Part shown: piece by piece, positions 1-64,000 of the stretch
Layout: each line of letters opens with the position of its first letter
How positions within the stretch are numbered: position 1 is the stretch's first letter
Source: Phoronis australis
Taxonomy: Eukaryota; Animalia; Phoronida
Length of the DNA: 64,000 nucleotides
Assembly (NCBI GenBank): GCA_002633005.1
Contig: NMRA01000532.1
Coordinates: forward strand, 1,401 to 65,400
Direction of reading: 5' to 3'
Made by a program: the position numbers and the translations under genes
Notes under the pieces: model-generated
The model's database searches: none
Told to the model about the DNA's origin: nothing
Seen by the model: only the letters and a program-made list of their open reading frames with translations

Positions 1-108
1 CGCTAATTCTGTCATCATGTTGGGGAATTCCAGGTCGTTCTGGTTGATCACTGTGCTGTGTACTGTGCTGTCCGCATATCAACTGTGCATGTATCGGCGA
101 CTGTCCAT

Positions 109-381
109 NNNNNNNNNNNNNNNNNNNNNNNNNNNNNNNNNNNNNNNNNNNNNNNNNNNNNNNNNNNNNNNNNNNNNNNNNNNNNNNNNNNNNNNNNNNN
201 NNNNNNNNNNNNNNNNNNNNNNNNNNNNNNNNNNNNNNNNNNNNNNNNNNNNNNNNNNNNNNNNNNNNNNNNNNNNNNNNNNNNNNNNNNNNNNNNNNNN
301 NNNNNNNNNNNNNNNNNNNNNNNNNNNNNNNNNNNNNNNNNNNNNNNNNNNNNNNNNNNNNNNNNNNNNNNNNNNNNNNNN
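109..381. other. Assembly gap (N run)
   Basis: Run of N; the 108 nt before it duplicate 717-824. Confidence 0.99.
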
Positions 382-654
382 ACAGATGAACTGAGGTTCA
401 GGGAGTTCTTTTACACGTACCTTTAGTGCTAATCATACTTAGAAGGTTTCACAGGCAAGTTTGGCCGAATGCCAAGAGCCCAAATTTACAAATTTTGACA
501 TTCAAATGTTCACACTTTGCGTAGTGTCCACATTTAATTTCTACACCTGCATGAGACTTTCATAAAAGTGTGTCTTTGGGAGTCCCAGTTTGCCAAAAAT
601 TTTAGCTCCAAAAATACTTATTTTGGTAACTCGTAATTTCATGTAAATCCATTT

Positions 655-2467
655 CACAGTTCACGACAACCACCCGAAGTAGTTTGGCAGATGGGCGAGG
701 AATTCATGGTCATAACCGCTAATTCTGTCATCATGTTGGGGAATTCCAGGTCGTTCTGGTTGATCACTGTGCTATGTACTGTGCTGTCCGCATATCAACT
801 GTGCATGTATCGGCGACTGTCCATTGATCGAAGATTGCCGTTTAATCTCTGAGTATCGGCTGTTCGTGTGTTGATGCCTTGGGTCAACTGGTCGCATATC
901 AACCATCCACTTCCCGAGGAATGTCTATACATTGAAGATCGCCATCTGCTGTCTACATATCGAACATTCACGTATCAAAGGAGCATTCAGATATCGAGGA
1001 TTGGTATCTTCTGTCCACAAACTGATTGTTCACGCATCAATGTCTGCCATCGGCTGTTCACATATCGATTGTCCACACACTGAGTAGCATCCCACATCAC
1101 GGATTGCCATCTGTCGTTCGCATGTCAACCTTCCACACATAGAGGAACGTCCACATATCCAGGATTGCCATCGACTGTTTGTGTATCGGCTACCCACACA
1201 TTGTGGAACTTCCAGACATTCGAGGATTGCCCTCTTCTGTCCGTATGTTGACCATCCACATATCGAGAACTGTTCATGTATCAAAGATTGCCATCTTCTG
1301 TGCACATGTCAACCATCCACACACTGAGAAATGTTCACTTATCAAGGATGACCTTCTACTGTCTACAAACCACCTGTTCACGCAACGATGTCTACCATCA
1401 GCCATTAGCATTTCGATCTTCTTCACATCAAGGAATGTTCACACATCTAGGATTTTCATCTCCCATCCTCCTGCTGACCATAGTTCCATTGATGTTTGCC
1501 CTTGATCATATGCATCTTGACTGTCCCCCCACCGGGATAGTCAATATGCATATGGTCAATGGACTGTATGTATAATGACTGTCCCGGTGGGGGGACAGTC
1601 ATTATGCATACGGTGGATGGCAGGCATCACTGGACACATGATCGGTAGGTGAATGGTAGTTGACGATTCTAGCTGTGTGAATGTTCCACGATGTGTGGAA
1701 GGTTGTTATGCGGATGGCCAATGGTAGATGTTGTTGTGGGAACAGTTGTTTTGTGGCCGGTAGATGGTGAACCTTGATGAGTGGATGTTTATCGGTGTGA
1801 AGGTGGTTGATATGTGTACGAAAGATGGCGATCCTTGATGCATGGACATTTCTTGGTATGGGGAAGGTTGACATATAGATAGTAGATGGTAATGCTTGAA
1901 TGAATGGATGTTCCACGATATGTGGGCTGTCGATATGCAAACAGTTGAAGGTAATCTTGGATATGGGATGTTCCACTATGCGTGGATGGTTGACATGTGT
2001 ACAACAGATGACAATCTTTGATGCTAGGATGTTTCTTGGTGTTTGGAGGATCGTCATGCGAACAGTTGATGACAGCCATTGATGTGCAAACAGTCGGTTT
2101 GTGGACAGAAGATGACGACCCTCGATGTGTGGATGCAGGCCTTGATATGTGAATGATCGGTATGTAGATGTTAGATGGTGAACTTTGATGCATGGATGTT
2201 CCTCGATGTGTGAATGGTTGACATGCGAACAGTTGATATCAGGTGTCGATGTTCGAACAGTTTTTATTTGGAGATTAGACGGAAGGCTTTGATGTATGGA
2301 CACTCTTTGATGCCTGCACAGTTGATATAGGGATTCCATAATACACTGCAAAGGGATCAGATGAATTGATCGAGAATTCACCAATAAGATGGCCGAATTA
2401 GCTCTAAGTGAACAGAACTTCCTGCTGATTCAGTCTCAGTACTTCTGCTGGCTACGTCGTAAACTAT
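655..2467. repeat. 1.8-kb imperfect palindrome (~900-bp arms, 4-nt loop at 1558-1561); arms largely built of ~61-bp tandem units
   Basis: Arms align colinearly from apex to ends (gctaattctgtcatcatgttggggaattc vs rc gctaattcggccatcttattggtgaattc); gattgcc-like anchor recurs at 1102, 1163, 1225, 1286 and 1347. Confidence 0.9.
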
Positions 2468-5400
2468 TAATATGTTTAACATCCATGTATCGAGAAATAT
2501 CCAAACTATTGTTTGTGCATTAATGATCGTGCACTATGATTGTTTGAAAAATGGATAAGGTCACTGGCAATTTGACAGTTTGGGTTAACAGCCATCCCCG
2601 ATTATCTCAAAAATTCTCCTTAGGCATTGATGCGCGGCTTAACTTGCATGTCACCGTGATGGGCACTTATCTTGTAGTTAATTTGGTGATTATCAGATCT
2701 TTTCAGCATGATGCCCTGTGGTAGTGTCGTCTGCTCACCATCCGTGTAACCTGGATCACCATCTGCAGACCTTCACCTATACTGATGCAAGTGTTAATGA
2801 GTTTCAAGACCGTGAGTTGTGTTATGACAATGTTGTTACTGTATAAAAAAGAACTGAAGGTGTTCAGGGACACCAATCCCTAGTTTCAGCCATTCACTCT
2901 AGTAAAGAGGATGATGGGATTGCAGATGGCTATATGTACCGTCAACAATCTGACTTCCAGCATCAGCACATATGATTGACAGCTATCGATGGGCAAGGTA
3001 ATATGAATGTATGAGGACATGTTTAGGATGAGTGTGACAATATGCCGAGGCATGAATGTGATGATGACGACAACGATGTACGTGAGTGTGTGCATTATGA
3101 GTTTTTTGCATGACGGGATGTCAATCAAGTTAAATAGGTAAAAGTCTTCCTCGTGAAAATGGTAAAACTTTCCTGTCAATTTTTTTCACGACAGGATGTC
3201 CATCAGGTTAAAGGGGTAAAATCTTCCCCCATGAAAAGCTGAAACTTTCGTTGAGTTTTCTCAACAGAGGATGTTACTTGAGGGGAGATTAGCGCCACTG
3301 CTACTGAACTGAAGAAACAGCGGATCATTAAATTCAGTCTTGCAAACTGGGTAAAGTCTTGCCTGGTGGGTTGATGACAATTCTTTAAGTGTCAGTGGTT
3401 AATGAATCCAGAACGTGTGACGAATTAATTGTGAAATGATATGAAACTGAAGAACCCATGATATGCTGTGACTAAATTGAAACCATTGAGTGACAAAGCT
3501 AATTGCGAAAAATAAATGAACCCAAAACATACGAAAATTAATGAACCAAGGAAGTGCGAGTTAATGACAAAAACCTGAAAAAGAGTGTAAACCAAACGAA
3601 ACTATGAAATATGAAAAATTGATGGACCAATGAAATGGGAAACTTTAATGAATTCATAAATTATCACAAGGCTTAGAAGGTGTAACGAACCAACTGAACT
3701 TGTAAAATGAGAGGGTGACATATAAAGACATGCTGGTAAAAACCCACTTGAAAAAGCAAGAACCCATAAAATGTTGAGTGTGATGAATAAAATGGGAGAA
3801 ATAACTGAATCCACAGAATGTGAGAATTTATGAATGAACAAAATGCTACTCAAACAAACCTGTGGTTGCCCAAATTAAACGCAAGCGATAAATCTGTAAA
3901 ATGCTATGACTAAATAAAACCACTGAGAGCAATGAAGGAAAATGTGAAAAACAAATGGAGGAAATACCAGGGTATATTCACACACTGTAAATAAGTTAAG
4001 TCTGGACTGTTGAGTAAAGGTACTAAATTCTTTGCCATCAATATGTTTCCAGGTAAAAGAGAAATTCCTTACCCCAAGGAAATTCGAGGAGATGAAAGCA
4101 AACAAAGTGGGCTGGAACAGCGACTAGTTATTGAATTTGTAAAATCTGAAAAATTAAAGAAAAGTGCAAAAACAGGATGATCTTGTAATGAAATGAGAAA
4201 ATTAAGAAAACCACAATAGACATTGAAAAATTTACAAAATGTGTATAAAATGATCGCTAAAAAACAAAAAGTAAAGTACAGTCATGGATGAGTGAAGGGA
4301 TTAATTGCTAAAAAGTCATGAAACAGGTGTTCAGTGATGAACTTGAAATTATGCAAAAATTACCAATTATTGAATTACTAGGTCATAAGGCAATGATCCC
4401 ACCAAAATGAAATGGCAAAATGCGATGGACGTAATGAACACACCAAATAGATGAACTTGCAAAATGTGGTATTACTGATGCACAAGGACACCTATATGCT
4501 GGCAAAAACCAGTTAATATAAGAAAAATTTGCTAAGCTAATGAAACTTTAATTAATGGAACGAGCGAATGATGACTATGTAAAACGAGTCCTGTAGCAGG
4601 ACTGATAGACCAACAAAGGTGCAGAGAGGAATTGTTTGATAAAAGAACAGTCATCTGATCAGCTATATCTGGAATACATGAGAATAATAACTCGGTGAGA
4701 GAAAGCTTATGCATATGGTAGACAGTGCTTGATGAGATCCATTGTCGACATGCCAAGTTTAGGTAAATACTATCAAGGAAAGCAGGAGATACAACACAGA
4801 TAATCAATAAAAGGAACAGGACCCCTTGGAAAATCTCAAGAACTGAAAGTCTACGAAAAACAATTGGCAAAATTCAGATGGTAGTACTTTATGCAACCTT
4901 ATTCATACACCAAATTTCAAAAAATCCCATGTTTCCGTAATGCAGCAAACTGAGAAATAGATGTCACTGCACCATCTCGCATCACTCAAACAATAGGCCT
5001 TGAGCTAATACAGTAACCTGGAGTGTGAATTTCATGTCGATCTAGTAGGTGAAAAAGTGACCTGTAGCACGAGTGTCATACAAACATAGGTGCAGAAAGG
5101 AATTGGTTAATAACAGAGCAGTCATCTGAATATTGAGTATTTCAATAACAGTAAGTTGAATTAAAACTAATACTGCAACGCATATATCACTTCATGAGGT
5201 CCAGCCATCTGCCTAACTTCAGAAAAATACAGCAATGCCACATCTTGGCAATGTGAAATATCGAAAAACGGCCATCACATGCCATCTTGAATTCCAACCA
5301 AAAACAGTTGAGCTTGAGCTATGAACAAGATGCATGTCAACTGGATAAGAAATTCGACCTGTTGCATGATGGTAGTATGATAGAGCAACACTAAGGCTTT

Positions 5401-8400
5401 GTCAATAAAAGAACAATGATCTAAAGAGAAGAGCAAATTTGAGTGAGAAGCATAAGATGCAGTGCTTGACAAAATTGTTTACATATTAATCATTTTGAGA
5501 AAGATTCATCGAGGGATGCCAGCATGAAAAGTCATTCAACTGAACAGCTGTACCCGAAAAATCCTGAATAACGCGAGATCTGTTGTTGCAAAAGCTAGAT
5601 AGACTATTTATGATAGTCTGCTCTTGAAGAGATTCATCCACATTTACCAACTTTCAAAGAATTTTTTTTCTCCCATTGATGATAGAGCTGTAGCTTCACC
5701 AATCAAAATATCCAAAACAATTGGCCTTTAACTTTGAATGAGACAGTTGTGCGTAATTACATGTTAAGTGGATAAGAAATGCTGTCTGTATCATGCAAAC
5801 AAAGATAAGAAGGTACTCATCCTCTCTTTAATATGTTTGACTAGAGACATCTAATTTATGTTTGGCATATGTGCCGTAATGAACATAGACCATGCGTCAG
5901 GGAAGGTCTGTTATCAGAAATAAATAGGATAGATGGATTTGGGAAAATGTCATTTATTATGATGCAACAGTGAAAATAATGCAAAATACAGTCTTTGAAA
6001 AGAAGGGCATAAAAAATAATAAACAAGAGATGTTTGGGACAGTGCAGGCTCATCTGAGACTAATAGGTTTTTAAGGTGCTGCTCTGAATGGATTTGCCTT
6101 GTGTTATCAACTGTTTCGGACGTTCGGGGTGCCGAAGTGTAGTACATTTCTATACATACATTTTAACATGTAGCAGAGAAGTGTAATAAACCAATAGAAC
6201 TTGCAAGTCTGTTTTTGACTTGCAAAACCAGCTATTTGAGAGATCTGACAACCATTTCAAGGCTATTGTGTGTGAGTTGAATTTTTCGAGACCACTGAAA
6301 AGTTTGCGAAACCAATGCTGAAAAAGTGAACTACACCATTGAACTTAGACGTGGAATGAAGGCATCGAAATAGCCTTCACTTGGAACCGAATCATAAACT
6401 GAGAATCTAGTATACTACGTTCGAACAGTATGTAACATTAACTTTCAACTTGCATAAAGGTTCTTATGGATGAGTACTGTGCGAATTCAAGGCAGATACG
6501 GATCGTATCATTGAGACAATCATTTCTAGCTGTTCAGAAGCAGTAAAAATGAAACTGACTGAAACTGAGTAATCTCAACTGAGACTTGACTGTGGACAAA
6601 ACTACAGCACATACTGCCTAATGTCTTCTCAAGTTTGTAGTATGGACGAGTTGCTGTTCAAACAAATTGTAAGACTGCGTAGACATCAGTCCCACCCATG
6701 TATACAGTGCCACATCCCCAAGTTGTGATAATGAAAATCACCAGGCAAGAACTTTGCAAAAACCAAACCATGAACTGATGAGTTTATACCTGTCATATTT
6801 GAGTGCGCGTGATGCGAAGGTTGTCGAGATGGGTAATAAAAAGTGCAGCACTTGGGTAAGAGAAACCACCGAAAAAGGGGGTAGTAATGGGTGGGAAAAA
6901 ATGAAGAGAGATTAAACTCAAATGCAAGTGCTGCTAATGCGAAGGAATGACAGGAAACATATGGTTACTGAGAACAAAAGGCACGTGATAATCATCAACC
7001 TATAGGTGCCAGAAGCGACCAAACTCGAGGCACAAGACAGAAACAACCAATAGTGAGCCTGGGAAAGAAATGTCCTAGTGCGCTGTGTGTGTGTGCAAAA
7101 GAGCCATATGCGAATCTACACAAGCGATTAATGGACCAGTCCGGAAGCAGGAAAAAGGGGTTCATATTCTCACATTAATATGTTTAACGAGTGAAACAGT
7201 ATTTACATTTGAAGTATGTCTCGAAAATAAAAGGTGTGTCGCAAGCTGTTTCCAGAGATAAAAGGAGACCTGATATAAAAATTGTAAAATTATGGAATTC
7301 ATTGTCACTGACAAGTAATTTACCATGTGTTGCGTTTGTGAGAAAAAAAAGTGTGATTCTTTGTTGAATTGCGCCAAACACCATTGTATAATATGTTGGT
7401 GCAACAAAATAGGGACTTGACCACTGCTTGTCACAATGAACTAAAGGCATTATTAATTGAACAAAACAATGCATCAAGTTAATGGAGTTTTGTGAAATGC
7501 AATAATTGAATGTGTCTGTAGAGTGTCATTAAATAAACAGAGAAATAAATGACCTGTAAAATACTAAATATAATTGAATTCATGAAATTGAGGGAAATAA
7601 AATTCTGCAATCTCATTGATAAACAAGCGTTTCAAGTGGTAAAGAATCCATGAAATGCATCAAGTAAATGGCGTCTTGAGCTACAGCAAGATAATGAAAC
7701 TGAAATTACATGAATTAATGAACTCTCAAATGTGTAAAATGCAGCTATCGAAGGAATGTATTTAATGATAAATCATTAAAAGTTGAGAAATTATTGGTTT
7801 GTTAAAAGCAGTTTTGGAGTACGGAACAAATTAATAATCCCTCAAAATATCACAATCATTAAGCTGTTGTAGTATGACAGAACCCGTAAAATGAACTCAA
7901 TATAGTGTGAAGAAGCAAAATTCTAACTATAAGTGAATCTATAAAATGTAAAAAACAAGTGACCCACAAAAGACGAGTTAATAAACAAGTACAACATGAG
8001 GGTAACCGTAAACGTGAGGGTAACCAAAGTCTCGGAAATTTAAATCGTAAGATGCATCATGGAGTGAAGAAGTAGTGCATCAATTTCCGTGAAGTACGAC
8101 AATTTAATGACTCTGTAGACTGTCATGAAATGAACACAGAAATAAATAACCTGTAAAATTTCAAAAATAAGGAACTGGAACTTGGGAATTAATGAACCCC
8201 TAATCTGTCGGGGATAAAGAAACATTTCATGTGGTAAAGGACCAAGATATGCAACAAATCAATAGGGACCTGAGGTACTGCCAAGTGAATGATATTGGGA
8301 AATTTCTTTGAATAAATGAATCTTCAAAACGTGTTGAATGAACAAGCTGACAACTGATTGAGCCCATCAAATGCATTGAATTACTGAATTCTTAAAATTT

Positions 8401-9302
8401 ATGAAATGAACAATTAAGTGCAAAGTAATGAATTAATACAGCCAGAATGTGGTACATTGAAAGTAAATTGAAATTGGATTAAATAAACAAGTGAAAAAAG
8501 GAAAGTAGGGATGGTGAATGAGCAGGTGAAAACAAACCAAATAGCGAATTGACTTTAAATTCAGCTCAAGGAAACACGTTGATCAAACGTGGCTATCAAA
8601 AACCATAGCCTTCTTTACATCAGTATTCTTTCAAGGAACTGACAGACACAGCTCTGGCTAAAACTAAAGTTCATTCACTGTCCTGAGGCTTAAGGGCAAT
8701 GCAGCATTTTTTTCTGCGAGAAGTCATCTGCTAGCATTTGATTCGGTTTACATTTATTTTATGCTGCATCGAATGGTGGTTCCTTTTTTCACAAACTATA
8801 AAATTATGGAATTCTTTGTTGTCGCTGACAATTATCATTGTGTCTCCATTATGTGAGTGAAGCAAGTTGCGTTTCTTGGTTGGATTGAGTCATACACCAG
8901 TGTATAACATGCTGAAACAACACAATGTGTGATTTTGTGTACACAACAAGTTATAAGAGAAATCTTAAATGTTAAGCGAATGAAAAATAGAGACAGCTCA
9001 TTGAACCAATCAAATGCATTGAATTACTGAATTCTGAAAACTTCTAAAATTAACAATTAAGTGCAAAGTCAAAAATTAATACAGCCAGAACATAGTACAT
9101 TGAAAGTAAATTAAATTAATCGAAAGTGCAAAATAAACATGTGAAAAAAGGAAAGTAGGGATGGTGAATGACCAGGTGACAAAAGATGAATAGCAAATTG
9201 ACTTTAAATTCAGCCCAAGGAAACATGTTGACCAAACATGGCTATCAAAACTGTAGCCTTATTTACATCAGTATTCTTCAAAGGAACTGACAGACTCACC
9301 TG

Positions 9303-9636
9303 GGCCCGGTCTCCAATCTTTTTACTCGAAATGGAACTCGAAATTAGGTTTGGCATTTCTACACTACTTTTGGGCAAACTCAAGATAAGTGTCTATTATT
9401 CTATGCTCGAGTACACAATAACTTACGTAGATAATTTATTGACGTTAGTTCACATTTTGTAAACCCAATATTAAAGCAATTAAAGAAATTTCGAGTTTTT
9501 ACTCGAGTTTGCATAAACTACTATATATTCGAGCACAATCTGACAACCAATTATCTTAAGTTTGCACAAAAGGAGCAGAGAAATTGCCAAAAATAGTTTC
9601 AAGTTCGTTTCGAGTACAAAGATTAGAGACCGGGCC
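9303..9636. mobile_element. MITE, PIF/Harbinger-like (~60-bp TIR GGCCCGGTCTC.AATCTTT.TACTCGAAA, CWG target)
   Basis: TIRs at both ends; flanked by CTG/CAG; empty site ctctggttaaaac present in the paralogous module at ~50211. Confidence 0.85.
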
Positions 9637-10055
9637 CAGGTTAAAACTAAATTCATTCACTGTCCTGAGGCTTAAGGGCATGCAGCATTTTTTTCAATAC
9701 TCTATTGGGAGAAGTGATTTGGTTGGGTTTACAATTATTTTATGCTGCATCAAGTGCTGGTTCCTTTTTTCACAAATTGTAAAATTATGGAATTCAGTGT
9801 TATCACTGACAATTGCCATTTTGTCTCCATTATATGAGGAAAGCAACTTGTGTTTCTTGGTTGGATTGTGCCATACACCAGACTGAGTGTATAACATGCT
9901 GAAACAGCACAATGAGTGATTTTGTGTACACCACAAGTTATAAGAGTGATCTTAACAAACCAAAGAATGTAATGAAATTAGAAAGGAGTAATGCTTCATG
10001 AATAGAACAAATAAGTGCATTGAATTAATGGAGCTGTGTGAAATGGCACAAAGGA

Positions 10056-10265
10056 CCTCTGATTCGTCGATTCAATCGAGGCCTCTGATTGGTCGATTGA
10101 ATCGAGGCCTCTGATTGGTCGATTGAATCGAGGCCTCTGATTGGTCGGTTGAATCGAGGCCTCTGATTGGTCGATTCAATCGAGGCCTCTGATTGGTCGG
10201 TTGAATCGAGGCCTCTGATTGGTCGATTCAATCGAGGCCTCTGATTGGTCGATTGAATCGAGGCC
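10056..10265. repeat. 26-bp minisatellite (cctctgattggtcg[a/g]tt[c/g]aatcgagg), ~8 units
   Basis: Direct tandem units. Confidence 0.97.
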
Positions 10266-10683
10266 AGTTGAATCAGATGAATGAAGGTAAAGAATTGTAC
10301 TTCAAATGAATTAATGACAGTGTTTCATTTTTATGTGCCTATATAAACATATACATATCATATGGGCGTCGAGTGTCTGCTACTATATCTCCTAAGCCGC
10401 TAGCACGATCTTTATGAGATTTGGGGGATGTGTTTCTGTGAAGCTGACGACAGATATGACGACAAGTTTTGGACAGATCCAGTCACAGCTGTACTCCTTA
10501 GAAATAATTCTCTTTTTACCATTTGCGTCTGTACCTTTGGGGTTGCTTGTCGGATTTTCATATAATTTCACAAACAAGTATGGGGGAGTTGGCAAGCTCT
10601 TCCCACCTGCAAACGGGTTTGACAAATTTTGTAGTACCTAATGCTTACCACCCTAGGAAGCATACTGTTTGCGATGCAGTCGT

Positions 10684-10836
10684 CAGTGGCGGATTTTGAG
10701 GGGGGGCCAAGTGGGCTATGCTCCCCTAAAATTCTCCGAGATTCCATTTGGCAGTTCGGGGGTGCGATTGTCTGACGGGCAACATCCCGGCAAATACTTG
10801 GCCCTGACCCCCACCCAAAATCTGGATCCATTGCTG
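10684..10836. mobile_element. Short MITE with CAGTGGCGGAT-type TIR and 5-bp TSD GTCGT
   Basis: gtcgt|cagtggcggatttt ... ggatccattgctg|gtcgt. Confidence 0.7.
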
Positions 10837-11207
10837 GTCGTTGGAACATTTCAGTGCTTTGTATTCTTGTTAAATATCTGGTGATTTGACTGTGAACGAG
10901 TGCAATTTGAAAAAACACTTGGACAATTTACGTAAACTTTAAATATATCGGCAAATCTATGCAGTATGACAAATACTGTACTGGAAAATTACAAAATTTA
11001 ATTCTATAGGGTATTACACTTTTGGACTTGATACTCAATCTGTCCATGACTGTCAAGACTAAGGCCTTGACTTATTCTAGTCTTCTAGTCAACACTACAA
11101 TGCAGATTTTGCTTCTTAGCTCCGTGTTCAGTTGGATCTAACTATCCAAGTTGAAGTCCAGTGGGTACTGTGACATATTGTGTTATATCTATAATTGTTC
11201 CTTATAG

Positions 11208-11307
11208 AGGATATGTGCGGCAAGTTTACCTTTGCTGCACCAAGCTATTCTGTTCTGGAGAGTGCTGGCACGCTAGAAGTGGATGTGTTGTTTCACCGCA
11301 AGAAAAT
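11208..11307 (+). CDS. SLC8A: NCX exon: start of CBD1 ([32 protein letters not shown])
   Basis: cttatag acceptor, gtgagt donor; peptide matches Calx-beta strands A-B (NCX1 FFEQGTYQCLENCGTV). Confidence 0.85.
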
Positions 11308-14300
11308 GTGAGTGTTTATAAGTGATCTTAGAGCTCGTGAGGGTTCCTAAAAATTCAGTGTTACCGTGATTTGGTCCGCAAAGCGTATCTCTACTATCTT
11401 AGTTGTTGTGGACATTTTTATTCCACTGTGGTTTCCTCAGTCGATAATGTTCCCACTGTATTGTTGGTCTTCAGCACAGTTTTTGTAATCGATGTAGGAT
11501 TCGTGATAATTTTGAATGGTACCTCATAAGCTTTTCAGTTATCCTTTCAGAATTGTATAATATTATGTTGTATCCTGAACTTATCGAGTCAAACTTCTTC
11601 TGACCTATCTAACGTCTTCATGGCACTGAACAAGAAAATCTATAATATGTGAGATGAAATTATTAATAAAAAACAAACGAAATGTTGACTTTTGCATGTG
11701 GAAATCAATTTGTTTTAAATTTTGTTTTTCAGATCCAAGTCCACTTTAAAAGTTGCTGTGAGTAGTCTTTAAGTTCTAATTGTTGAAAAGACAAGTAATT
11801 TTCTCTAGTTTAGAATACCGTACTTGCACTGGCTCAAAAATACTCGATTGAGACACTGTATATATGTTGCTGCTCTTGAACAATTTTTTCAATCCAGATT
11901 TTTATTTCCAATGTTTTACAACTTGATGAATCCAGGATTAAGTAATTGTGTGCAGACCAACTAAATCCGGTAATGTTTTTCACAGTTACTACCCTTACTA
12001 AATTAATACGGTAACCAACAGTTACAAAACTGTTAAAACCCAAGTTCCTGGTTATAGCATCCTTTGTTATGTGAAGAGCATTAATTATAATGGGGCTTTT
12101 GCATTTCTGCTTATACTGTTGAGTTCAGGTTATAACTTTACAAGTGCTTTCTAAACCCACTCACAGAGGTGTAGAACGGAGTGTTGTAACCCTTTGGTGG
12201 TATGGGACATTTGTAAAAAACAAAATTTTTAGTCTCCTAAAACTACAGTACATTACTGTGTCCTGTGGTATGGAGTTATGGTATGCTCGGGGTAACAATG
12301 GAAGTTATTTTACCCCCAAGTTATTTTCCTTTTCTCAGAATGGTGGAACTACCATTGCCAACAACAACACTGACGAAAAGGAAACCACTCTAACAGAAGT
12401 GACACCTATGGACAGGGAACTGGAAGACATTATCACAGGAGTTGTCTCAGTTGATTTTGAGACACGCGAAGGAACCGCTAAGATGGACAAAGATTTCAAA
12501 TTTGCTCAAGGAAAATTGGTAAGCTCAGTTTCAATTCCAGTGCAATAATTTATCGTATTATTTTGGAAATTAATCATTCAATCCGAATGCATTGTCAAGT
12601 TCAAATTTGAATAAATCAATTTAACTGCAATCACTTGAAAATTGTCTGATATCATTTTTGGCTTTAGTAATGGACTTACCCAGAGTATGCAAGTGATATC
12701 TTTATACTAAACATGGAACTTGAGAGATCAGTGAAATGCGTTATTAGCTGGACACTCAGGTCTCAGTTGTGCAATGCTCCAATCTATGTTTCATGAAACA
12801 TCCAGAAAACAACTGAGAAACCTGCATGTTAGGCAAACCGATGCAATGTTTTTCTGGATGATGCTTTCATTTTTATGTGTCCCCCCAGGCTTTATATTGC
12901 CGTCATAACCTCTGTTTGGGCATCTGGTGTAGGCTGCTGTATCTCCTAAATTCCTTGCCCGGTTTTCATGAGATTCAGTAGAGTCGACGTGTTCCTTTGA
13001 AGCTAACTGCAGACAAGTTTCGGACTGAACCGAATGCTGCAGTTACTGCTTAGTAGCAGATTTGGTTTTTTAACTTTGCTTCTGTTTCTACGAAGTTCCT
13101 TGACAGCTTTTTTTTCAAAAAATGGCAAATAGGTTTCGATTGAAACACCAGCAGCCTTCGAATTGTGAATGCATTTGACGATTTTCAACCACTGTCGGAC
13201 ATCTTAATTTATTTTTAGTCTGCTTCTCTATTTGCCAAATCCCTTGAAGGTCATGATTGTGAAGTTTGGAAGATATATTCTTATTGAGGAGAGCACTTCT
13301 GACATTGATTTTTCGACAGGTATTGCTACTGTGGTGTCCCCTAGTGGCCATTTTTTTGCTTTGCTTCTGCCTCAGTATCTACTAAGTTTGTGGATGGACC
13401 CGAGTATTGTGCTGTTTCCTTGTGGAAATTATGATTTTCTTTACATCTGCCTCAGTATTTTCCAACTTCCTTCTATGGAACTTGGTGTAATAGAGCATAT
13501 GTGCTCCTACACTCCTTATTCTGAAAATTGTATCTCGCGTAATGGTTCCAGATTTTAGTTATATCTTATACATGGATGGTAGTATGTTCCCAGTTTTGGA
13601 TGGATATAAACTATTCTGTGCTCCTAGTGACCAATTTTTGATTACTTTTACCTGTGTCTGTGGCATTTGCTTCTATATGTGCCAAAGTGCTTGAAGGATC
13701 ATTATGAAAATTGACGGGTGTGTTCCTACTGAGAAGACTGACTTTGATATTCAGATGGTCCTATCTATTGTGGCAGTCCGTAGGTGCATTTATTTCATCT
13801 GTGGCTATATTTCCTTTATCCTTTGTGGGATGTCCGTGGCAAGTCTTTCCCAGGAATGTGAGAACAACTTTTTACTTTTGGACATATCTGTGCCCCCTAG
13901 TGGCAGTTTGATTTTTTACCACGGCCTGTTTTATTTGACGGATTTTCTGGAATTACAGAGACAACAGCACCTTTTCAACTTTTGAGAGATTTGGTTATTC
14001 TGTGCCACTCAGTGGCCATTTTTAGATTTTTTATTTTATTATTCATTATTTATACATCAATTACCTAAAAAACCACTGAGTCACTGATCAGTCTATTTAA
14101 TCATGCTTTCATTGTCCATTAATTATCACCACGTACCTAAAAACCACAGCCATTGATCTACCTACTGAGTCATTTTTTCATCATTCACTAATTATCCACC
14201 ACTTATACCTAACAAACCACTCATCTGTCTACTCAATCATCCTTTCATTATTCACTAAGTATCCTCCACTTAACTAACAAACCACTCATCTGTCTACTCA

Positions 14301-17300
14301 ATCATCCTCTCATTATTCACTAAGTATCCTCCACTTAACTAACAAACCACTCATCTGTCTACTCAATCATCCTTTCATTATTCACTAAGTATCCTCCACT
14401 TAACTAACAAACCACTCATCTGTCTACTCAATCATCCTCTCATTATTCACTAAGTATCCACCACTTATAACTAACAAACCACTCATCTGTCTACTCAATC
14501 ATCCTCTCATTATTCACTAAGTATCCACCACTTATAACTAACAAACCACTCATCTGTCTACTCACCTACTTTCATTGGCCATTGGCTCAAAAATACTCGC
14601 TAAACTCATTGAGGCACTGTAAATATGTTGCTGCTCTTGAACGTTTTTTTTTTTCAATCCAAAGTTTTACTTCCAATGTTTTACAAACCACTGAGTCACT
14701 GATCTGTCTTTTCAATCATGCTGTCCTTATCCATTAATTCCCATCACTGACCTATCATCCTGTCATTACCCATTATCAAATTACGTAACAAACTCTTACT
14801 AGATATTACTTTCTTGATTCTCTTGTGTTTGAAGACTGTTGTTTTTTGCCATCTTATGATTTTAGAGAATGTGAGATTTTTTTATGTAAATTTGTAATTT
14901 TACTTACAGTTAAGTAACTATGTAAGTAAAAGTATGCATAACCTTTAAAATTTCGGTAAGATTAGAGATTACTCAACTTCCATTTTCCTTCTGAATAATG
15001 TGATTTTGAAGAGATAATTGAGACTCATTTTAGATGTAAAATATTTTTCGTTTCACGTATATCGCTTTAAGGCAAATGTCCTAAAGAGCCAGTCACATGC
15101 TGTTAAAAGACGTCAAGTAAATGCAACTATTTTTGTTGAATCTCGTACTCTCTTCTACTCATTAAGAGATCCTGTAATATGTCATTTAATTGTTGTTTCT
15201 ATGGATGAGTTTTGTGATCAGAGAGATTCCACTGTTTTAGATTTTCCACGAGGAAGAATTCTGTAAAACCATCTCCATACCCATAGTGGCTGATCACCAG
15301 TGGGAAGGAGACAATGAGTTTTACGTTATTTTGAAAAACCCACAAGGTGACTCGGGCCTTGGGGACCCCAGTGTTACACGCGTCCTGATTATTGATGATG
15401 ACGGTAGGTGCAGACATGGTTTGAAGAGATCGCTTGATCGGCTTGGGTATGAGCAACTTCAAATTTGGCAAGCCAAGTGATTTTTATCAAAATAACTTTT
15501 TAGCTGCCGTAGTTGTGTTGGGCACCAATTGGTGCATTATACTGGCAGTGAGACTCGTAAAACAGATGGAGAGAAATTTTAGTTTTTTAAGTTGCTCAGG
15601 CTTGCTGATTAAGTGACTTGTTTGTTATGAGTTTGTGTGTGTTTTCAACGATACCACATTTGTTCATTTTAGGTATTTGCAGAGCACGAGTATAGGAAGA
15701 CAATTTCGGTTCCGATTATCAACGATTTGAATTTCCATAATAATGTTGAGTTCTACGTTATATTAAAAAATCCCGATGGGGACGCGGGTATTGGCGACCC
15801 AAGCATCACCCGTTGCACAATAGTTGATGATGATGGTAAGATAGTCCCCAGTTTTGCACTCCTCTATCCAACTTTTCGCTGTTTTGCCTGTGTGTTTCAC
15901 CTCTATGCCTTCCCGGGAGTTTCTCTTCACTGTTTTAAATGATTCAGCCCGTGCCTTTGCATACACTGAGCTTTAAATGCACTCTCCAGGTGTCACTCCT
16001 CAGCAATGGTCATAAGATAATCCAATGATTTGGACTTTTGTTACTAATACATAATGTCTGTTTTCTCTCCTCTATGCTTAGTTCTAAGGAGTGACCCAGG
16101 GATACCCACTGTAATTTCGCTCACACACAGTTAACCCAAGGGAGTTGACCACAAACAATATAACTTTTACTGTTGCTGTGTTTTATCTCACATATTAAAA
16201 TACAGAAAGCTGCTCATCTTATATATGTTTGTAAGTGAGATTGCCAAATTCTGTTTCGCTGGAGTGTCAAATGTATTTATAAGTTGTTTATTTTTGCCAC
16301 ATTTTACTTTGGGAAAATGAAAAATGTGGACTACACTTAATCTAATCTAACTTGAACAGATCTCTGTAAAAATTGTATCACCAATCACATTTGACAAACT
16401 TAAATACTCGTAAGACGTGTTTTGCGTGACTACCTCGGTCTTTACTGAATTCTTTCCCATCGCACTAGTTGCTACATCCTAACGCATGCTCCTCAAGCCA
16501 GTGAGCTGCGAAAATAGTCACTGGAGAACATCTTCACTCAGTGAAGGTCACATTTTATTGAGCGATGAAACTAACAATGAGATGTCACACTGCCGTTATT
16601 CCGTTTTGCAACATTCTTGCTGTCTCCACTGCTAGCCTATCTGACAGCACTACAGTAGTATAGCTCAGGCTTTTGCTGGTGTTGGAAGGTAGAATGCACA
16701 AAAACAAAATTAATGTAAGGTGTACTCAACATAGTAGAACTCGCCCAATAAAACTAGCTCAGCACACACAAGTGTGAGACCCTCAGCAGAGACTAGCTGT
16801 ATACAACAATGTGATGATAGACAGCACAGTTTTTGGAGAGCGTAGTTTGATTTCAGAATGAAGCTCATCTTTAGCAATCCTTTGGTAAAGTAATTTCTGT
16901 ATCCTCATTTAACACACCCCCTTCCACACAGTGCAACGTCCTACACACATCCTAGCTTTCATTTCCTTTCTTTTAGTCACGCTCTCAAAACTCAAGGGTA
17001 ATAATCCTTTCTATAGTTATTGAGTACATAGCATGTGCTTTTAAGACCTAGTAGTCATTGGTATAGTCTTGGTGTTACATGTGACAGGGACGGATATGAT
17101 TAGTTTAAGGATGGGGGCGTCACTAATATCTCTATGGTGCATCCCGTCATTATCGTCTGTGTGAAATGATCCCTCAGAGTCAACTATGTGGAGTAACCCC
17201 CGTCATCTACTCTCAACCACGAGGCTATTTCAGTCACTGAGTTTAGTTTTAGAATATGCAACTGCATAAGGCCAAAAAGCGTAAGTGATTCTGGTCTTTT

Positions 17301-20300
17301 TTGCAAACCGTTTCCATGGTGAGGTATTTTTTCTTGCTTGTTCATAATTTTAAAAGGAAAATGCACCTGAGGTTAAACCAAAATGACGAGGGATTTTTGT
17401 TAATTTTACCCATTGTTTTGTAAATCATTGTCTTCAAAACCTTGCTTGTTCTTGCTGACTGGCTTTTGTGCATCTTTTTAAAAAAGCACAAGACCAGTAG
17501 GCTGACATTGATGGGGCAAGCAATTTTTTTCTTAGTCGAAGAGTACTGGTCTCAAAGTGAGTCTGAGTAACGACCAGAACCAACCAATGCTTTTTTGGCC
17601 TAAAATCAGATACGATTGTGGGAGTAGTGAGTTAATCCGTCCCTGTTCACTTTGCTATATAGTTGTATCTGGGTTACCATAGTAACTTTGCTATTCAATT
17701 CTAGATGTATATAGCTGAAACTCGCTAAGCATTGATGTGTAGAGTTTGATTAGAATACATTTTAGCACTTGCTTGTTAGATTTTATTGAATGATGTGTTG
17801 TGATTAAGGCGTATTTAGTTATTTTAACTAAAATGTTATTGGTGTGATGTGTAGGTGACACCAGCTTGCAAGTTTTAGTAAAATGGACAAGACTGATATA
17901 GATCTGTCATTATCTTGCAAAAATCGCTACATGTAAACAATGCACTTACTGTGCATTTGGAATTATAATTAATGTTTTAGTCTCATTTTCTTAAATAACA
18001 CCAGTGGGATCATATGTTAGATTCTGTTGACTCTAAACTGATTCTGCATTTCAATACATTTTTCAGATACACTTTTATGCGCCTACGATATATGGCGTCA
18101 TCCCCATCCATCCGTCCTTAAGGCGTCCGCTTCTGTATCTCCAAAACCCCTTCATGGATTTTGTGAAATTTTGCAGTCATGCTTGTGTCATGAATGAGAC
18201 AACACAAATGAATTGTTTTGACAGATCTGACTACTGCTGTGCCTCCTAATGGCAATTTTATTTTTTACGTTTGTCTCAGTCTGTCAATTAAAGATCTTTC
18301 CTTGACGAATTTCCATCTGTGACGAATTCAACATAGTCTGCACCACTTAGTGGCCATTTTACTGTGGCACCCCGTAGTGGCTGTTTTTGCTAAGACCCCT
18401 GCAGGATATTTGTTAAATTTGGCAAGTGTATTTCTATGGACGTGACAACGACGACAACTTTCGGAGGTAATTGCAGCAACAGTTGTACTTCATCCCTGGT
18501 GGTAATTTTAGTTTTTCACTATCTTTTGAATATTCAAAATTCCTTGATTAATTTTCATGAAATTTGGCCATAAGTTTACTTTTTTGGATAAATTTGACGC
18601 AAATAGTATGCCACCTACTAGCCATTTTTATTATTTTTTTCAAATTTCATTTTGGTGTCTGCCTTTCTATCTCCAAACCACTAAGAATTGATAATGAAAA
18701 TTTATTTGGCAATTGTGTTTCTTCTGGAAAGTTCCTGGCAAAACATGATGTTTGGACAGACTTACTGATTTGGTGCCCTCTATTGACAATTTTGTTATTT
18801 TTGCCTCAGTGGTTCCATATCTACCATGTACCTCAATAGATAGTCTTGAAATATAAATGATGCGGATTTTGTGTCAAATTTAACTACTGTGGAATCTCCT
18901 ACAGGCAATGCTTGTCTTTGTGTTTGCCTTAATATCTATCAAGTTCTGTGATGCATGTTCATGAAATTTGGCTAATAAGTTACTATCATGAACACATCAC
19001 AAATCCTGTTGCAGACGGATTTGACCTACATTGCCCCCCTACCGGCCTTTTTATTGTTTTTTTTTTGTCTGTTCTTTGTTGTCCTCCCCATAATCTTCCA
19101 AACTTTGTGGAGAATCATGATGAAAAGTGACAGGTGTGTTCCTATTAAGGAAAGCATTGCTGACTTCTTTTGCACCCTATAGGGGTTATTGTTTTAAACT
19201 TACTGGCATTGCTCCCTCTGGTGGGAATGTTTAAAATAGTAACTATCTCTTGTATCTGCTCTGTGTGTGATGCAAGCAGTGGGTACTTATTAATTTTTGC
19301 TTTGTTTACATTCAAAAAGATTTTAAAAGCCAGTGCAGGTACAAACATCAAAAACTGATTAAAACTGTGCTGGATTAGTTGTAGTGAATGATCTACTTAT
19401 CACCCTGAGTATGACAAAGATGGCACATTGATCACTTGTGAAAATATTGGGTACATCTAAGCTGTTTGACGTTGACTTTTACCTTGTCCTGCAGTCTGTC
19501 ACAGCCATTGAGAAAGAGCAAGGCTTATATGTTTGGAAGATTTACTCAGATTTATTCTGCTTCTTCCGTACTTGGTAATGGAGTAGCCTTTATACAGTCA
19601 TATAGTTTTCATAAATTCAATACCTAACAAGCCTTTGGGACCTTCTTTTGCAACACAAATTTGCACTTCTTTCACTGCGACAATGTCCATAGTTTTAATT
19701 TCCTGTGATTGTGTTTTCCTGTCAATGAAATGCAAGCACTCAGATGACCTTTTAACTTTTTCGCGTACATGCATGTTGACCTTTGACCTGCGAACGTCAC
19801 AGTAATGACACCGCAACTGCATGTGAGTGCTGGATCAATTCACATAGAATGTAGCTATCCACTTTTTTGATGAGTATTTAGTTCACGGAATGATTCCATA
19901 TTCACAAGACTAATGTGCATAAGCCATAACCTTTTGTTCAGACACCTGGGGCTGAAACATTTCAATACTAATTTAGTTTCCATTGTTTTATTTCACCAAC
20001 TTACCGCATTCCTATGTGTTTTTAAACTCTTTTTCAGAACCTGGGGAGTTCACTTTTGAAAAATCTCATTTGTACGCTGACCCCAGCAATGGGGTCGCTA
20101 CGGCAACTGTGATGCGTCAGAAAGGCTGTGATGGGACTGTTACTATAGAGTTCTCAACAATGTAAGTTTCTTCAAACACTTTAACTTCGGATTGTTTAGG
20201 ATAATTTGAATATGATGAAATTTTTAAGATATGGAGTAATCATTTTGAAGTAGAACAAAATGACACATTTCCTTTCAAGGTCAGTCAGTGTGAAGTAATT

Positions 20301-23300
20301 GCCTCTATTGGTGGAGAACTTTTAACTTATAACTGGCAATTTACATTGTGCTATCATCTGAGGTATCCTGTTGGGGCTGAAAGGAAAACATCTTGGTAAT
20401 CTTCTATTTTTGTGGTTAGGTGTTATTACTTCAGTGTTGAAAATCCTTTATTCACTCACTTTAGAAATTTGTTCACAATTTTTGATTCTTAGAATTTAAG
20501 GAAAATATGCCTTGTAGTTAAATGAAAACCAGTGGCTCGGTTGTTTATTTTTGCTAATTGTGTTTCCACCAACAGTGATGGTCTGGCTAAAGGGGGTCCG
20601 TCAGATAGTGAGGAGGCCGACTACGTAGCAAGTGGCGGTATTTTGGAGTTTAAGCACGGGGAGACCAGCAAAGAAATCAGCGTCCAGTTGAATAAAGCAC
20701 TTACTACAAAGGTATAATGAGGAGTAGTATTGAGAAAATATAACGAGATAAGGAAGGTGTAAGGATGGGTAATAAATGGAGGTCCTCTGATAGTGATGGA
20801 ACTTGAAGTAACAGGAATTACGTATTTTAAACAAATGAGTACCTTTTGCTTATTACAAAAATATCACAAACTGAGTGGTATTATTTGTTATTTGAGCTTG
20901 ATTAAAGTTTTAGTTTTCAGAGGAAACTATAAGCTGCTAGATATAAAAATTTGTGTTTGCGAATTGCGATTTTTCCCCGTAGCATTGGCTGTATGCAAGT
21001 CGACTCCTTAACAAATGATGTGAAGTGTGCAAGAACATGGAATACATTTTAAATTCTTAGAGAGGCTTCATTGTTTTGTTTTCAGGGCTTCAAGAACTTT
21101 ATCGTTGCATTGAGGAACCCAAGCTTAGGAGCAAAAATTGGAGAGCACAGCGCCACAGTGGTCAATCTTACACAAGGTGGGATATGGTGATGGGCAGTTT
21201 GTGTTTTGGAGCTTTGTTTCTTGCTTTACATTTAAGAAATCCAAATTGGATCACTTTGTTTCTTGCTTTACAATTAAGAAATCCAAAATGGATCACTTTG
21301 TTTCTTGCTTTACATTTAAGAAATCCAAAATGGATCACTACAGCTATAACCACGTCTAATGAAAATGAATATTGTCGGAAAGACAACTAATTGAAGTTGA
21401 ATCTCATTAAGTCAAATTAACATTTTCTGTAGAAGTGACGTGTATTTGATAAGTGACTTTACGGGGGAGGTGCAGGCCCTCTACTGACATGACAAAAAAT
21501 GTCATCGTTGGCATCTTTCAAAGCTTTGTAGCTTTTGAAAATCTCGTCTAAGTGGCAAATATGTATTTAAAGTACATTGTTTTACGCCACCAAATTTTGT
21601 GATTTTTCAGTGTCTGCTATGAATTTGTTCAATTAGGTGTGCTACTTCTTAACTGTACGTCTTGAGTTTGCATGAAATTGTCTACTATTCCAGATGAAAT
21701 AGGCGACCGCATTGCTGAAATATTGGACGATGACGAAGACGAAAAAATCTCTTGGGGGGAGCAGTTCAGGAAGTATGTATTTTCAGTTATTATGTTATTC
21801 CATGTGTTATTTTATTTTACGTTATTCCAAGTGTTATTTTATTTTATGTTATTCTAAGTGTTATTTACATTTATTTATTTCAAGTGTTATTTTATTTTAC
21901 ATTATTCCAAGTGTTATTTTATTTTACATTTTTCCAAGTGTTACTTTTTTGAGTTCAGCTATTTTTAAAAAGTAGACAGTGTACGTGTTTGCACAGCTTT
22001 TTCACGTACGACAAATTGAAACCAGGCACATATTAACTACCACTGAAATTCTAACAGTTACGAGCGGTGTTATGTTGCTGTATCAGCACATGCTTTGGTA
22101 CTGTCAAGCGACTTGACAATAGTAAACCCAGTAAGTCACCGACTGCCTCCCGTACAGTATTGATAACCATAAACATACTGACTTTCTCACTTACAGTATC
22201 ACTACAGCCCAGACATCGATAATCTCGCCTGTATAAATAATTACAATTCCACACCGACTGCACAATTAGGGTACCAATCTCGGCGACAAACGCACATTTG
22301 CAGCACAATTTCACATTTTATTCTCAGTACAGTTGACACAGTGACTATACGATCATTTTTCAAAATTGTAACTTACACCTGTCCCACTTAATACCAATTA
22401 CGTTAGCTCACCACATAGCTTGGTCATTTTTCCTGTTCATCTTTAGGTATTACAGCGTAATAAATACTCTGGAGGTTGGTGTAAATAGGCCAATAGGTTA
22501 TAAATGATATGTTAGTACATGGCCATTTTAAAGCAGTTTCGGGATGTCTAACTGAAAATGGCAACTGTAGTAAGACCGAACATTAACTGCCATATTATAA
22601 TAGGAATGAGAATTATGGTTATGGGAGTGCCTGTAATGAGTCAGTGTACTGATATTATAATTATTATAATTTCAAATAATGCAAATGGTGTTTGTGCTTG
22701 TTCAGTTCCATGAAGATTGAGGCAGACGAGGACGAGGATGGGAACGAGATACCCCTTAAGTGGTACGACTATGCGCTGCACTTCGTCATGTTTGCATGGA
22801 AAATCTTCTTTGCCTTTATTCCACCCACGTGAGTATTACAGGGACGTGCATGAGACGCCTGAGTGTCTTTCCAGTTATGCTATAACTTCCTCTCTTTTAA
22901 TGGCCATGTCAGACTAGAGTGGTAATGTGAATTAATTTCTGATAGTAGGCATCTGTGCATATGTTGGGAGAATGCTACGTTTTTTTCCTTTCTGGTACTC
23001 TGATATTTAGCTAGCCCAGGCATACTTTTGGAATTAGGAGGTCTATCAACCAAAAACGGTTAATTTATAGTAGGTTGTGAAGTGTGTTTGCAAATATGAA
23101 AAACTAAAAACAACATAATGATTAAAATGGGTTTCTAAAACTGCAGACTGACGTGATAATTGACTGTAAATTTAGCTTTTGCTGACACTGTTCATTATTG
23201 GGAACCCTTCAGGACCTGAGAAATTACATATAACTGGGGCCCAAAAATAGCTAGGCTATGGGCCTATACGTGGATAATTTTTCTAATATAGGCTATGCAG

Positions 23301-25980
23301 CTGCTCTCTGAGTAAGTGAACTTTGTGAATTATTTAAATATTAAGTTATTGGATATTCTATTGATCAGATCCTCAGTGTCAATGTTTGGCCAATCCCCTT
23401 TAGCATACATATCATCCCCTGTAAACATCCATAAGGAAAAACATCCATACGTAAAAGGAAAAATCCATAAGATCTCTAAACTGGATTGCAAGGTGACATT
23501 TTATTAATTATTCGGTGAAATAAGACCTGCTCCTACAAGTTACGCCATTGAAAAGATCCTTCCGTTCACGGAGAAATCCACTGCTTTATTGCGTCCTGAA
23601 TTTCCTTACGGGAGACCCCATTCAGAATCTTTTCAGTCACAACTGAAAGTCGCTTTCGAAACAAAACGTTACTTCACAGTTGTCGGGATTCTCGAAATGC
23701 AGTGTGCACATGATCAAAGTGGAAGGAAATCTAGCTACCATGAAATAATGCGCGATTTTATAAGACCGTTTACTGGCTGTTTGTGCTCTCTGTGGTGTAC
23801 AGTACATTTGTAAACGTTGACATCATAGGAATTGTTTATAGCTCTGAATTAATATAATTGAAGTTTTTTTTAAAAGAATCGTACACACGTATACTATTTT
23901 ATTGATTCAAATCTGTATAAAATACAGACATTCTGAATAGGTTGACATGTTGAATTGTTTCCCATTGGCAGGCACATGGGTGGAGGCGGGCCTGCCTTCT
24001 GCTTGTCACTCGCCTTCGTAGGCTTCTGTACAGCCGTTGTGGAAACATTGGGTCACTTGTTGGGGTGTGTCGTTGGACTCTACGTCCCTGTGACAGGTAT
24101 GTTGAGTTAGCATTGTTAAAGTCATTAGACTCAATGTCGCTGTGACAGGTATGTTGAACTATAGCATTGTGAAAGTCACCGGACTCTATACATTTATGTG
24201 GTAGACATGTTGAACTAGCATGTGGAAAGTGTCCTCTGACCACTTTGTCAGCGTCAAAAGAAATAATAATTTTAGAACTTGGAATGCAAGCTTACAATTT
24301 ATGCTTTCTCCTTCTGTGTCAGGCTCATTTCAGATTTTCCACATTTTGACATGACTTTGTTATCCAATGCAGGTATCACTATTGTTGCTTTTGGTACCAG
24401 TTTGCCAGACACCTTTGCTAGTCGGACGGCCGCATTACAAGATGATGGTGCAGACGCTGCCATTGGCAACATCACAGGTAACATTCATTTCAATGCATCA
24501 GAGGACTTGCTATGTTTCACCTGTTGATAACACGGTGTTTGTCCAATTTAACACTGCATGGGAAATAGTGATATTAGTGACCCAAATTTTGAGGTCGGTA
24601 CAAGAGGAGTTTAACTCTTTGTCAACCTCCTGACATGCAATTATCAAAACACGACAACAGGTGGAATATAGACCTGCTGCTGTTTTGTTTTCATGGGGAA
24701 CTGAATTTCAGTTTGAAGGAGCTTAATTGACTGCATGCGAAAGTAATTTCTGTAAACTCTTTTTTAAATGCATTCATTTTTTTATCAGTGGAATAGCAGC
24801 GCCACAGATTGTGACATTTTTGTCCAATGGGATCAAGTTCTGTAGTAAACATGAGGTTTCATTAGGCCAAAGAAAATGGCATAGTTGGTTCTCAATGGTC
24901 TGCACCTGACTCAGTTTTAAATTTGTGTCCCATTTTTAAAGAAAAAAATCCTGCCTTACTTTTGCAATTTTCGCTAGCACCACCACAGTGTTTTGCATCA
25001 CCTTTTCGTAATGTAAGATTGAGTCTTGTAAGTTGTCCTGCCTCGTATGTCACAGTCTTTTGTTGATTGATTATAGGTAGTAATAGTGTCAACGTATTCC
25101 TGGGTCTGGGGTTGCCGTGGGTGATGAGTACACTATATTACTATTTCACAAACAAGAACAAGGGTGTCTACACAGTGTCACAGGCGAGCCTTCCACAGTC
25201 CGTCATTATTTTCACCACATGTGGCACCATCTGTATAATCATGCTGCTGGTTCGGAGAGTGGTGAGTCCTGCTCTTTGGCTTTATTCTTTAGATGGATTG
25301 TTGAGAGCCACGTAATAATTCGGATCTCATTGAAGTGGCAAACACTATTCATGTGAGATATTTTTTCATTTGGTATGATAAAGCTTTTCATCGTATTGTA
25401 AGATTTTTCATGTAAGAGAATTTTTTTCTCCATTTTCACATTTTCATATAATTCTAAAGTTCCGTGCACCTACATGATACAAATGATGCATGCGTATTGC
25501 TGTCATCTCAGTCTGGGTGTCCTACATCTGCTACCTGGCATCATCTTAGTCCTGGCTTACTGCATCATTCTGTATTTGCGTCTGCTTCTTTATGCCAAGT
25601 CACTCGCGGTGTGTAAAATGGAGCAAATGTGTGTCACCAAAAAGATGCTGCCTGTAAATGTTTAACTGCTGCATCCCCTGAGGTGATTTTAACGTTTTTG
25701 TGTTCATTTTGCACCCTGCTCTCTACAAGTATATCTACCGAACAGTTTGAGGATTGTCATGAAATTTGAGGGATGCTCTTTCGTTTTCTTTGTTGTTACT
25801 TCTCTAGACTGTCAAATTTACCGAATTATTATGTGTATTTGTTCACAGGTGATTGGAGGAGAACTAGGGGGATCTAAAGTTGTCAAGTGGGCGTGCAGTA
25901 TTGTTCTCCTAATTCTCTGGTTCACATACATTATTATCTCTGCTGCTCTTGCCTATGGGTGGTTCAAGTGGGAAATGTGA
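11208..25980 (+). CDS. SLC8A: Sodium/calcium exchanger (SLC8/NCX family), 3' part: CBD1, CBD2, TM6-TM10; spliced CDS of 13 exons per isoform, ~521 aa visible, N-terminal exons outside the window
   Basis: GT-AG exons join in one frame (1568 nt; first exon enters in phase 1) to a TGA at 25978-25980. Diagnostic motifs: [38 protein letters not shown] (CBD1-CBD2 linker), [23 protein letters not shown], alpha-2 repeat [17 protein letters not shown]...[30 protein letters not shown]. Calx-beta domains indicate NCX rather than NCKX. Confidence 0.95.
11733..11757 (+). CDS. SLC8A: NCX 25-nt microexon (ISKSTLKVA)
   Basis: tttgtttttcag acceptor, gtgagt donor; converts the phase-2 end of the upstream exon to the phase-0 start of the downstream exon. 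Confidence 0.75.
12339..12518 (+). CDS. SLC8A: NCX exon: CBD1 loop insert plus strands C-D (NGGTT...[27 protein letters not shown])
   Basis: tttctcag / gtaagc; [11 protein letters not shown] matches NCX1 VDFRTEDGTAN. Confidence 0.9.
12871..14020 (+). mobile_element. Degenerate interspersed element with ~130-150-bp internal repeats carrying a GCCCCCTAGTGGC motif (Helentron/HINE-like non-autonomous element)
   Basis: Same 5' head (ttttatg.g.c...atat.g.cgtc...ctgtatctcc) as 18073 and 10329; motif recurs at ~13333, 13618, 13889 and 14002. Family assignment is inference. Confidence 0.55.
14070..14570. repeat. 65-67-bp minisatellite, ~7 units
   Basis: aacaaaccactcatctgtctactc recurs at 14211, 14276, 14341, 14406, 14473 and 14540. 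Confidence 0.95.
15241..15403 (+). CDS. SLC8A: NCX mutually exclusive exon a, CBD1 C-terminal half ([54 protein letters not shown])
   Basis: ttttag / gtaggt; 163 nt, phase 0 to phase 1; open frame. Confidence 0.9.
15673..15835 (+). CDS. SLC8A: NCX mutually exclusive exon b, CBD1 C-terminal half ([54 protein letters not shown])
   Basis: ttttag / gtaaga; 163 nt, same phases as exon a; open frame, clear paralogue of exon a. Confidence 0.9.
17270..17600. mobile_element. MITE with GGCCAAAAA TIR and TAA TSD
   Basis: taa|ggccaaaaagc...ttctggtc and gaccagaa...gcttttttggcc|taa. Confidence 0.7.
18073..19230 (+). mobile_element. Second copy of the element with periodic GCCCCCTAGTGGC-like motif
   Basis: Head ttttatgcgcct...atatggcgtc, short (ccat/ccgt)n tract, then motif at ~18240, 18340, 18366, 18490, 18609, 18773, 19031 and 19210. 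Confidence 0.55.
20038..20161 (+). CDS. SLC8A: NCX exon: start of CBD2 ([41 protein letters not shown])
   Basis: ttttcag / gtaagt; phase-compatible with either exon a or exon b. Confidence 0.9.
20576..20711 (+). CDS. SLC8A: NCX exon: CBD2 ([46 protein letters not shown])
   Basis: aacag / gtataa; DG.AKGG..DY....G.LEF Calx-beta motif. Confidence 0.9.
21086..21176 (+). CDS. SLC8A: NCX exon: end of CBD2 ([30 protein letters not shown])
   Basis: ttttcag / gtggga; frame-compatible; Calx-beta strands F-G. Confidence 0.85.
21212..21337. repeat. 42-bp tandem repeat x3 (intronic)
   Basis: ctttgtttcttgctttacatttaagaaatccaaa.tggatca x3. Confidence 0.95.
21694..21772 (+). CDS. SLC8A: NCX exon ([26 protein letters not shown])
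   Basis: ttccag / gtatgt; SWGEQF matches NCX SWREQF. Confidence 0.9.
21790..21945. repeat. ~27-bp AT-rich tandem repeat (intronic)
   Basis: ttattccaagtgttattttattttac, ~5-6 units. Confidence 0.85.
22706..22828 (+). CDS. SLC8A: NCX exon ([41 protein letters not shown])
   Basis: ttcag / gtgagt; matches NCX DYVMHFLTVFWKVLFAFVPP. Confidence 0.92.
23972..24096 (+). CDS. SLC8A: NCX exon TM6-7 ([41 protein letters not shown])
   Basis: ggcag / gtatgt; hydrophobic TM peptide in frame. Confidence 0.9.
24077..24235. repeat. ~52-bp tandem repeat x3 spanning the exon 23972-24096 donor site
   Basis: gactc...ctgtgacaggtatgttga...tagcattgt.aaagtca repeated. Confidence 0.8.
24373..24477 (+). CDS. SLC8A: NCX exon, alpha-2 repeat ([35 protein letters not shown])
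   Basis: tgcag / gtaaca; canonical GTSxPD ion-binding motif. Confidence 0.95.
25077..25261 (+). CDS. SLC8A: NCX exon ([24 protein letters not shown]...IIMLLVRRV)
   Basis: ttatag / gtgagt; matches GSNAVNVFLGIG. Confidence 0.93.
25849..25980 (+). CDS. SLC8A: NCX terminal coding exon ([43 protein letters not shown])
   Basis: ttcacag acceptor; GGELGG motif, last TM, TGA stop. Confidence 0.93.
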   Translation: MIGGELGGSKVVKWACSIVLLILWFTYIIISAALAYGWFKWEM

Positions 25981-28900
25981 AATGGCACCTGAATTCATGA
26001 CAGTGTTATATGAAGGACCAAAGCTATAATGTCACGTGTCGACCTGGCTGCTCTCCACCCGTCCACATATGAAGCAAACGCCGCTACTTGAATCCATTGT
26101 GTTACGTAGTGACTTCTGTAGAGCCCAGGAATGCTGGACATGGGGAAAATGTCTTCAGAAATAAAAAGAGGTGAACTCTGTGAAGTCTGAAGAATTTCAA
26201 AGATATCTTGTTTGACATTGTAAAACAAGGAACATGGTGGACAAAACTGCTGGCATCTGTGAAAATGTGAAGTATTTATGTGAAGCCAATCAAGGATGAC
26301 AGGCTGTCAGGAGCAGTTTATGAATCAATGCCTGAGACATGTCAACCAATCTTGTCGATTGAAAAACAATGGCCAAGTGTGATTGGTTGATTTTTTAGGG
26401 AAACCAATGTTATTATAAATTCAGCAGGCAGTCGTGTAGGCCCTGCATCAACACGATGTTGAATTTGGCTAGCAATATACAGGTGTTGGGGCCTATTATC
26501 GACTCGCACATAAACATGCAGCTGTGTGCGTGTCACTTGAAAGTAGCTGAATGTGTATTTATATTTTTATAGAAACAATTCTGAATCTCTTAACGATACT
26601 CTTTCCGCTTCATTTCAGTTAAGTTTCGCAAAATGACTTTTACCACAAACCAATTAACTTTAAGCGGATTCCCGAATCATACTCATCCAACACGTTATCA
26701 AAATTACTTAAATTAAATATGAAATTTCCAAAATAACTTTTGATTTTCTGACTGTTCACCAACAAAATGACACGTTTGAAGAAATTGAACTTCATATTTT
26801 ATGAAATACCAATAAAAAGCTTAAATACAAGAAAGGTTGTAATTACCTAATATGGTTCTGTTTCAGTGATGTCTCTTCTAAAATGAAACTCTTTACTGTT
26901 CTAAACTCATGAAAATGACGGAAAGAATATCTTTATACTATGTGTTCTTGACTTGTGGTCACTGTGTTGTATAAAAGGTATAGTACACCCATTGTCGGGA
27001 GCTGGTTACACTTACTCTGTCCCGGCCGTTTAGGCTGTGAAAATTCAAGAGATTCTCCGAAGGATGACTATTTCATCAATCAAAACTTCTATGGCCATCA
27101 TACATCTGTTTATAACCATCGATATTAACGTCTTGTGCTTACTCTAAACTGGTCCTCTTAGCTGGAATTAATGTGGATCTGGGTTCGTATTGTTGACATT
27201 TTACCAAGTGAGATGTATCATTCAATGTACTTATGTAACACTCCCTATTATAACATTAGTTAGCTGTGAAATAGGGTGAATATTTTATGTTGTGAATGGT
27301 TCTTGTATTGTTATTTCATTCCAAGTTTCAGTGGCTTAGTCGAAAGGAACCATGTTTCAATATCTTGAAACCTGAAACATGGCACCTCGAATATGGTTCC
27401 AGGTTGCTAGAACCGATTCATTCCAATCTTAATCTGTGACATTGCAAAGTGAAAACTGCAACCTACAGTGCATATTTCCGGTCTTGTTCATGCTGAAACC
27501 TGCAACTAATCGCACTGATTTTCAATTCATTTAGGCAATAGCATTTAAGCTTGATGTGACATCATTAATACTATTTTGATTAATGGACCATGGTTTATAA
27601 TTTGGTTCTTTCGCAAGTCGGGCACCTTTGAAGGAGGGCGGAAAGGGCCATGGCACAATTGGTCAATATAATCACTTTCTAACAATGAAAACAAACAGAA
27701 TTACAGCAAGCATCCATGGTCCACTTTAAGAGATTTAGGTCACTGGAACCTGTGACATCACCATTAAACCAGGTCAAAGGTTTCAAGAAAATGAAACCGT
27801 TGGAAATATGCTAAGTTGCTGTAACCATGACTGAAAAAACAATACACATATCAAGAATCAATGGTAATATTCAGAATCTCAGCTGGGGCTCACTTCACAA
27901 AGTTGTTTTTGTAAAAGTTTACGTGTCCATTCTGCAGTGATATAGACCAGGGCTTTGTTGATAACCTCCGATTATAACGACAACTTTTCATGCCTGTCTT
28001 GGTCGCTAAGAATTTGTATCCCTGAGGACTAAGGTATGACAAACCTAACTTACTGTGAAATGGCCGCAGACTTTTCCTTGAGGAAGTTTAATAGAATTAC
28101 TTAAATAATATTTAATAATTCATTGTTAGTGATGTGAAGCATACATATATTATTTCAGTTTTAGCACACTAACTCGTCAGGTGTCTGTTTTTTTTTCTGA
28201 TTCGTTGTACAGTAGAGGCTAAATTGCCTTTATTCGAGGCACTTTTACTGATTATGTCTTAACCAGTTTATTGTAACGTATTTTGAATCTCATTTTAGCA
28301 GGGTTGTTTTTACCTTTGGATAATGAGCACAATCATAAATTTGAAAAAACGACCAAAAACTACTGACTCACTGGTGGGTCTAAATGTTTTGTTACTTCGG
28401 CATAGGAAGTGTTGTGATACTGGTACTCCTTTCTGAGATGGGATAGTTTTTGGAAGTCTCCAATGTCAACATTACCCAACAATTCTGTGAAGTCTCAAGT
28501 AGTGGCCAACCGTTCTGTGATAACATTTAATATTGAGAAAGCTTTATTTTTATTTTGTGCTGTAGATACTTGTAAATATCGATTTTAACTCGACAACAGT
28601 GTATTTTACTTTAATTGTAAATTTACGACTATGCTCAGTAGTTTCTCAACAGATATCGCGACTGAACCACTGACACCTGAAAATATTTTTTTCACTTTAT
28701 TTGTATCACCTTGTTTAGTGCTGCTCAGTTCATTTTCTTTTTAGCGATTTTTAATGTTGATAAAATACATTTACAATTTGAACCTTTTATTTCTTATGGC
28801 AACGTTTCTTCTGACAGATTTGAATTGGATGTTAATAGATTGCCAGATAGAATCTTTTCATCAGAAATTCCTTATGTGCCCAGGCAGTACCATCTGTGCA

Positions 28901-31025
28901 CATTCATAACTATGGCCTGCAGTTTAGCTTATAACGTCTAAAATTACTCGACTCAGGTGGGCAACATTATGTGTGCACAGTTCAGGTCTTGTAATTTTCC
29001 TCTTTTATGTGGATTTCCTGTTATTTGATTTCCAGTTTTCTCTTTTATGGACTCTTTTTATCATTACTTGACTTTATTGATGCAAAAACGTTTATTTCAG
29101 TTAAATTTTACAATACAAACAATCTTTCTATCACATAAGCCTATTTATTTATGGAACTATACCTGACCTGGAATTTTTTTTCTTTTTTGTCATTGGTCAT
29201 TCGAAGCCTTTAGGGTAAGAAGTATTGACTGACCTTTATATCATTTGGTATTGTTTAAAGCCGTATTATACCTGTGTTTTCTTATCATTTGATATTGTTT
29301 AAAGCCATATTATACCTGTGTTTTCATATCATGTGATATTGCTTAAAGCTGTATTATACCCGTTTTGATTTAGTCCACTTATCTTTACAAAATTGGTCTT
29401 GCATTGTTCCTTACTCGTGTGATCTCTGTACTCGGGAAGAATTTTCAGGGTGTTATTTCTTCTGATTAAGCTGATGACATGTCTCAAGACATAACAATTT
29501 GTCAACTTTTTCCCAGTCCTGAGGTCACCTCTAATTTGACTGGAACTATTTGACCCCAATTTCATAAGAGAAGTGGCCTAAGTCAAACCTTGTTTTTTTG
29601 ACAGAGAGCGCAGGTTTAATGCTGCTTTTACTCATACAGGCAATGCTATTTGTGGCCTTCACAAGTATTGACTGTCACTTAAAAACTGTCTTCTTGAATG
29701 CTGGGTGTGTTGCCATCTTTTCAGGTTGCTTTCTGGGCGAATGTTTAAAAACCATGAAATTGCACTTGACCATGGCTTACATGTGTAATTCCCGTAGTCT
29801 CCACGAGTGTCACTGTAAAAGCATGTTACCTCTTCACCTGTGTATTATACACCAAGACATTAATGTCAGAAAGTTTTATATTCATAATTATTTGTAGTTT
29901 CTGTTAAGTTTGCCACCTATTCACCAAATTATCTGGTCATATGTTTAGAGTTATGTTGTTCTTGAAGTTTTTGTTTGTATTTTCTTTTTAAGTCACACAA
30001 ACATGTACTTTTGTCGTAATCTCGTCTTTGATGCTCATTGAATCAAAAATCCTATGTTCCAATATCACGTATATTTAAGCTGTTGTTTTTTGAAAGTTAT
30101 AGACGACATCCCCATACTGTTAAGACGGTACGTTTTGTAACAATAGTTCTTTTTCAAACTGGCTTTGCTTTACGTGGGCTGTGTTTCATGAACAGTAACT
30201 TAAACTCGTAAGGCAGAAGTTTGGTCGTACACTACCACTTCACAATTTTCAAATATAAGTTAAGCCCTGTAATTTTTAACACATAATTGCCTGGAAATAG
30301 TTTGTACAAACATTCTCAATAAGTAAGTCAATTATGGGTTTCTTCTCAAATAATTTATTCGTTTCCTAAAATGAGTTTTAATTATTTTTCAGAAATTGTT
30401 ATGCGATATGTTAGACCAAATTTCTGTCTTAGGGCACTTTTCATGAAACATTTACCCTGAGCGATTCTCTTTATTCGTCTTAGGCATGTATGCAAATTGT
30501 ATGTTGGTCTACATCTGAATTTCGTCTATTTCTGTTTCGTAACAGTACGGCTATCGGAAATAACATTTCGTCTACGCCAGTGATCTGTTAAACAGGGTTT
30601 TTGTATCTACTTGTGACAGTTCGAGACTTGCATGTGATCTAGTTTACTTTTGTTGGAGATCACGTTTTCATTTTGTTATCCTGTTAGGCATAAAGGTTTT
30701 GTACGTTTGTAGGTTGCAGATTGCAGCGCTGAATGTGTTTGACGGTTGAACAATGAAATTGTACATAATTCGAGTGATGGTGTGTTAAAATGAGAATAAA
30801 GATTCACAATGCCCCGATTTGTGTGAGGTTTCATTTTATACTTGTTATGAGACTTTCTCTAAAACAACTTGTATTCACTACTTGTTCACTTTGGTTGCGT
30901 TGCTAAACTGATCGTTTTACGTTGTTGTTTAGAACACAATGCCTCGTTTTCATGTAAATTTTAACAACGAAAACGTGAGAGCGCGCGTGTTCCAAAGATG
31001 CAGAACCAATGTTTGTTTAGACACT

Positions 31026-31277
31026 CAGTGGCGGATCTAGGATATCATAAGAGTGGGGGGGCAACTTGTTGTCTGGGGCAACCGCTCAAAGCACGGGGGG
31101 CTCGAACTTTCGGGTTAGCGGAGCTTCAGATAAAAATCAAATCGGAGGACTAAAATTTTGTTCCAGTCGCAAGTTAATTACCGTGTGTGTGAATAAAGTC
31201 AATATTTCCTAACGCTCTTGCTGTTTTATTTTTTCTGCGGCAGCCAAGGCCCCCCCTTCCCCTTAAGTCCGCCTATG
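31026..31277 (+). mobile_element. MITE-like element, CAGTGGCGGATC...TCCGCCTATG ends
   Basis: Imperfect TIRs with G/C runs inside each end; no clear TSD. Confidence 0.6.
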
Positions 31278-32138
31278 GATACAACACCTCGCTTTCAACC
31301 AAAGATGGTGAATTTGTGGTAAGGCCTAGGGTTGAGTGAATTCAAAGATTCTAGCGGAGCCCGCGATAAGGATAACAATATGCTAGGAAGAAAAGCACCC
31401 AACTTGTCAATGAGACGACAATTACAGCGACGCTGTAATAGAGATGGTATGTTCTTTCCATCTGGGCTAGTTGGAAACAAACAAAAAGCCAATTTTTGTT
31501 TTAGTTTTTTAGTCGTACAGAAAACTGACAAGGAAATGTTATTTCAAATCACCAGCATCCCACGAATTTGCGCCCAAAGCACCTCATAAAGGGCTAAGCA
31601 CAAAAGTGGGCAAAATTTACCACATCTTTGCACTCCAATTTCGGTGGGAAACCATTTTAAAAGCGTAAAGATTGTCTTCTGATAGAGAGGTTAAATTTTT
31701 ACAAACATATTATTAACAGTTTTTCTCTACCTCTAATTTGCACCGTTTTAAAAGTGCTTTACTTACTTTACCTATGTGAATCAAAAATGGGCTATTTTGG
31801 GTCAAAATGTTGATGATGCTCTTTAAAAATACTGGCCCGAATAATTTGCAATAAAACCTTTTGAAAGAAAAATTACCAAGATGTATGAACACGCATTTTT
31901 AAAGATCTGAGTCGGTGATCCTAGAATCGACCGCGTAGAATGGCAGTTAACAATGGTAAGAAAATCCACAGTTAAAGCGTACAACGCAAATTTATCACCG
32001 TCAGTGAGTCCTCATGAAACACTTTTTTCCCATCTGAAATGTTCCACAATATGAATGAATTTCTTTGCCCACCGTTTTCTTTCCTTGCCCAACTACTGCC
32101 AAGCCGCCTTGTACAGTTATACTTGTGCTATGAAAATA

Positions 32139-33517
32139 ACCGCGGCACCAGAAGCAATCTGTCACACGAATAAAGCTCACAGTTGATGTGATTTTGTCAG
32201 TCGTCTATGAATGGGCTCATGCTGGGGACTTATTCTTGTCACGTGACTTTTGTATTTCCCGCCAATGAGATTCAACTGAATTGCTATTTCGAACCACACT
32301 GCTATTGAGACAAGAGAGATTGACACGTGCGATTACTTCTGCGATATACGAAACCTATATATATTGTGAAACCTTTATTACTACTGCTACGAGATCTATA
32401 CAATATATTGTGTGGAGTGCCTGAACAAGTGAGAATGCTTTTCATAGATTTCCTCAACAGCTTTAATTTGTGGATCCATCACAAAGTAAGTACTCTGCTT
32501 TTATCATGTGTTAAGTCACAGGCACCTTTAAGTAGCCCTCGATCATATACTGTAATAAAGAGAAAGTCTCTTTATTTAGTGTATAGTTGAGGGCTGATCA
32601 AAAGTGCCTGTGGTTAAGCGTTATGTTTTTTCGAACACGGTTGCCAGGCAAACACTAATAATTGAAAACAAAAAGCATAACGACACAGGTCATGAGGCTT
32701 TGTGTATTTGGGATGTGACCATCAATAATCGTCCATTTAGATGAGCAAAAATAAAAAGTTTGGTAAGGATAGAAAAAGCCCGACGAGGAAAGATGTCATT
32801 CAAGTGAGACACTTTTGAAATGTGTGATTGCATTTTGNACCGCGGCACCAGAAGCAATCTGTCACACGAATAAAGCTCACAGTTGATGTGAATTTGTCAG
32901 TCATCTATGAATGGGCTCATGCTGGGGACTTATTCTTGTCACGTGACTTTTGTATTTCCCGCCATTCGAACCACACTGCTATTGAGACAAGAGAGATTGA
33001 CACGTGCGATTACTACTGCGATATACGAAACCTATATATATTGTGAAACCTTTATTACTACTGCTACGAGATCTATACAATATATTGTGTGGAGTGCCTG
33101 AACAAGTGAGAATGCTTTTCACAGATTTCCTCAACAGCTTTAATTTGTGGATCCATCACAAAGTGAGTACTCTGCTTTTATCATGTGTTAAGTCACAGGC
33201 ACCTTTAAGTAGCCCTCGATCATATACTGTAATAAAGAGAAAGTCTCTTTATTTAGTGTATATAGTTGAGGGCTGATCAAAAGTGCCTGTGGTTTAGCGT
33301 TATGTTTTTTTCGAACACGGTTGCCAGGCAAACACTAATAATTGACAACAAAAAGCATAACGACACAGGCCATGAGGCTTTGTGTATTTGGGATGTGACC
33401 ATCAATAATCGTCCATTTAGATGAGCAAAAATAAAAAGTTTGGTAAGGATAGAAAAAGCCCGACGAAGAAAGATGTCATTCAAGTGAGACACTTTTGAAA
33501 TGTGTGATTGCATTTTG
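32139..33517. repeat. ~690-bp tandem duplication split by a single N (probable allelic assembly artefact)
   Basis: 32139-32837 vs 32839-33517 near-identical with a few SNPs and indels; N exactly at the junction. Confidence 0.85.
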
Positions 33518-34398
33518 ACTCTTTATGTGTTTGTGATCAATTTACCTTTCTTTTCAATTGCGGATTTTGTTATCATTAGGTCTATTAAGTTTTGTTGTCA
33601 ACTCCTTTGGTAATAAATCAAGATCTGGAGCCTTTTAATGTTTTGAAACCCCGAACGCTTCGGAATTCAAGTTGGCTAAACGTTGGCGTTAGCTTTAAGA
33701 TGCAACGTCGTTAGTTATCGCTGAGTTGTTGAAACGGCAGTCTCTTTTAAAATATTTACTAGCTTGAGTTCCTGCAAAATGTCAATGGTTTACATATTTT
33801 GATAGGGCTTCATCACAAAACGTGAACCAACACATTAGTTTTCAAGTGTTTTTTGCCGCCATAATGGAAACAATCGTGGAAATTTGTTGAAAACCATGTC
33901 TAGAATACACGTTATCGTTCGTGAGCATTGTGGAGGTTTAAATAGTCCTTTCTGACTAAAGTTTATAGGCGAGACATGACGACTGTTGGACGACGTCAGG
34001 CTACGAGAAGAATTAATCCGGGGCTCTCAAATCCAAAATACATGAAAGACTAGACAAAATGCAGAAAATGACGTCCTGGTCAAACTTTTTGATGTGTAAA
34101 AACCAGACTTAATTCGACCATAAAGTAGAGCCACAGATAACAGATTTCCACGATGATTTAAATTAAGGCGAAAAAGGCCACGCAGAACAAAGTCTTGAAC
34201 GGAGAAAAATGTTTAAATACATCACGTCAAGACGATTGATAAAACAGTAGCACACTCAAACGCTTAGACATCCGTACTGGGTAATCTCTCTATAGACCCC
34301 TGGGCACAGAGATCACTACACTTAAATTCATTACTTATTTGCTACTCACTGTACTAGAATTTTTTTTGAGAAGCCCGACTATAGTTGGACACAATGAT

Positions 34399-34714
34399 CA
34401 TAGGTGGATTTAGGGGGGGGGGGGGGCAGGGGNGCGGAAGCAAAGGACAGCGTTAGGAAATATGGGGTACACACTAACTAGGAACGGCGCGGACGAAGGG
34501 GGGAGGGGTTAAGCCGCTCACGCCCGGGGTGCGGCGGAATCACTATGTCGCCGTTTTTTGGTTTTTTTTGTCCTCCGATAGATTTGGGAACACCAGGGGT
34601 CACAACGCTGGCCCCCGCAACTTTCGAGGCGCGTGTGTATACGATCGCGCTTTGCCCAATTCTTCGAGGCAACATATGTTGGCCCCCCCTTATGTTATCC
34701 TAGGTCCGCCACTG
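34399..34714 (-). mobile_element. MITE-like element, CATAGGTGGAT...TCCGCCACTG ends (opposite orientation to 31026-31277)
   Basis: Same terminal motifs reversed; GC-rich; contains an N. Confidence 0.6.
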
Positions 34715-34899
34715 AGTGCCGATAGCTCATTGTTTGACCTAAAACCTTTCATGCAAAGGTAGAGTTCAATAACGCTGGGACCTCACTAAAAAGCAAGACT
34801 TCGCGAGATTAGATATTGTCATGTATTTTAAATTAGAACACCCTGGCGATTTTGGCTAGATTTTAGCAAGGTCCTAGCGTAAGTCCTAGCTTTACTAAA

Positions 34900-35060
34900 A
34901 CTTAAATATGGCGCGGCGAATATATACATGTAGGGACCACGACCACGTATTCGGAATAGAATTTCGTTGAGTACAGGCTACAAAGATTTCAAAAAAGTAT
35001 CCGGGTCATATAAAAACCCAAACTCTTGAGTACAAGGGGTGCGGTGGTCCCGCCCGTGGC
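34900..35060 (+). promoter_or_regulatory. Candidate promoter (YY1-like aaatatggcg 34904, TATAAAAA 35009, GC box ~35049) in a CpG-richer tract
   Basis: Motif co-occurrence upstream of the exon-like segments; motifs are short and could be chance. Confidence 0.2.
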
Positions 35061-35999
35061 GTCCCATAGGGTATCACACCGCATGGAACTAGCCAGCCAG
35101 CTAACTGTATGAAGAATATCGTCAAACTATATTAGTACACAGCTTTGTACCAAGGCTACCCGATTGAACGAGAACCTGGGCTTTCAATTAACACTTCTCC
35201 GAATCCCGGACCGAACTAGGGCAAAACTGAAATTACTTAAAAATTTTTAACGCTGATAACAGTAACATTGCCCGTGCACACGGCGCTAAAGTGACTGCTA
35301 CGGTTAGTCGGTTCAAGCGTTGATTTCCACTGAGGTATGCATTCTGCAATTCAGTGCCCCTGTGGCATGAATCACGCTTTGATTCTGAGCATTACGAAAA
35401 TTGTCCTATCTACTGGCTGAGTCTTTTCTGCTTAGCGAAGGCATGGAATTAGTCTGGAGTCCGGAAGTATCATGGCAGTGGTGTTATGATGAGCAGAACA
35501 GGCAACACACACGACACGTGTTTCATTGATCGAAGTCGTGCTCCTAGTCCCAAGTGTTACTGATACAGTACGGGTCTGATCAGTATTTGAGCTGTCAAAA
35601 ATTATGTTTGTTGGCGCGCCAAGCATGAAATTTGAATACATTGCTGAATAGGCCTCACTTCCTCAGACTAATTTAATACCGTAATTTACCAACCATGCAA
35701 ATGAATGTGTCAGCAAACTCTCAGTTGAAACTCAGACCACTGGGGTTGAAATGGACTAAGAATTAGCTTGAACATTATTCTTGATAAAATTTTATTAAAA
35801 ATCATTTATCGTACTCGAGAGAGGGATTTTGAAAATTATTTATCATGATCATTGTTTGTTCAACAAATTTTGTCAGTTGAAGACCTTTTGTAAAATATTT
35901 GAACGATGCGGCTATCAAACTTTTAAGAAGTCATTTGTCCTTCTCATTGCTTTAGTTTTGTTTTGGTTAAATGAACAACACAAACCATGTTGTTTACAG

Positions 36000-38897
36000 A
36001 CAACGCTCGCAGATAAGCAAGATCTTATTGCATTTGTTCGGTTCATGGAAGATGTTCACTAACATTCCTGTATTCCACCAGCTCGACCGCCTGCTGAGTG
36101 CATTCAACCTATCGACATACGCTGGGAAGACGGTTTCTTCGCCATCTGAGAACCGTCATCCTGAGGAGTCTGAGCCATACTCACCACCTGCGTGGAGACG
36201 CATGTCACCTGTGCCCAAGAAGAGGCACATCACGCCATTTAATGAGCGATGCCTACTGGTGAGCATTGTCTGTCTTTGATTTGTAGATTCCATTAAGAAT
36301 ACAGTGAAATTTTACCAATTTAAAAAACAATATGTCTGGCGAGTGAATTTTAATTTTTTTTATTTGTTTGAACTTAAAAGATAGGTAGGCACCAAGTCAA
36401 TGCTTTTCATTTTTAAGAGCTATGAAATAGTTTTAACCATCGGACATTATAGCCTTTGACAATTAATGAACAAAGATCAATTTTAGCAATTTACTTTCAT
36501 TCAAAGTTGGTGACAATTTAACCATATGTTGACGCAGATGCTCTCTATTGTGCACCTTTATGCTCACAGCGGGCTTAGATCCAAAATAATATTTTTTGTG
36601 AGTGGGTTGCATAATGGCTCATGCGCCTAAGTTTCACACGTAAGCCCAAGTTGTGTCCCCTGCATAGGCCCATACATTTGATTAATTTGTTTATAGGTAC
36701 ACTTTTTTGACTTAATGCTGTGCATCCAAATGGCATTTTTACTTTTTCCTCTGTATCTTTTGTTTTTTAATACCATATTGCCACGCCTTTAATCCCATTG
36801 GTCTACTTTGGAAATAATGCCTTTTTTCGCATCTTTTTTGTACCCAAGTGACATCCGCTCCTGCTGTAAAGAAGACATACGTGGCGCCTCCTATAGTTAC
36901 AGTTTTTTTTTGGTGCACGGCTTGATCTCACAAGCCCCTTGCAGGAACTTTGTTAAATGTGGCAAGTGTATGTACTATTTCTATGAAAGTGACAACAGAT
37001 GGCAGGGATATTCCTGGACTTAGCCTTTGTGACATTAGCGCATAAAAGATATTTTGTATTGTGAGAGTGACCTGTCTCGTTTAACTATCATTTTATTTGA
37101 GAAACCCAACTTGAATTCTCAGGGGACTGGTCTCAGATAAATTTTGAAGTTAATGTTGTAGCGTTATTTTATTTTGCCAAACTCGTCTCCTCAGCTTTTG
37201 TAAGTTACAATGCGCACTTGAATATTGTTTATCGCATCTTTTACACAATTTTTTCCTGTTGGTCAATGTACTCCTAGGTACTGCAATATATATTTACTAA
37301 TATTTTTACTGTGTGTCCTCAGTTTTACCATTCCCCTGGACTGTTAAAACCAAGAAATTTACGTCGCGGTCTGAAAGAGGTTTTTCAAATATTGTCGGAG
37401 ACATAAAAGCATCCGTTTATGAAGAGTTAATGCAGGAAGACAATGCTAGTTTGGAAAAATTCAAGAAAATTATGTAAAAGGCAACACAATTCTTTTTTGG
37501 GTTAGAAAAATGAAACTTTGTTAATAATACAACAATAACTAGGACGATAAAGCCTTCTGGTGAAACTTTGATGAATCAAAAAGAAATTGAAAAGTCTTAC
37601 GAAAAAGTATCTTCTAGAGAAAATGTATGTTGAATTGAGAATATCAGAGATATTGTAGAAATTGAGAATATCAATGATACTGTAGAAATTGAGAATATCA
37701 GTGATATTGTAGAAATTGAGAATATTAGTGATATTGTAGAAATTGAGAATATCAGTGATATTGTAGAAATGGACGATGGCCCAGTGTTGCGACAAGACAA
37801 CGAGATCACGTGGTACAATTAAACGAACCTGAGAATCCAAACAATATGATAATGAGGACGAAGCAGTATAGCTTACATAAAATAATTTAATACTTAAATG
37901 ATATTTATATGCGCTAACCGCGAAGCGATATTGAAGCTAGTTTAAATAGTGAAACAACACGTGAGGGTGAGATAAAAGGACATATATATTATGACAAACT
38001 AAACTACTACAGATATGGATAATTACAAAAGTTATACACTTGTTGAGCTGTAAAGGTGGGTGACATTCTGCCACAGACGCAGCAGAAGGATGCATCTGCC
38101 CACCTTTTGGTTTTGCAAGATCAATGACCGAATGGAATTTGTGTTCGCAAACTTCTGTTTTTTGTTCTTCAAATATTATTAGAATCAGAATTGTCCGCAG
38201 AATTTTGGCAACTAATAACTTTTTAATCTGATTGGTAGTTCTCCAACTGACCAATGTACCATTTATAGGAATGAACCTGAAAGTTAAGAACATTTGTTTT
38301 GGGATTGCATTTTTGTTATAAGTCTTTTTGGGGAAGAATAGATGAATATTATATTAATTTGCTGCAAAAATGTGGAATCCGATATGTCTGTTATATTTGG
38401 TAAAACTGGAGAAGCGAATGAACTGTTGAATATTCTCATTCTTTTAGCCAAAAAGCGAAATACATTGAAAGTTGAACCTCGGGTAAAAGAATGGGAAATT
38501 TATTTCACTTCCAAGAGTTTGATGAATGTTTATGAAACTTTACTATCATATCATTGTCCGAAATTCCAAGAGACTTTCCCAAACTGGAAACTTTTTACCA
38601 CACATGTTTGGGACTCAGAGTACTACGCTGTTTGAAAATTATGATTTAACCAAACATTGCTTAATTGCTGTTACTCGCTGATATTCCCTAAAAGTTCCTG
38701 GAAAAATGCTGAAAGCATGTTTTTTAGGTTTTCATTTCTGTTTCAGGGATTCAGAGAAATTCATTAGGATGGAATGTTACAACTCCAAGTACAATACTCT
38801 TGTGATTGAAGAATATCCACCGATAGAGGATGACCTGACCTTCAACCTATCGACCTCATCATTGAGAATCCCTCGCTTACCTTTCCGAAACAACTGA
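36000..38897 (+). pseudogene. Possible decayed or lineage-specific spliced gene (exon-like segments 36000-36258, from 37323 and from 38747)
   Basis: Acceptors tgtttacag, gtcctcag and tgtttcag; donors gtgagc (36259) and gtaagt (~38904). Frames contain stops and no domain is recognisable. Confidence 0.25.
37632..37769. repeat. 27-bp tandem repeat x5 (gaaattgagaatatcagtgatattgta; reads EIENISDIV)
   Basis: Direct tandem units. Confidence 0.95.
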
Positions 38898-41493
38898 TAG
38901 CTAGTAAGTGAAATTTGCAGTTGATTCCGAGATCTAATTTTGTTCTACAGCATCCATAACCTTTGAGTTTATGTGACAATTCAAAGCTAATGACTGCTCT
39001 GCATGTTTATCTTGAAATTTAACTGGAGCAAGGTAATTGCATGAACTCTAGGATTATTTTCCGACCTTATAACACCGACTTCCTTATTGGTTGCATTTTA
39101 AACTACATATCGTTAGAAGACTTAGTATTTAACACTGTGAAGGCTAAGTTTTCGGAATGTAGTGATTTAGATGGTTAAAATATAGTGGGGTTAAAATTTG
39201 AACAATTTGATCATTATACACTAATGGTGGTTAAAAAATACCAAAAACTCAGCGGCCAACACGGGATGAAGACATCATTCTATATTACCGTCATGCACTC
39301 TATAGTTCAAAGATGAATGGATTGTACTAAAAAAGTTTATTAACACACTGTCAACCTCAGCCCGGTCCTCTCAGATTAGCACTTTCTCGATACAATTCTT
39401 ATCATTTCTCTTCATATCAAGTGCTAATTTCCTATATAGCATCATTTCACTTTCAAATTGGAAAACTTGGTCCAACTGAAAATTCCCACACAAACGGCCA
39501 ATGAGCATTCAGAAGTTCTCAATGAATTCTTTCTGTAACTTGCAATTTAAATTGTCATTCAATGGTCACAAAATGTTCACGTAAGTCAAATCAATTGTCA
39601 CTAAAGAAGTAACTATGCCTGGAATTCCCACCAGCAACTGAATAAAGTAAACTTATTCAGCTCTCCGTGGATTCTAATTTGTTTTTCCTACTTTCTGTTC
39701 CATAAGGGAATTGGTTGCCTTCCGATGGACATCATCTCTGAACCCTCCATAGAGTACTTCCCACCCCTGGAACCATAGGATCATTCTGTCTGTAAGTCAT
39801 TTATGACGTAATATAGGTCAAACCCCTAGTGTTTGAGGATTGAAGAAAACCCACACTCCTTCACACGTTTGCTGATAACATCGAAGAGAATTACTTCCTG
39901 CTTTCTCTCGCATACTAGAAACCTTTCCATAATATGTCATTTGGAGCTCCGCCCACGGGTTAATCAGTATTAATCAACCTCAGTTTTTTTGACAAGATTC
40001 TCATAAAAATCCGATTGTTAACTGCCACATAGATCATAAGCATGCAAGACATGGTTTTTCAGGATTGGGTTCTTTCATTTATTGCAGAAACATTGTAGCT
40101 TGAATGGAAAAAAATGTGTAACTTAACAGAACAACACGTTAATTTGCTGGTCACTCAGCTTCAGTTGAGTTTATCACTGTCTGATGATAATCATATCTAC
40201 CCATGGTAAAAATGCGGGCATCATATTAAGCTTGTTACCATGAAAAGGAGACGAATGTCATTTGTTATGATGTAATACAAAGACGAAGTGAAGGGATTGA
40301 GTAGTAACAAAGTCATTTTTTATTTTTTCCGATGGGATGTGTTCTAGCAACTCACATTGTTCTGTGCGTGTGTAAAAATGAGCAAATTGTACAAAGGGAT
40401 GTTGAATGTAACCATGCCAGAAATTGAACTTTGACACTTGGCTTACCTCAAAATCCAACTGCTGCCTGTGGTTTGGTAATTGGCTCAATTATGTTGCACA
40501 CCCAGCGGAATGAACGAGGAACATTGGGTGGCAACTATACAATTGTGTCAGGTTGTAAAACTTGTATTTCTTGTACAGGTTTCAAAAATATAAAATCCTG
40601 CTCGTGTACTTTTTATGGACTTTTTCCTGTTTAAAAGCTTTCAAAACGCAAACTTAAAATACTAATGCCACACCCAATGTGGTTATGATGGGTCTGATTT
40701 TCTAGATAACGGTAACATCAGCAGCCCAAGGCAATGTTATTAACTGCTGCAGCATGGTGTCATTGATCAATGCCAAGGTGCGAAAACCGGTCGAGTTTGC
40801 CATTCTTGACCAGTGAGGGTGTCAAAATGTCTAAATCTCCACTATTATAACTCACGTGTGGCTTAGCATCCACTTCTAATATATGTAAGTGGGACGTACT
40901 CAAGGGTGTTCTCAGTCAAACAAGAGTCCCGCAAAAGCTAAGTTTCCAAAATGTATGTGTCACGTCAATTCATTTTTCAGTTATTCGTGCTGGAAAAGAC
41001 ACAATAAAGAAATTATGAAATGGTTTTCTATTTTTTTATGCCATCACAGTTATAGTACTTACATGANCACCGCCTGTCATTGACGATGACGCCGCCTGTC
41101 ATCGACCATCAGCCAATCGACTGCATGCATTAATGAACATGACATCTACGCTTGCCCTCGTCGACTAGTGGCGTATTGACTACACCAAAGAATGACACCT
41201 GCCTGCCATCAACTGTGCATAGTAAAGATGAACTGAAGTTCAGGGAGTTCTTTTACACCTTTAGTGCTAATCATACTTAGAAGGTTTCACAGGCAAGTTT
41301 GGCCGAATGCCAACTGCCCAAATTTACAAATTTTGACATTTGAATGTTTACACTTTGCGTATATGTCCACATTTAATTTCTACACCTGCATGAGACTTTC
41401 ATAAAAGTGTGTCTTTGGGAGTCCCAGTTTGCCAAAAATTTTAGCTCCAAAAATAGTTATTTTGGTAACTCGTAATTTCATGTAAATCCATTT

Positions 41494-43306
41494 CACGGTT
41501 CACGACAACCACCCGAAGTAGTTTGGCAGATGGGCGAGGAATTCATGGTCATAACCGCTAATTCTGTCATCATGTTGGGGAATTCCAGGTCGTTCTGGTT
41601 GATCACTGTGCTGTGTACTGTGCTGTCCGCATATCAACTGTGCATGTATCGGCGACTGTCCATACATCGAAGATTGCCGTTTAATCTCTGAGTATCGGCT
41701 GTTCGTGTGTTGATGCCTCGGGTCAACTGGTCGCATATCAACCATCCACTTCCCGAGGAATGTACATACATTGAAGATCGCCATCTGCTGTCTACATATC
41801 GAACATTCACGTATCAAAGGAGCATCCAGATATCGAGGATTGGTATCTTCTGTCCACAAACTGATTGTTCACGCATCAATGTCTGCCATCGGCTGTTCAC
41901 ATATCGATTGTCCTCACACTGAGTAGCATCCTACATCACGGATTGCCATCTGCTGTTTGCGTGTCAACCATTCACACATAGAGGAACGTCCACATATCCA
42001 GGATTGCCATCGACTGTTTGTGTATCGGCTACCCACACATTGTGGAACTTCCAGACATTCGAGGATTGCCCTCTTCTGTCCGTATGTTGACCATCCACAT
42101 ATCGAGAACTGTTCATGTATCAAAGATTGCCATCTTCTGTGCACACGTCAACCATCCACACACTGAGAAATGTTCACTTATCAAGGATGACCTTCTACTG
42201 TCTACAAACCACCTGTTCACGCAACGATGTCTACCATCAGCCATTAGCATTTCGATCTTCTTCACATCAAGGAATGTTCACACATCTAGGATCTTCATCT
42301 CCCATCCTCCTGCTGACCATGTTTCCGTTGATGCTTGCCCTTGATTGTATGCATCTTGACTGTCCCCCCACCGGGATAGTCAATATGCATATGGTCAATG
42401 GACTGTATGTATAATGACTGTCCCGGTGGGGGGACAGTCATTATGCATACGGTGGATGGCAGGCATCACTGGACACATGATCGGTAGGTGAATGGTAGTT
42501 GACGATTCTAGCTGTGTGAATGTTCCACGATGTGTGGAAGGTTGTCATGCGGATGGCCGATGGTAGATGTTGTTGTGGGAACAGTTGTTTTGTGGCCGGT
42601 AGATGGTGAACCTTGATGAGTGGATGTTTATCGGTGTGAAGGTGGTTGATATGTGTACGAAAGATGGCGATCCTTGATGCATAGACATTTCTTGGTATGA
42701 GGAAGGTTGACATATAGATAGTAGATGGTAATGCTTGAATGAATGGATGTTCCATGATATGTGGGCTGTCGATATGCGAACAGTTGAAGGTAATCTTGGA
42801 TATTGGATGTTCCACTATGCGTGGATGGTTGACATGCGTACAGCAGATGAAAATCCTTGATGCTAGGATGTTTCTTGGTGTTTGGAGGGTCGTCATGCGA
42901 ACAGTTTATGACAGCCATTGATGTGCAAACAGTCGGTTTGTGGACAGAAGATGACGACCCTCGATGTGTGGATGCAGGCCTTGATATGTGAATGATCGGT
43001 ATGTAGATGTTAGATGGTGAACTTTGATGCATGGATGTTCCTCGATGTGTGAATGGTTGACATGCGAACAGTTGATATCAGGTGTCGATGTTCGAACAGT
43101 TTTTATTTGGAGATTAGACGGAAGGCTTTGATGTATGGACACTCTTTGATGCCTGTACAGTTGATATAGGGATTCCATAATACACTGCAAAGGGATCAGA
43201 TGAATTGATCGAGAATTCACCAATAAGATGGCCGAATTAGCTCTAAGTGAACAGAACTTCCTGCTGATTCAGTCTCAGTACTTCTGCTGGCTACGTCGTA
43301 AACTAT
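41494..43306. repeat. Second copy of the 1.8-kb palindrome (loop 42397-42400)
   Basis: Direct copy of 655-2467 at offset 40839. Confidence 0.9.
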
Positions 43307-46300
43307 TAATATGTTTAACATCCAAGTATCGAAAAATATCCGAACTATTGTTTGTGCGTTAATGGTCGTGCACTATGATTGTTTGAAAAAAGGATGAGGT
43401 CACTGGCAATTTGACAGTTTGGGTTAACAGCCATCCCCGATAATCTCAAAAATTCTGCTTAGGCATTGATGCGCGGCTTAACTTGCATGTCACCGTGATG
43501 GGCACTTATCTTGTAGTTAATTGGAGATTATCAGATGTACCTTTCAGCATGATGCCCTGTGGTAGTGTCGTCTGCTTACCATCCGTGTAACCTGGATCAC
43601 CATCTGCAGACCTTCACCTATACTGATGCAAGTGTTTGTGAGTTTCAAGACCGTGAGTTGTGTTATGATAATGCTGTTACTGTATAAAAAGATCTAAAGG
43701 TGTTCAGGGACACCAATCCCTAGTTTCAGCCATTCACTCTAGTAAAGAGGATGATGGGATTGCAGATGGCTATATCTACCGTCAACAATCTGACTTCCAG
43801 CATCAGCACATATGATTGACAGCTATCGATGGGCAAGGTAATATGAATGTATGAGGACATGTTTAGGATGAGTGACAATATGCCGAGGCATGAATGTGAT
43901 GATGACGACAACGATGTACGTGAGTGTGTGCATTATGATTTTTTTGCATTACAGGATGTCAATCAAGTTAAATAGGTAAAGTCTTCCTCGTGAAAGTGGT
44001 AAAACATTCCTGTCCAGTTTTTTCACGACAGGATGTCCATCAAGTTAAAGGGGTAAAATCTTCCCCCATGAAAAGCTGAAACTTTCGTAGAGTTTTCTCA
44101 ACAGAGGATGTTACTTGAGTGGAGATTATTGTCATTGCTACTGAACTAAAGAAACAGCGGAGCATTAAATTCATACTTGCTAACTGGGTAAAGTCTTGCC
44201 TTATGGCTTGATGACAATTCTTTAAGTGTCAGTAGTTAACGAATCCGTAACATGTGACGAATTAATGGTGAAATGGTACGAGACTGAAGAATCCATGATA
44301 TGCTGTGACTAAATTGAAACCTTTGAGTGACAAAGCTAATTGTTAAAAACAAATGAACCCAAAACATGCGAAAGTTAATGAACCAGAGAGTGCAAGTTAA
44401 TGACAAAAATCTGCAAAAGAGTAAATCAAACGAAACTATGAAATATGAAAAATTGATGGACCAATGAAATGGGAAACTTTAATGAATTCGTAAAATATCG
44501 CAAGGCCTAGAACGTGTAACGAACCAAACTGAACTTATAAAATGAGAGGGTGACATATTAAGATGTGCTTGTCAAAACCCACTTGAAAAAGCACGAACCT
44601 GTAAAATGTTGAGTGTGATGAATAAAATGGGAGAAACAATTGAATCCACAGAATGTGAGAATTTATGAATGAACGAAATGCTACTCAAACAAACCTGTGG
44701 TTGCCCAAATTAAACACAAGCGATAAATCTGTAAAATGCTATGACTAAATAAAACCACTGAGAGCAATGAAGGAAAATGTGAAAAACAAATGGAGGAAAT
44801 ACCAGGGTATATTCACACACTGTAAATAAGTCAAGTCTGGACTGTTGCAAGAGTAAAGGTACTAAATTCTTTGCCATCAATATGTTTCCAGGTAAAAGAG
44901 AAATTCCTTACCCCAAGGAAATTCGAGGAGATGAAAGCAAACAAAGTGGGCTGGAACAGCGACTAGTTCATGAATTTGTAAAATCTGAAAAATTAATGAA
45001 GTGTAAAGTGCAAAAAACAGGATGATCTTGTAATGAAATGAGAAAATTAAGAAAACCACAATAGACATTGAAAAATTTACAAAATGTGTATAAAATGATC
45101 GCTAAAAAACAAAAAGTAAAGTACAGTAAAGTATATCTGGAATACAGGAGAATAATAACTCGGTGAGAGAAAGCTTATGCATATGGTAGACAGTGCTTGA
45201 TGAGATCCATTGTCGACATGCCAAATTTAGGTAAATACTATCAAGGAAAGCAGGAGATACAACACAGATAATCAATAAAAGGAACAGGACTCCTTGGAAA
45301 ATCTCAAGAACTGAAAGTCTACGAAAAACAATTGGCAAAATTCAGATGGTACTTTATGCAACCTTATTCATACACCAAATTTCAAAAAAATCCCATGTTT
45401 ACGTAATGCAGCAAACTGAGAAATAGATATCACTGCACCATCTCGCGTCACTCAAACAATAGGCGTTGAGCTATTACAGAAACCTGGAGTGTGAATTTCA
45501 TGTCGATCTAGTAGGTGAAAAATGTGACCTGTAGCACGAGTGTCATACAGACATAGGTGCAGAAAGGAATTGGTTAATAGCAGAGCAGTCATCTGAATAT
45601 TGAGTATTTCAATAACATTAAGTTGAATTAAAACTAATGCTTCAACGCATATATCACTTCATGAGGTCCAGCCATCTGCCTAACTTCAGAAAAATACAGC
45701 AATGCCACATCTTGGCAATGTGAAATATCGAAAAACAGCCATCACATGCCATCTTGAATTCCAACCAAAAACAGTTGAGCTTGAGCTATGAACAAGATGC
45801 ATGTCAACTGGATAAGAAATTCGACCTGTTGCACGATGGTAGTATGATGGAGCAACACTAAGGCTTTGTCAATAAAAGAACAATCATCTAAAGAGAAGAG
45901 CAAATTTGAGTGAGAAGCATAAGATGCAGTGCTTGACAAAATTGTTTACATATTAATCATTTTGAGAAAGATTCATCGCGGGATGCCAGCATGAAAAGTC
46001 ATTCAACTGGACAGCTGTACCCGAAAAATCCTGAATAACGCGAGATCTGTTGTTGCAAAAACTGGATAGACTATTTATGATAGTCTGCTCTTGAAGAGAG
46101 TCATCCACATTTACCAACTTTCAAAGAAATCTCCCATTGATGATGGAGCTGTAGCTTCACCAATCAAAATATCCAAAACAATTGGCCTTTAACTTTGAAT
46201 GAGACAGTTGTGTGTAACTACGTGTTGAGTGGATTAAAAATGCTGTCTATCATGTAAACAAAGATAAGAAGGTACTCATCCTCACTTTAATATGTTTGAC

Positions 46301-49300
46301 TAGAGACATCTAATTTATGTTTGGCATATGTGTCGTAATGAACATAGACCATGCGTCAGGGAAGGTCTGTTATCAGAAATAAATAGGATAGATGGATTTG
46401 GGAAAATGTCATTTATTATGATGCAACAGTGAAAATAATGCAAAATACAGTCTCTGAAAAGAAGGGCATAAAAAATAATAAACAAGAGATGTTTGGGACA
46501 GTGCAGGCTCATCTGAGACTAATAGGTTTTTAAGGTGCTGCTCTGAATGGATTTGCCTTGTGTTATCAACGTTCGGGGTGCCGAAGTGTAGTACATTTCT
46601 ATACATACATTTTAACATGTAGCAGAGAAGTGTAATAAACCAATAGAACTTGCAAGTCTGTTTTTGACTTGCAAAACCAGCTATTTGAGAGATCTGGCAA
46701 TCATTTCAAGGCTATTGTGTGTGAGTTGAATTTTTCGAGACCACTGAAAAGTTTGCGAAACCAATGCTGAAAAAGTGAACTACACCATTGAACTTAGACG
46801 TGGAATGAAGGCATCGAAATAGCCTTCACTTGGAACCGAATCATAAACTGAGAATCTAGTATACTACGTTCGAACAGTATGTAACATTAACTTTCAACTT
46901 GCATAAAGGTTCTTATGGATGAGTACTGTGCGAATTCAAGGCAGATACGGATCGTATCATTGAGACAATCATTTCTAGCTGTTCAGAAGCAGTAAAAATG
47001 AAACTGACTGAAACTGAGTAATCTCAACTGAGACTTGACTGTGGACAAAACTACAGCACATACTGCCTAATGTCTTCTCAAGTTTGTAGTATGGACGAGT
47101 TGCTGTTCAAACAAATTGTAAGACTGCGTAGACATCAGTCCCACCCATGTATACAGTGCCACATCCCCAAGTTGTGATAATGAAAATCACCAGGCAAGAA
47201 CTTTGCAAAAACCAAACCATGAACTGATGAGTTTATACCTGTCATATTTGAGTGCGCGTGATGCGAAGGTTGTCGAGATGGGTAATAAAAAGTGCAGCAC
47301 TTGGGTAAGAGAAACCACCGAAAAAGGGGGTAGTAATGGGTGGGAAAAAATGAAGAGAGATTAAACTCAAATGCAAGTGCTGCTAATGCGAAGGAATGAC
47401 AGGAAACATATGGTTACTGAGAACAAAAGGCACGTGATAATCATCAACCTATAGGTGCCAGAAGCGACCAAACTCGAGGCACAAGACAGAAACAACCAAT
47501 AGTGAGCCTGGGAAAGAAATGTCCTAGTGCGCTGTGTGTGTGCAAAAGAGCCATATGCGAATCTACACTAACGATTAATGGACCAGTCCGGAAGCAGGAA
47601 AAAGGGGTTCATATTCTCACATTAATATGTTTAACGAGTGAAACAGTATTTACATTCGAAGTATGTCTCGAAAATAAAAGGTGTGTCGCAAGCTGTTTCC
47701 AGAGATAAAAGGAGACCTGATATAAAAATTGTAAAATTATGGAATTCATTGTCACTGACAAGTAATTTACCATGTGTTGCGTTTGTGAGAAAAGTAAATT
47801 GTGATTCTTTGTTGAATTGCGCCAAACACCATTGTATAATATGTTGGTGCAACAAAATAGGGACTTGACCACTGCTTGTCACAATGAACTTATACCCCCA
47901 AAGAATGTAGTAAAATTTGAATGGTAAAAGGCATTATTAATTGAACAAAACAATGCATCAAGTTAATGGAGTTTTGTGAAATGCAATAATTGAATGTGTC
48001 TGTAGAGTGTCATTAAATAAACAGAGAAATAAATGACCTGTAAAATACTAATATAATTGAATTCATGAAATTGAGGGAAATAAAATTCTGCAATCTCATT
48101 GATAAACAAGCGTTTCAAGTGGTAAAGAATCCATGAAATGCATCAAGTAAATGGCGTCTTGAGCTACAACAAGATAATGAAACTGAAATTACATGAATTA
48201 ATGAACTCTCAAATGTGTAAGTTGCAGCTATCGAAGGAATGTATTTAATGATAAATCATTAAAAGTTGAGAAATTATTGGTTTGTTAAAAGCAGTCTTGG
48301 AGTACGGAACAAATTAATAATCCCTCAAAATATCACAATCATTAAGCTGTTGTAGTATGACAGAACCCGTAAAATGAACTCAATATAGTGTGAAGAAGCA
48401 AAATTCTAACTATAAGTGAATCTATAAAATGTAAAAAACAAGTGACCCACAAAAGACGAGTTAATAAACAAGTACAACATGAGGGTAACCGTAAACGTGA
48501 GGGTAACCAAAGTCTCGGAAATTTAAATCGTAAGATGCATCATGGAGTGAAGAAGTAGTGCATCAATTTCCGTGAAGTACGACAATTTAATGACTCTGTA
48601 GACTGTCATGAAATGAACAGAGAAATAAATAACCTGTAAAATTTCAAAAATAAGGAACTGGAACTTTGGAATTAATGAACCCCTAATCTGTCGGGGATAA
48701 AGAAACATTTCATGTGAAAAATGACCCATGATATGCAACAAATCAATAGGGACCTGAGGTACTGCCAAGTGAATGAAATTGTGAAATTTCTTTGAATTAA
48801 TGAATCTTCAAAATGTGTTGAATGAACAAATCTGTGATCAGTAATCGAATAATCCCTGTTTAGAATGGAACTATCAAGGGAATGTTGATATAATTGGAAG
48901 CTTTGAAGAGTCATGATGAATTGACAAACCTTTAAAAGATAAGAAATTGTTGTTTCTGTGTAATGCAGGGAATTAAGGATTGGTGAAACAGTGCAATAGT
49001 ATCTGGTGAATTGATGAATTTAAACCACCACAAATCAACAATAACACAGGTATAGCATAATAATAGATCCTGTAAAATAAACAAAAGCGTTGAGTGCGAG
49101 GAAGCAAAATGCTAAAAATAAATGAAACGTTAGTATAAAATGCGAAAACCAGTGGGCCCTTGAAGTATCATGATTTAATGTAAAGGCATGGTAATCAAAG
49201 TCCTACAGTGTTGCTAGTCAAATATGTCATGCCAATGCTAAATGTTAATGGAAATAAAATAGAGACAACTGATTGAACCCATCAAATGCATTGAATTACT

Positions 49301-52300
49301 GAATTCTTAAAATTTGTGAAATGAACAATTTAGAGCAAAGTAACAAATTAATACTGCCAGAAAATGTTACATTGAAAGTAAATCGAAATTGGATTAAATA
49401 AACGTGAAAAAAGGAAAGTAGGGATGGTGAATGAGCAGGTGACAACAAACTGAATAGCAAATTGAATTTAAATTCAGCTCAAGGAAACACGTTGATAAAA
49501 CGTGGCTATCAAAACCATAGCCTTCTTTACATCAGTATTCTTTCAAGGAACTGACAGACACAGCCTGGCTTAAACTAAAGTTCATTCACCGTCCTGAGGC
49601 TTAAGGGCAATGCAGCATATTTTTCTGCGAGAAGTCATCTGCTAGCATTTGATTTGGTTTACAGTTATTTTATGCTGCATCGAGTGGTGGTTCCTTTTTT
49701 CACAAATTGTAAAATTATGGAACTCTTTGTTGTCGCAGACAATTATCATTGTGTCTCCATTATGTGAGTAAAGCAACTTGCGTTTCTCGGTTGGATTGGG
49801 TCATACACCAGTGTATAACATGCTGAAACAACACAATGTGTGATTTTGTGTACACCACAAGTTATAAGAGAGATCTTAAATGTTAAGCGAATGAAAAATA
49901 GAGACAGCTCATTGAACCCATCAAATTCATTGAATTACTGAATTCTGAAAACTTCTGAAATAAACAATTAAGTGCAAAGTCAAAAATTAATACAGCCAGA
50001 ATATGGTACATTGAAGGTAAATTAAGTAAATCGAAAGTGCAAAATAAACCTGTGAAAAAAGGAAAGTAGGGATGGTGAATGACCAGGTGACAAAAAATGA
50101 ATAGCAAATTGACTTTAAATTCAGCCCAAGGAAACATGTTCATCAAACATGGCTATCAAAACCATCACCATCTTTACATCAGTATTCTTCAAAGGAACTG
50201 ACAGACACAGCTCTGGTTAAAACTAAAGTTCATTCACTATCCTGAGGCTTAAGGGCAATGCAGCATTTTTTTCAATACTCTGTTGGGAGAAGTCATCTGC
50301 TAGCATTTGGTTGGGTTTACAATTATTTTAGGCTGCATCAAGTGGTGGTTCCTTTTTTCACAAATTGTAAATTTATGGAATTCATTGTTATCACTAACAA
50401 CAAGCAACTTGTGTTTCTTGGTTGGATTGTGCAATACACCAATGTTTAACATGCTGAAACAACAGAATTTGTGATTTGATTTTGTGTTCACCACAAGTTA
50501 TAAGAGTGATCTTAACAAACCAAAGAATGTAGTGAAATTAGAAAGGAGTAATGCTTCATGAATTAAACAAATAAGTGCATTGAATTAATGGAGCTGTGTG
50601 AAATGGCACAAAGGAATGAATTGAACAAATAGGACAATGGAATGACTCTGTAGTGTCATTAAGTGAACATCAAAATAAAAGACCTGTAAAATACTAAAAA
50701 TTACTGAACTCACGAAATTTGATGGTTTGTTGATCTCTCATGGATACAGAAGCATTTGAAGTGGTAATTAAAGGCATGAAATGCACAGACTAAAAGGTTT
50801 CTCGAAGTTTGACAAGTGAGTGAAATTGTGTAATTCAATGACTTAATGAATCTTCAAATACTGCAATAAATTGATCCCTGTGTAGAACACACATATCAAA
50901 GGAATCCTTTTAATGATGTAATTGGAAACCGGCAATGTTATAAGGAATCGTGAAATGTGGTGAATTGACAAACCATTAAAAGGAGAGAAAATATTGCTTG
51001 TGTGAAAAGCAATGCAGTAATCACTGCATGGATTTGTGGAACAGAACAAACTAATGGTACAATGATGTCTTAAGAGCCTTTCATACTAACGTCAACGCGT
51101 CGATGGTTTGGGGAGTTGCGGTCAGTATGAACGCTTAAGTGTATCTGTAAAATGTAAAAAACAAGTGACCCACGAAAGACAAGGTAATAAACAAGTACAA
51201 CATGAGGGTAACTGTAAACGTGAGGATAAGCAAAGTCTCAGAAATTTAAATCGTAGGATGCATCATGGAGTGAAGAAGTAGTGCATCAAATTCCGTGAAG
51301 TACGACAATTGAATGACTCTGTAGAGTGTCATGAAATGAACAGAGAAATAAATAACCTGTAAAATTTCACAAATAAGGAACTGGAACTTGGGGGAATTAA
51401 ACAACCCCTACTCTGTCGGGGATAAAGAAACATTTCATGTGGTAAAGGACCCATGATATGCAACAAATCAATAGTGCCAAGTGAATGAAATTGTGAACTT
51501 TCTTTGAATTAATGAATCTTCAAAATGTGTTGAATGAACATATATATGATCGGTAATCGAATAATCCGTGTGTAGAATGGAACTATCAAGGGAATATAAA
51601 AATGCTAAAAATAAATGAAATGTTAGTATAAAATGCGAAAACCAGTGGGCCCTTGAAGTATCATGATTTAATGTAAAGGCATGGTAATCAAAGTCCTACA
51701 GTGTTGCTAGTCAAATATGTCATGCCAATGCTAAATGTTATTGGAAATAAAAATAGAGACAACTGAATGAACCCATCAAATGCATTGAATTACTGAATTC
51801 TTAAAATTTGTGAAATAAACAATTTAGAGCAAAGTAACAAATTAATACTGCCAGAAAATGTTACATTGAAAGTAAATCAAAATTGGATTAAATAAACATG
51901 TGAAAAAAGGAAAGTAGGGATGGTGAATGAGCAGGTGACAACAAATTGAATAGGAAATTGACATTAAATTCAGTTGAAGGAAACACGTTGATCAAACGTG
52001 GCTATCAAAAACCATAGCCTTCTTTACATCAGTATTCTTTCAAGGAACTGACAGACACAGCTCTGGCTAAAACTAAAGTTCATTCACTGTCCTGAGGCTT
52101 AAGGGCAATGCAGCATTTTTTTCTGCGAGAAGTCATCTGCTAGCATTTGATTCGGTTTACATTTATTTTATGCTGCATCGAATGGTGGTTCCTTTTTTCA
52201 CAAACTATAAAATTATGGAATTCTTTGTTGTCGCTGACAATTATCATTGTGTCTCCATTATGTGAGTGAAGCAAGTTGCGTTTCTTGGTTGGATTGAGTC

Positions 52301-52711
52301 ATACACCAGTGTATAACATGCTGAAACAACACAATGTGTGATTTTGTGTACACAACAAGTTATAAGAGAAATCTTAAATGTTAAGCGAATGAAAAATAGA
52401 GACAGCTCATTGAACCAATCAAATGCATTGAATTACTGAATTCTGAAAACTTCTAAAATTAACAATTAAGTGCAAAGTCAAAAATTAATACAGCCAGAAC
52501 ATAGTACATTGAAAGTAAATTAAATTAATCGAAAGTGCAAAATAAACATGTGAAAAAAGGAAAGTAGGGATGGTGAATGACCAGGTGACAAAAGATGAAT
52601 AGCAAATTGACTTTAAATTCAGCCCAAGGAAACATGTTGACCAAACATGGCTATCAAAACTGTAGCCTTATTTACATCAGTATTCTTCAAAGGAACTGAC
52701 AGACTCACCTG

Positions 52712-53097
52712 GGCCCGGTCTCCAATCTTTTTACTCGAAATGGAACTCGAAATTAGGTTTGGCATTTCTACACTACTTTTGGGCAAACTCAAGATAAGTG
52801 TCTATTATTCTATGCTCGAGTACACAATAACTTACGTAGATAATTTATTGACGTTAGTTCACATTTTGTAAACCCAATATTAAAGCAATTAAAGAAATTT
52901 CGAGTTTTTACTCGAGTTTGTAGGACGAATAAAAGGGTCTTCAAGGGCAAACTTGAACTAGGAACTCCTATGCATAAACTACTATATATTCGAGCACAAT
53001 CCGACAACCAATTATCTTAAGTTTGCACAAAAGGAGCAGAGAAATTGCCAAAAATAGTTTCAAGTTCGTTTCGAGTACAAAGATTAGAGACCGGGCC
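52712..53097. mobile_element. Same MITE insertion in repeat copy 2 (52 bp longer)
   Basis: Identical TIRs and insertion site to 9303-9636. Confidence 0.85.
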
Positions 53098-53528
53098 CAG
53101 GTTAAAACTAAAGTTCATTCACTGTCCTGAGGCTTAAGGGCATGCAGCATTTTTTTTCAATACTCTATTGGGAGAAGTGATCTGCTAGCATTTGGTTGGG
53201 TTTACAATTATTTTATGCTGCATCAAGTGCTGGTTCCTTTTTTCACAAATTGTAAAATTATGGAATTCAGTGTTATCACTGACAATTGCCATTTTGTCTC
53301 CATTATATGAGGAAAGCAACTTGTGTTTCTTGGTTGGATTGTGCCATACACCAGACTGAGTGTATAACATGCTGAAACAGCACAATGTGTGATTTTGTGT
53401 ACACCACAAGTTATAAGAGTGATCTTAACAAACCAAAGAATGTAATGAAATTAGAAAGGAGTAATGCTTCATGAATAGAACAAATAAGTGCATTGAATTA
53501 ATGGAGCTGTGTGAAATGGCACAAAGGA

Positions 53529-54096
53529 CCTCTGATTGGTCGATTCAATCGAGGCCTCTGATTGGTCGGTTGAATCGAGGCCTCTGATTGGTCGGTTCAA
53601 TCGAGGCCTCTGATTGGTCGGTTGAATCGAGGCCTCTGATTGGTCGGTTGAATCGAGGCCTCTGATTGGTCGATTCAATCGAGGCCTCTGATTGGTCGGT
53701 TGAATCGAGGCCTCTGATTGGTCGGTTGAATCGAGGCCTCTGATTGGTCGATTCAATCGAGGCCTCTGATTGGTCGATTCAATCGAGGCCTCTGATTGGT
53801 CGATTCAATCGAGGCCTCTGATTGGTCGATTGAATCGAGGCCTCTGATTGGTCGATTGAATCGAGGCCTCTGATTGGTCGGTTGAATCGAGGCCTCTGAT
53901 TGGTCGGTTGAATCGAGGCCTCTGATTGGTCGATTCAATCGAGGCCTGTGATTGGTCGATTCAATCGAGGCCTCTGATTGGTCGATTCAATCAAGGCCTC
54001 TGATTGGTCGATTGAATCGAGGCCTCTGATTGGTCGATTGAATCGAGGCCTCTGATTGGTCGGTTGAATCGAGGCCTCTGATTGGTCGATTCAATC
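53529..54096. repeat. 26-bp minisatellite, ~22 units
   Basis: Same unit as 10056-10265. Confidence 0.97.
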
Positions 54097-57000
54097 ACTT
54101 GTCAAACTTCAAGAATCCTTTTAGTCTGTGCATTTCATGCGTTTACTTACCACTTCAAATGTTTCTGTATTCATGACAGATCAACAAACCATCAAATTTC
54201 GTGAGTTCAGGAATTTTTAGTATTTTACAGTTCCTTTATTTTGATGTTCACTTAATGACACTACAGACTCATTCCATTGTCCCAGTTGGCACGACTCCAT
54301 TAATTCAATTCACCTATTTGTTCAATTCATTCCTTTGTGCCATTTCACACAGCTCCATTAATTCAATGCACTTATTTGTTCTATTCATGAAGCATTACTC
54401 CTTTCTAATTTCACTACATTCTTTGGTTTGTTAAGATCACTCTTATAACTTTGCTCACATAATGGAGACACAATGGCAATTGTTAGTGATAACAATGAAT
54501 TCCATAGTTTTACAATTGGTGAAAAAAAGAACCACCACTTGATGCAGCACAAAATAATTGTAAACCAAACCAAATGCTAGCAGATGACTTCTCCCAACAG
54601 AGTATTGAAAAAAATGCTGCATGCCCTTAAGCCTCAGGACAGTGAATGAACTTTAGTTTTAACCAGAGGTGTGTCTGTCAGTTCCTTTGAAGAATACTGA
54701 TGTAAAGAAGGCTACAGTTTTGATAGCCATGTTTGATCAACATGTTTCCTTGGGCTGAATTTAAAGTCAATTTGCTATTCAATGTTTTGTCACCTGCTCA
54801 TTCACCATCCCTACTTTCCTTTTTTCACATGTTTATTTAATACACTTTCGATTTACTTTCAATGTATTAATTTTTGACTTTGCACTTAATTGTTTATTTC
54901 AGAAGTTTTCAGAATTCAGTAATTCAATGGATTTTATGCATTCAATGAGCTGTCTCTTTTCATTCAATTAACATTTAAGATCTCTCTTATAACTTGTGGT
55001 GTACACAAAATCACACATTGTGTTGTTTCAGCATGTTATACACTGGTGTATGACCCAATCCAACCAAGAAACGCAAGTTGCTTTACTCACATAATGGAGA
55101 CTCAATGATAATTGTCAGCGACAACTAAGAATTACATAATTTTACAATTTGTGAAAAAAGGAACCACCACTCGATGCAGCATAAAATAACTGTAAACCGA
55201 ATCAAATGCTAGCAGATTACTTCTCGCAGAAAAAATGCTGCATTGCCCTTAAGCCTCAGGACGGTGAATGAACTTCAGTTTTAGCCAGAGCTGTGTCTGT
55301 CAGTTCCTTGAAAGAATACTGATGTAAAGAAGGCTATGGTTTTTGATAGCCACGTTTGATCAACGTGTTTCCTTGAGCTGAATTTAAAGTCAATTCGCTA
55401 TTTGGTTTGTTTTCACCTGCTCATTCACCATCCCTACTTTCCTTTTTTCACTTGTTTATTTAATCCAATTTCAATTTACTTTCAATGTACCACATTCATT
55501 ACTTTGCACTTAATTGTTCATTTCATAAATTTTAAGAATTCAGTAATTCAATGCATTTGATGGGCTCAATCAGTTGTCAGCTTGTTCATTCAACACGTTT
55601 TGAAGATTCATTTATTCAAAGAAATTTCCCAATATCATTCACTTGGCAGTACCTCAGGTCCCTATTGATTTGTTGCATATCTTGGTCCTTTACCACATGA
55701 AATGTTTCTTTATCCCCGACAGATTAGGGTTTCATTAATTCCCAAGTTCCAGTTCCTTATTTTTGAAATTTTACAGGTTATTTATTTCTGTGTTCATTTC
55801 ATGACAGTCTACAGAGTCATTAAATTGTCGTACTTCACAGAAATTGATGCACTACTTCTTCACTCCATGATGCATCTTACGATTTAAATTTCCAAGACTT
55901 TGGTTACCCTCACGTTTATGGTTACGCTCATGTTGTACTTGTTTATTAACTCGTCTTTTGTGGGTCACTTATTTTTTACATTTTATAGATTCACTTATAG
56001 TTAGAATTTTGCTTCCTCACACTATATTGAGTTCATTTTACGGGTTCTGTCATACTACAACAGCTTAATGATTGTGATATTTTGAGGGATTATTAATTTG
56101 TTCCGTACTCCAAAACTGCTTTTAACAAACCAATATTTTCTCAACTTTTAATGATTTATCATTAAATACATTCCTTCGATAGCTGCATTTTACACATTTG
56201 AGAGTTCATTAATTCATGGAATTTCAGTTTCATTATCTTGTTGTAGCTCAAGACGCCATTTACTTGATGCATTTCATGGATTCTTTACCACTTGAAACGC
56301 TTGTTTATCAATGAGATTGCAGAATTTTATTTCCCCCAATTTCATGAATTCAATTATATTTAGTATTTTACAGGTCATTTATTTCTCTGTTTATTTAATG
56401 ACACTCTACAGACGCATTCAATTATTGCATTTCACAAAACTCCATTAACTTGATGCTTTGTTTTGTTCAATTAATAATGCTTTTTACCATTCAAATTTTA
56501 CTACATTCTTTGGGGGTATAAGCTCATTGTGACAAGCAGTGGTCAAGTCCCTATTTTGTTGCACCAACATGTTATACAATGGTGTTTGGCGCAATTCAAC
56601 AAAGAATCACAATTTACTTTTCTCACAAACGCAACACATGGTAAATTACTTGTCAGTGACAATGAATTCCATAATTTTTGTATCAGGTCTCCTTTTATCT
56701 CTGGAAACAGCTTGTGACACACCTTTTATTTTCGAGACATACTTCGAATGTAAATACTGTTTCACTCGTTAAACATATTAATGTGAGAATATGAACCCCT
56801 TTTTCCTGCTTCCGGACTGGTCCATTAATCGTTTGTGTAGATTCGCATATGGCTCTTTTGCACACACACAGCGCACTAGGATATTTCTTTCCCAGGCTCA
56901 CTATTGGTTGTTTCTGTCTTGTGCCTCGAGTTTGGTCGCTTCTGGCACCTATAGGTTGATGATTATCACGTGTCTTTTGTTCTCAGTAACCATATGTTTC

Positions 57001-58938
57001 CTGTCATTCCTTCGCTTTAGCAGCACTTGCATTTGAGTTTAATCTCTCTTCATTTTTTCCCACCCATTACTACCCCCTTTTTCGGTGGTTTCTCTTACCC
57101 AAGTGCTGCACTTTTTATTACCCATCTCGACAACCTCCGCATCACGCGCACTCAAATATGACAGGTATGAACTCGTCAGTTCATGGTTTGGTTTTCGCAA
57201 AGTTCTTGCCTGGTGATTTTCATTATCACAACTTGGGGATGTGGCACTGTATACATGGGTGGGACTGATGTCTGCGCAGTCTTACAATTTGTTTGAACAG
57301 CAACTCGTCCATACTACAAATTTGAGAAGACATTAGGCAGTACGTGCTGTAGTTTTGTCCACAGTCAAGTGTCATTACTCAGTTTCAGTTGGTTTCATTT
57401 TTACTGCTTCTGAACTGCTAAAAATGGTTGTCTCAATGATATGATCAGTATCTGCCTTGAATTACCACAGTACTCATCCATAAGAACCTTTATGCAAGTT
57501 GAAACTTAATGTTACATACTGTTCGAAAGTTGTATACTAGATACTCAGTTTATGATTCCGTTCCAAGTGAAGGCTATTTCGATGCCTTCATTCCTCGTCT
57601 ACGTTCAATGGGGTAGTTCACTTTTTCAGCATCGGTTTCTCAAAGTTTTCAGTGGTCTCGAAAAATTCAACTCACACACAATAGCCTTGAAATGGTTGCC
57701 AGATCTCTCAAATAGCTCGTTTTGCTAGTCAAAAACAGACTCGCAAGTTTTATTGGTTTATTACACTTCTCTGCTACATGTTAAAATGCATGTATAGAAA
57801 TGTACACTTCGGCAACCCGATCATCCGAAACAGTTGATAACACAACGCAAATCCAGTCAGCAGCACCTTAAAAACCTGTTGGTCTCGGATGAGCCTGCAC
57901 TGTCCCAAACATCTCTTGTTTATTTTTTTTCCTATGCCCTTCTTTTCAGAGACTGTATTTTGAATTATTTTCACTGTTGCATCATAATAAATGACATTTT
58001 CCAAAATCCAACTATCCTATTTATTTCTGATAACAGACCTTCCCTGATGCATGGTCTATGTTCATTACGGCACATATGCCAAACATCAATTAGGTGTCTC
58101 AATTTAAACATATTAATGTGAGCACGAGTACCTTTTCATCTTTGTTTGCATGATACAGACAGCATTTCTTATCCACTCAACATGTAATTACACACAACTG
58201 TCTCATTCACAGTTCAAGGCCAATTGTTTTGGATATTTTGATTGCTATGTCTGTATGACACTCGTGCTACAGGTCACATTTTTCACCTACTAGATCGACA
58301 TGAAATTCACACTCCAGGTTTCTGTAATAGCTCAAGGCCTATTGTCTTAGTGACGCGAGATGGTGCAGTGACATCTATTTCTCAGTTTGCTGCTTTACAG
58401 AAACATGGGATTTTTTTGAAATTCGGTGCATGAATAGGTTACATAAAGTACCATTTGCATTTTGCCAGTCGTTTTTCTTAAAGACTTTCAGTTCCTGAGA
58501 TTTTCCAAGGAGTCCTGTTCCTTTTATTGATTATCTGTGTTGTATCTCCTGCTTTCTTGGATAGTATTTACCTAAATTTGGCATGTCGACAATAGATCTC
58601 GTCAAGCACTATCTACCATAGGCACTTTTCTCTAACCAAGTTATTGTTGTCCTGTATTCCAGATACAGCTGATCAGATGACTGTTGTTTTATCAAATAAT
58701 TCCTGGCTGCACGTTTGTTAGTCTATCAGTCATGCTACAGGACTCGTTTTACATAGTAATCATTCGCTCATTTCATTAATTAAACATTTGACTACCAACC
58801 AACACTGTACGGCTCATCGGTTTATTTTTAGCATTTTGGTTCCTTACACTCTATGAAATTGTTTATTTTACAGGCTTTGTCATAAAGGGAAACCCAGTTT
58901 ATTGATTGTGATATTGTGGGGGCTTAGTAATTTGTTAA

Positions 58939-59377
58939 GGCCCTTTCATATTCATAGTCTGACGGGAGCGTGGACGTAAACAGCGCAGTTAACTGGACCG
59001 TTCATTCCGGCTTCACTAGTTAATGAATATCAAAGCAAGCAGTTGTGTGCCGCTGTTGTCATCGAAGTTATCGCAAGGTAGTCTTGCACGCTAAGGTTTT
59101 ATCAGTGTTTCAATTCGGAAATATTATTTTTAAACCGGTTGCCTATTATTAGAGCAAAATATACGCAGCTATTAGTGACGGCACTACCCTGTAACTATTG
59201 ACGATGACAGTGGCACCTGCCGATAAGTTTGATTGGACCGGAGTTAAGCGTTCGTGCTGCACCGCAGTGTCAACCTGTTAATTGCGATGTTAACTGCGAT
59301 CCAGGACCAGAGTTGAGCATTCATACTGACAGCAACTCCCCAAACCATAGACGCATTGACGTTAGTATGAAAGGCCC
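58939..59377. mobile_element. PIF/Harbinger-like MITE (TIR GG.CCTTTCATA.T, TAA-type target); one-ended fragment at 51074-51138
   Basis: taa|ggccctttcatatt ... agtatgaaaggccc|ttt; GC-rich relative to flanks. Confidence 0.7.
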
Positions 59378-62300
59378 TTTAGACATCATTGTACCATTAA
59401 TTTGTTATGTTCCACAAATCTAGCAAGGATTACTGCATTGCTTTTCACACAAGCAATCTTTTCTCACCTTTTAATGGTTTGTCAATTCACCACATTTCAC
59501 GATTTCTTATAACATTGTCGTCTTCCAATTACATCATTAAAAGGATTCCTTTTGATAGCTGTGTTCTACACAGGGATCAATTTATTGCGGTATTTGAAGA
59601 TTCAGTAAGTCATTGAATTACACCGTCAATTTCATTCACTTGTCAAACTTCAAGAATCCTTTTAGTCTGTGCATTTCATGCGTTTACTTACCACTTCAAA
59701 TGTTTCTGTATCCATGACAGATCAACAAACCATCAAATTTCGTGAGTTCAGTAATTTTTAGTATTTTACAGGTCTTTTATTTTGATGTTCACTTAATGAC
59801 ACTACAGACTCATTCCATTGTCATATTTGTTTAATTCATTCCTTTGTGCCATTTCACACAGCTCCATTAATTCAATGCACTTATTTGTTCAATTCATGAA
59901 GCCTTACTCCTTTCTAATTTCACTACATTCTTTGGTTTGTTAAGATCACTCTTATAACTTGTGGTGAACACAAAATCAAATCACCCATTGTGTTGTTTCA
60001 GCATGTTAAACAATGGTGTATGGCACAATCCAACCAAGAAACACAAGTTGCTTTGCTCACATAATGGAGACACAACAGCAATTGTTAGTGATAACAATGA
60101 ATTCCATCAATTTACAATTTGTGAAAAAAGGAACCACCACTTGATGCAGCATAAAATAATTGCAAACCCAACCAAATGCTAGCAGATGACTTCTCCCAAC
60201 AGAGTATAGAAAAAAATGCTGCATTGCCCTTAAGCCTCGGGATAGTGAATGAACTTTAGTTTTAACCAGATGTGTCCGTCAGTTCCTTTGAAGAATACTG
60301 AGATGTAAAGATGGCGATGGTTTTGATAGCCACGTTTGATGAACATGTTTCCTTGGGCTGAATTAAAGTCAATTTGCTATTCATTTTTTTTTCACCTGGT
60401 CATTCACCATCCCTACTTTCCTTTTTTCACTGGTTTATTTTGCACTTTCCATTTACTTAATTTACCTTCAATGTACCATATTCTGGCTGTATTAATTTTT
60501 GACTTTGCACTTAATTGTCTATTTCAGAAGTTTTCAGAATTCAGTAAGTCAATGAATTTGATGGGTTCAATGAGCTGTCTCTATTTTTCATTCAATTAAC
60601 ATTTAAGATCTCTTATAACTTGTGGTGTTCACAAAATCACACATGTGTTGTTTCAGCATGTTATACATTGGTGTATGACCCAATCCAACCAAGAAACGCA
60701 AGTTGCTTTACTCACATAATGGAGACACAATGATAATTGTCAGCGACAACAAAGAATTCCATGATTTTACAATTTGTGAAAAAAGGAACCACCACTCAAT
60801 GCAGCATAAAATAACTGTAAACCGAATCAAATGCTAGCAGATGACTTCTCGCAGAAAAAAATGCTGCATTGCCCTTAAGCCTCAGGACGGTGAATGAACG
60901 GTGAAGAAGGCTATGGTTTTGATAGCCACGTTTGATCAATGTGTTTCCTTGATCTGAATTTAAATTCAATTTGCTATTCAGTTTGTTGTCACCTGCTCAT
61001 TCACCATCCCTACTTTCCTTTTTTCACATGTTTATTTAATCCAATTTCGATTTACTTTCAATGTAACATTTTCTGGCAGTATTTATTTGTTACTTTGCTC
61101 TAAATTGTTCATTTCACAAATTTTAAGAATTCAGTAATTTAATGCATTTGATGGGTTCAATCAGTTGTCTCTATTTTTATTTCCATTAACATTTAGCATT
61201 GGCATGACATATTTGACTAGCAACACTGTAGGACTTTGATTACCATGCCTTCACTTTAAATCATGATACTTCAAGGGACCACTGGTTTTCACATTTTATA
61301 CTAACGTTTCATTTATTTTTAGCATTTTGCTTCCTCGCACTCAACGCTTTTGTTTATTTTACAGGATCTATTATTATGCTATACCTGTGTTATTGTTGAT
61401 TTGTGGTGGTTTGAGTTCATCAATTCACCAGATATTATTGCACTGTTTCACCAATCCTTAATTCCCTGCTTTACACAGAAACAACAATTTCTTATCTTTT
61501 AAAGGTTTGTCAATTCACCATGACTCTTCACAGCTTCCAATTCTATCAATATAAATACATTCCCTTTATAGTTCCATTCTAAACAGGGATTATTCGATTA
61601 CTGATCACAGATTTGTTCATTCAACACATTTTAAGATTCATTAATTCAAAGAAATTTCACAATATCATTCACTTGGCAGTACCTCAGGTCCCTATTGATT
61701 TGTTGCATATCATGGGTCCTTTTTCACATGAAATGTTTCTTTATCCCCGACAGATTAGGGGTTCATTAATTCCCAAGTTCCTGTTCCTTATTTTTGAAAT
61801 TTTACAGGTTATTTATTTCTCTGTTCATTTCATGACACTCTACAGTCATTCAATTGTCGTACTCCTGGCACCCACTGTATAGGTTGATGATTATCACGTT
61901 TCTAAGGGTTAACCTTTTGTTCTCAGTAACCATATGTTCCTGTCATTCCTTCGCTTTAGCAGCACTTGCATTAGTGCAATATTCAGATGACTGCTCTGTT
62001 ATTAACCAATTCCTTTCTGCACCTATGTCTGTAGGACACTCGTGCTACAGGTCACATTTTTCACTCCTACTAGATCAACATGAAATTCACACTCCAGGTT
62101 TCTGTAATAGCTCAAGGCCTATTGTTTTAGTGACACAAGATGGTGCAGTGACATCTATTTCTCAGTTTGCTGCTTTACGGAAACATGGGATTTTTTTGAA
62201 ATTTGGTGTATGAATAGGTTGCATAAAGTACCATCTGCATTTTGTCGGTCGTTTTTCGTAAAGACTTTAAGTTCTTGAGATTTTCCAAGTTGTCCTGTGA

Positions 62301-63078
62301 TGTATCTCCTGCTTTCCTTGATAGTATTTACCTAAATTTGGCATGTCGACAATAGATCTCGTCAAGCACTGTCTACCATATGCACTTTTCTCTCACCAAG
62401 TTATTATTGTCCTGTATTCCAGATATAGCCCATCAGATGACTTCTTTTATTAAATATTTCCTCGCCGCACGTTTGTTGGTCTGTCACAGTCAGGCTACAG
62501 GACTCGTTTTACATAGTCATCATTCGCTCGTTCCATTAATGAAAGTTTCATTAGCTTAGCAAATTTTTCTTATATTAACTGGTTTTTGCCAGCATATAGG
62601 TGTCCTTGTGCATCAGTATTACCACATTTTGCAAGTTCATCTATTTGGTGTGTTCATTACGTCCATCGCATTTTGCCATTTCATTTTGGTGGGATCATTG
62701 CCTTGTGACGTAGTAATTCAATAATTGGTAATTTTTTGTAGAATTTCTAGTTCATCACTGAACACCCGCTTCATGACTTTTTAGCAATTAATCCGTTCAC
62801 TCATCCACTGTACTTTACTTTTTGGTTTTTAGCAATCATTTTATACACATTTTGCAAATTTTTCAATGTCTATTGTGGTTTTCTTAATTTTCTCATTTCA
62901 TTATGAGATCATCTTGTTTTTGCACTTTACACTTCATTAATTTGTCACATGTTACAAATTCATGAACTAGTCACTTTTCCAGCCCACTTTGTTTGCTTTC
63001 ATTTCCTCGAATTTCCTTGGGGTAAGGAATTTCTCTTTTACCTGGAAACATATTGATGGCAAAGAATTTAGTACCTTT

Positions 63079-63220
63079 ACTCTTGCAACAGTCCAGACTT
63101 TACCTATTTACGGTGTGTGAATATATTCTTGCAAGAGTCCAGACTTTACCTGTTTACAGTGTCTGAATATACTCTTGCAACAGTCCATACTTTACCTAAT
63201 TATTTACAGTGTTTAAATAT
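63079..63220. repeat. ~47-bp tandem repeat x3, specific to the inverted copy
   Basis: tcttgcaa.agtcca.actttacct...tttac.gtgt x3; single-copy in the forward copies (~3985-4015, ~44815-44855). Confidence 0.8.
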
Positions 63221-64000
63221 ACCCCGGTATTTCCTCGATTTATTTTTTCACATTTTCCTTCATTGCTCTCATTGGTTTTATTTAGTCATAGCATTTTACA
63301 CATTTATCGCTTGCGTTTAATTTGGGCAACCACAGGTTTGTTTGAGTAGCATTTTGTTCATTCATAAATTCTCACATTCTGTGGATTCAATTATTTCTCC
63401 CATTTTATTCATCACACTCAACATTTTATGGGTTCTTGCTTTTTCAAGTGGGTTTTTACCAGCATGTCTTTATATGTCACCCTCTCATTTTACAAGTTCA
63501 GTTGGTTCGTTACACCTTCTAAGCCTTGTGATAATTTATGAATTCATTAAAGTTTCCCATTTCATTGGTCCATCAATTTTTCATATTTCATAGTTTCGTT
63601 TGGTTTACACTCTTTTTCAGGTTTTTGTCATTAACTCGCACTTCCTTGGTTCATTAATTTTCGTATGTTTTGGGTTCATTTATTTTTCGCAATTAGCTTT
63701 GTCACTCAATGGTTTCAATTTAGTCACAGCATATCATGGGTTCTTCAGTTTCATATCATTTCACAATTAATTCGTCACACGTTCTGGATTCATTAACCAC
63801 TGACACTTAAAGAATTGTCATCAACCCACCAGGCAAGACTTTACCCAGTTTGCAAGACTGAATTTAATGATCCGCTGTTTCTTCAGTTCAGTAGCAGTGA
63901 CGCTAATCTCCCCTCAAGTAACATCCTCTGTTGAGAAAACTCAACGAAAGTTTCAGCTTTTCATGGGGGAAGATTTTACCCCTTTAACCTGATGGACATC

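Follow-up and report, generated by a model that had tools for sequence, protein, structure and literature searches.

Among animals, the best-known genes dedicated to long-hairpin RNAs are those of Drosophila, whose hpRNAs are rich in G.U pairs; edited inverted repeats outside Drosophila are usually taken as accidents of young transposons. Sea-urchin foldback elements, which Liebermann is said to have described in 1983, reportedly carry long modular inverted repeats. An hpRNA is defined by an output of 21-22 nt siRNAs, by its dependence on Dicer, mutants of which lose the siRNAs and accumulate the precursor, and by a target gene that it matches in antisense and derives from (PMC10317233). A discrete transcript that is capped and often spliced is a further mark of the class. 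The locus described here resembles the hpRNAs portrayed in that source (hp-CG4068 and hp-tHMG), which are long inverted repeats on one transcript, with internal or local duplications and several copies, and which show uneven RNA-seq coverage within the duplex arms. Its long, non-coding inverted arms with a tandem-repeat domain recall foldback transposons such as Tetris (PMC4079207). With non-autonomous Helentrons (DINE-1, HINE) it shares non-coding sequence, multiple copies, internal tandem repeats and a proposed single-stranded intermediate (PMC4067079), and with ADAR-edited animal inverted repeats a repeat-derived dsRNA and an A>G excess on the transcribed strand (PMC9989829). Titles and the beginnings of abstracts, with thin coverage of subscription journals, yielded no description of such an element, and the family may already be named in Repbase or Dfam.

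The analysis covered one stretch of 64,000 nucleotides from Phoronis australis (contig NMRA01000532.1, positions 1,401 to 65,400, forward strand), called the window below; all coordinates are positions within it. Two copies of the hairpin, A and B, were delimited as follows.

718-1557, + strand: left arm of hairpin copy A (self-blastn, pairing count, RNA fold), with weak pairing outward to ~655
1558-1561, + strand: terminal loop of copy A, 4 nt (alignment of the arms)
1562-2402, + strand: right arm of copy A (self-blastn, pairing count, RNA fold), with weak pairing to ~2467
800-1480, mirrored in the right arm, + strand: degenerate 61-bp units of 15+18+28 nt, some of 43 bp (periodicity, unit alignment)
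41557-43241, + strand: hairpin copy B (self-blastn), with 37 substitutions and 0 indels relative to copy A

The stretch 718-2402 matches its own reverse complement at 73% identity (blastn), and 41557-43241 does likewise, which bears out the second palindrome copy of the original prediction, as does the placement of the 4-nt loop for a loop of that size at the centre. The stem beside this loop contains an uninterrupted run of 26 pairs, which only one other run in the hairpin equals or approaches. The palindrome is about 1.7 kb long and its arms are, as predicted, diverged and in register: they differ by 26%, keep a single register and are separated by 3 indels. Arms of ~900 bp had been proposed; clear pairing holds for ~840 bp of each arm, 87% of which is paired when G.U is included, whereas the outer 655-717 pairs weakly (30/63 Watson-Crick). 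Under neutral scoring, in which every mismatch is penalised alike, the inner 799 pairs of copy A comprise 590 Watson-Crick, 102 G.U, 31 A.C and 76 other pairs. As RNA, the + strand is predicted to fold at -1093 kcal/mol and the - strand at -864. When 41068-43900 is folded, pairing between ~41518 and 43281 departs from its register by no more than 3 nt, and the + strand RNA would form a rod predicted at ~850-890 base pairs.

The arms had been described as ~61-bp units made of three ~20-nt subunits; the 61-bp period stands, whereas the subunits do not, since the recurring motif spacing inside the unit is 15, 18 and 28 nt. One 18-nt piece is missing from several units, and its absence is mirrored in both arms. 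The unit alignment covered ~800-1480 plus its mirror, leaving out the innermost ~77 bp. Arm-to-arm identity is 74% in register versus at most 44% out of register, indicating that the units had diverged before the inversion. It is proposed that a 61-bp minisatellite diverged and was then duplicated in inverted order. A zinc-finger or other coding repeat was rejected as an account of the units (61-bp period; arm ORFs without a Pfam match). So was an HDV-like or viroid-like RNA as an account of the hairpin, which contains no ribozyme and is genomic and multi-copy. A simple hammerhead descriptor found no site, and an Rfam scan of the window gave no match at the gathering score; at E<=1 it returned only four generic microRNA-hairpin matches at the apex, far below the cut-off.

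The hairpin is part of a much larger repeat, three copies of which fall in the window together with the gene that probably hosts the first of them.

1-108, + strand: duplicate of the arm segment ~716-823, beside an N gap
384-10265, + strand: giant non-coding repeat, copy A, starting at an assembly gap and probably within an intron of the NCX gene (self-blast)
10056-10265, + strand: 26-bp array of 8 CCAAT-containing, partly palindromic units, closing copy A
~11210 to a stop near 25980, + strand: 3' half of a sodium/calcium exchanger (NCX) gene, used as host context and strand control
41226-54096, + strand: giant repeat, copy B; the sequence it has in common with further relatives extends upstream to 41096 or beyond, and an N lies at 41067
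53529-54096, + strand: 26-bp array of ~22 units as in copy A, closing copy B
54090-64000, continuing past the window, - strand: giant repeat, copy C, tail to tail with copy B; its hairpin would fall past the window end

The repeat measures 10-13 kb, with the hairpin near one end; 3' of the hairpin come A-rich repeats of ~600-650 bp and then the 26-bp CCAAT array. Copies A and B both begin at assembly Ns, which obscure their 5' ends. Duplications span N gaps at 1-108 versus 716-823 and at 32139-32837 versus 32839-33517; they are likely uncollapsed haplotypes, and the first may equally be a further copy. Assembly joints with such duplications make the element boundaries at Ns unreliable. No Pfam domain was found in 8 element ORFs, those of the arms included; that negative covers these 8 ORFs, and short or broken coding remnants may be present in the element. 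The 26-bp arrays are homogeneous and possibly represent protein-binding termini or a promoter array. At the opposite end of the element, near 41103, inspection by eye shows an inverted sequence that resembles the core of the 26-bp unit but is one base shorter. Copies A and B also contain a 344-bp imperfect palindrome with GC-rich inverted ends (9298-9641; ~52712-53100 in B) that looks like an inserted MITE. Copies B and C together form a tail-to-tail inverted repeat at 44032-64000, with ~10 kb per arm, 85-95% identity and a centre at ~54090. A 145-bp block 5' of the hairpin (41096-41240) is common to transcribed relatives that differ on both its sides, which makes it, from sequence comparison, a candidate conserved promoter or 5' element.

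Summed contig depth, which is not a copy number, averaged 237 over 16 hairpin bins and 98 over 14 others, and was 7-12 in the majority of single-copy bins. The family thus seems to have tens of members, and similarity of at least 88% is retained by more of them in the hairpin than in the flanks. Within the window, the hairpin has no matches of at least 150 nt besides its copies. Pattern scans with the apex gave 34 metagenome and 3 viral loci, which were dismissed as chance (best alignment of the 37 to copy B, E 0.62), and a scan with the 26-bp unit pattern gave 0 viral loci.

This arrangement bears on the possibility that the palindrome is an old foldback DNA transposon of the Tetris or sea-urchin type that lost its middle, is carried along as a passenger of a larger repeat and undergoes the editing that any inverted repeat would once transcribed. 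In each long arm a domain of tandem repeats is bordered on its outer and its inner side by less repetitive sequence, a layout that resembles that of foldback elements (PMC4079207). Unlike foldback elements, however, the Phoronis palindrome has neither a middle domain nor an 8-10 bp target duplication, and instead of forming the termini its arms lie within a larger unit. Direct repeats of at least 7 bp are absent from its flanks, two 6-mers being the only ones, and the same flanks accompany the palindrome in both copies, which speaks against the free-standing foldback element that had been considered at the outset. The arms are also far more diverged than those of foldback elements, yet in register and with a pairing bias on one strand. 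By our own reasoning, a structure acting as double-stranded DNA predicts equal numbers of G.U and A.C, and such symmetric divergence is rejected at p 5e-10 (102 vs 31). Edited repeats are typically young (PMC9989829), whereas these arms are 26% diverged. As a whole explanation the foldback transposon is thus largely refuted, and we regard it as very improbable.

Copy A probably lies within an NCX intron, in the sense orientation. The original prediction had placed it there on condition that the gene extends upstream; the strand agrees, with exons at ~11210-25980 on the same + strand, whereas NCX 5' exons were not found in the window. A first protein search for NCX exons returned no match and a second, for one exon, returned 3, of which the two named are from sea cucumbers (64% identity). 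The last NCX exon and an expressed tail of ~3 kb occupy 25856-28900 (+ strand). Several further features were seen in and beyond the gene. A 65-bp minisatellite at 14031-14576, within an NCX intron, is strongly C-skewed on the + strand, and at 28989-29200 lies a very high-copy short repeat (summed contig depth ~6300) that is transcribed on both strands, mostly +. A stop-riddled frame at ~38240-38320 (+ strand) has a weak zf-RVT match (E 0.041, below the cut-off) and is probably the tail of a dead non-LTR retrotransposon.

The divergence between the arms is strongly asymmetric. On the + strand of copy A, G.U outnumbers A.C by 102 to 31 (binomial p 4.9e-10), so the bias holds across these inner 799 pairs; it had been predicted from a manual count over the inner 240 bp (29 vs 7), for which a recount gives 29 vs 8. 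The excess is even between the arms (G in the left arm 52, in the right arm 50) and is present in copy B (105 vs 27). An alignment artefact was rejected as its source, because neutral scoring and four strictly ungapped registers of copy A (107 vs 32) give the same result. Removing CpG leaves the bias in place, with 83 G.U versus 28 A.C among pairs not derivable from CpG (p 1.7e-7) and 24 versus 5 among CpG-derivable ones. It is also local: the element body is symmetric (51 vs 53 in 3696 three-copy columns), although its weak transcription where reads mapped limits its value as a control for transcription-linked mutation. Nor does such a bias appear in the inverted pair 9298-9641 (G.U 8 vs A.C 16) or between copies B and C, compared over two stretches of their inverted repeat (30 vs 19 and 18 vs 20). 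Flanking strand asymmetry was dismissed as well, the element body being A-/G-rich on the + strand and the hairpin G-/T-rich.

Insertions and deletions are scarce in the same arms. Arm against arm there are 3 indel events per 221 substitutions, whereas five diverged direct repeats elsewhere in the element have 41 per 303 (p 6e-7), and between copies A and B there are 0 indels per 37 substitutions in the arms versus 24 per 150 elsewhere (p 0.01), the indel controls being AT-richer than the hairpin arms.

The direction of change was inferred from the leave-pair-out majority of the 61-bp units at a 60% threshold, with 168 unresolved aligned positions excluded; a 70% threshold agrees. Polarised changes in copy A are A>G 21 versus T>C 8 and C>T 34 versus G>A 11, and those in copy B are A>G 27 versus T>C 9 and C>T 33 versus G>A 10. 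CpG deamination in double-stranded DNA is expected to be symmetric across strands, and the polarised CpG changes in the arms are C>T 20 versus G>A 5 (p 0.004). Exposed single-stranded DNA has C>T and A>G as its two expected changes. Both are in excess here, and the + strand is the non-template strand. These counts therefore bear on the possibility that no selection is involved and that strand-biased mutation made the pattern, through deamination of the non-template (+) strand during transcription or through ADAR edits copied back by reverse transcription, for which an editing-like signal in the RNA (see below) would also count. Out-of-register pairings of the arms are likewise about 2:1 in favour of G.U over A.C (44:20 and 38:19), showing that the arms are G/T-shifted overall, as a mutational bias would make them. 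The near absence of indels, however, is not predicted by mutation alone, and the element body lacks the asymmetry, so that a mutational bias limited to the transcribed part, the form in which this half of the original prediction could survive, is weakened. Its editing version fares worse: C>T (34) exceeds A>G (21) and a 5'-G is not depleted at A>G sites (6/21 vs 78/205, p 0.48), leaving fixed ADAR editing unsupported as the source of the bias and speaking against the earlier suggestion of editing fixed via an RNA intermediate. Changes seemingly private to the lineage of the window, in a small sample, are 5 G.U versus 4 A.C, which also speaks against a mutational origin. We consider this mutational explanation unlikely.

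If selection on pairing is the cause, as we prefer, it does not appear to act on the two local copies. Differences between A and B fit neutrality (16 Watson-Crick/G.U vs 8 Watson-Crick/A.C; neutral share 0.55, p 0.31), and the one compensatory double change (1114/2004) is not beyond chance, ~0.4 double hits being expected by a hand estimate. Read-versus-copy-B differences with a pairing partner (n=22) fall on non-Watson-Crick sites in 16 cases and end as Watson-Crick or G.U in 19; they derive from 40 listed of 603 differences, 24 of which lie in 41494-43306 and 23 of which were used, with the partner base of copy B assumed. The simplest reading is that pairing is better in the relatives, whereas copies A and B have recently begun to decay, their fresh changes being unbiased (5:4). 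The constraint likely acts on more active relatives in the family rather than on A and B.

Transcription was assessed by mapping three raw RNA-seq runs, carrying the same species label and coming from a single study, on 41068-44667 (3.6 kb), where 396, 324 and 125 reads were placed.

41068-43950, + strand: stretch of ~2.9 kb with + strand family RNA reads, interrupted by a gap in coverage at 41308-41427, neither boundary being sharp

Over the hairpin, 96%, 98% and 88% of the depth comes from reads whose first mate is on the - strand; first mates have this orientation also in the last exon and tail of NCX, a + strand gene, indicating that the RNA is the + strand, the better-folding one. The family is thus transcribed from the + strand in 3/3 runs. 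Expression is low, with a mean hairpin depth of 5-15 in 1.6-1.8 Gb read, lower in mid-arm, and depth falls to ~0-2 at 43948-44547. The RNA features listed include neither a GT-AG joint nor a peak marking a transcript start or end. Most NCX intron bins are near zero and the NCX 3' end reaches only ~6, so weak read-through from that gene does not explain the hairpin signal. Reads at least 99% like the window number 1/396, 1/324 and 0/125, most being below 95%; expression is therefore shown for the family, not for copies A and B, and the RNA comes mostly from other family members or from heavily edited molecules.

These reads carry the excess of A>G that A-to-I editing predicts, at the scale of the whole 3.6-kb stretch, arms and surroundings together. 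Places with A>G versus T>C number 127:56, 117:51 and 94:28 in the three RNA runs, versus 61:66 in DNA contigs (Fisher p 2e-4, 2e-4 and 2e-6); the RNA and DNA runs being different samples, this is a class-level signal rather than per-site proof of editing. A control region gives 7:12, 10:13 and 7:11 (p 0.009, 0.018 and 0.002 versus the hairpin stretch). Among the differences listed, 42288 and 42687 are A>G in RNA only, and both lie at A-U pairs of the stem. The RNA-only excess is likely A-to-I editing, in which case the hairpin RNA is likely double-stranded in cells. ADAR-edited repeats are mainly young and paired by chance (PMC9989829), whereas the Phoronis hairpin is old and contiguous and bears a conserved-pairing signature.

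The RNA profile also helps to weigh a further possibility, namely that the hairpin was selected as + strand single-stranded DNA in a rolling-circle (Helitron/Helentron-like) or similar intermediate, transcription and editing being by-products. The element is large, non-coding and multi-copy and has many internal tandem repeats, like the non-autonomous Helentrons (PMC4067079); the DNA fold (G.T) likewise favours the + strand (-493 vs -430), and the neutral divergence of A and B fits a constraint acting at mobilisation only. The hairpins described for Helitrons and Helentrons, however, are palindromes of 5-20 bp that lie close to the 3' end and are accompanied by short subterminal repeats, unlike the 840-bp arms found here near the other end. 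Elements of this kind are expected to have a short 3' stem-loop with a CTRR end, or else subterminal inverted repeats and a TT target, and to share their ends with an autonomous Rep/helicase partner. No such termini are evident at 10240-10360, after the array of copy A, the 5' ends being in gaps and B fused to C. Most of the RNA depth, moreover, falls on the hairpin and the sequence close to it. We judge this account improbable too.

Taken together, the one-strand G.U bias, the scarcity of indels, the stranded RNA and the A>G excess argue that a + strand duplex is under selection, the alternative to strand-biased mutation in the original prediction. The locus is a real, transcribed and structurally constrained hairpin in a giant repeat, its transcription being established at the level of the family. 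We think it rather probable that it is the hairpin module of a multi-copy 10-13 kb non-coding repeat, giving rise to a + strand RNA rod that is likely edited and whose pairing selection likely maintains, its most likely role being that of a substrate for Dicer in the manner of an hpRNA. After the proposed inverted duplication of the minisatellite, mutations resulting in G.U on the + strand were retained roughly three times more often than the mirror-image changes resulting in A.C, and hardly any indels survived, a pattern that selection on pairing would explain. The ~2.9 kb region with the hairpin is transcribed from that same + strand, and its RNA, to judge from the RNA-only A>G excess, would become double-stranded in cells and A-to-I edited. 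The duplex may then be diced to putative small RNAs acting on the repeat family or on another target, or else the selected rod may serve as a decoy or scaffold instead.

The hairpin thus appears to work like a Drosophila hpRNA in its anatomy and expression: a long inverted repeat folds on one strand, and the folding strand is transcribed in the family (3/3 raw RNA runs). It is not classed as one here, siRNA output, Dicer dependence and target all being putative. Unlike Drosophila hpRNAs, it rides in a 10-13 kb dispersed repeat, and its arms derive from a minisatellite, with no recognised protein-coding parent.

If the interpretation is right, an RNA duplex of kilobase length can be preserved by selection within a mobile element, and in an animal lineage other than that of the flies, and the count of G.U versus A.C, with indel depletion, would be a cheap, annotation-free test for further such loci. 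A broader idea, which we put forward as speculative and on balance doubtful, is that giant non-coding mobile elements of invertebrates encode their own selected kilobase hairpin from an inverted minisatellite, feeding or jamming the host dsRNA machinery as a source of siRNAs or as an ADAR/Dicer decoy. Were this so, Phoronis would have an hpRNA-like system outside the flies, carried by the selfish element itself.

Follow-up and report, generated by a model that had tools for sequence, protein, structure and literature searches.

A tandem exon pair in CBD1 of a divergent invertebrate NCX, predicted to be used mutually exclusively and possibly to alter Ca2+ sensing

Introduction

In NCX1 and NCX3, the choice between two homologous exons (A and B) replaces strand E, the EF loop and strand F of the Calx-beta domain CBD2 and sets the number of Ca2+ sites (PMC9820601). 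The same source describes CBD1 of NCX orthologs, isoforms and splice variants as having four Ca2+ sites, and places all splicing of NCX and CALX in CBD2. Drosophila CALX1.1 and CALX1.2 are reported there to differ at five residues of the CBD2 FG loop, with the ligands of CBD1 unchanged and CBD2 devoid of Ca2+ binding (PMC9820601). Exons 4a and 4b of OGDH are mutually exclusive and give Ca2+-sensitive and Ca2+-insensitive isoforms (PMC7969005).

The locus examined here lies in a 64,000-nt stretch of the Phoronis australis genome (assembly GCA_002633005.1, contig NMRA01000532.1, positions 1,401 to 65,400), referred to as the window, to which all coordinates refer. It contains two tandem homologous exons, a and b, of an NCX gene. 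Like exons A/B of NCX1/3, the two exons exchange a stretch of a Calx-beta domain from strand E through the EF loop to strand F; unlike those, they reside in CBD1 rather than in CBD2, the secondary sensor, and they also carry strand G and a DDD motif. As with CALX1.1/CALX1.2, the host is an invertebrate NCX, and the altered Ca2+ response that CALX splicing brings about is predicted here; in contrast to CALX, the exchange covers an entire CBD1 exon of 54 residues and includes a direct ligand, and the Arg of the CALX GARG motif (R532 in NCX1) is replaced by Asp in the present group. Exon choice is also predicted to alter Ca2+ sensitivity as in OGDH, in a different protein; the distant branch points that enforce exclusivity in OGDH were not found at this locus, where the AG-free zone is 39 nt.

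Because the pair affects another domain, includes strand G with DDD and belongs to a different NCX group, it most likely arose independently of the vertebrate exons A/B. No report of CBD1 splicing was found in the literature searched, a body that leaves out most subscription journals and with them much of the work on NCX. Within that literature, an earlier sequence-only reading of this DNA was borne out in its claim that the regulatory splicing described so far lies in CBD2, and a prior report of a CBD1 pair, which it had named as removing novelty, was not found. The CBD1 exon pair echoes the vertebrate CBD2 exons A/B; what is new is the other domain and the other NCX group, and it has been seen in one genome.

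Results

Anatomy of the exon pair and its host gene

Exons a and b are adjacent, homologous and 163 nt apiece. Both run from phase 0 to phase 1, are open in frame 0 and are bounded by AG and GT, with TTTTAG immediately upstream of each and donors of GTAGGT after exon a and GTAAGA after exon b. The original proposal of tandem 163-nt exons with equal phase, open frames and canonical splice sites was verified against the sequence, as were the donor at 12518 and the acceptor at 20038 that it had named as flanking sites. The two copies are identical at 32/54 residues and 94/162 nt. The exons of the gene within the window are as follows.

11208..11307, + strand: exon for CBD1 strands A-B, with the E385 equivalent in VLESAG; found by tblastn with 9/9 orthologs, AG/GT bounded, open in the spliced frame
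11733..11757, + strand: predicted micro-exon of 25 nt in the long CBD1 BC-loop insertion; AG/GT bounded, restores the frame between its flanking exons
12339..12518, + strand: upstream constitutive exon, CBD1 strands C-D, ending in phase 0, with Glu at the D421 position
15241..15403, + strand: exon a, CBD1 strands E-G, EF loop at 15289-15318, ending in DDD (498-500)
15404..15672, + strand: 269-nt intron separating exons a and b; a CTGAT near 15605 resembles a branch point, and the AG-free zone measures 39 nt
15673..15835, + strand: exon b, CBD1 strands E-G, EF loop at 15721-15750, ending in DDD, with an internal AG
20038..20161, + strand: downstream constitutive exon, encoding the linker EPGEFT between CBD1 and CBD2, in which G503 is retained, and strands A-C of CBD2, where Asp occupies the R532 position; RNA reads in one run
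20576..20711, + strand: CBD2 strands D-E and acid-free EF loop (sequence, spliced model, RNA)
21086..21176, + strand: CBD2 strands F-G, joined to 21694 in three reads
21694..21772, + strand: exon after CBD2 (spliced model, RNA, tblastn)
22706..22828, + strand: exon leading into the C-terminal membrane domain (spliced model, tblastn)
23972..24096, + strand: membrane-domain exon (spliced model, tblastn)
24373..24477, + strand: alpha-2 repeat exon, with GNIT (Pfam Na_Ca_ex)
25077..25261, + strand: membrane exon (Pfam Na_Ca_ex, spliced model, tblastn)
25849..25980, + strand: last coding exon, to the stop codon (spliced model, tblastn)

Spliced models were built by script using 13 other or alternative exon positions from 11208 to 25980. 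Models with exon a alone or exon b alone were open through to the natural stop; those with neither exon, or with both joined at the first AG of exon b, were frameshifted. A second AG (15681-15682) lies 10 nt into exon b, and a start at 15683 permits an in-frame a+b join. The earlier statement that inclusion of both exons or of neither shifts the frame holds for these models but is limited, for the double inclusion, to the first AG. When the window was searched by tblastn with nine orthologs, the CBD1 strand E-G exon was the only doubled exon of the gene, every other exon being found once. The 5' half of the gene, encoding the alpha-1 repeat and N-terminal membrane half that most full-length orthologs possess, was placed outside the window by tblastn with orthologs.

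Several repeats were recorded elsewhere in the window. A 52-bp tandem repeat at 24069-24178 takes in the final part of exon 23972-24096 and its donor (TGTGACAGGTATGTTGA twice), so that another donor-like site lies about 52 nt further downstream. Positions 1-10265 and 41226-64000 share a large nested repeat of kilobase blocks, 94-98% identical and in both orientations, which contains a 26-bp tandem array (about 10050-10265 and 53500-54100) and no NCX exons. A tandem duplication of about 700 bp with 95% identity surrounds a single N at 32139-33517 and is possibly an assembly join.

Assignment of the pair to CBD1

Each exon matches positions 64-119, the C-terminal half, of the Pfam Calx-beta model. 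Searches with single exons were ambiguous and their top match suggested CBD2, an assignment that was ruled out by full-length alignment. Exons a and b each match residues 465-518 in the full-length Owenia ortholog P0020, which has two Calx-beta domains, and this segment aligns in turn to CBD1 of NCX1 and CALX, directly before the DDD-HAGIFT linker. The location originally proposed, in CBD1 and not in CBD2, is confirmed by this alignment. The predicted fold of P0020 (mean pLDDT 69.6) found human NCX1 as its best match (8sgj, E 7.3e-45). On comparison of the spliced model with its orthologs, two tandem Calx-beta domains lie between the membrane halves, P0020 resembling NCX1 and its CBD12 module. 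The alpha-2 ion-binding motifs GTS.PD.FAS and GN.TGSN are present in exons 24373-24477 and 25077-25261; aligned to human NCX1 via an ortholog, they are kept in 22/23 rows, the remaining row being a truncated protein.

Relationship to a divergent group of invertebrate exchangers

Relatives of the gene were found in echinoderms, hemichordates, amphioxus, annelids, a brachiopod, nemerteans, a bryozoan and a flatworm, under RefSeq names such as "NCX 1/2/3-like" or "magnesium/proton exchanger-like". They are 47-62% identical to the window model over the C-terminal 520 residues, the best being from Owenia (316/506), to which the window gene is also nearest; it is placed among spiralians with weak support. 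Members share a long BC-loop insertion in CBD1, a CBD2 EF loop free of acids and intact alpha-repeat motifs. Judged by these alignments, the gene is a member of a divergent invertebrate NCX group and not of the NCX1/CALX type, and the group appears as a conserved NCX paralog common to deuterostome and spiralian invertebrates (P0001-P0042).

In NCX1, R532 forms a bridge to D499/D500, couples Ca2+ binding in CBD1 to CBD2, and is required for the occlusion of Ca2+ and the reorientation of the domains (PMC3386913). The position equivalent to R532, counted from H501 in the alignment, is Asp in 23/23 rows (one row being the green algal NCX P0078 and one the window), such that the salt bridge of the canonical module is absent. 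Gly503 of the CBD1-CBD2 linker is Gly in all 23 rows, and the E385 equivalent is kept in 22 of them. Given Asp at the R532 position and the acid-free EF loop of CBD2, regulation and coupling of the NCX1 type would not be simply transferable to this group, and the idea that CBD1 governs transport in the way it does in NCX1 is weakened to a supposition. It might be that Asp at 532 adds a Ca2+ ligand across the CBD1-CBD2 interface. Asp is the commonest residue at that place in multi-repeat Calx-beta proteins (13/61 rough pattern matches). A profile search of 50% representatives retrieved 150 such multi-repeat proteins, and none of the 147 new ones carried the NCX membrane motif.

Low-identity invertebrate NCX-like genes were discounted in earlier work as lineage-specific duplicates, probably without function (On et al. 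2008, PMC2408596); the present group may be among the genes so described. Coral NCXB is another divergent NCX type (PMC6209159), and invertebrates have a single NCX according to PMC3355786. No functional study of the group was found in the literature searched, mostly outside subscription journals.

To the extent that annotation covers them, the relatives have a single version of the exon: no second version was seen among the 68 listed proteins that cover the segment, from 23 taxa with one version each. In this set the largest amphioxus cluster is represented by 15 of its 30 members, and fragments not reaching the segment are excluded. Searches for homologs of the exons returned two longer proteins and three short fragments, all like a single-copy exon, and no b-type partner. 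The absence of an alternative CBD1 exon from annotated relatives is in keeping with the novelty proposed in the sequence-only reading; since annotation can miss exons, the single versions are no proof of absence.

Age of the duplication and selection on both copies

Identity between the exons by codon position is 34, 45 and 15 of 54, with pS at 0.90 (saturated) and pN at 0.29, and different codons are used at 22 of the 32 residues that they share. When neutral decay of one copy was simulated, at least 32 identities were retained in 2/5000 runs at 0.5 substitutions per site and in 0/5000 runs at both 1 and 2. Mean identity to 20 ortholog segments, leaving out the alga and three short fragments, was 33.7 of 54 residues for exon a and 32.4 for exon b, compared with 34.8 for pairs of orthologs. 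Saturated synonymous sites and identity at the level of orthologs indicate that the duplication is old and that both copies have been held by long-term purifying selection. Long-term neutral evolution of one copy, an outcome that had been named as counting against a regulatory role, was rejected by the simulation, which leaves room for a recent loss of use.

Both copies also depart from columns conserved among orthologs. Exon a has Trp in a Tyr/Phe column and Leu where 19/20 segments have Thr, and exon b has Cys and Val in columns that are otherwise 20/20; such changes fit relaxed constraint as well as specialisation. The positions of a and b in a tree of the 54 columns were not resolved.

Ca2+ ligands in the two exons

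NCX1 numbering was counted by hand on an alignment to 3US9, with the E454K change and H501 as anchors. In that structure, ligands of Ca2 include E385 and E451; Ca3 is bound by E385, D447, I449, E451, D498 and D500, Ca4 by E385, D446, D447, D499 and D500, and F450 is a core residue of the interface (PMC3386913). Of the four ions in CBD1, three are ligated by E451 (PMC9820601). The corresponding loop residues of the two exons are listed below.

Exon a: Ala446, Asp447, Trp450, Glu451 (15304-15306), Asp453, Asn454
Exon b: Asn446, Asp447, Phe450, His451 (15736-15738), Asn453, Val454

Among the 20 ortholog segments the majority residues were Asn446 (17/20), Asp447 (18/20), Glu451 (16/20) and Asp453 (14/20), with a non-acidic residue at 454; DDD is kept in 20/20 and in both exons of the pair. 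Exon b differs from this majority at Q449, E451 and D453. The full CBD1 ligand set (E385, D421, D446, D447, E451, E454, D498-D500) is not present, neither exon being acidic at 446 or 454. The sequence-only reading had proposed that exon a keeps the D447 and E451 equivalents, and that exon b has His at E451 and no other acid in the loop. The residues of exon a and the His of exon b were found as described, but exon b keeps Asp447, along with Asn446, and exon a has Ala446. As exon a is itself incomplete, the contrast appears closer to complementary loss than to an intact versus a dead sensor. The further idea of a pH or metal sensor in exon b rests on a single His and is without support.

E451 is absent in 4/20 ortholog segments: two sea cucumbers have Thr instead, and two amphioxus species (P0032, P0093) have Gln. 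The sea cucumber orthologs (P0001, P0002, P0142) also do not have D447. No report of a D447V change was found in the literature searched. The pattern points to repeated loss of CBD1 ligands in this paralog, in sea cucumbers and in amphioxus. The sea cucumber loop is tentatively read as convergent with exon b, as a single version occurs there and the window gene is placed, with weak support, among spiralians. That a b-like state is apparently tolerated as the annotated form in some lineages supports exon b as encoding a viable protein; the same losses may equally warn that the Ca2+ site is dispensable.

RNA evidence and splicing signals

RNA was mapped to 14600-21200 from three raw runs (about 18-19% of each) and a contig set. 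The gene is barely expressed in these data, with no depth over exon a and most of exon b in any of the four data sets. Mapping was dominated by an intronic repeat at about 18100-19300, where many reads aligned at 90-95% identity and in nearly all cases in one orientation; these represent a transcribed repeat family from other loci. A total of eight reads fell on 19900-21200, over the three next exons and their flanks, which is too few to inform on exon choice. One read pair spans 20038-20161 and 20576-20711 with the intervening intron uncovered, and three reads join 21176 to 21694, with some intronic depth besides. The gene is spliced and, assuming a stranded library of the usual type, is transcribed from the + strand.

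Nothing in the 269-nt intron suggests a steric block like that of OGDH, CTGAT lying about 65 nt before the acceptor. A distant branch point as enforcer of exclusivity is not supported, the AG-free zone being so short. A motif shared upstream of both exons scored no better than 20% of shuffles or than several unrelated acceptor pairs from the same gene, and no common docking site or docking-selector pairing stood out in this one genome. By default, exclusivity would come from frame-coupled decay of wrong products together with choice by splicing factors.

Discussion

The observations are best explained by an old duplication of the CBD1 strand E-G exon, with both copies intact and probably spliced one at a time; inclusion of both or neither would lead to an early stop, the simplest ground on which to expect exclusivity. 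Isoform a would possess full Ca3 and Ca2 sets (E385, D447, the 449 position, E451, D498, D500), with Ala446 weakening Ca4. Isoform b would keep the Ca4 set (Asn446, D447, D499, D500, E385) and lose the ligand common to Ca1-Ca3, and would bind fewer Ca2+ ions, more weakly. As the CBD2 EF loop of the group is acid-free, CBD1 is probably the sole tunable sensor left, which may account for a switch located in CBD1 in this gene and in CBD2 in vertebrates. That both exons are used, each to the exclusion of the other, we regard as distinctly probable and, granted such use, a difference in Ca2+ sensing, predicted from His in place of E451, as fairly probable. For the two together, as read from the genome, we would put the probability at about 0.5.

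It could be that the exons are used exclusively and that the swap mainly tunes CBD1-CBD2 packing, stability or a partner surface, rather than Ca2+ occupancy. We consider this rather unlikely, if deserving of attention: the R532 position is Asp throughout the group, so CBD1 may not gate transport by Ca2+, the F450 interface position is Trp in a and Phe in b, 22/54 residues differ between the exons, many of them beyond the loop, and the sea cucumber and amphioxus orthologs manage without E451. Set against this, the retention across phyla of E385 (22/23), DDD (20/20), D447 (18/20) and E451 (16/20) argues for a working Ca2+ site, and it is those ligand positions that the changes in exon b strike.

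An unlikely alternative is that, after a long period in which the pair was functional, a single exon is used today, the other having become a minor or silent copy that is starting to decay. The sparse reads give no RNA support for either a or b, both are altered at columns conserved in orthologs, and the pair occurs in no annotated relative. Both copies nevertheless have kept their exact length and reading frame, their canonical splice sites and an identity at the level of orthologs, and since long-term neutrality is rejected, only a recent loss would be compatible with the data.

It is more doubtful still, and in our view quite improbable, that exon b is a cassette following exon a. Used from its first AG, it would be a poison exon with an early stop; used from the AG at 15681-15682, it would be an in-frame insert, placing a spare half-domain between CBD1 and CBD2 and uncoupling them. 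The in-frame join from 15683 makes such a product possible, and the 269-nt intron, with its branch point in a normal position, presents no steric block, nor was docking pairing found. A poison exon, however, needs no amino acid conservation, and exon b keeps a conserved Phe and Glu upstream of the internal AG that are coded only when the first AG is used. An assembly artefact or haplotype duplication has a negligible chance of being the cause for, although the window is repeat-rich and has N gaps, the copies agree at just 94/162 nt with saturated third positions, their downstream flanks are unrelated (16/60) and there is no N near either.

Starting from the preferred reading, of mutually exclusive exons whose products differ in Ca2+ sensing, a wider one can be put forward tentatively: that a splice switch acting on the primary Ca2+ sensor of an ancient NCX paralog arose independently in a spiralian lineage, with exon a turning gating on and exon b turning it off. 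In the same speculative reading, CBD2 would no longer bind Ca2+ and the R532 tether would have been replaced by Asp. A single gene might then reproduce the sensor-bearing and sensor-less states that have been fixed separately elsewhere, in most phyla versus sea cucumbers and amphioxus.

CBD1 has been treated as the fixed primary sensor of NCX, the described regulatory splicing being all in CBD2. A natural CBD1 pair in an otherwise identical protein offers a ready test of the E451-centred sites in a full-length exchanger, and it also lets one probe how CBD1 signals when the R532 tether is missing. Exon duplication would here have struck the same structural element, the EF loop, twice and in two different domains. 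The pair also points to a conserved invertebrate NCX paralog, where low-identity genes had earlier been set aside as probably non-functional.

What the first reader, a model, noticed from the sequence alone, without database searches (positions are those of the whole stretch)
15404..15672. Intron between the two alternative exons folds into a long hairpin that could enforce exclusivity
Seen in this 269-nt intron: tcgcttgatcggc (15430-15442) pairs fully with gctgattaagtga (15604-15616; 13 bp, 3 G.U). tgagcaactt (15450-15459) pairs perfectly with aagttgctca (15589-15598). gctgccgta (15503-15511) pairs with tactggcagt (15540-15549; one bulge). The apex is gcacc-aatt-ggtgc (15522-15535). All four stems nest. 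Folding leaves ~26 nt after the exon-a donor and ~32 nt before a candidate branch point (ttcaac, ~15648). Known: a donor-to-branch-point distance below roughly 50-60 nt sterically blocks splicing, and RNA pairing controls mutually exclusive splicing in insect genes such as Dscam. Inference: the hairpin shortens the effective intron so that exon a cannot join exon b.
Basis: partly seen in the sequence, partly recalled or inferred. Interest (0 to 1): 0.8.

Follow-up and report, generated by a model that had tools for sequence, protein, structure and literature searches.

The report
Hairpin between twin calcium-exchanger exons
In an invertebrate sodium-calcium exchanger gene, two duplicated exons are each spliced in on their own, and the short intron between them is predicted to fold end-to-end into a hairpin that likely helps keep the two from being joined, with nonsense-mediated decay as a likely backup.

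Summary
The stems are real. The 269-nt intron lies between two 163-nt duplicated exons that encode the second half of the first Ca-binding domain of an NCX-like (SLC8) gene. Contigs of one public run show all four either-or junctions (upstream-a, a-downstream, upstream-b, b-downstream) and no a-b joint; joining a+b gives a stop 23 nt into b. The intron folds better than shuffles (z -2.6 to -2.8) and better than 43 of 43 other intron windows of the gene. The signal sits in a 27-bp outer helix linking the intron's ends. The lock itself is unproven. The folded donor-to-branch linker is about 56 nt, a geometry that yeast 'zipper stems' use to promote splicing. Opening the splice signals costs no more than in shuffles. 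The helix is lost in 12 of 36 wider folding windows. No relative carries the duplication, so covariation could not be tested. Verdict: a real, apparently undescribed either-or exon pair with a plausible RNA brake (about 45%) and a frameshift backup.

The parts
12339..12518 (+). Constitutive exon upstream of the pair (first half of CBD1)
   Evidence: tblastn to relatives; AG/GT ends; its last 29 nt are the loose ends before both a and b in run X2
15241..15403 (+). Exon a, 163 nt, phase 0 to 1; Calx-beta C-terminal half; keeps the Glu aligned to NCX1 E451
   Evidence: junction contigs at both ends
15404..15672 (+). Intervening GT..AG intron, 269 nt, shortest of the 13 introns modelled
15410..15416 (+). 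Weak extension helix (with 15619-15625 or further downstream) that closes the naked RNA to a 16-27-nt linker
   Evidence: P 0.76 at 37 C; worth -4.7 kcal/mol; cost not above shuffles
15430..15459 (+). 5' arm of the 27-bp outer helix
   Evidence: P 0.97-0.98 for the 13- and 10-bp parts in the isolated intron
15469..15491 (+). Rival local partner of the 5' arm (hairpin 15420-15496), made before the 3' arm
   Evidence: about 7 kcal/mol less stable in the isolated intron; alone z -1.5
15503..15549 (+). Inner hairpin with apex 15522-15535
   Evidence: P 0.85-1.0; alone z -1.65
15558..15580 (+). Loop segment able to pair with 15916-15937 below exon b (22 bp), which would loop out b
   Evidence: -25.1 kcal/mol; 4 of 64 shuffles as good, rank 3 of 43 tiles
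15589..15616 (+). 3' arm of the outer helix; holds the best branch-point-like motif (A15608, -65)
15644..15649 (+).
15673..15835 (+). Exon b, 163 nt, phase 0 to 1; 59% amino-acid identity to a; His and Asn at two acidic positions kept by most relatives
   Evidence: junction contigs at both ends
15916..15937 (+). Possible long-range partner below exon b
   Evidence: not significant
20038..20161 (+). Constitutive exon downstream of the pair (start of CBD2)
   Evidence: its first 29 nt are the loose ends behind both a and b in run X2

Best explanation
Exons a and b are a tandem-duplicated either-or pair of an NCX-like gene, and the intron between them is predicted to fold into a 27-bp end-bridging helix that likely acts as a brake on joining a to b, with a frameshift that would send leaked a+b messages to nonsense-mediated decay. 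Shown: the exon pair, the four either-or junctions, the frameshift arithmetic and the complementarity. Inferred: the helix forms in the pre-mRNA; it clamps exon a's donor to within about 56 nt (16-27 nt in naked RNA) of the -26 branch candidate and buries the better branch motif at -65; U1 on a's donor and U2 for b's acceptor therefore rarely assemble across this intron, while each site can still be used with its distant partner once the helix breathes or is unwound. The brake is probably leaky rather than an absolute steric lock.
For: Four either-or junctions and no a-b joint in run X2 contigs. Both exons have GT/AG sites like their neighbours and flank the gene's shortest intron, between introns of 2.7 and 4.2 kb, so by inference something must disfavour its removal. 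Linear steric block and long AG-free zone are absent (AG-free zone 39 nt). The donors do not look like U12 donors (consensus recalled). The strongest end-to-end duplex of all 13 introns is in exactly this intron (-43.8 vs -13.3 to -23.6 kcal/mol); z -2.6/-2.8; 0 of 43 control windows as strong. All 6 non-Watson-Crick pairs in the helix are G.U and the other strand folds less well (z -1.8), which fits an RNA helix better than a decayed DNA inverted repeat. Allelic differences are 2 in 269 nt here vs 10 in 341 nt just upstream, none in the four named stems (weak). [quoted passage not shown]
Against: The 26+30-nt linker meets the yeast zipper-stem criteria for a spliceosome-compatible, often splicing-promoting stem (PMC12350175 passages). 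Costs of opening the U1 site, the U2/pyrimidine region, both, or the extra linker are no higher than for 15 shuffled interiors. The outer helix is kept in only 24 of 36 wider windows at span 400 and is lost to rival folds in 12. No covariation or cross-species conservation: no relative has the duplication. Zero variants in stems is expected by chance (2 variants, 75 of 269 nt in stems, about 0.52). The missing a-b joint comes from contigs at low depth, which drop rare forms. Conserved human intronic pairings tend to avoid branch points (PMC8052449 passages), whereas this helix covers the best motif.
Confidence: 0.45

Rival explanations
1. The helix is incidental (chance in G/U-rich sequence, or formed but without effect); exon choice is set by splicing proteins and splice-site competition, and a+b or neither is removed by nonsense-mediated decay.
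For: 163 nt is not a multiple of three; a+b stops at 15695 with 9 junctions downstream, and skipping both also stops. Fold significance is only about p 0.005-0.02. Energies of site opening are ordinary. Protein-based control with steric and structural models excluded is reported for Drosophila Rdl exon 3 (PMC13762713 passages).
Against: The strongest end-bridging duplex of 13 introns falls in the one intron where it would matter. Decay alone would waste most transcripts if a 269-nt intron were freely removed (inference).
Confidence: 0.27
2. A two-state switch picks the exon. State 1: the outer helix forms. State 2: the 5' arm folds locally (15420-15496) and 15558-15580 pairs with 15916-15937, looping out exon b; other partners (exon a 15276-15303, exon a's acceptor 15232-15239) could silence a. 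The helix would then be one arm of competing structures rather than a ruler.
For: State 2 dominates in all 9 windows that reach 15950 at span 400. The local hairpin is complete before the 3' arm is transcribed. The 5' arm's second-best partner among 778 windows lies in exon a (-29.0 kcal/mol; 1-3 of 300 controls as good).
Against: Each rival helix is weak on its own: local hairpin z -1.5; loop-out duplex matched by 4 of 64 shuffles; the exon-a pairing reaches at most P 0.23 in folding snapshots and two other 163-nt tiles of 91 score -28 to -30. With spans of 200-300 the outer helix wins in 6 of 6 windows.
Confidence: 0.17
3. The helix is a zipper stem that speeds removal of this intron, making a+b messages on purpose so that decay tunes gene output.
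For: Geometry fits the zipper definition (26 nt, 30 nt, total 56).
Against: No a-b joint in the only run with spliced junctions; both exons have stayed intact although synonymous sites have largely diverged (10 of 32 same-residue codons identical).
Confidence: 0.07
4. The arms are the relic of a small inverted-repeat element.
For: The window is rich in repeats; the arms are 129 nt apart.
Against: No second copy in the window; only one contig covers this part in the deepest DNA run at 85% likeness; no read pile-up here, unlike the repeat at 18100-19300; G.U-only wobble; no Rfam match.
Confidence: 0.04

Closest known systems
Steric-hindrance either-or exons (OGDH 4a/4b; 57 human clusters with donor-to-branch <50 nt) - PMC7969005 and PMC5740500, passages seen
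   Same: Two duplicated exons, short intervening intron, proposed block of joint U1/U2 assembly; OGDH exons also switch Ca sensitivity and carry a hairpin over the branch points.
   Different: There the branch point is linearly 25-46 nt from the donor with a long AG-free zone; here the candidates are 205 and 244 nt away and the AG-free zone is 39 nt, so closeness would have to come from folding.
Dscam exon 17.1/17.2 (Yue et al. 2013; not held, title and one citing sentence seen, content otherwise recalled)
   Same: Steric hindrance combined with RNA structure in a two-exon cluster.
   Different: As I recall it, the steric part there is linear closeness and the structures mask or bridge sites; I could not check this. 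No conserved structure could be shown here.
Yeast zipper stems (RPS17B and others) - PMC12350175, passages seen
   Same: A helix joining the donor side to the branch-point side with a 42-85-nt linker; ours is 56 nt.
   Different: They mostly promote splicing of constitutive introns (one reported exception, RPL28); here the opposite effect is proposed, between alternative exons.
Docking-site/selector structures (Dscam1 exon 6, srp, ATE1) - PMC6071210, PMC11802352, passages seen
   Same: Intronic pairing near duplicated exons; rival partners can be drawn.
   Different: The main helix lies wholly inside the intervening intron and loops out no exon; competing partners are not significant.
Vertebrate NCX1/NCX3 exons A/B - PMC9820601, passages seen
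   Same: Either-or exons that change acidic Ca-binding residues of a Calx-beta domain.
   Different: Vertebrate A/B are in CBD2; this pair is in CBD1 of a separate invertebrate NCX-like clade and arose independently.

Membership tests
Tandem-duplicated mutually exclusive exon pair | Homologous exons of equal length and phase with canonical splice sites | tested here: met
   163 nt each, 58% nt and 59% aa identity, AG/GT
Tandem-duplicated mutually exclusive exon pair | Each exon is spliced to both flanking exons | tested here: met
   four junction loose ends in run X2; one run, contigs only
Tandem-duplicated mutually exclusive exon pair | The two are not joined to each other | tested here: inconclusive
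   no joint listed, but contigs drop rare forms
Steric-hindrance exons (OGDH type) | Branch point linearly <50 nt from the upstream donor | tested here: not met
   best motifs at +205 and +244; only poor motifs at +11 to +34; branch point not mapped
Steric-hindrance exons (OGDH type) | Long AG-free zone and pyrimidine tract from the branch point to the acceptor | tested here: not met
   AG-free zone 39 nt; 20 AGs in the intron
Decay-enforced exon pair | Joint inclusion shifts the frame and gives an early stop upstream of further junctions | tested here: met
   stop ends at 15695, 9 junctions downstream
Decay-enforced exon pair | a+b transcripts rise when decay is blocked | not testable with these tools
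   needs an experiment
Docking-site/selector structure | One element with two competing partners, each tied to one exon | tested here: inconclusive
   rival partners exist but are weak
Docking-site/selector structure | Conservation and covariation across species | not testable with these tools
   no orthologous intron found; L003 and L004 hold one exon copy between the flanking exons
Zipper stem | [quoted passage not shown] | tested here: met
   26, 30 and 56 nt if the branch point is at -26; not met if it is at -65
Zipper stem | Promotes removal of the intron | not testable with these tools
   no a-b joint seen
U2/U12 incompatibility | Mixed major and minor splice sites around the pair | tested here: not met
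   donors GTAAGC, GTAGGT, GTAAGA are major type (minor consensus recalled)
SLC8/NCX-like exchanger | Calx-beta domains followed by a Na/Ca-exchanger membrane half | tested here: met
   Pfam Calx-beta; 44-60% identity over about 515 aa to annotated NCX-like proteins; the N-terminal half is not in the window

The most novel reading that the evidence does not exclude
A hairpin inside the intervening intron creates a 'folded' steric lock: it turns a 269-nt intron into one that cannot be spliced, a mechanism distinct from linear branch-point closeness and from docking-site loops. Here it would gate two versions of an exchanger's primary calcium sensor, one with and one without the E451-equivalent ligand - a convergent CBD1 counterpart of vertebrate NCX exons A/B.
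Probability: 0.3. Interest if true: 0.7.

Novelty: new member of a known kind. Interest (0 to 1): 0.42.

Why it matters
Most either-or exon clusters have no identified enforcing mechanism. If folding alone can push a medium-sized intron under the spliceosome's size limit, screens that use linear donor-to-branch distance miss a class of cases, and it would define where a splicing-promoting zipper stem turns into a block. This 269-nt intron is a compact minigene test. Separately, the exon pair predicts two exchanger forms that differ at the calcium-sensing loop of CBD1, where vertebrates do not splice.

Tried and rejected
No whole genome is held, so no genome-wide repeat or branch-point survey. 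Raw RNA runs X5-X7 (18-19% of each read) and contig run X8 gave no exon-junction reads and almost no cover of the exons: no evidence either way. The run search listed no RNA holder; X2 is labelled 'DNA?' but carries spliced junctions. Protein searches and cluster look-ups: of 320 proteins held, 174 carry the segment once and none twice; none of 26 species with two or more isoforms held showed two versions (for Branchiostoma floridae 15 of 30 cluster members were listed). Rfam: no match. Hairpin below exon b (15985-16102): z -1.1, rejected. Pairing of the 5' arm with exon a: significant as a duplex but barely populated. Distant branch point at +21 brought to the acceptor by the hairpin: considered, motif poor. 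The careful tree did not finish; the quick tree was used. Yue et al. 2013 could not be read. Earlier-findings look-ups by place, by gene words and by sequence were empty.

Full report
Setting. The window is AT-rich animal DNA. The finding lies in a plus-strand gene of at least 14 exons, 11208-25980, matching NCX-like (SLC8) exchangers of echinoderms, hemichordates, amphioxus and spiralians; the N-terminal half is not in the window. A quick tree places the protein outside the deuterostome group, in an unresolved set with spiralian proteins, nearest Owenia at 62% identity (careful search unfinished). No whole genome is held.

The exon pair. 15241-15403 (a) and 15673-15835 (b) are both 163 nt, phase 0 to 1, 58% identical in DNA and 59% in protein, and both match Pfam Calx-beta positions 64-119. 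Either alone keeps the frame to the normal stop; a+b stops at 15695 with nine junctions downstream, and skipping both also stops. Contigs of run X2, labelled 'DNA?' by guess, carry loose ends that are the last 29 nt of the 12339-12518 exon before both a and b (26 nt before b) and the first 29 nt of the 20038 exon behind both; the table of joints is empty, so no a-b contig was seen (compared). This is one run, at low depth, as contigs: it shows both forms exist, not that a+b is absent. Three raw RNA runs barely touched the exons.

Age and spread. Only 10 of 32 codons for shared residues are identical, so the duplication is old and both copies have stayed intact. It looks lineage-specific: none of 320 proteins held has the segment twice, no species' isoform set has two versions, and two genomic loci that span both flanking exons have a single exon with the same ends. 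No orthologous intron was available, so covariation, the best computational test, could not be run.

The fold. The two outer ones form one 27-bp helix, 15430-15459 with 15589-15616, with pair probabilities 0.97-0.98 for the 13- and 10-bp parts at 15-37 C. The intron folds at -77.7 kcal/mol, z -2.6 (1 of 200 shuffles) and -2.8 (3 of 400); the reverse strand gives -1.8. None of 43 other intron windows reaches -2.6. The end-to-end duplex is -43.8 against -13.3 to -23.6 for the 12 other introns and at best -33.9 in 156 cross pairs. 4 of 200 shuffles have 21 or more confident long-range pairs. So the helix is real at about p 0.005-0.02, and the inner hairpin adds little. It is not a known RNA family and shows no sign of being a repeat. 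Between the alleles of sample S1 the intron has 2 differences in 269 nt, against 10 in the 341 nt upstream; one is unpaired, one breaks a side hairpin, none is in the named stems. With two variants this is uninformative for the stems.

Against robustness. In 36 wider windows (span 400) the outer helix holds in 24 and is lost in 12; at spans 200-300 it holds in 6 of 6. The rival fold pairs the 5' arm locally (15420-15496, about 7 kcal/mol less stable in the isolated intron, and complete first during transcription) and pairs 15558-15580 with 15916-15937, looping out b. Neither rival helix is significant alone.

Does it shorten the intron enough? Sampled folds of naked RNA close further (median 16 nt, 94% under 42), but with U1, U2 and pyrimidine-tract sites open the median is 56 and 37% are under 42. 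The published steric limit is about 50 nt (PMC7969005 and PMC5740500 passages); 60 was used as a cut-off in PMC13762713. Rangan et al. modelled stems with 42-85-nt linkers as compatible with the A complex and mostly splicing-promoting (PMC12350175 passages). The energy to clear that geometry is 3.4 kcal/mol, against 4.6 +/- 2.3 in 15 shuffled interiors. So the numbers sit at the edge of the claim, not under it. The helix may therefore hide a branch point as much as it shortens a distance.

Weighing. Something should stop a 269-nt intron with ordinary sites from being removed ahead of its 2.7- and 4.2-kb neighbours (inference). Linear steric block and minor-spliceosome mixing are excluded. The gene's strongest end-bridging helix sits in just this intron. 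I therefore give 0.45 to the helix being a brake on a-b joining, 0.27 to an incidental helix with proteins plus decay, 0.17 to a competing-structure switch, 0.07 to a zipper feeding decay and 0.04 to a repeat relic.

Protein consequence (inferred). Against NCX1 structures the segment runs from the loop with D446-E454 to D498-D500 of CBD1 (residue numbers partly recalled). Exon a keeps Glu at the position of E451, which binds three Ca ions in NCX1 (PMC9820601 passages), and Asp two places on; exon b has His and Asn, where 42 and 39 of 46 distinct relatives have Glu and Asp. Vertebrate exons A/B do the like in CBD2.

Literature. Nine full-text searches listed no paper on this exon pair and none whose listing or read passages describes an intervening-intron hairpin that blocks joining by shortening; (all six terms) returned none. 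The closest paper, Yue et al. 2013 on Dscam exon 17, is not held; I saw its title and one citing sentence. Subscription papers are outside the library, and no supplements were read. Other passages seen: PMC6071210, PMC11802352, PMC8052449, PMC7404189, PMC12962786 and PMC8042237; PMC4691838 had none of the terms. An unchecked note of this scan describes the same layout in an octopus UBR2 gene; it is a lead, not support.

Noticed in passing
window 15241-15403 vs 15673-15835: Exon b has lost two acidic residues of the CBD1 calcium-binding loop (Glu to His, Asp to Asn) that exon a and most relatives keep; possible Ca-sensitive and Ca-insensitive forms, convergent with vertebrate NCX exons A/B in CBD2.
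   Followed up: partly
window 15220-15239, 15558-15580, 15916-15937: A 10-nt word occurs both at exon a's acceptor and below exon b, and both copies can pair with the same loop segment of the intervening intron; 15220-15230 can also pair with 15916-15926. Not significant against shuffles.
   Followed up: partly
window 15200-15240: Exon a's acceptor is unusual: purine-rich with several AGs 14-22 nt upstream (AG-free zone 13 nt), so probably weak.
   Followed up: no
introns ending 11732, 20037, 22705, 23971: The best branch-point-like motifs lie at -54 to -67, three of them with AG-free zones of 59-77 nt, further from the acceptor than usual.
   Followed up: partly
window 11733-11757: A 25-nt micro-exon with AG/GT ends is needed to keep the frame between the 11208 and 12339 exons.
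   Followed up: partly
window 384-10265, 41226-64000: A roughly 10-kb block is repeated at 90-98% identity in direct and inverted copies, forming a large nested duplication or an assembly of allelic copies.
   Followed up: no
window 18100-19300: A dispersed repeat inside the intron below exon b draws hundreds of RNA reads, nearly all of one orientation.
   Followed up: no
P0209/P0210 and P0216/P0217 (Haliotis rufescens): Equal-length isoforms differ by a 21-residue block upstream of CBD1, suggesting another either-or exon pair in the abalone orthologue.
   Followed up: no
run X2 on window 14900-17700: A run labelled 'DNA?' holds spliced junctions as well as intron sequence, so it contains RNA-derived sequence.
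   Followed up: yes
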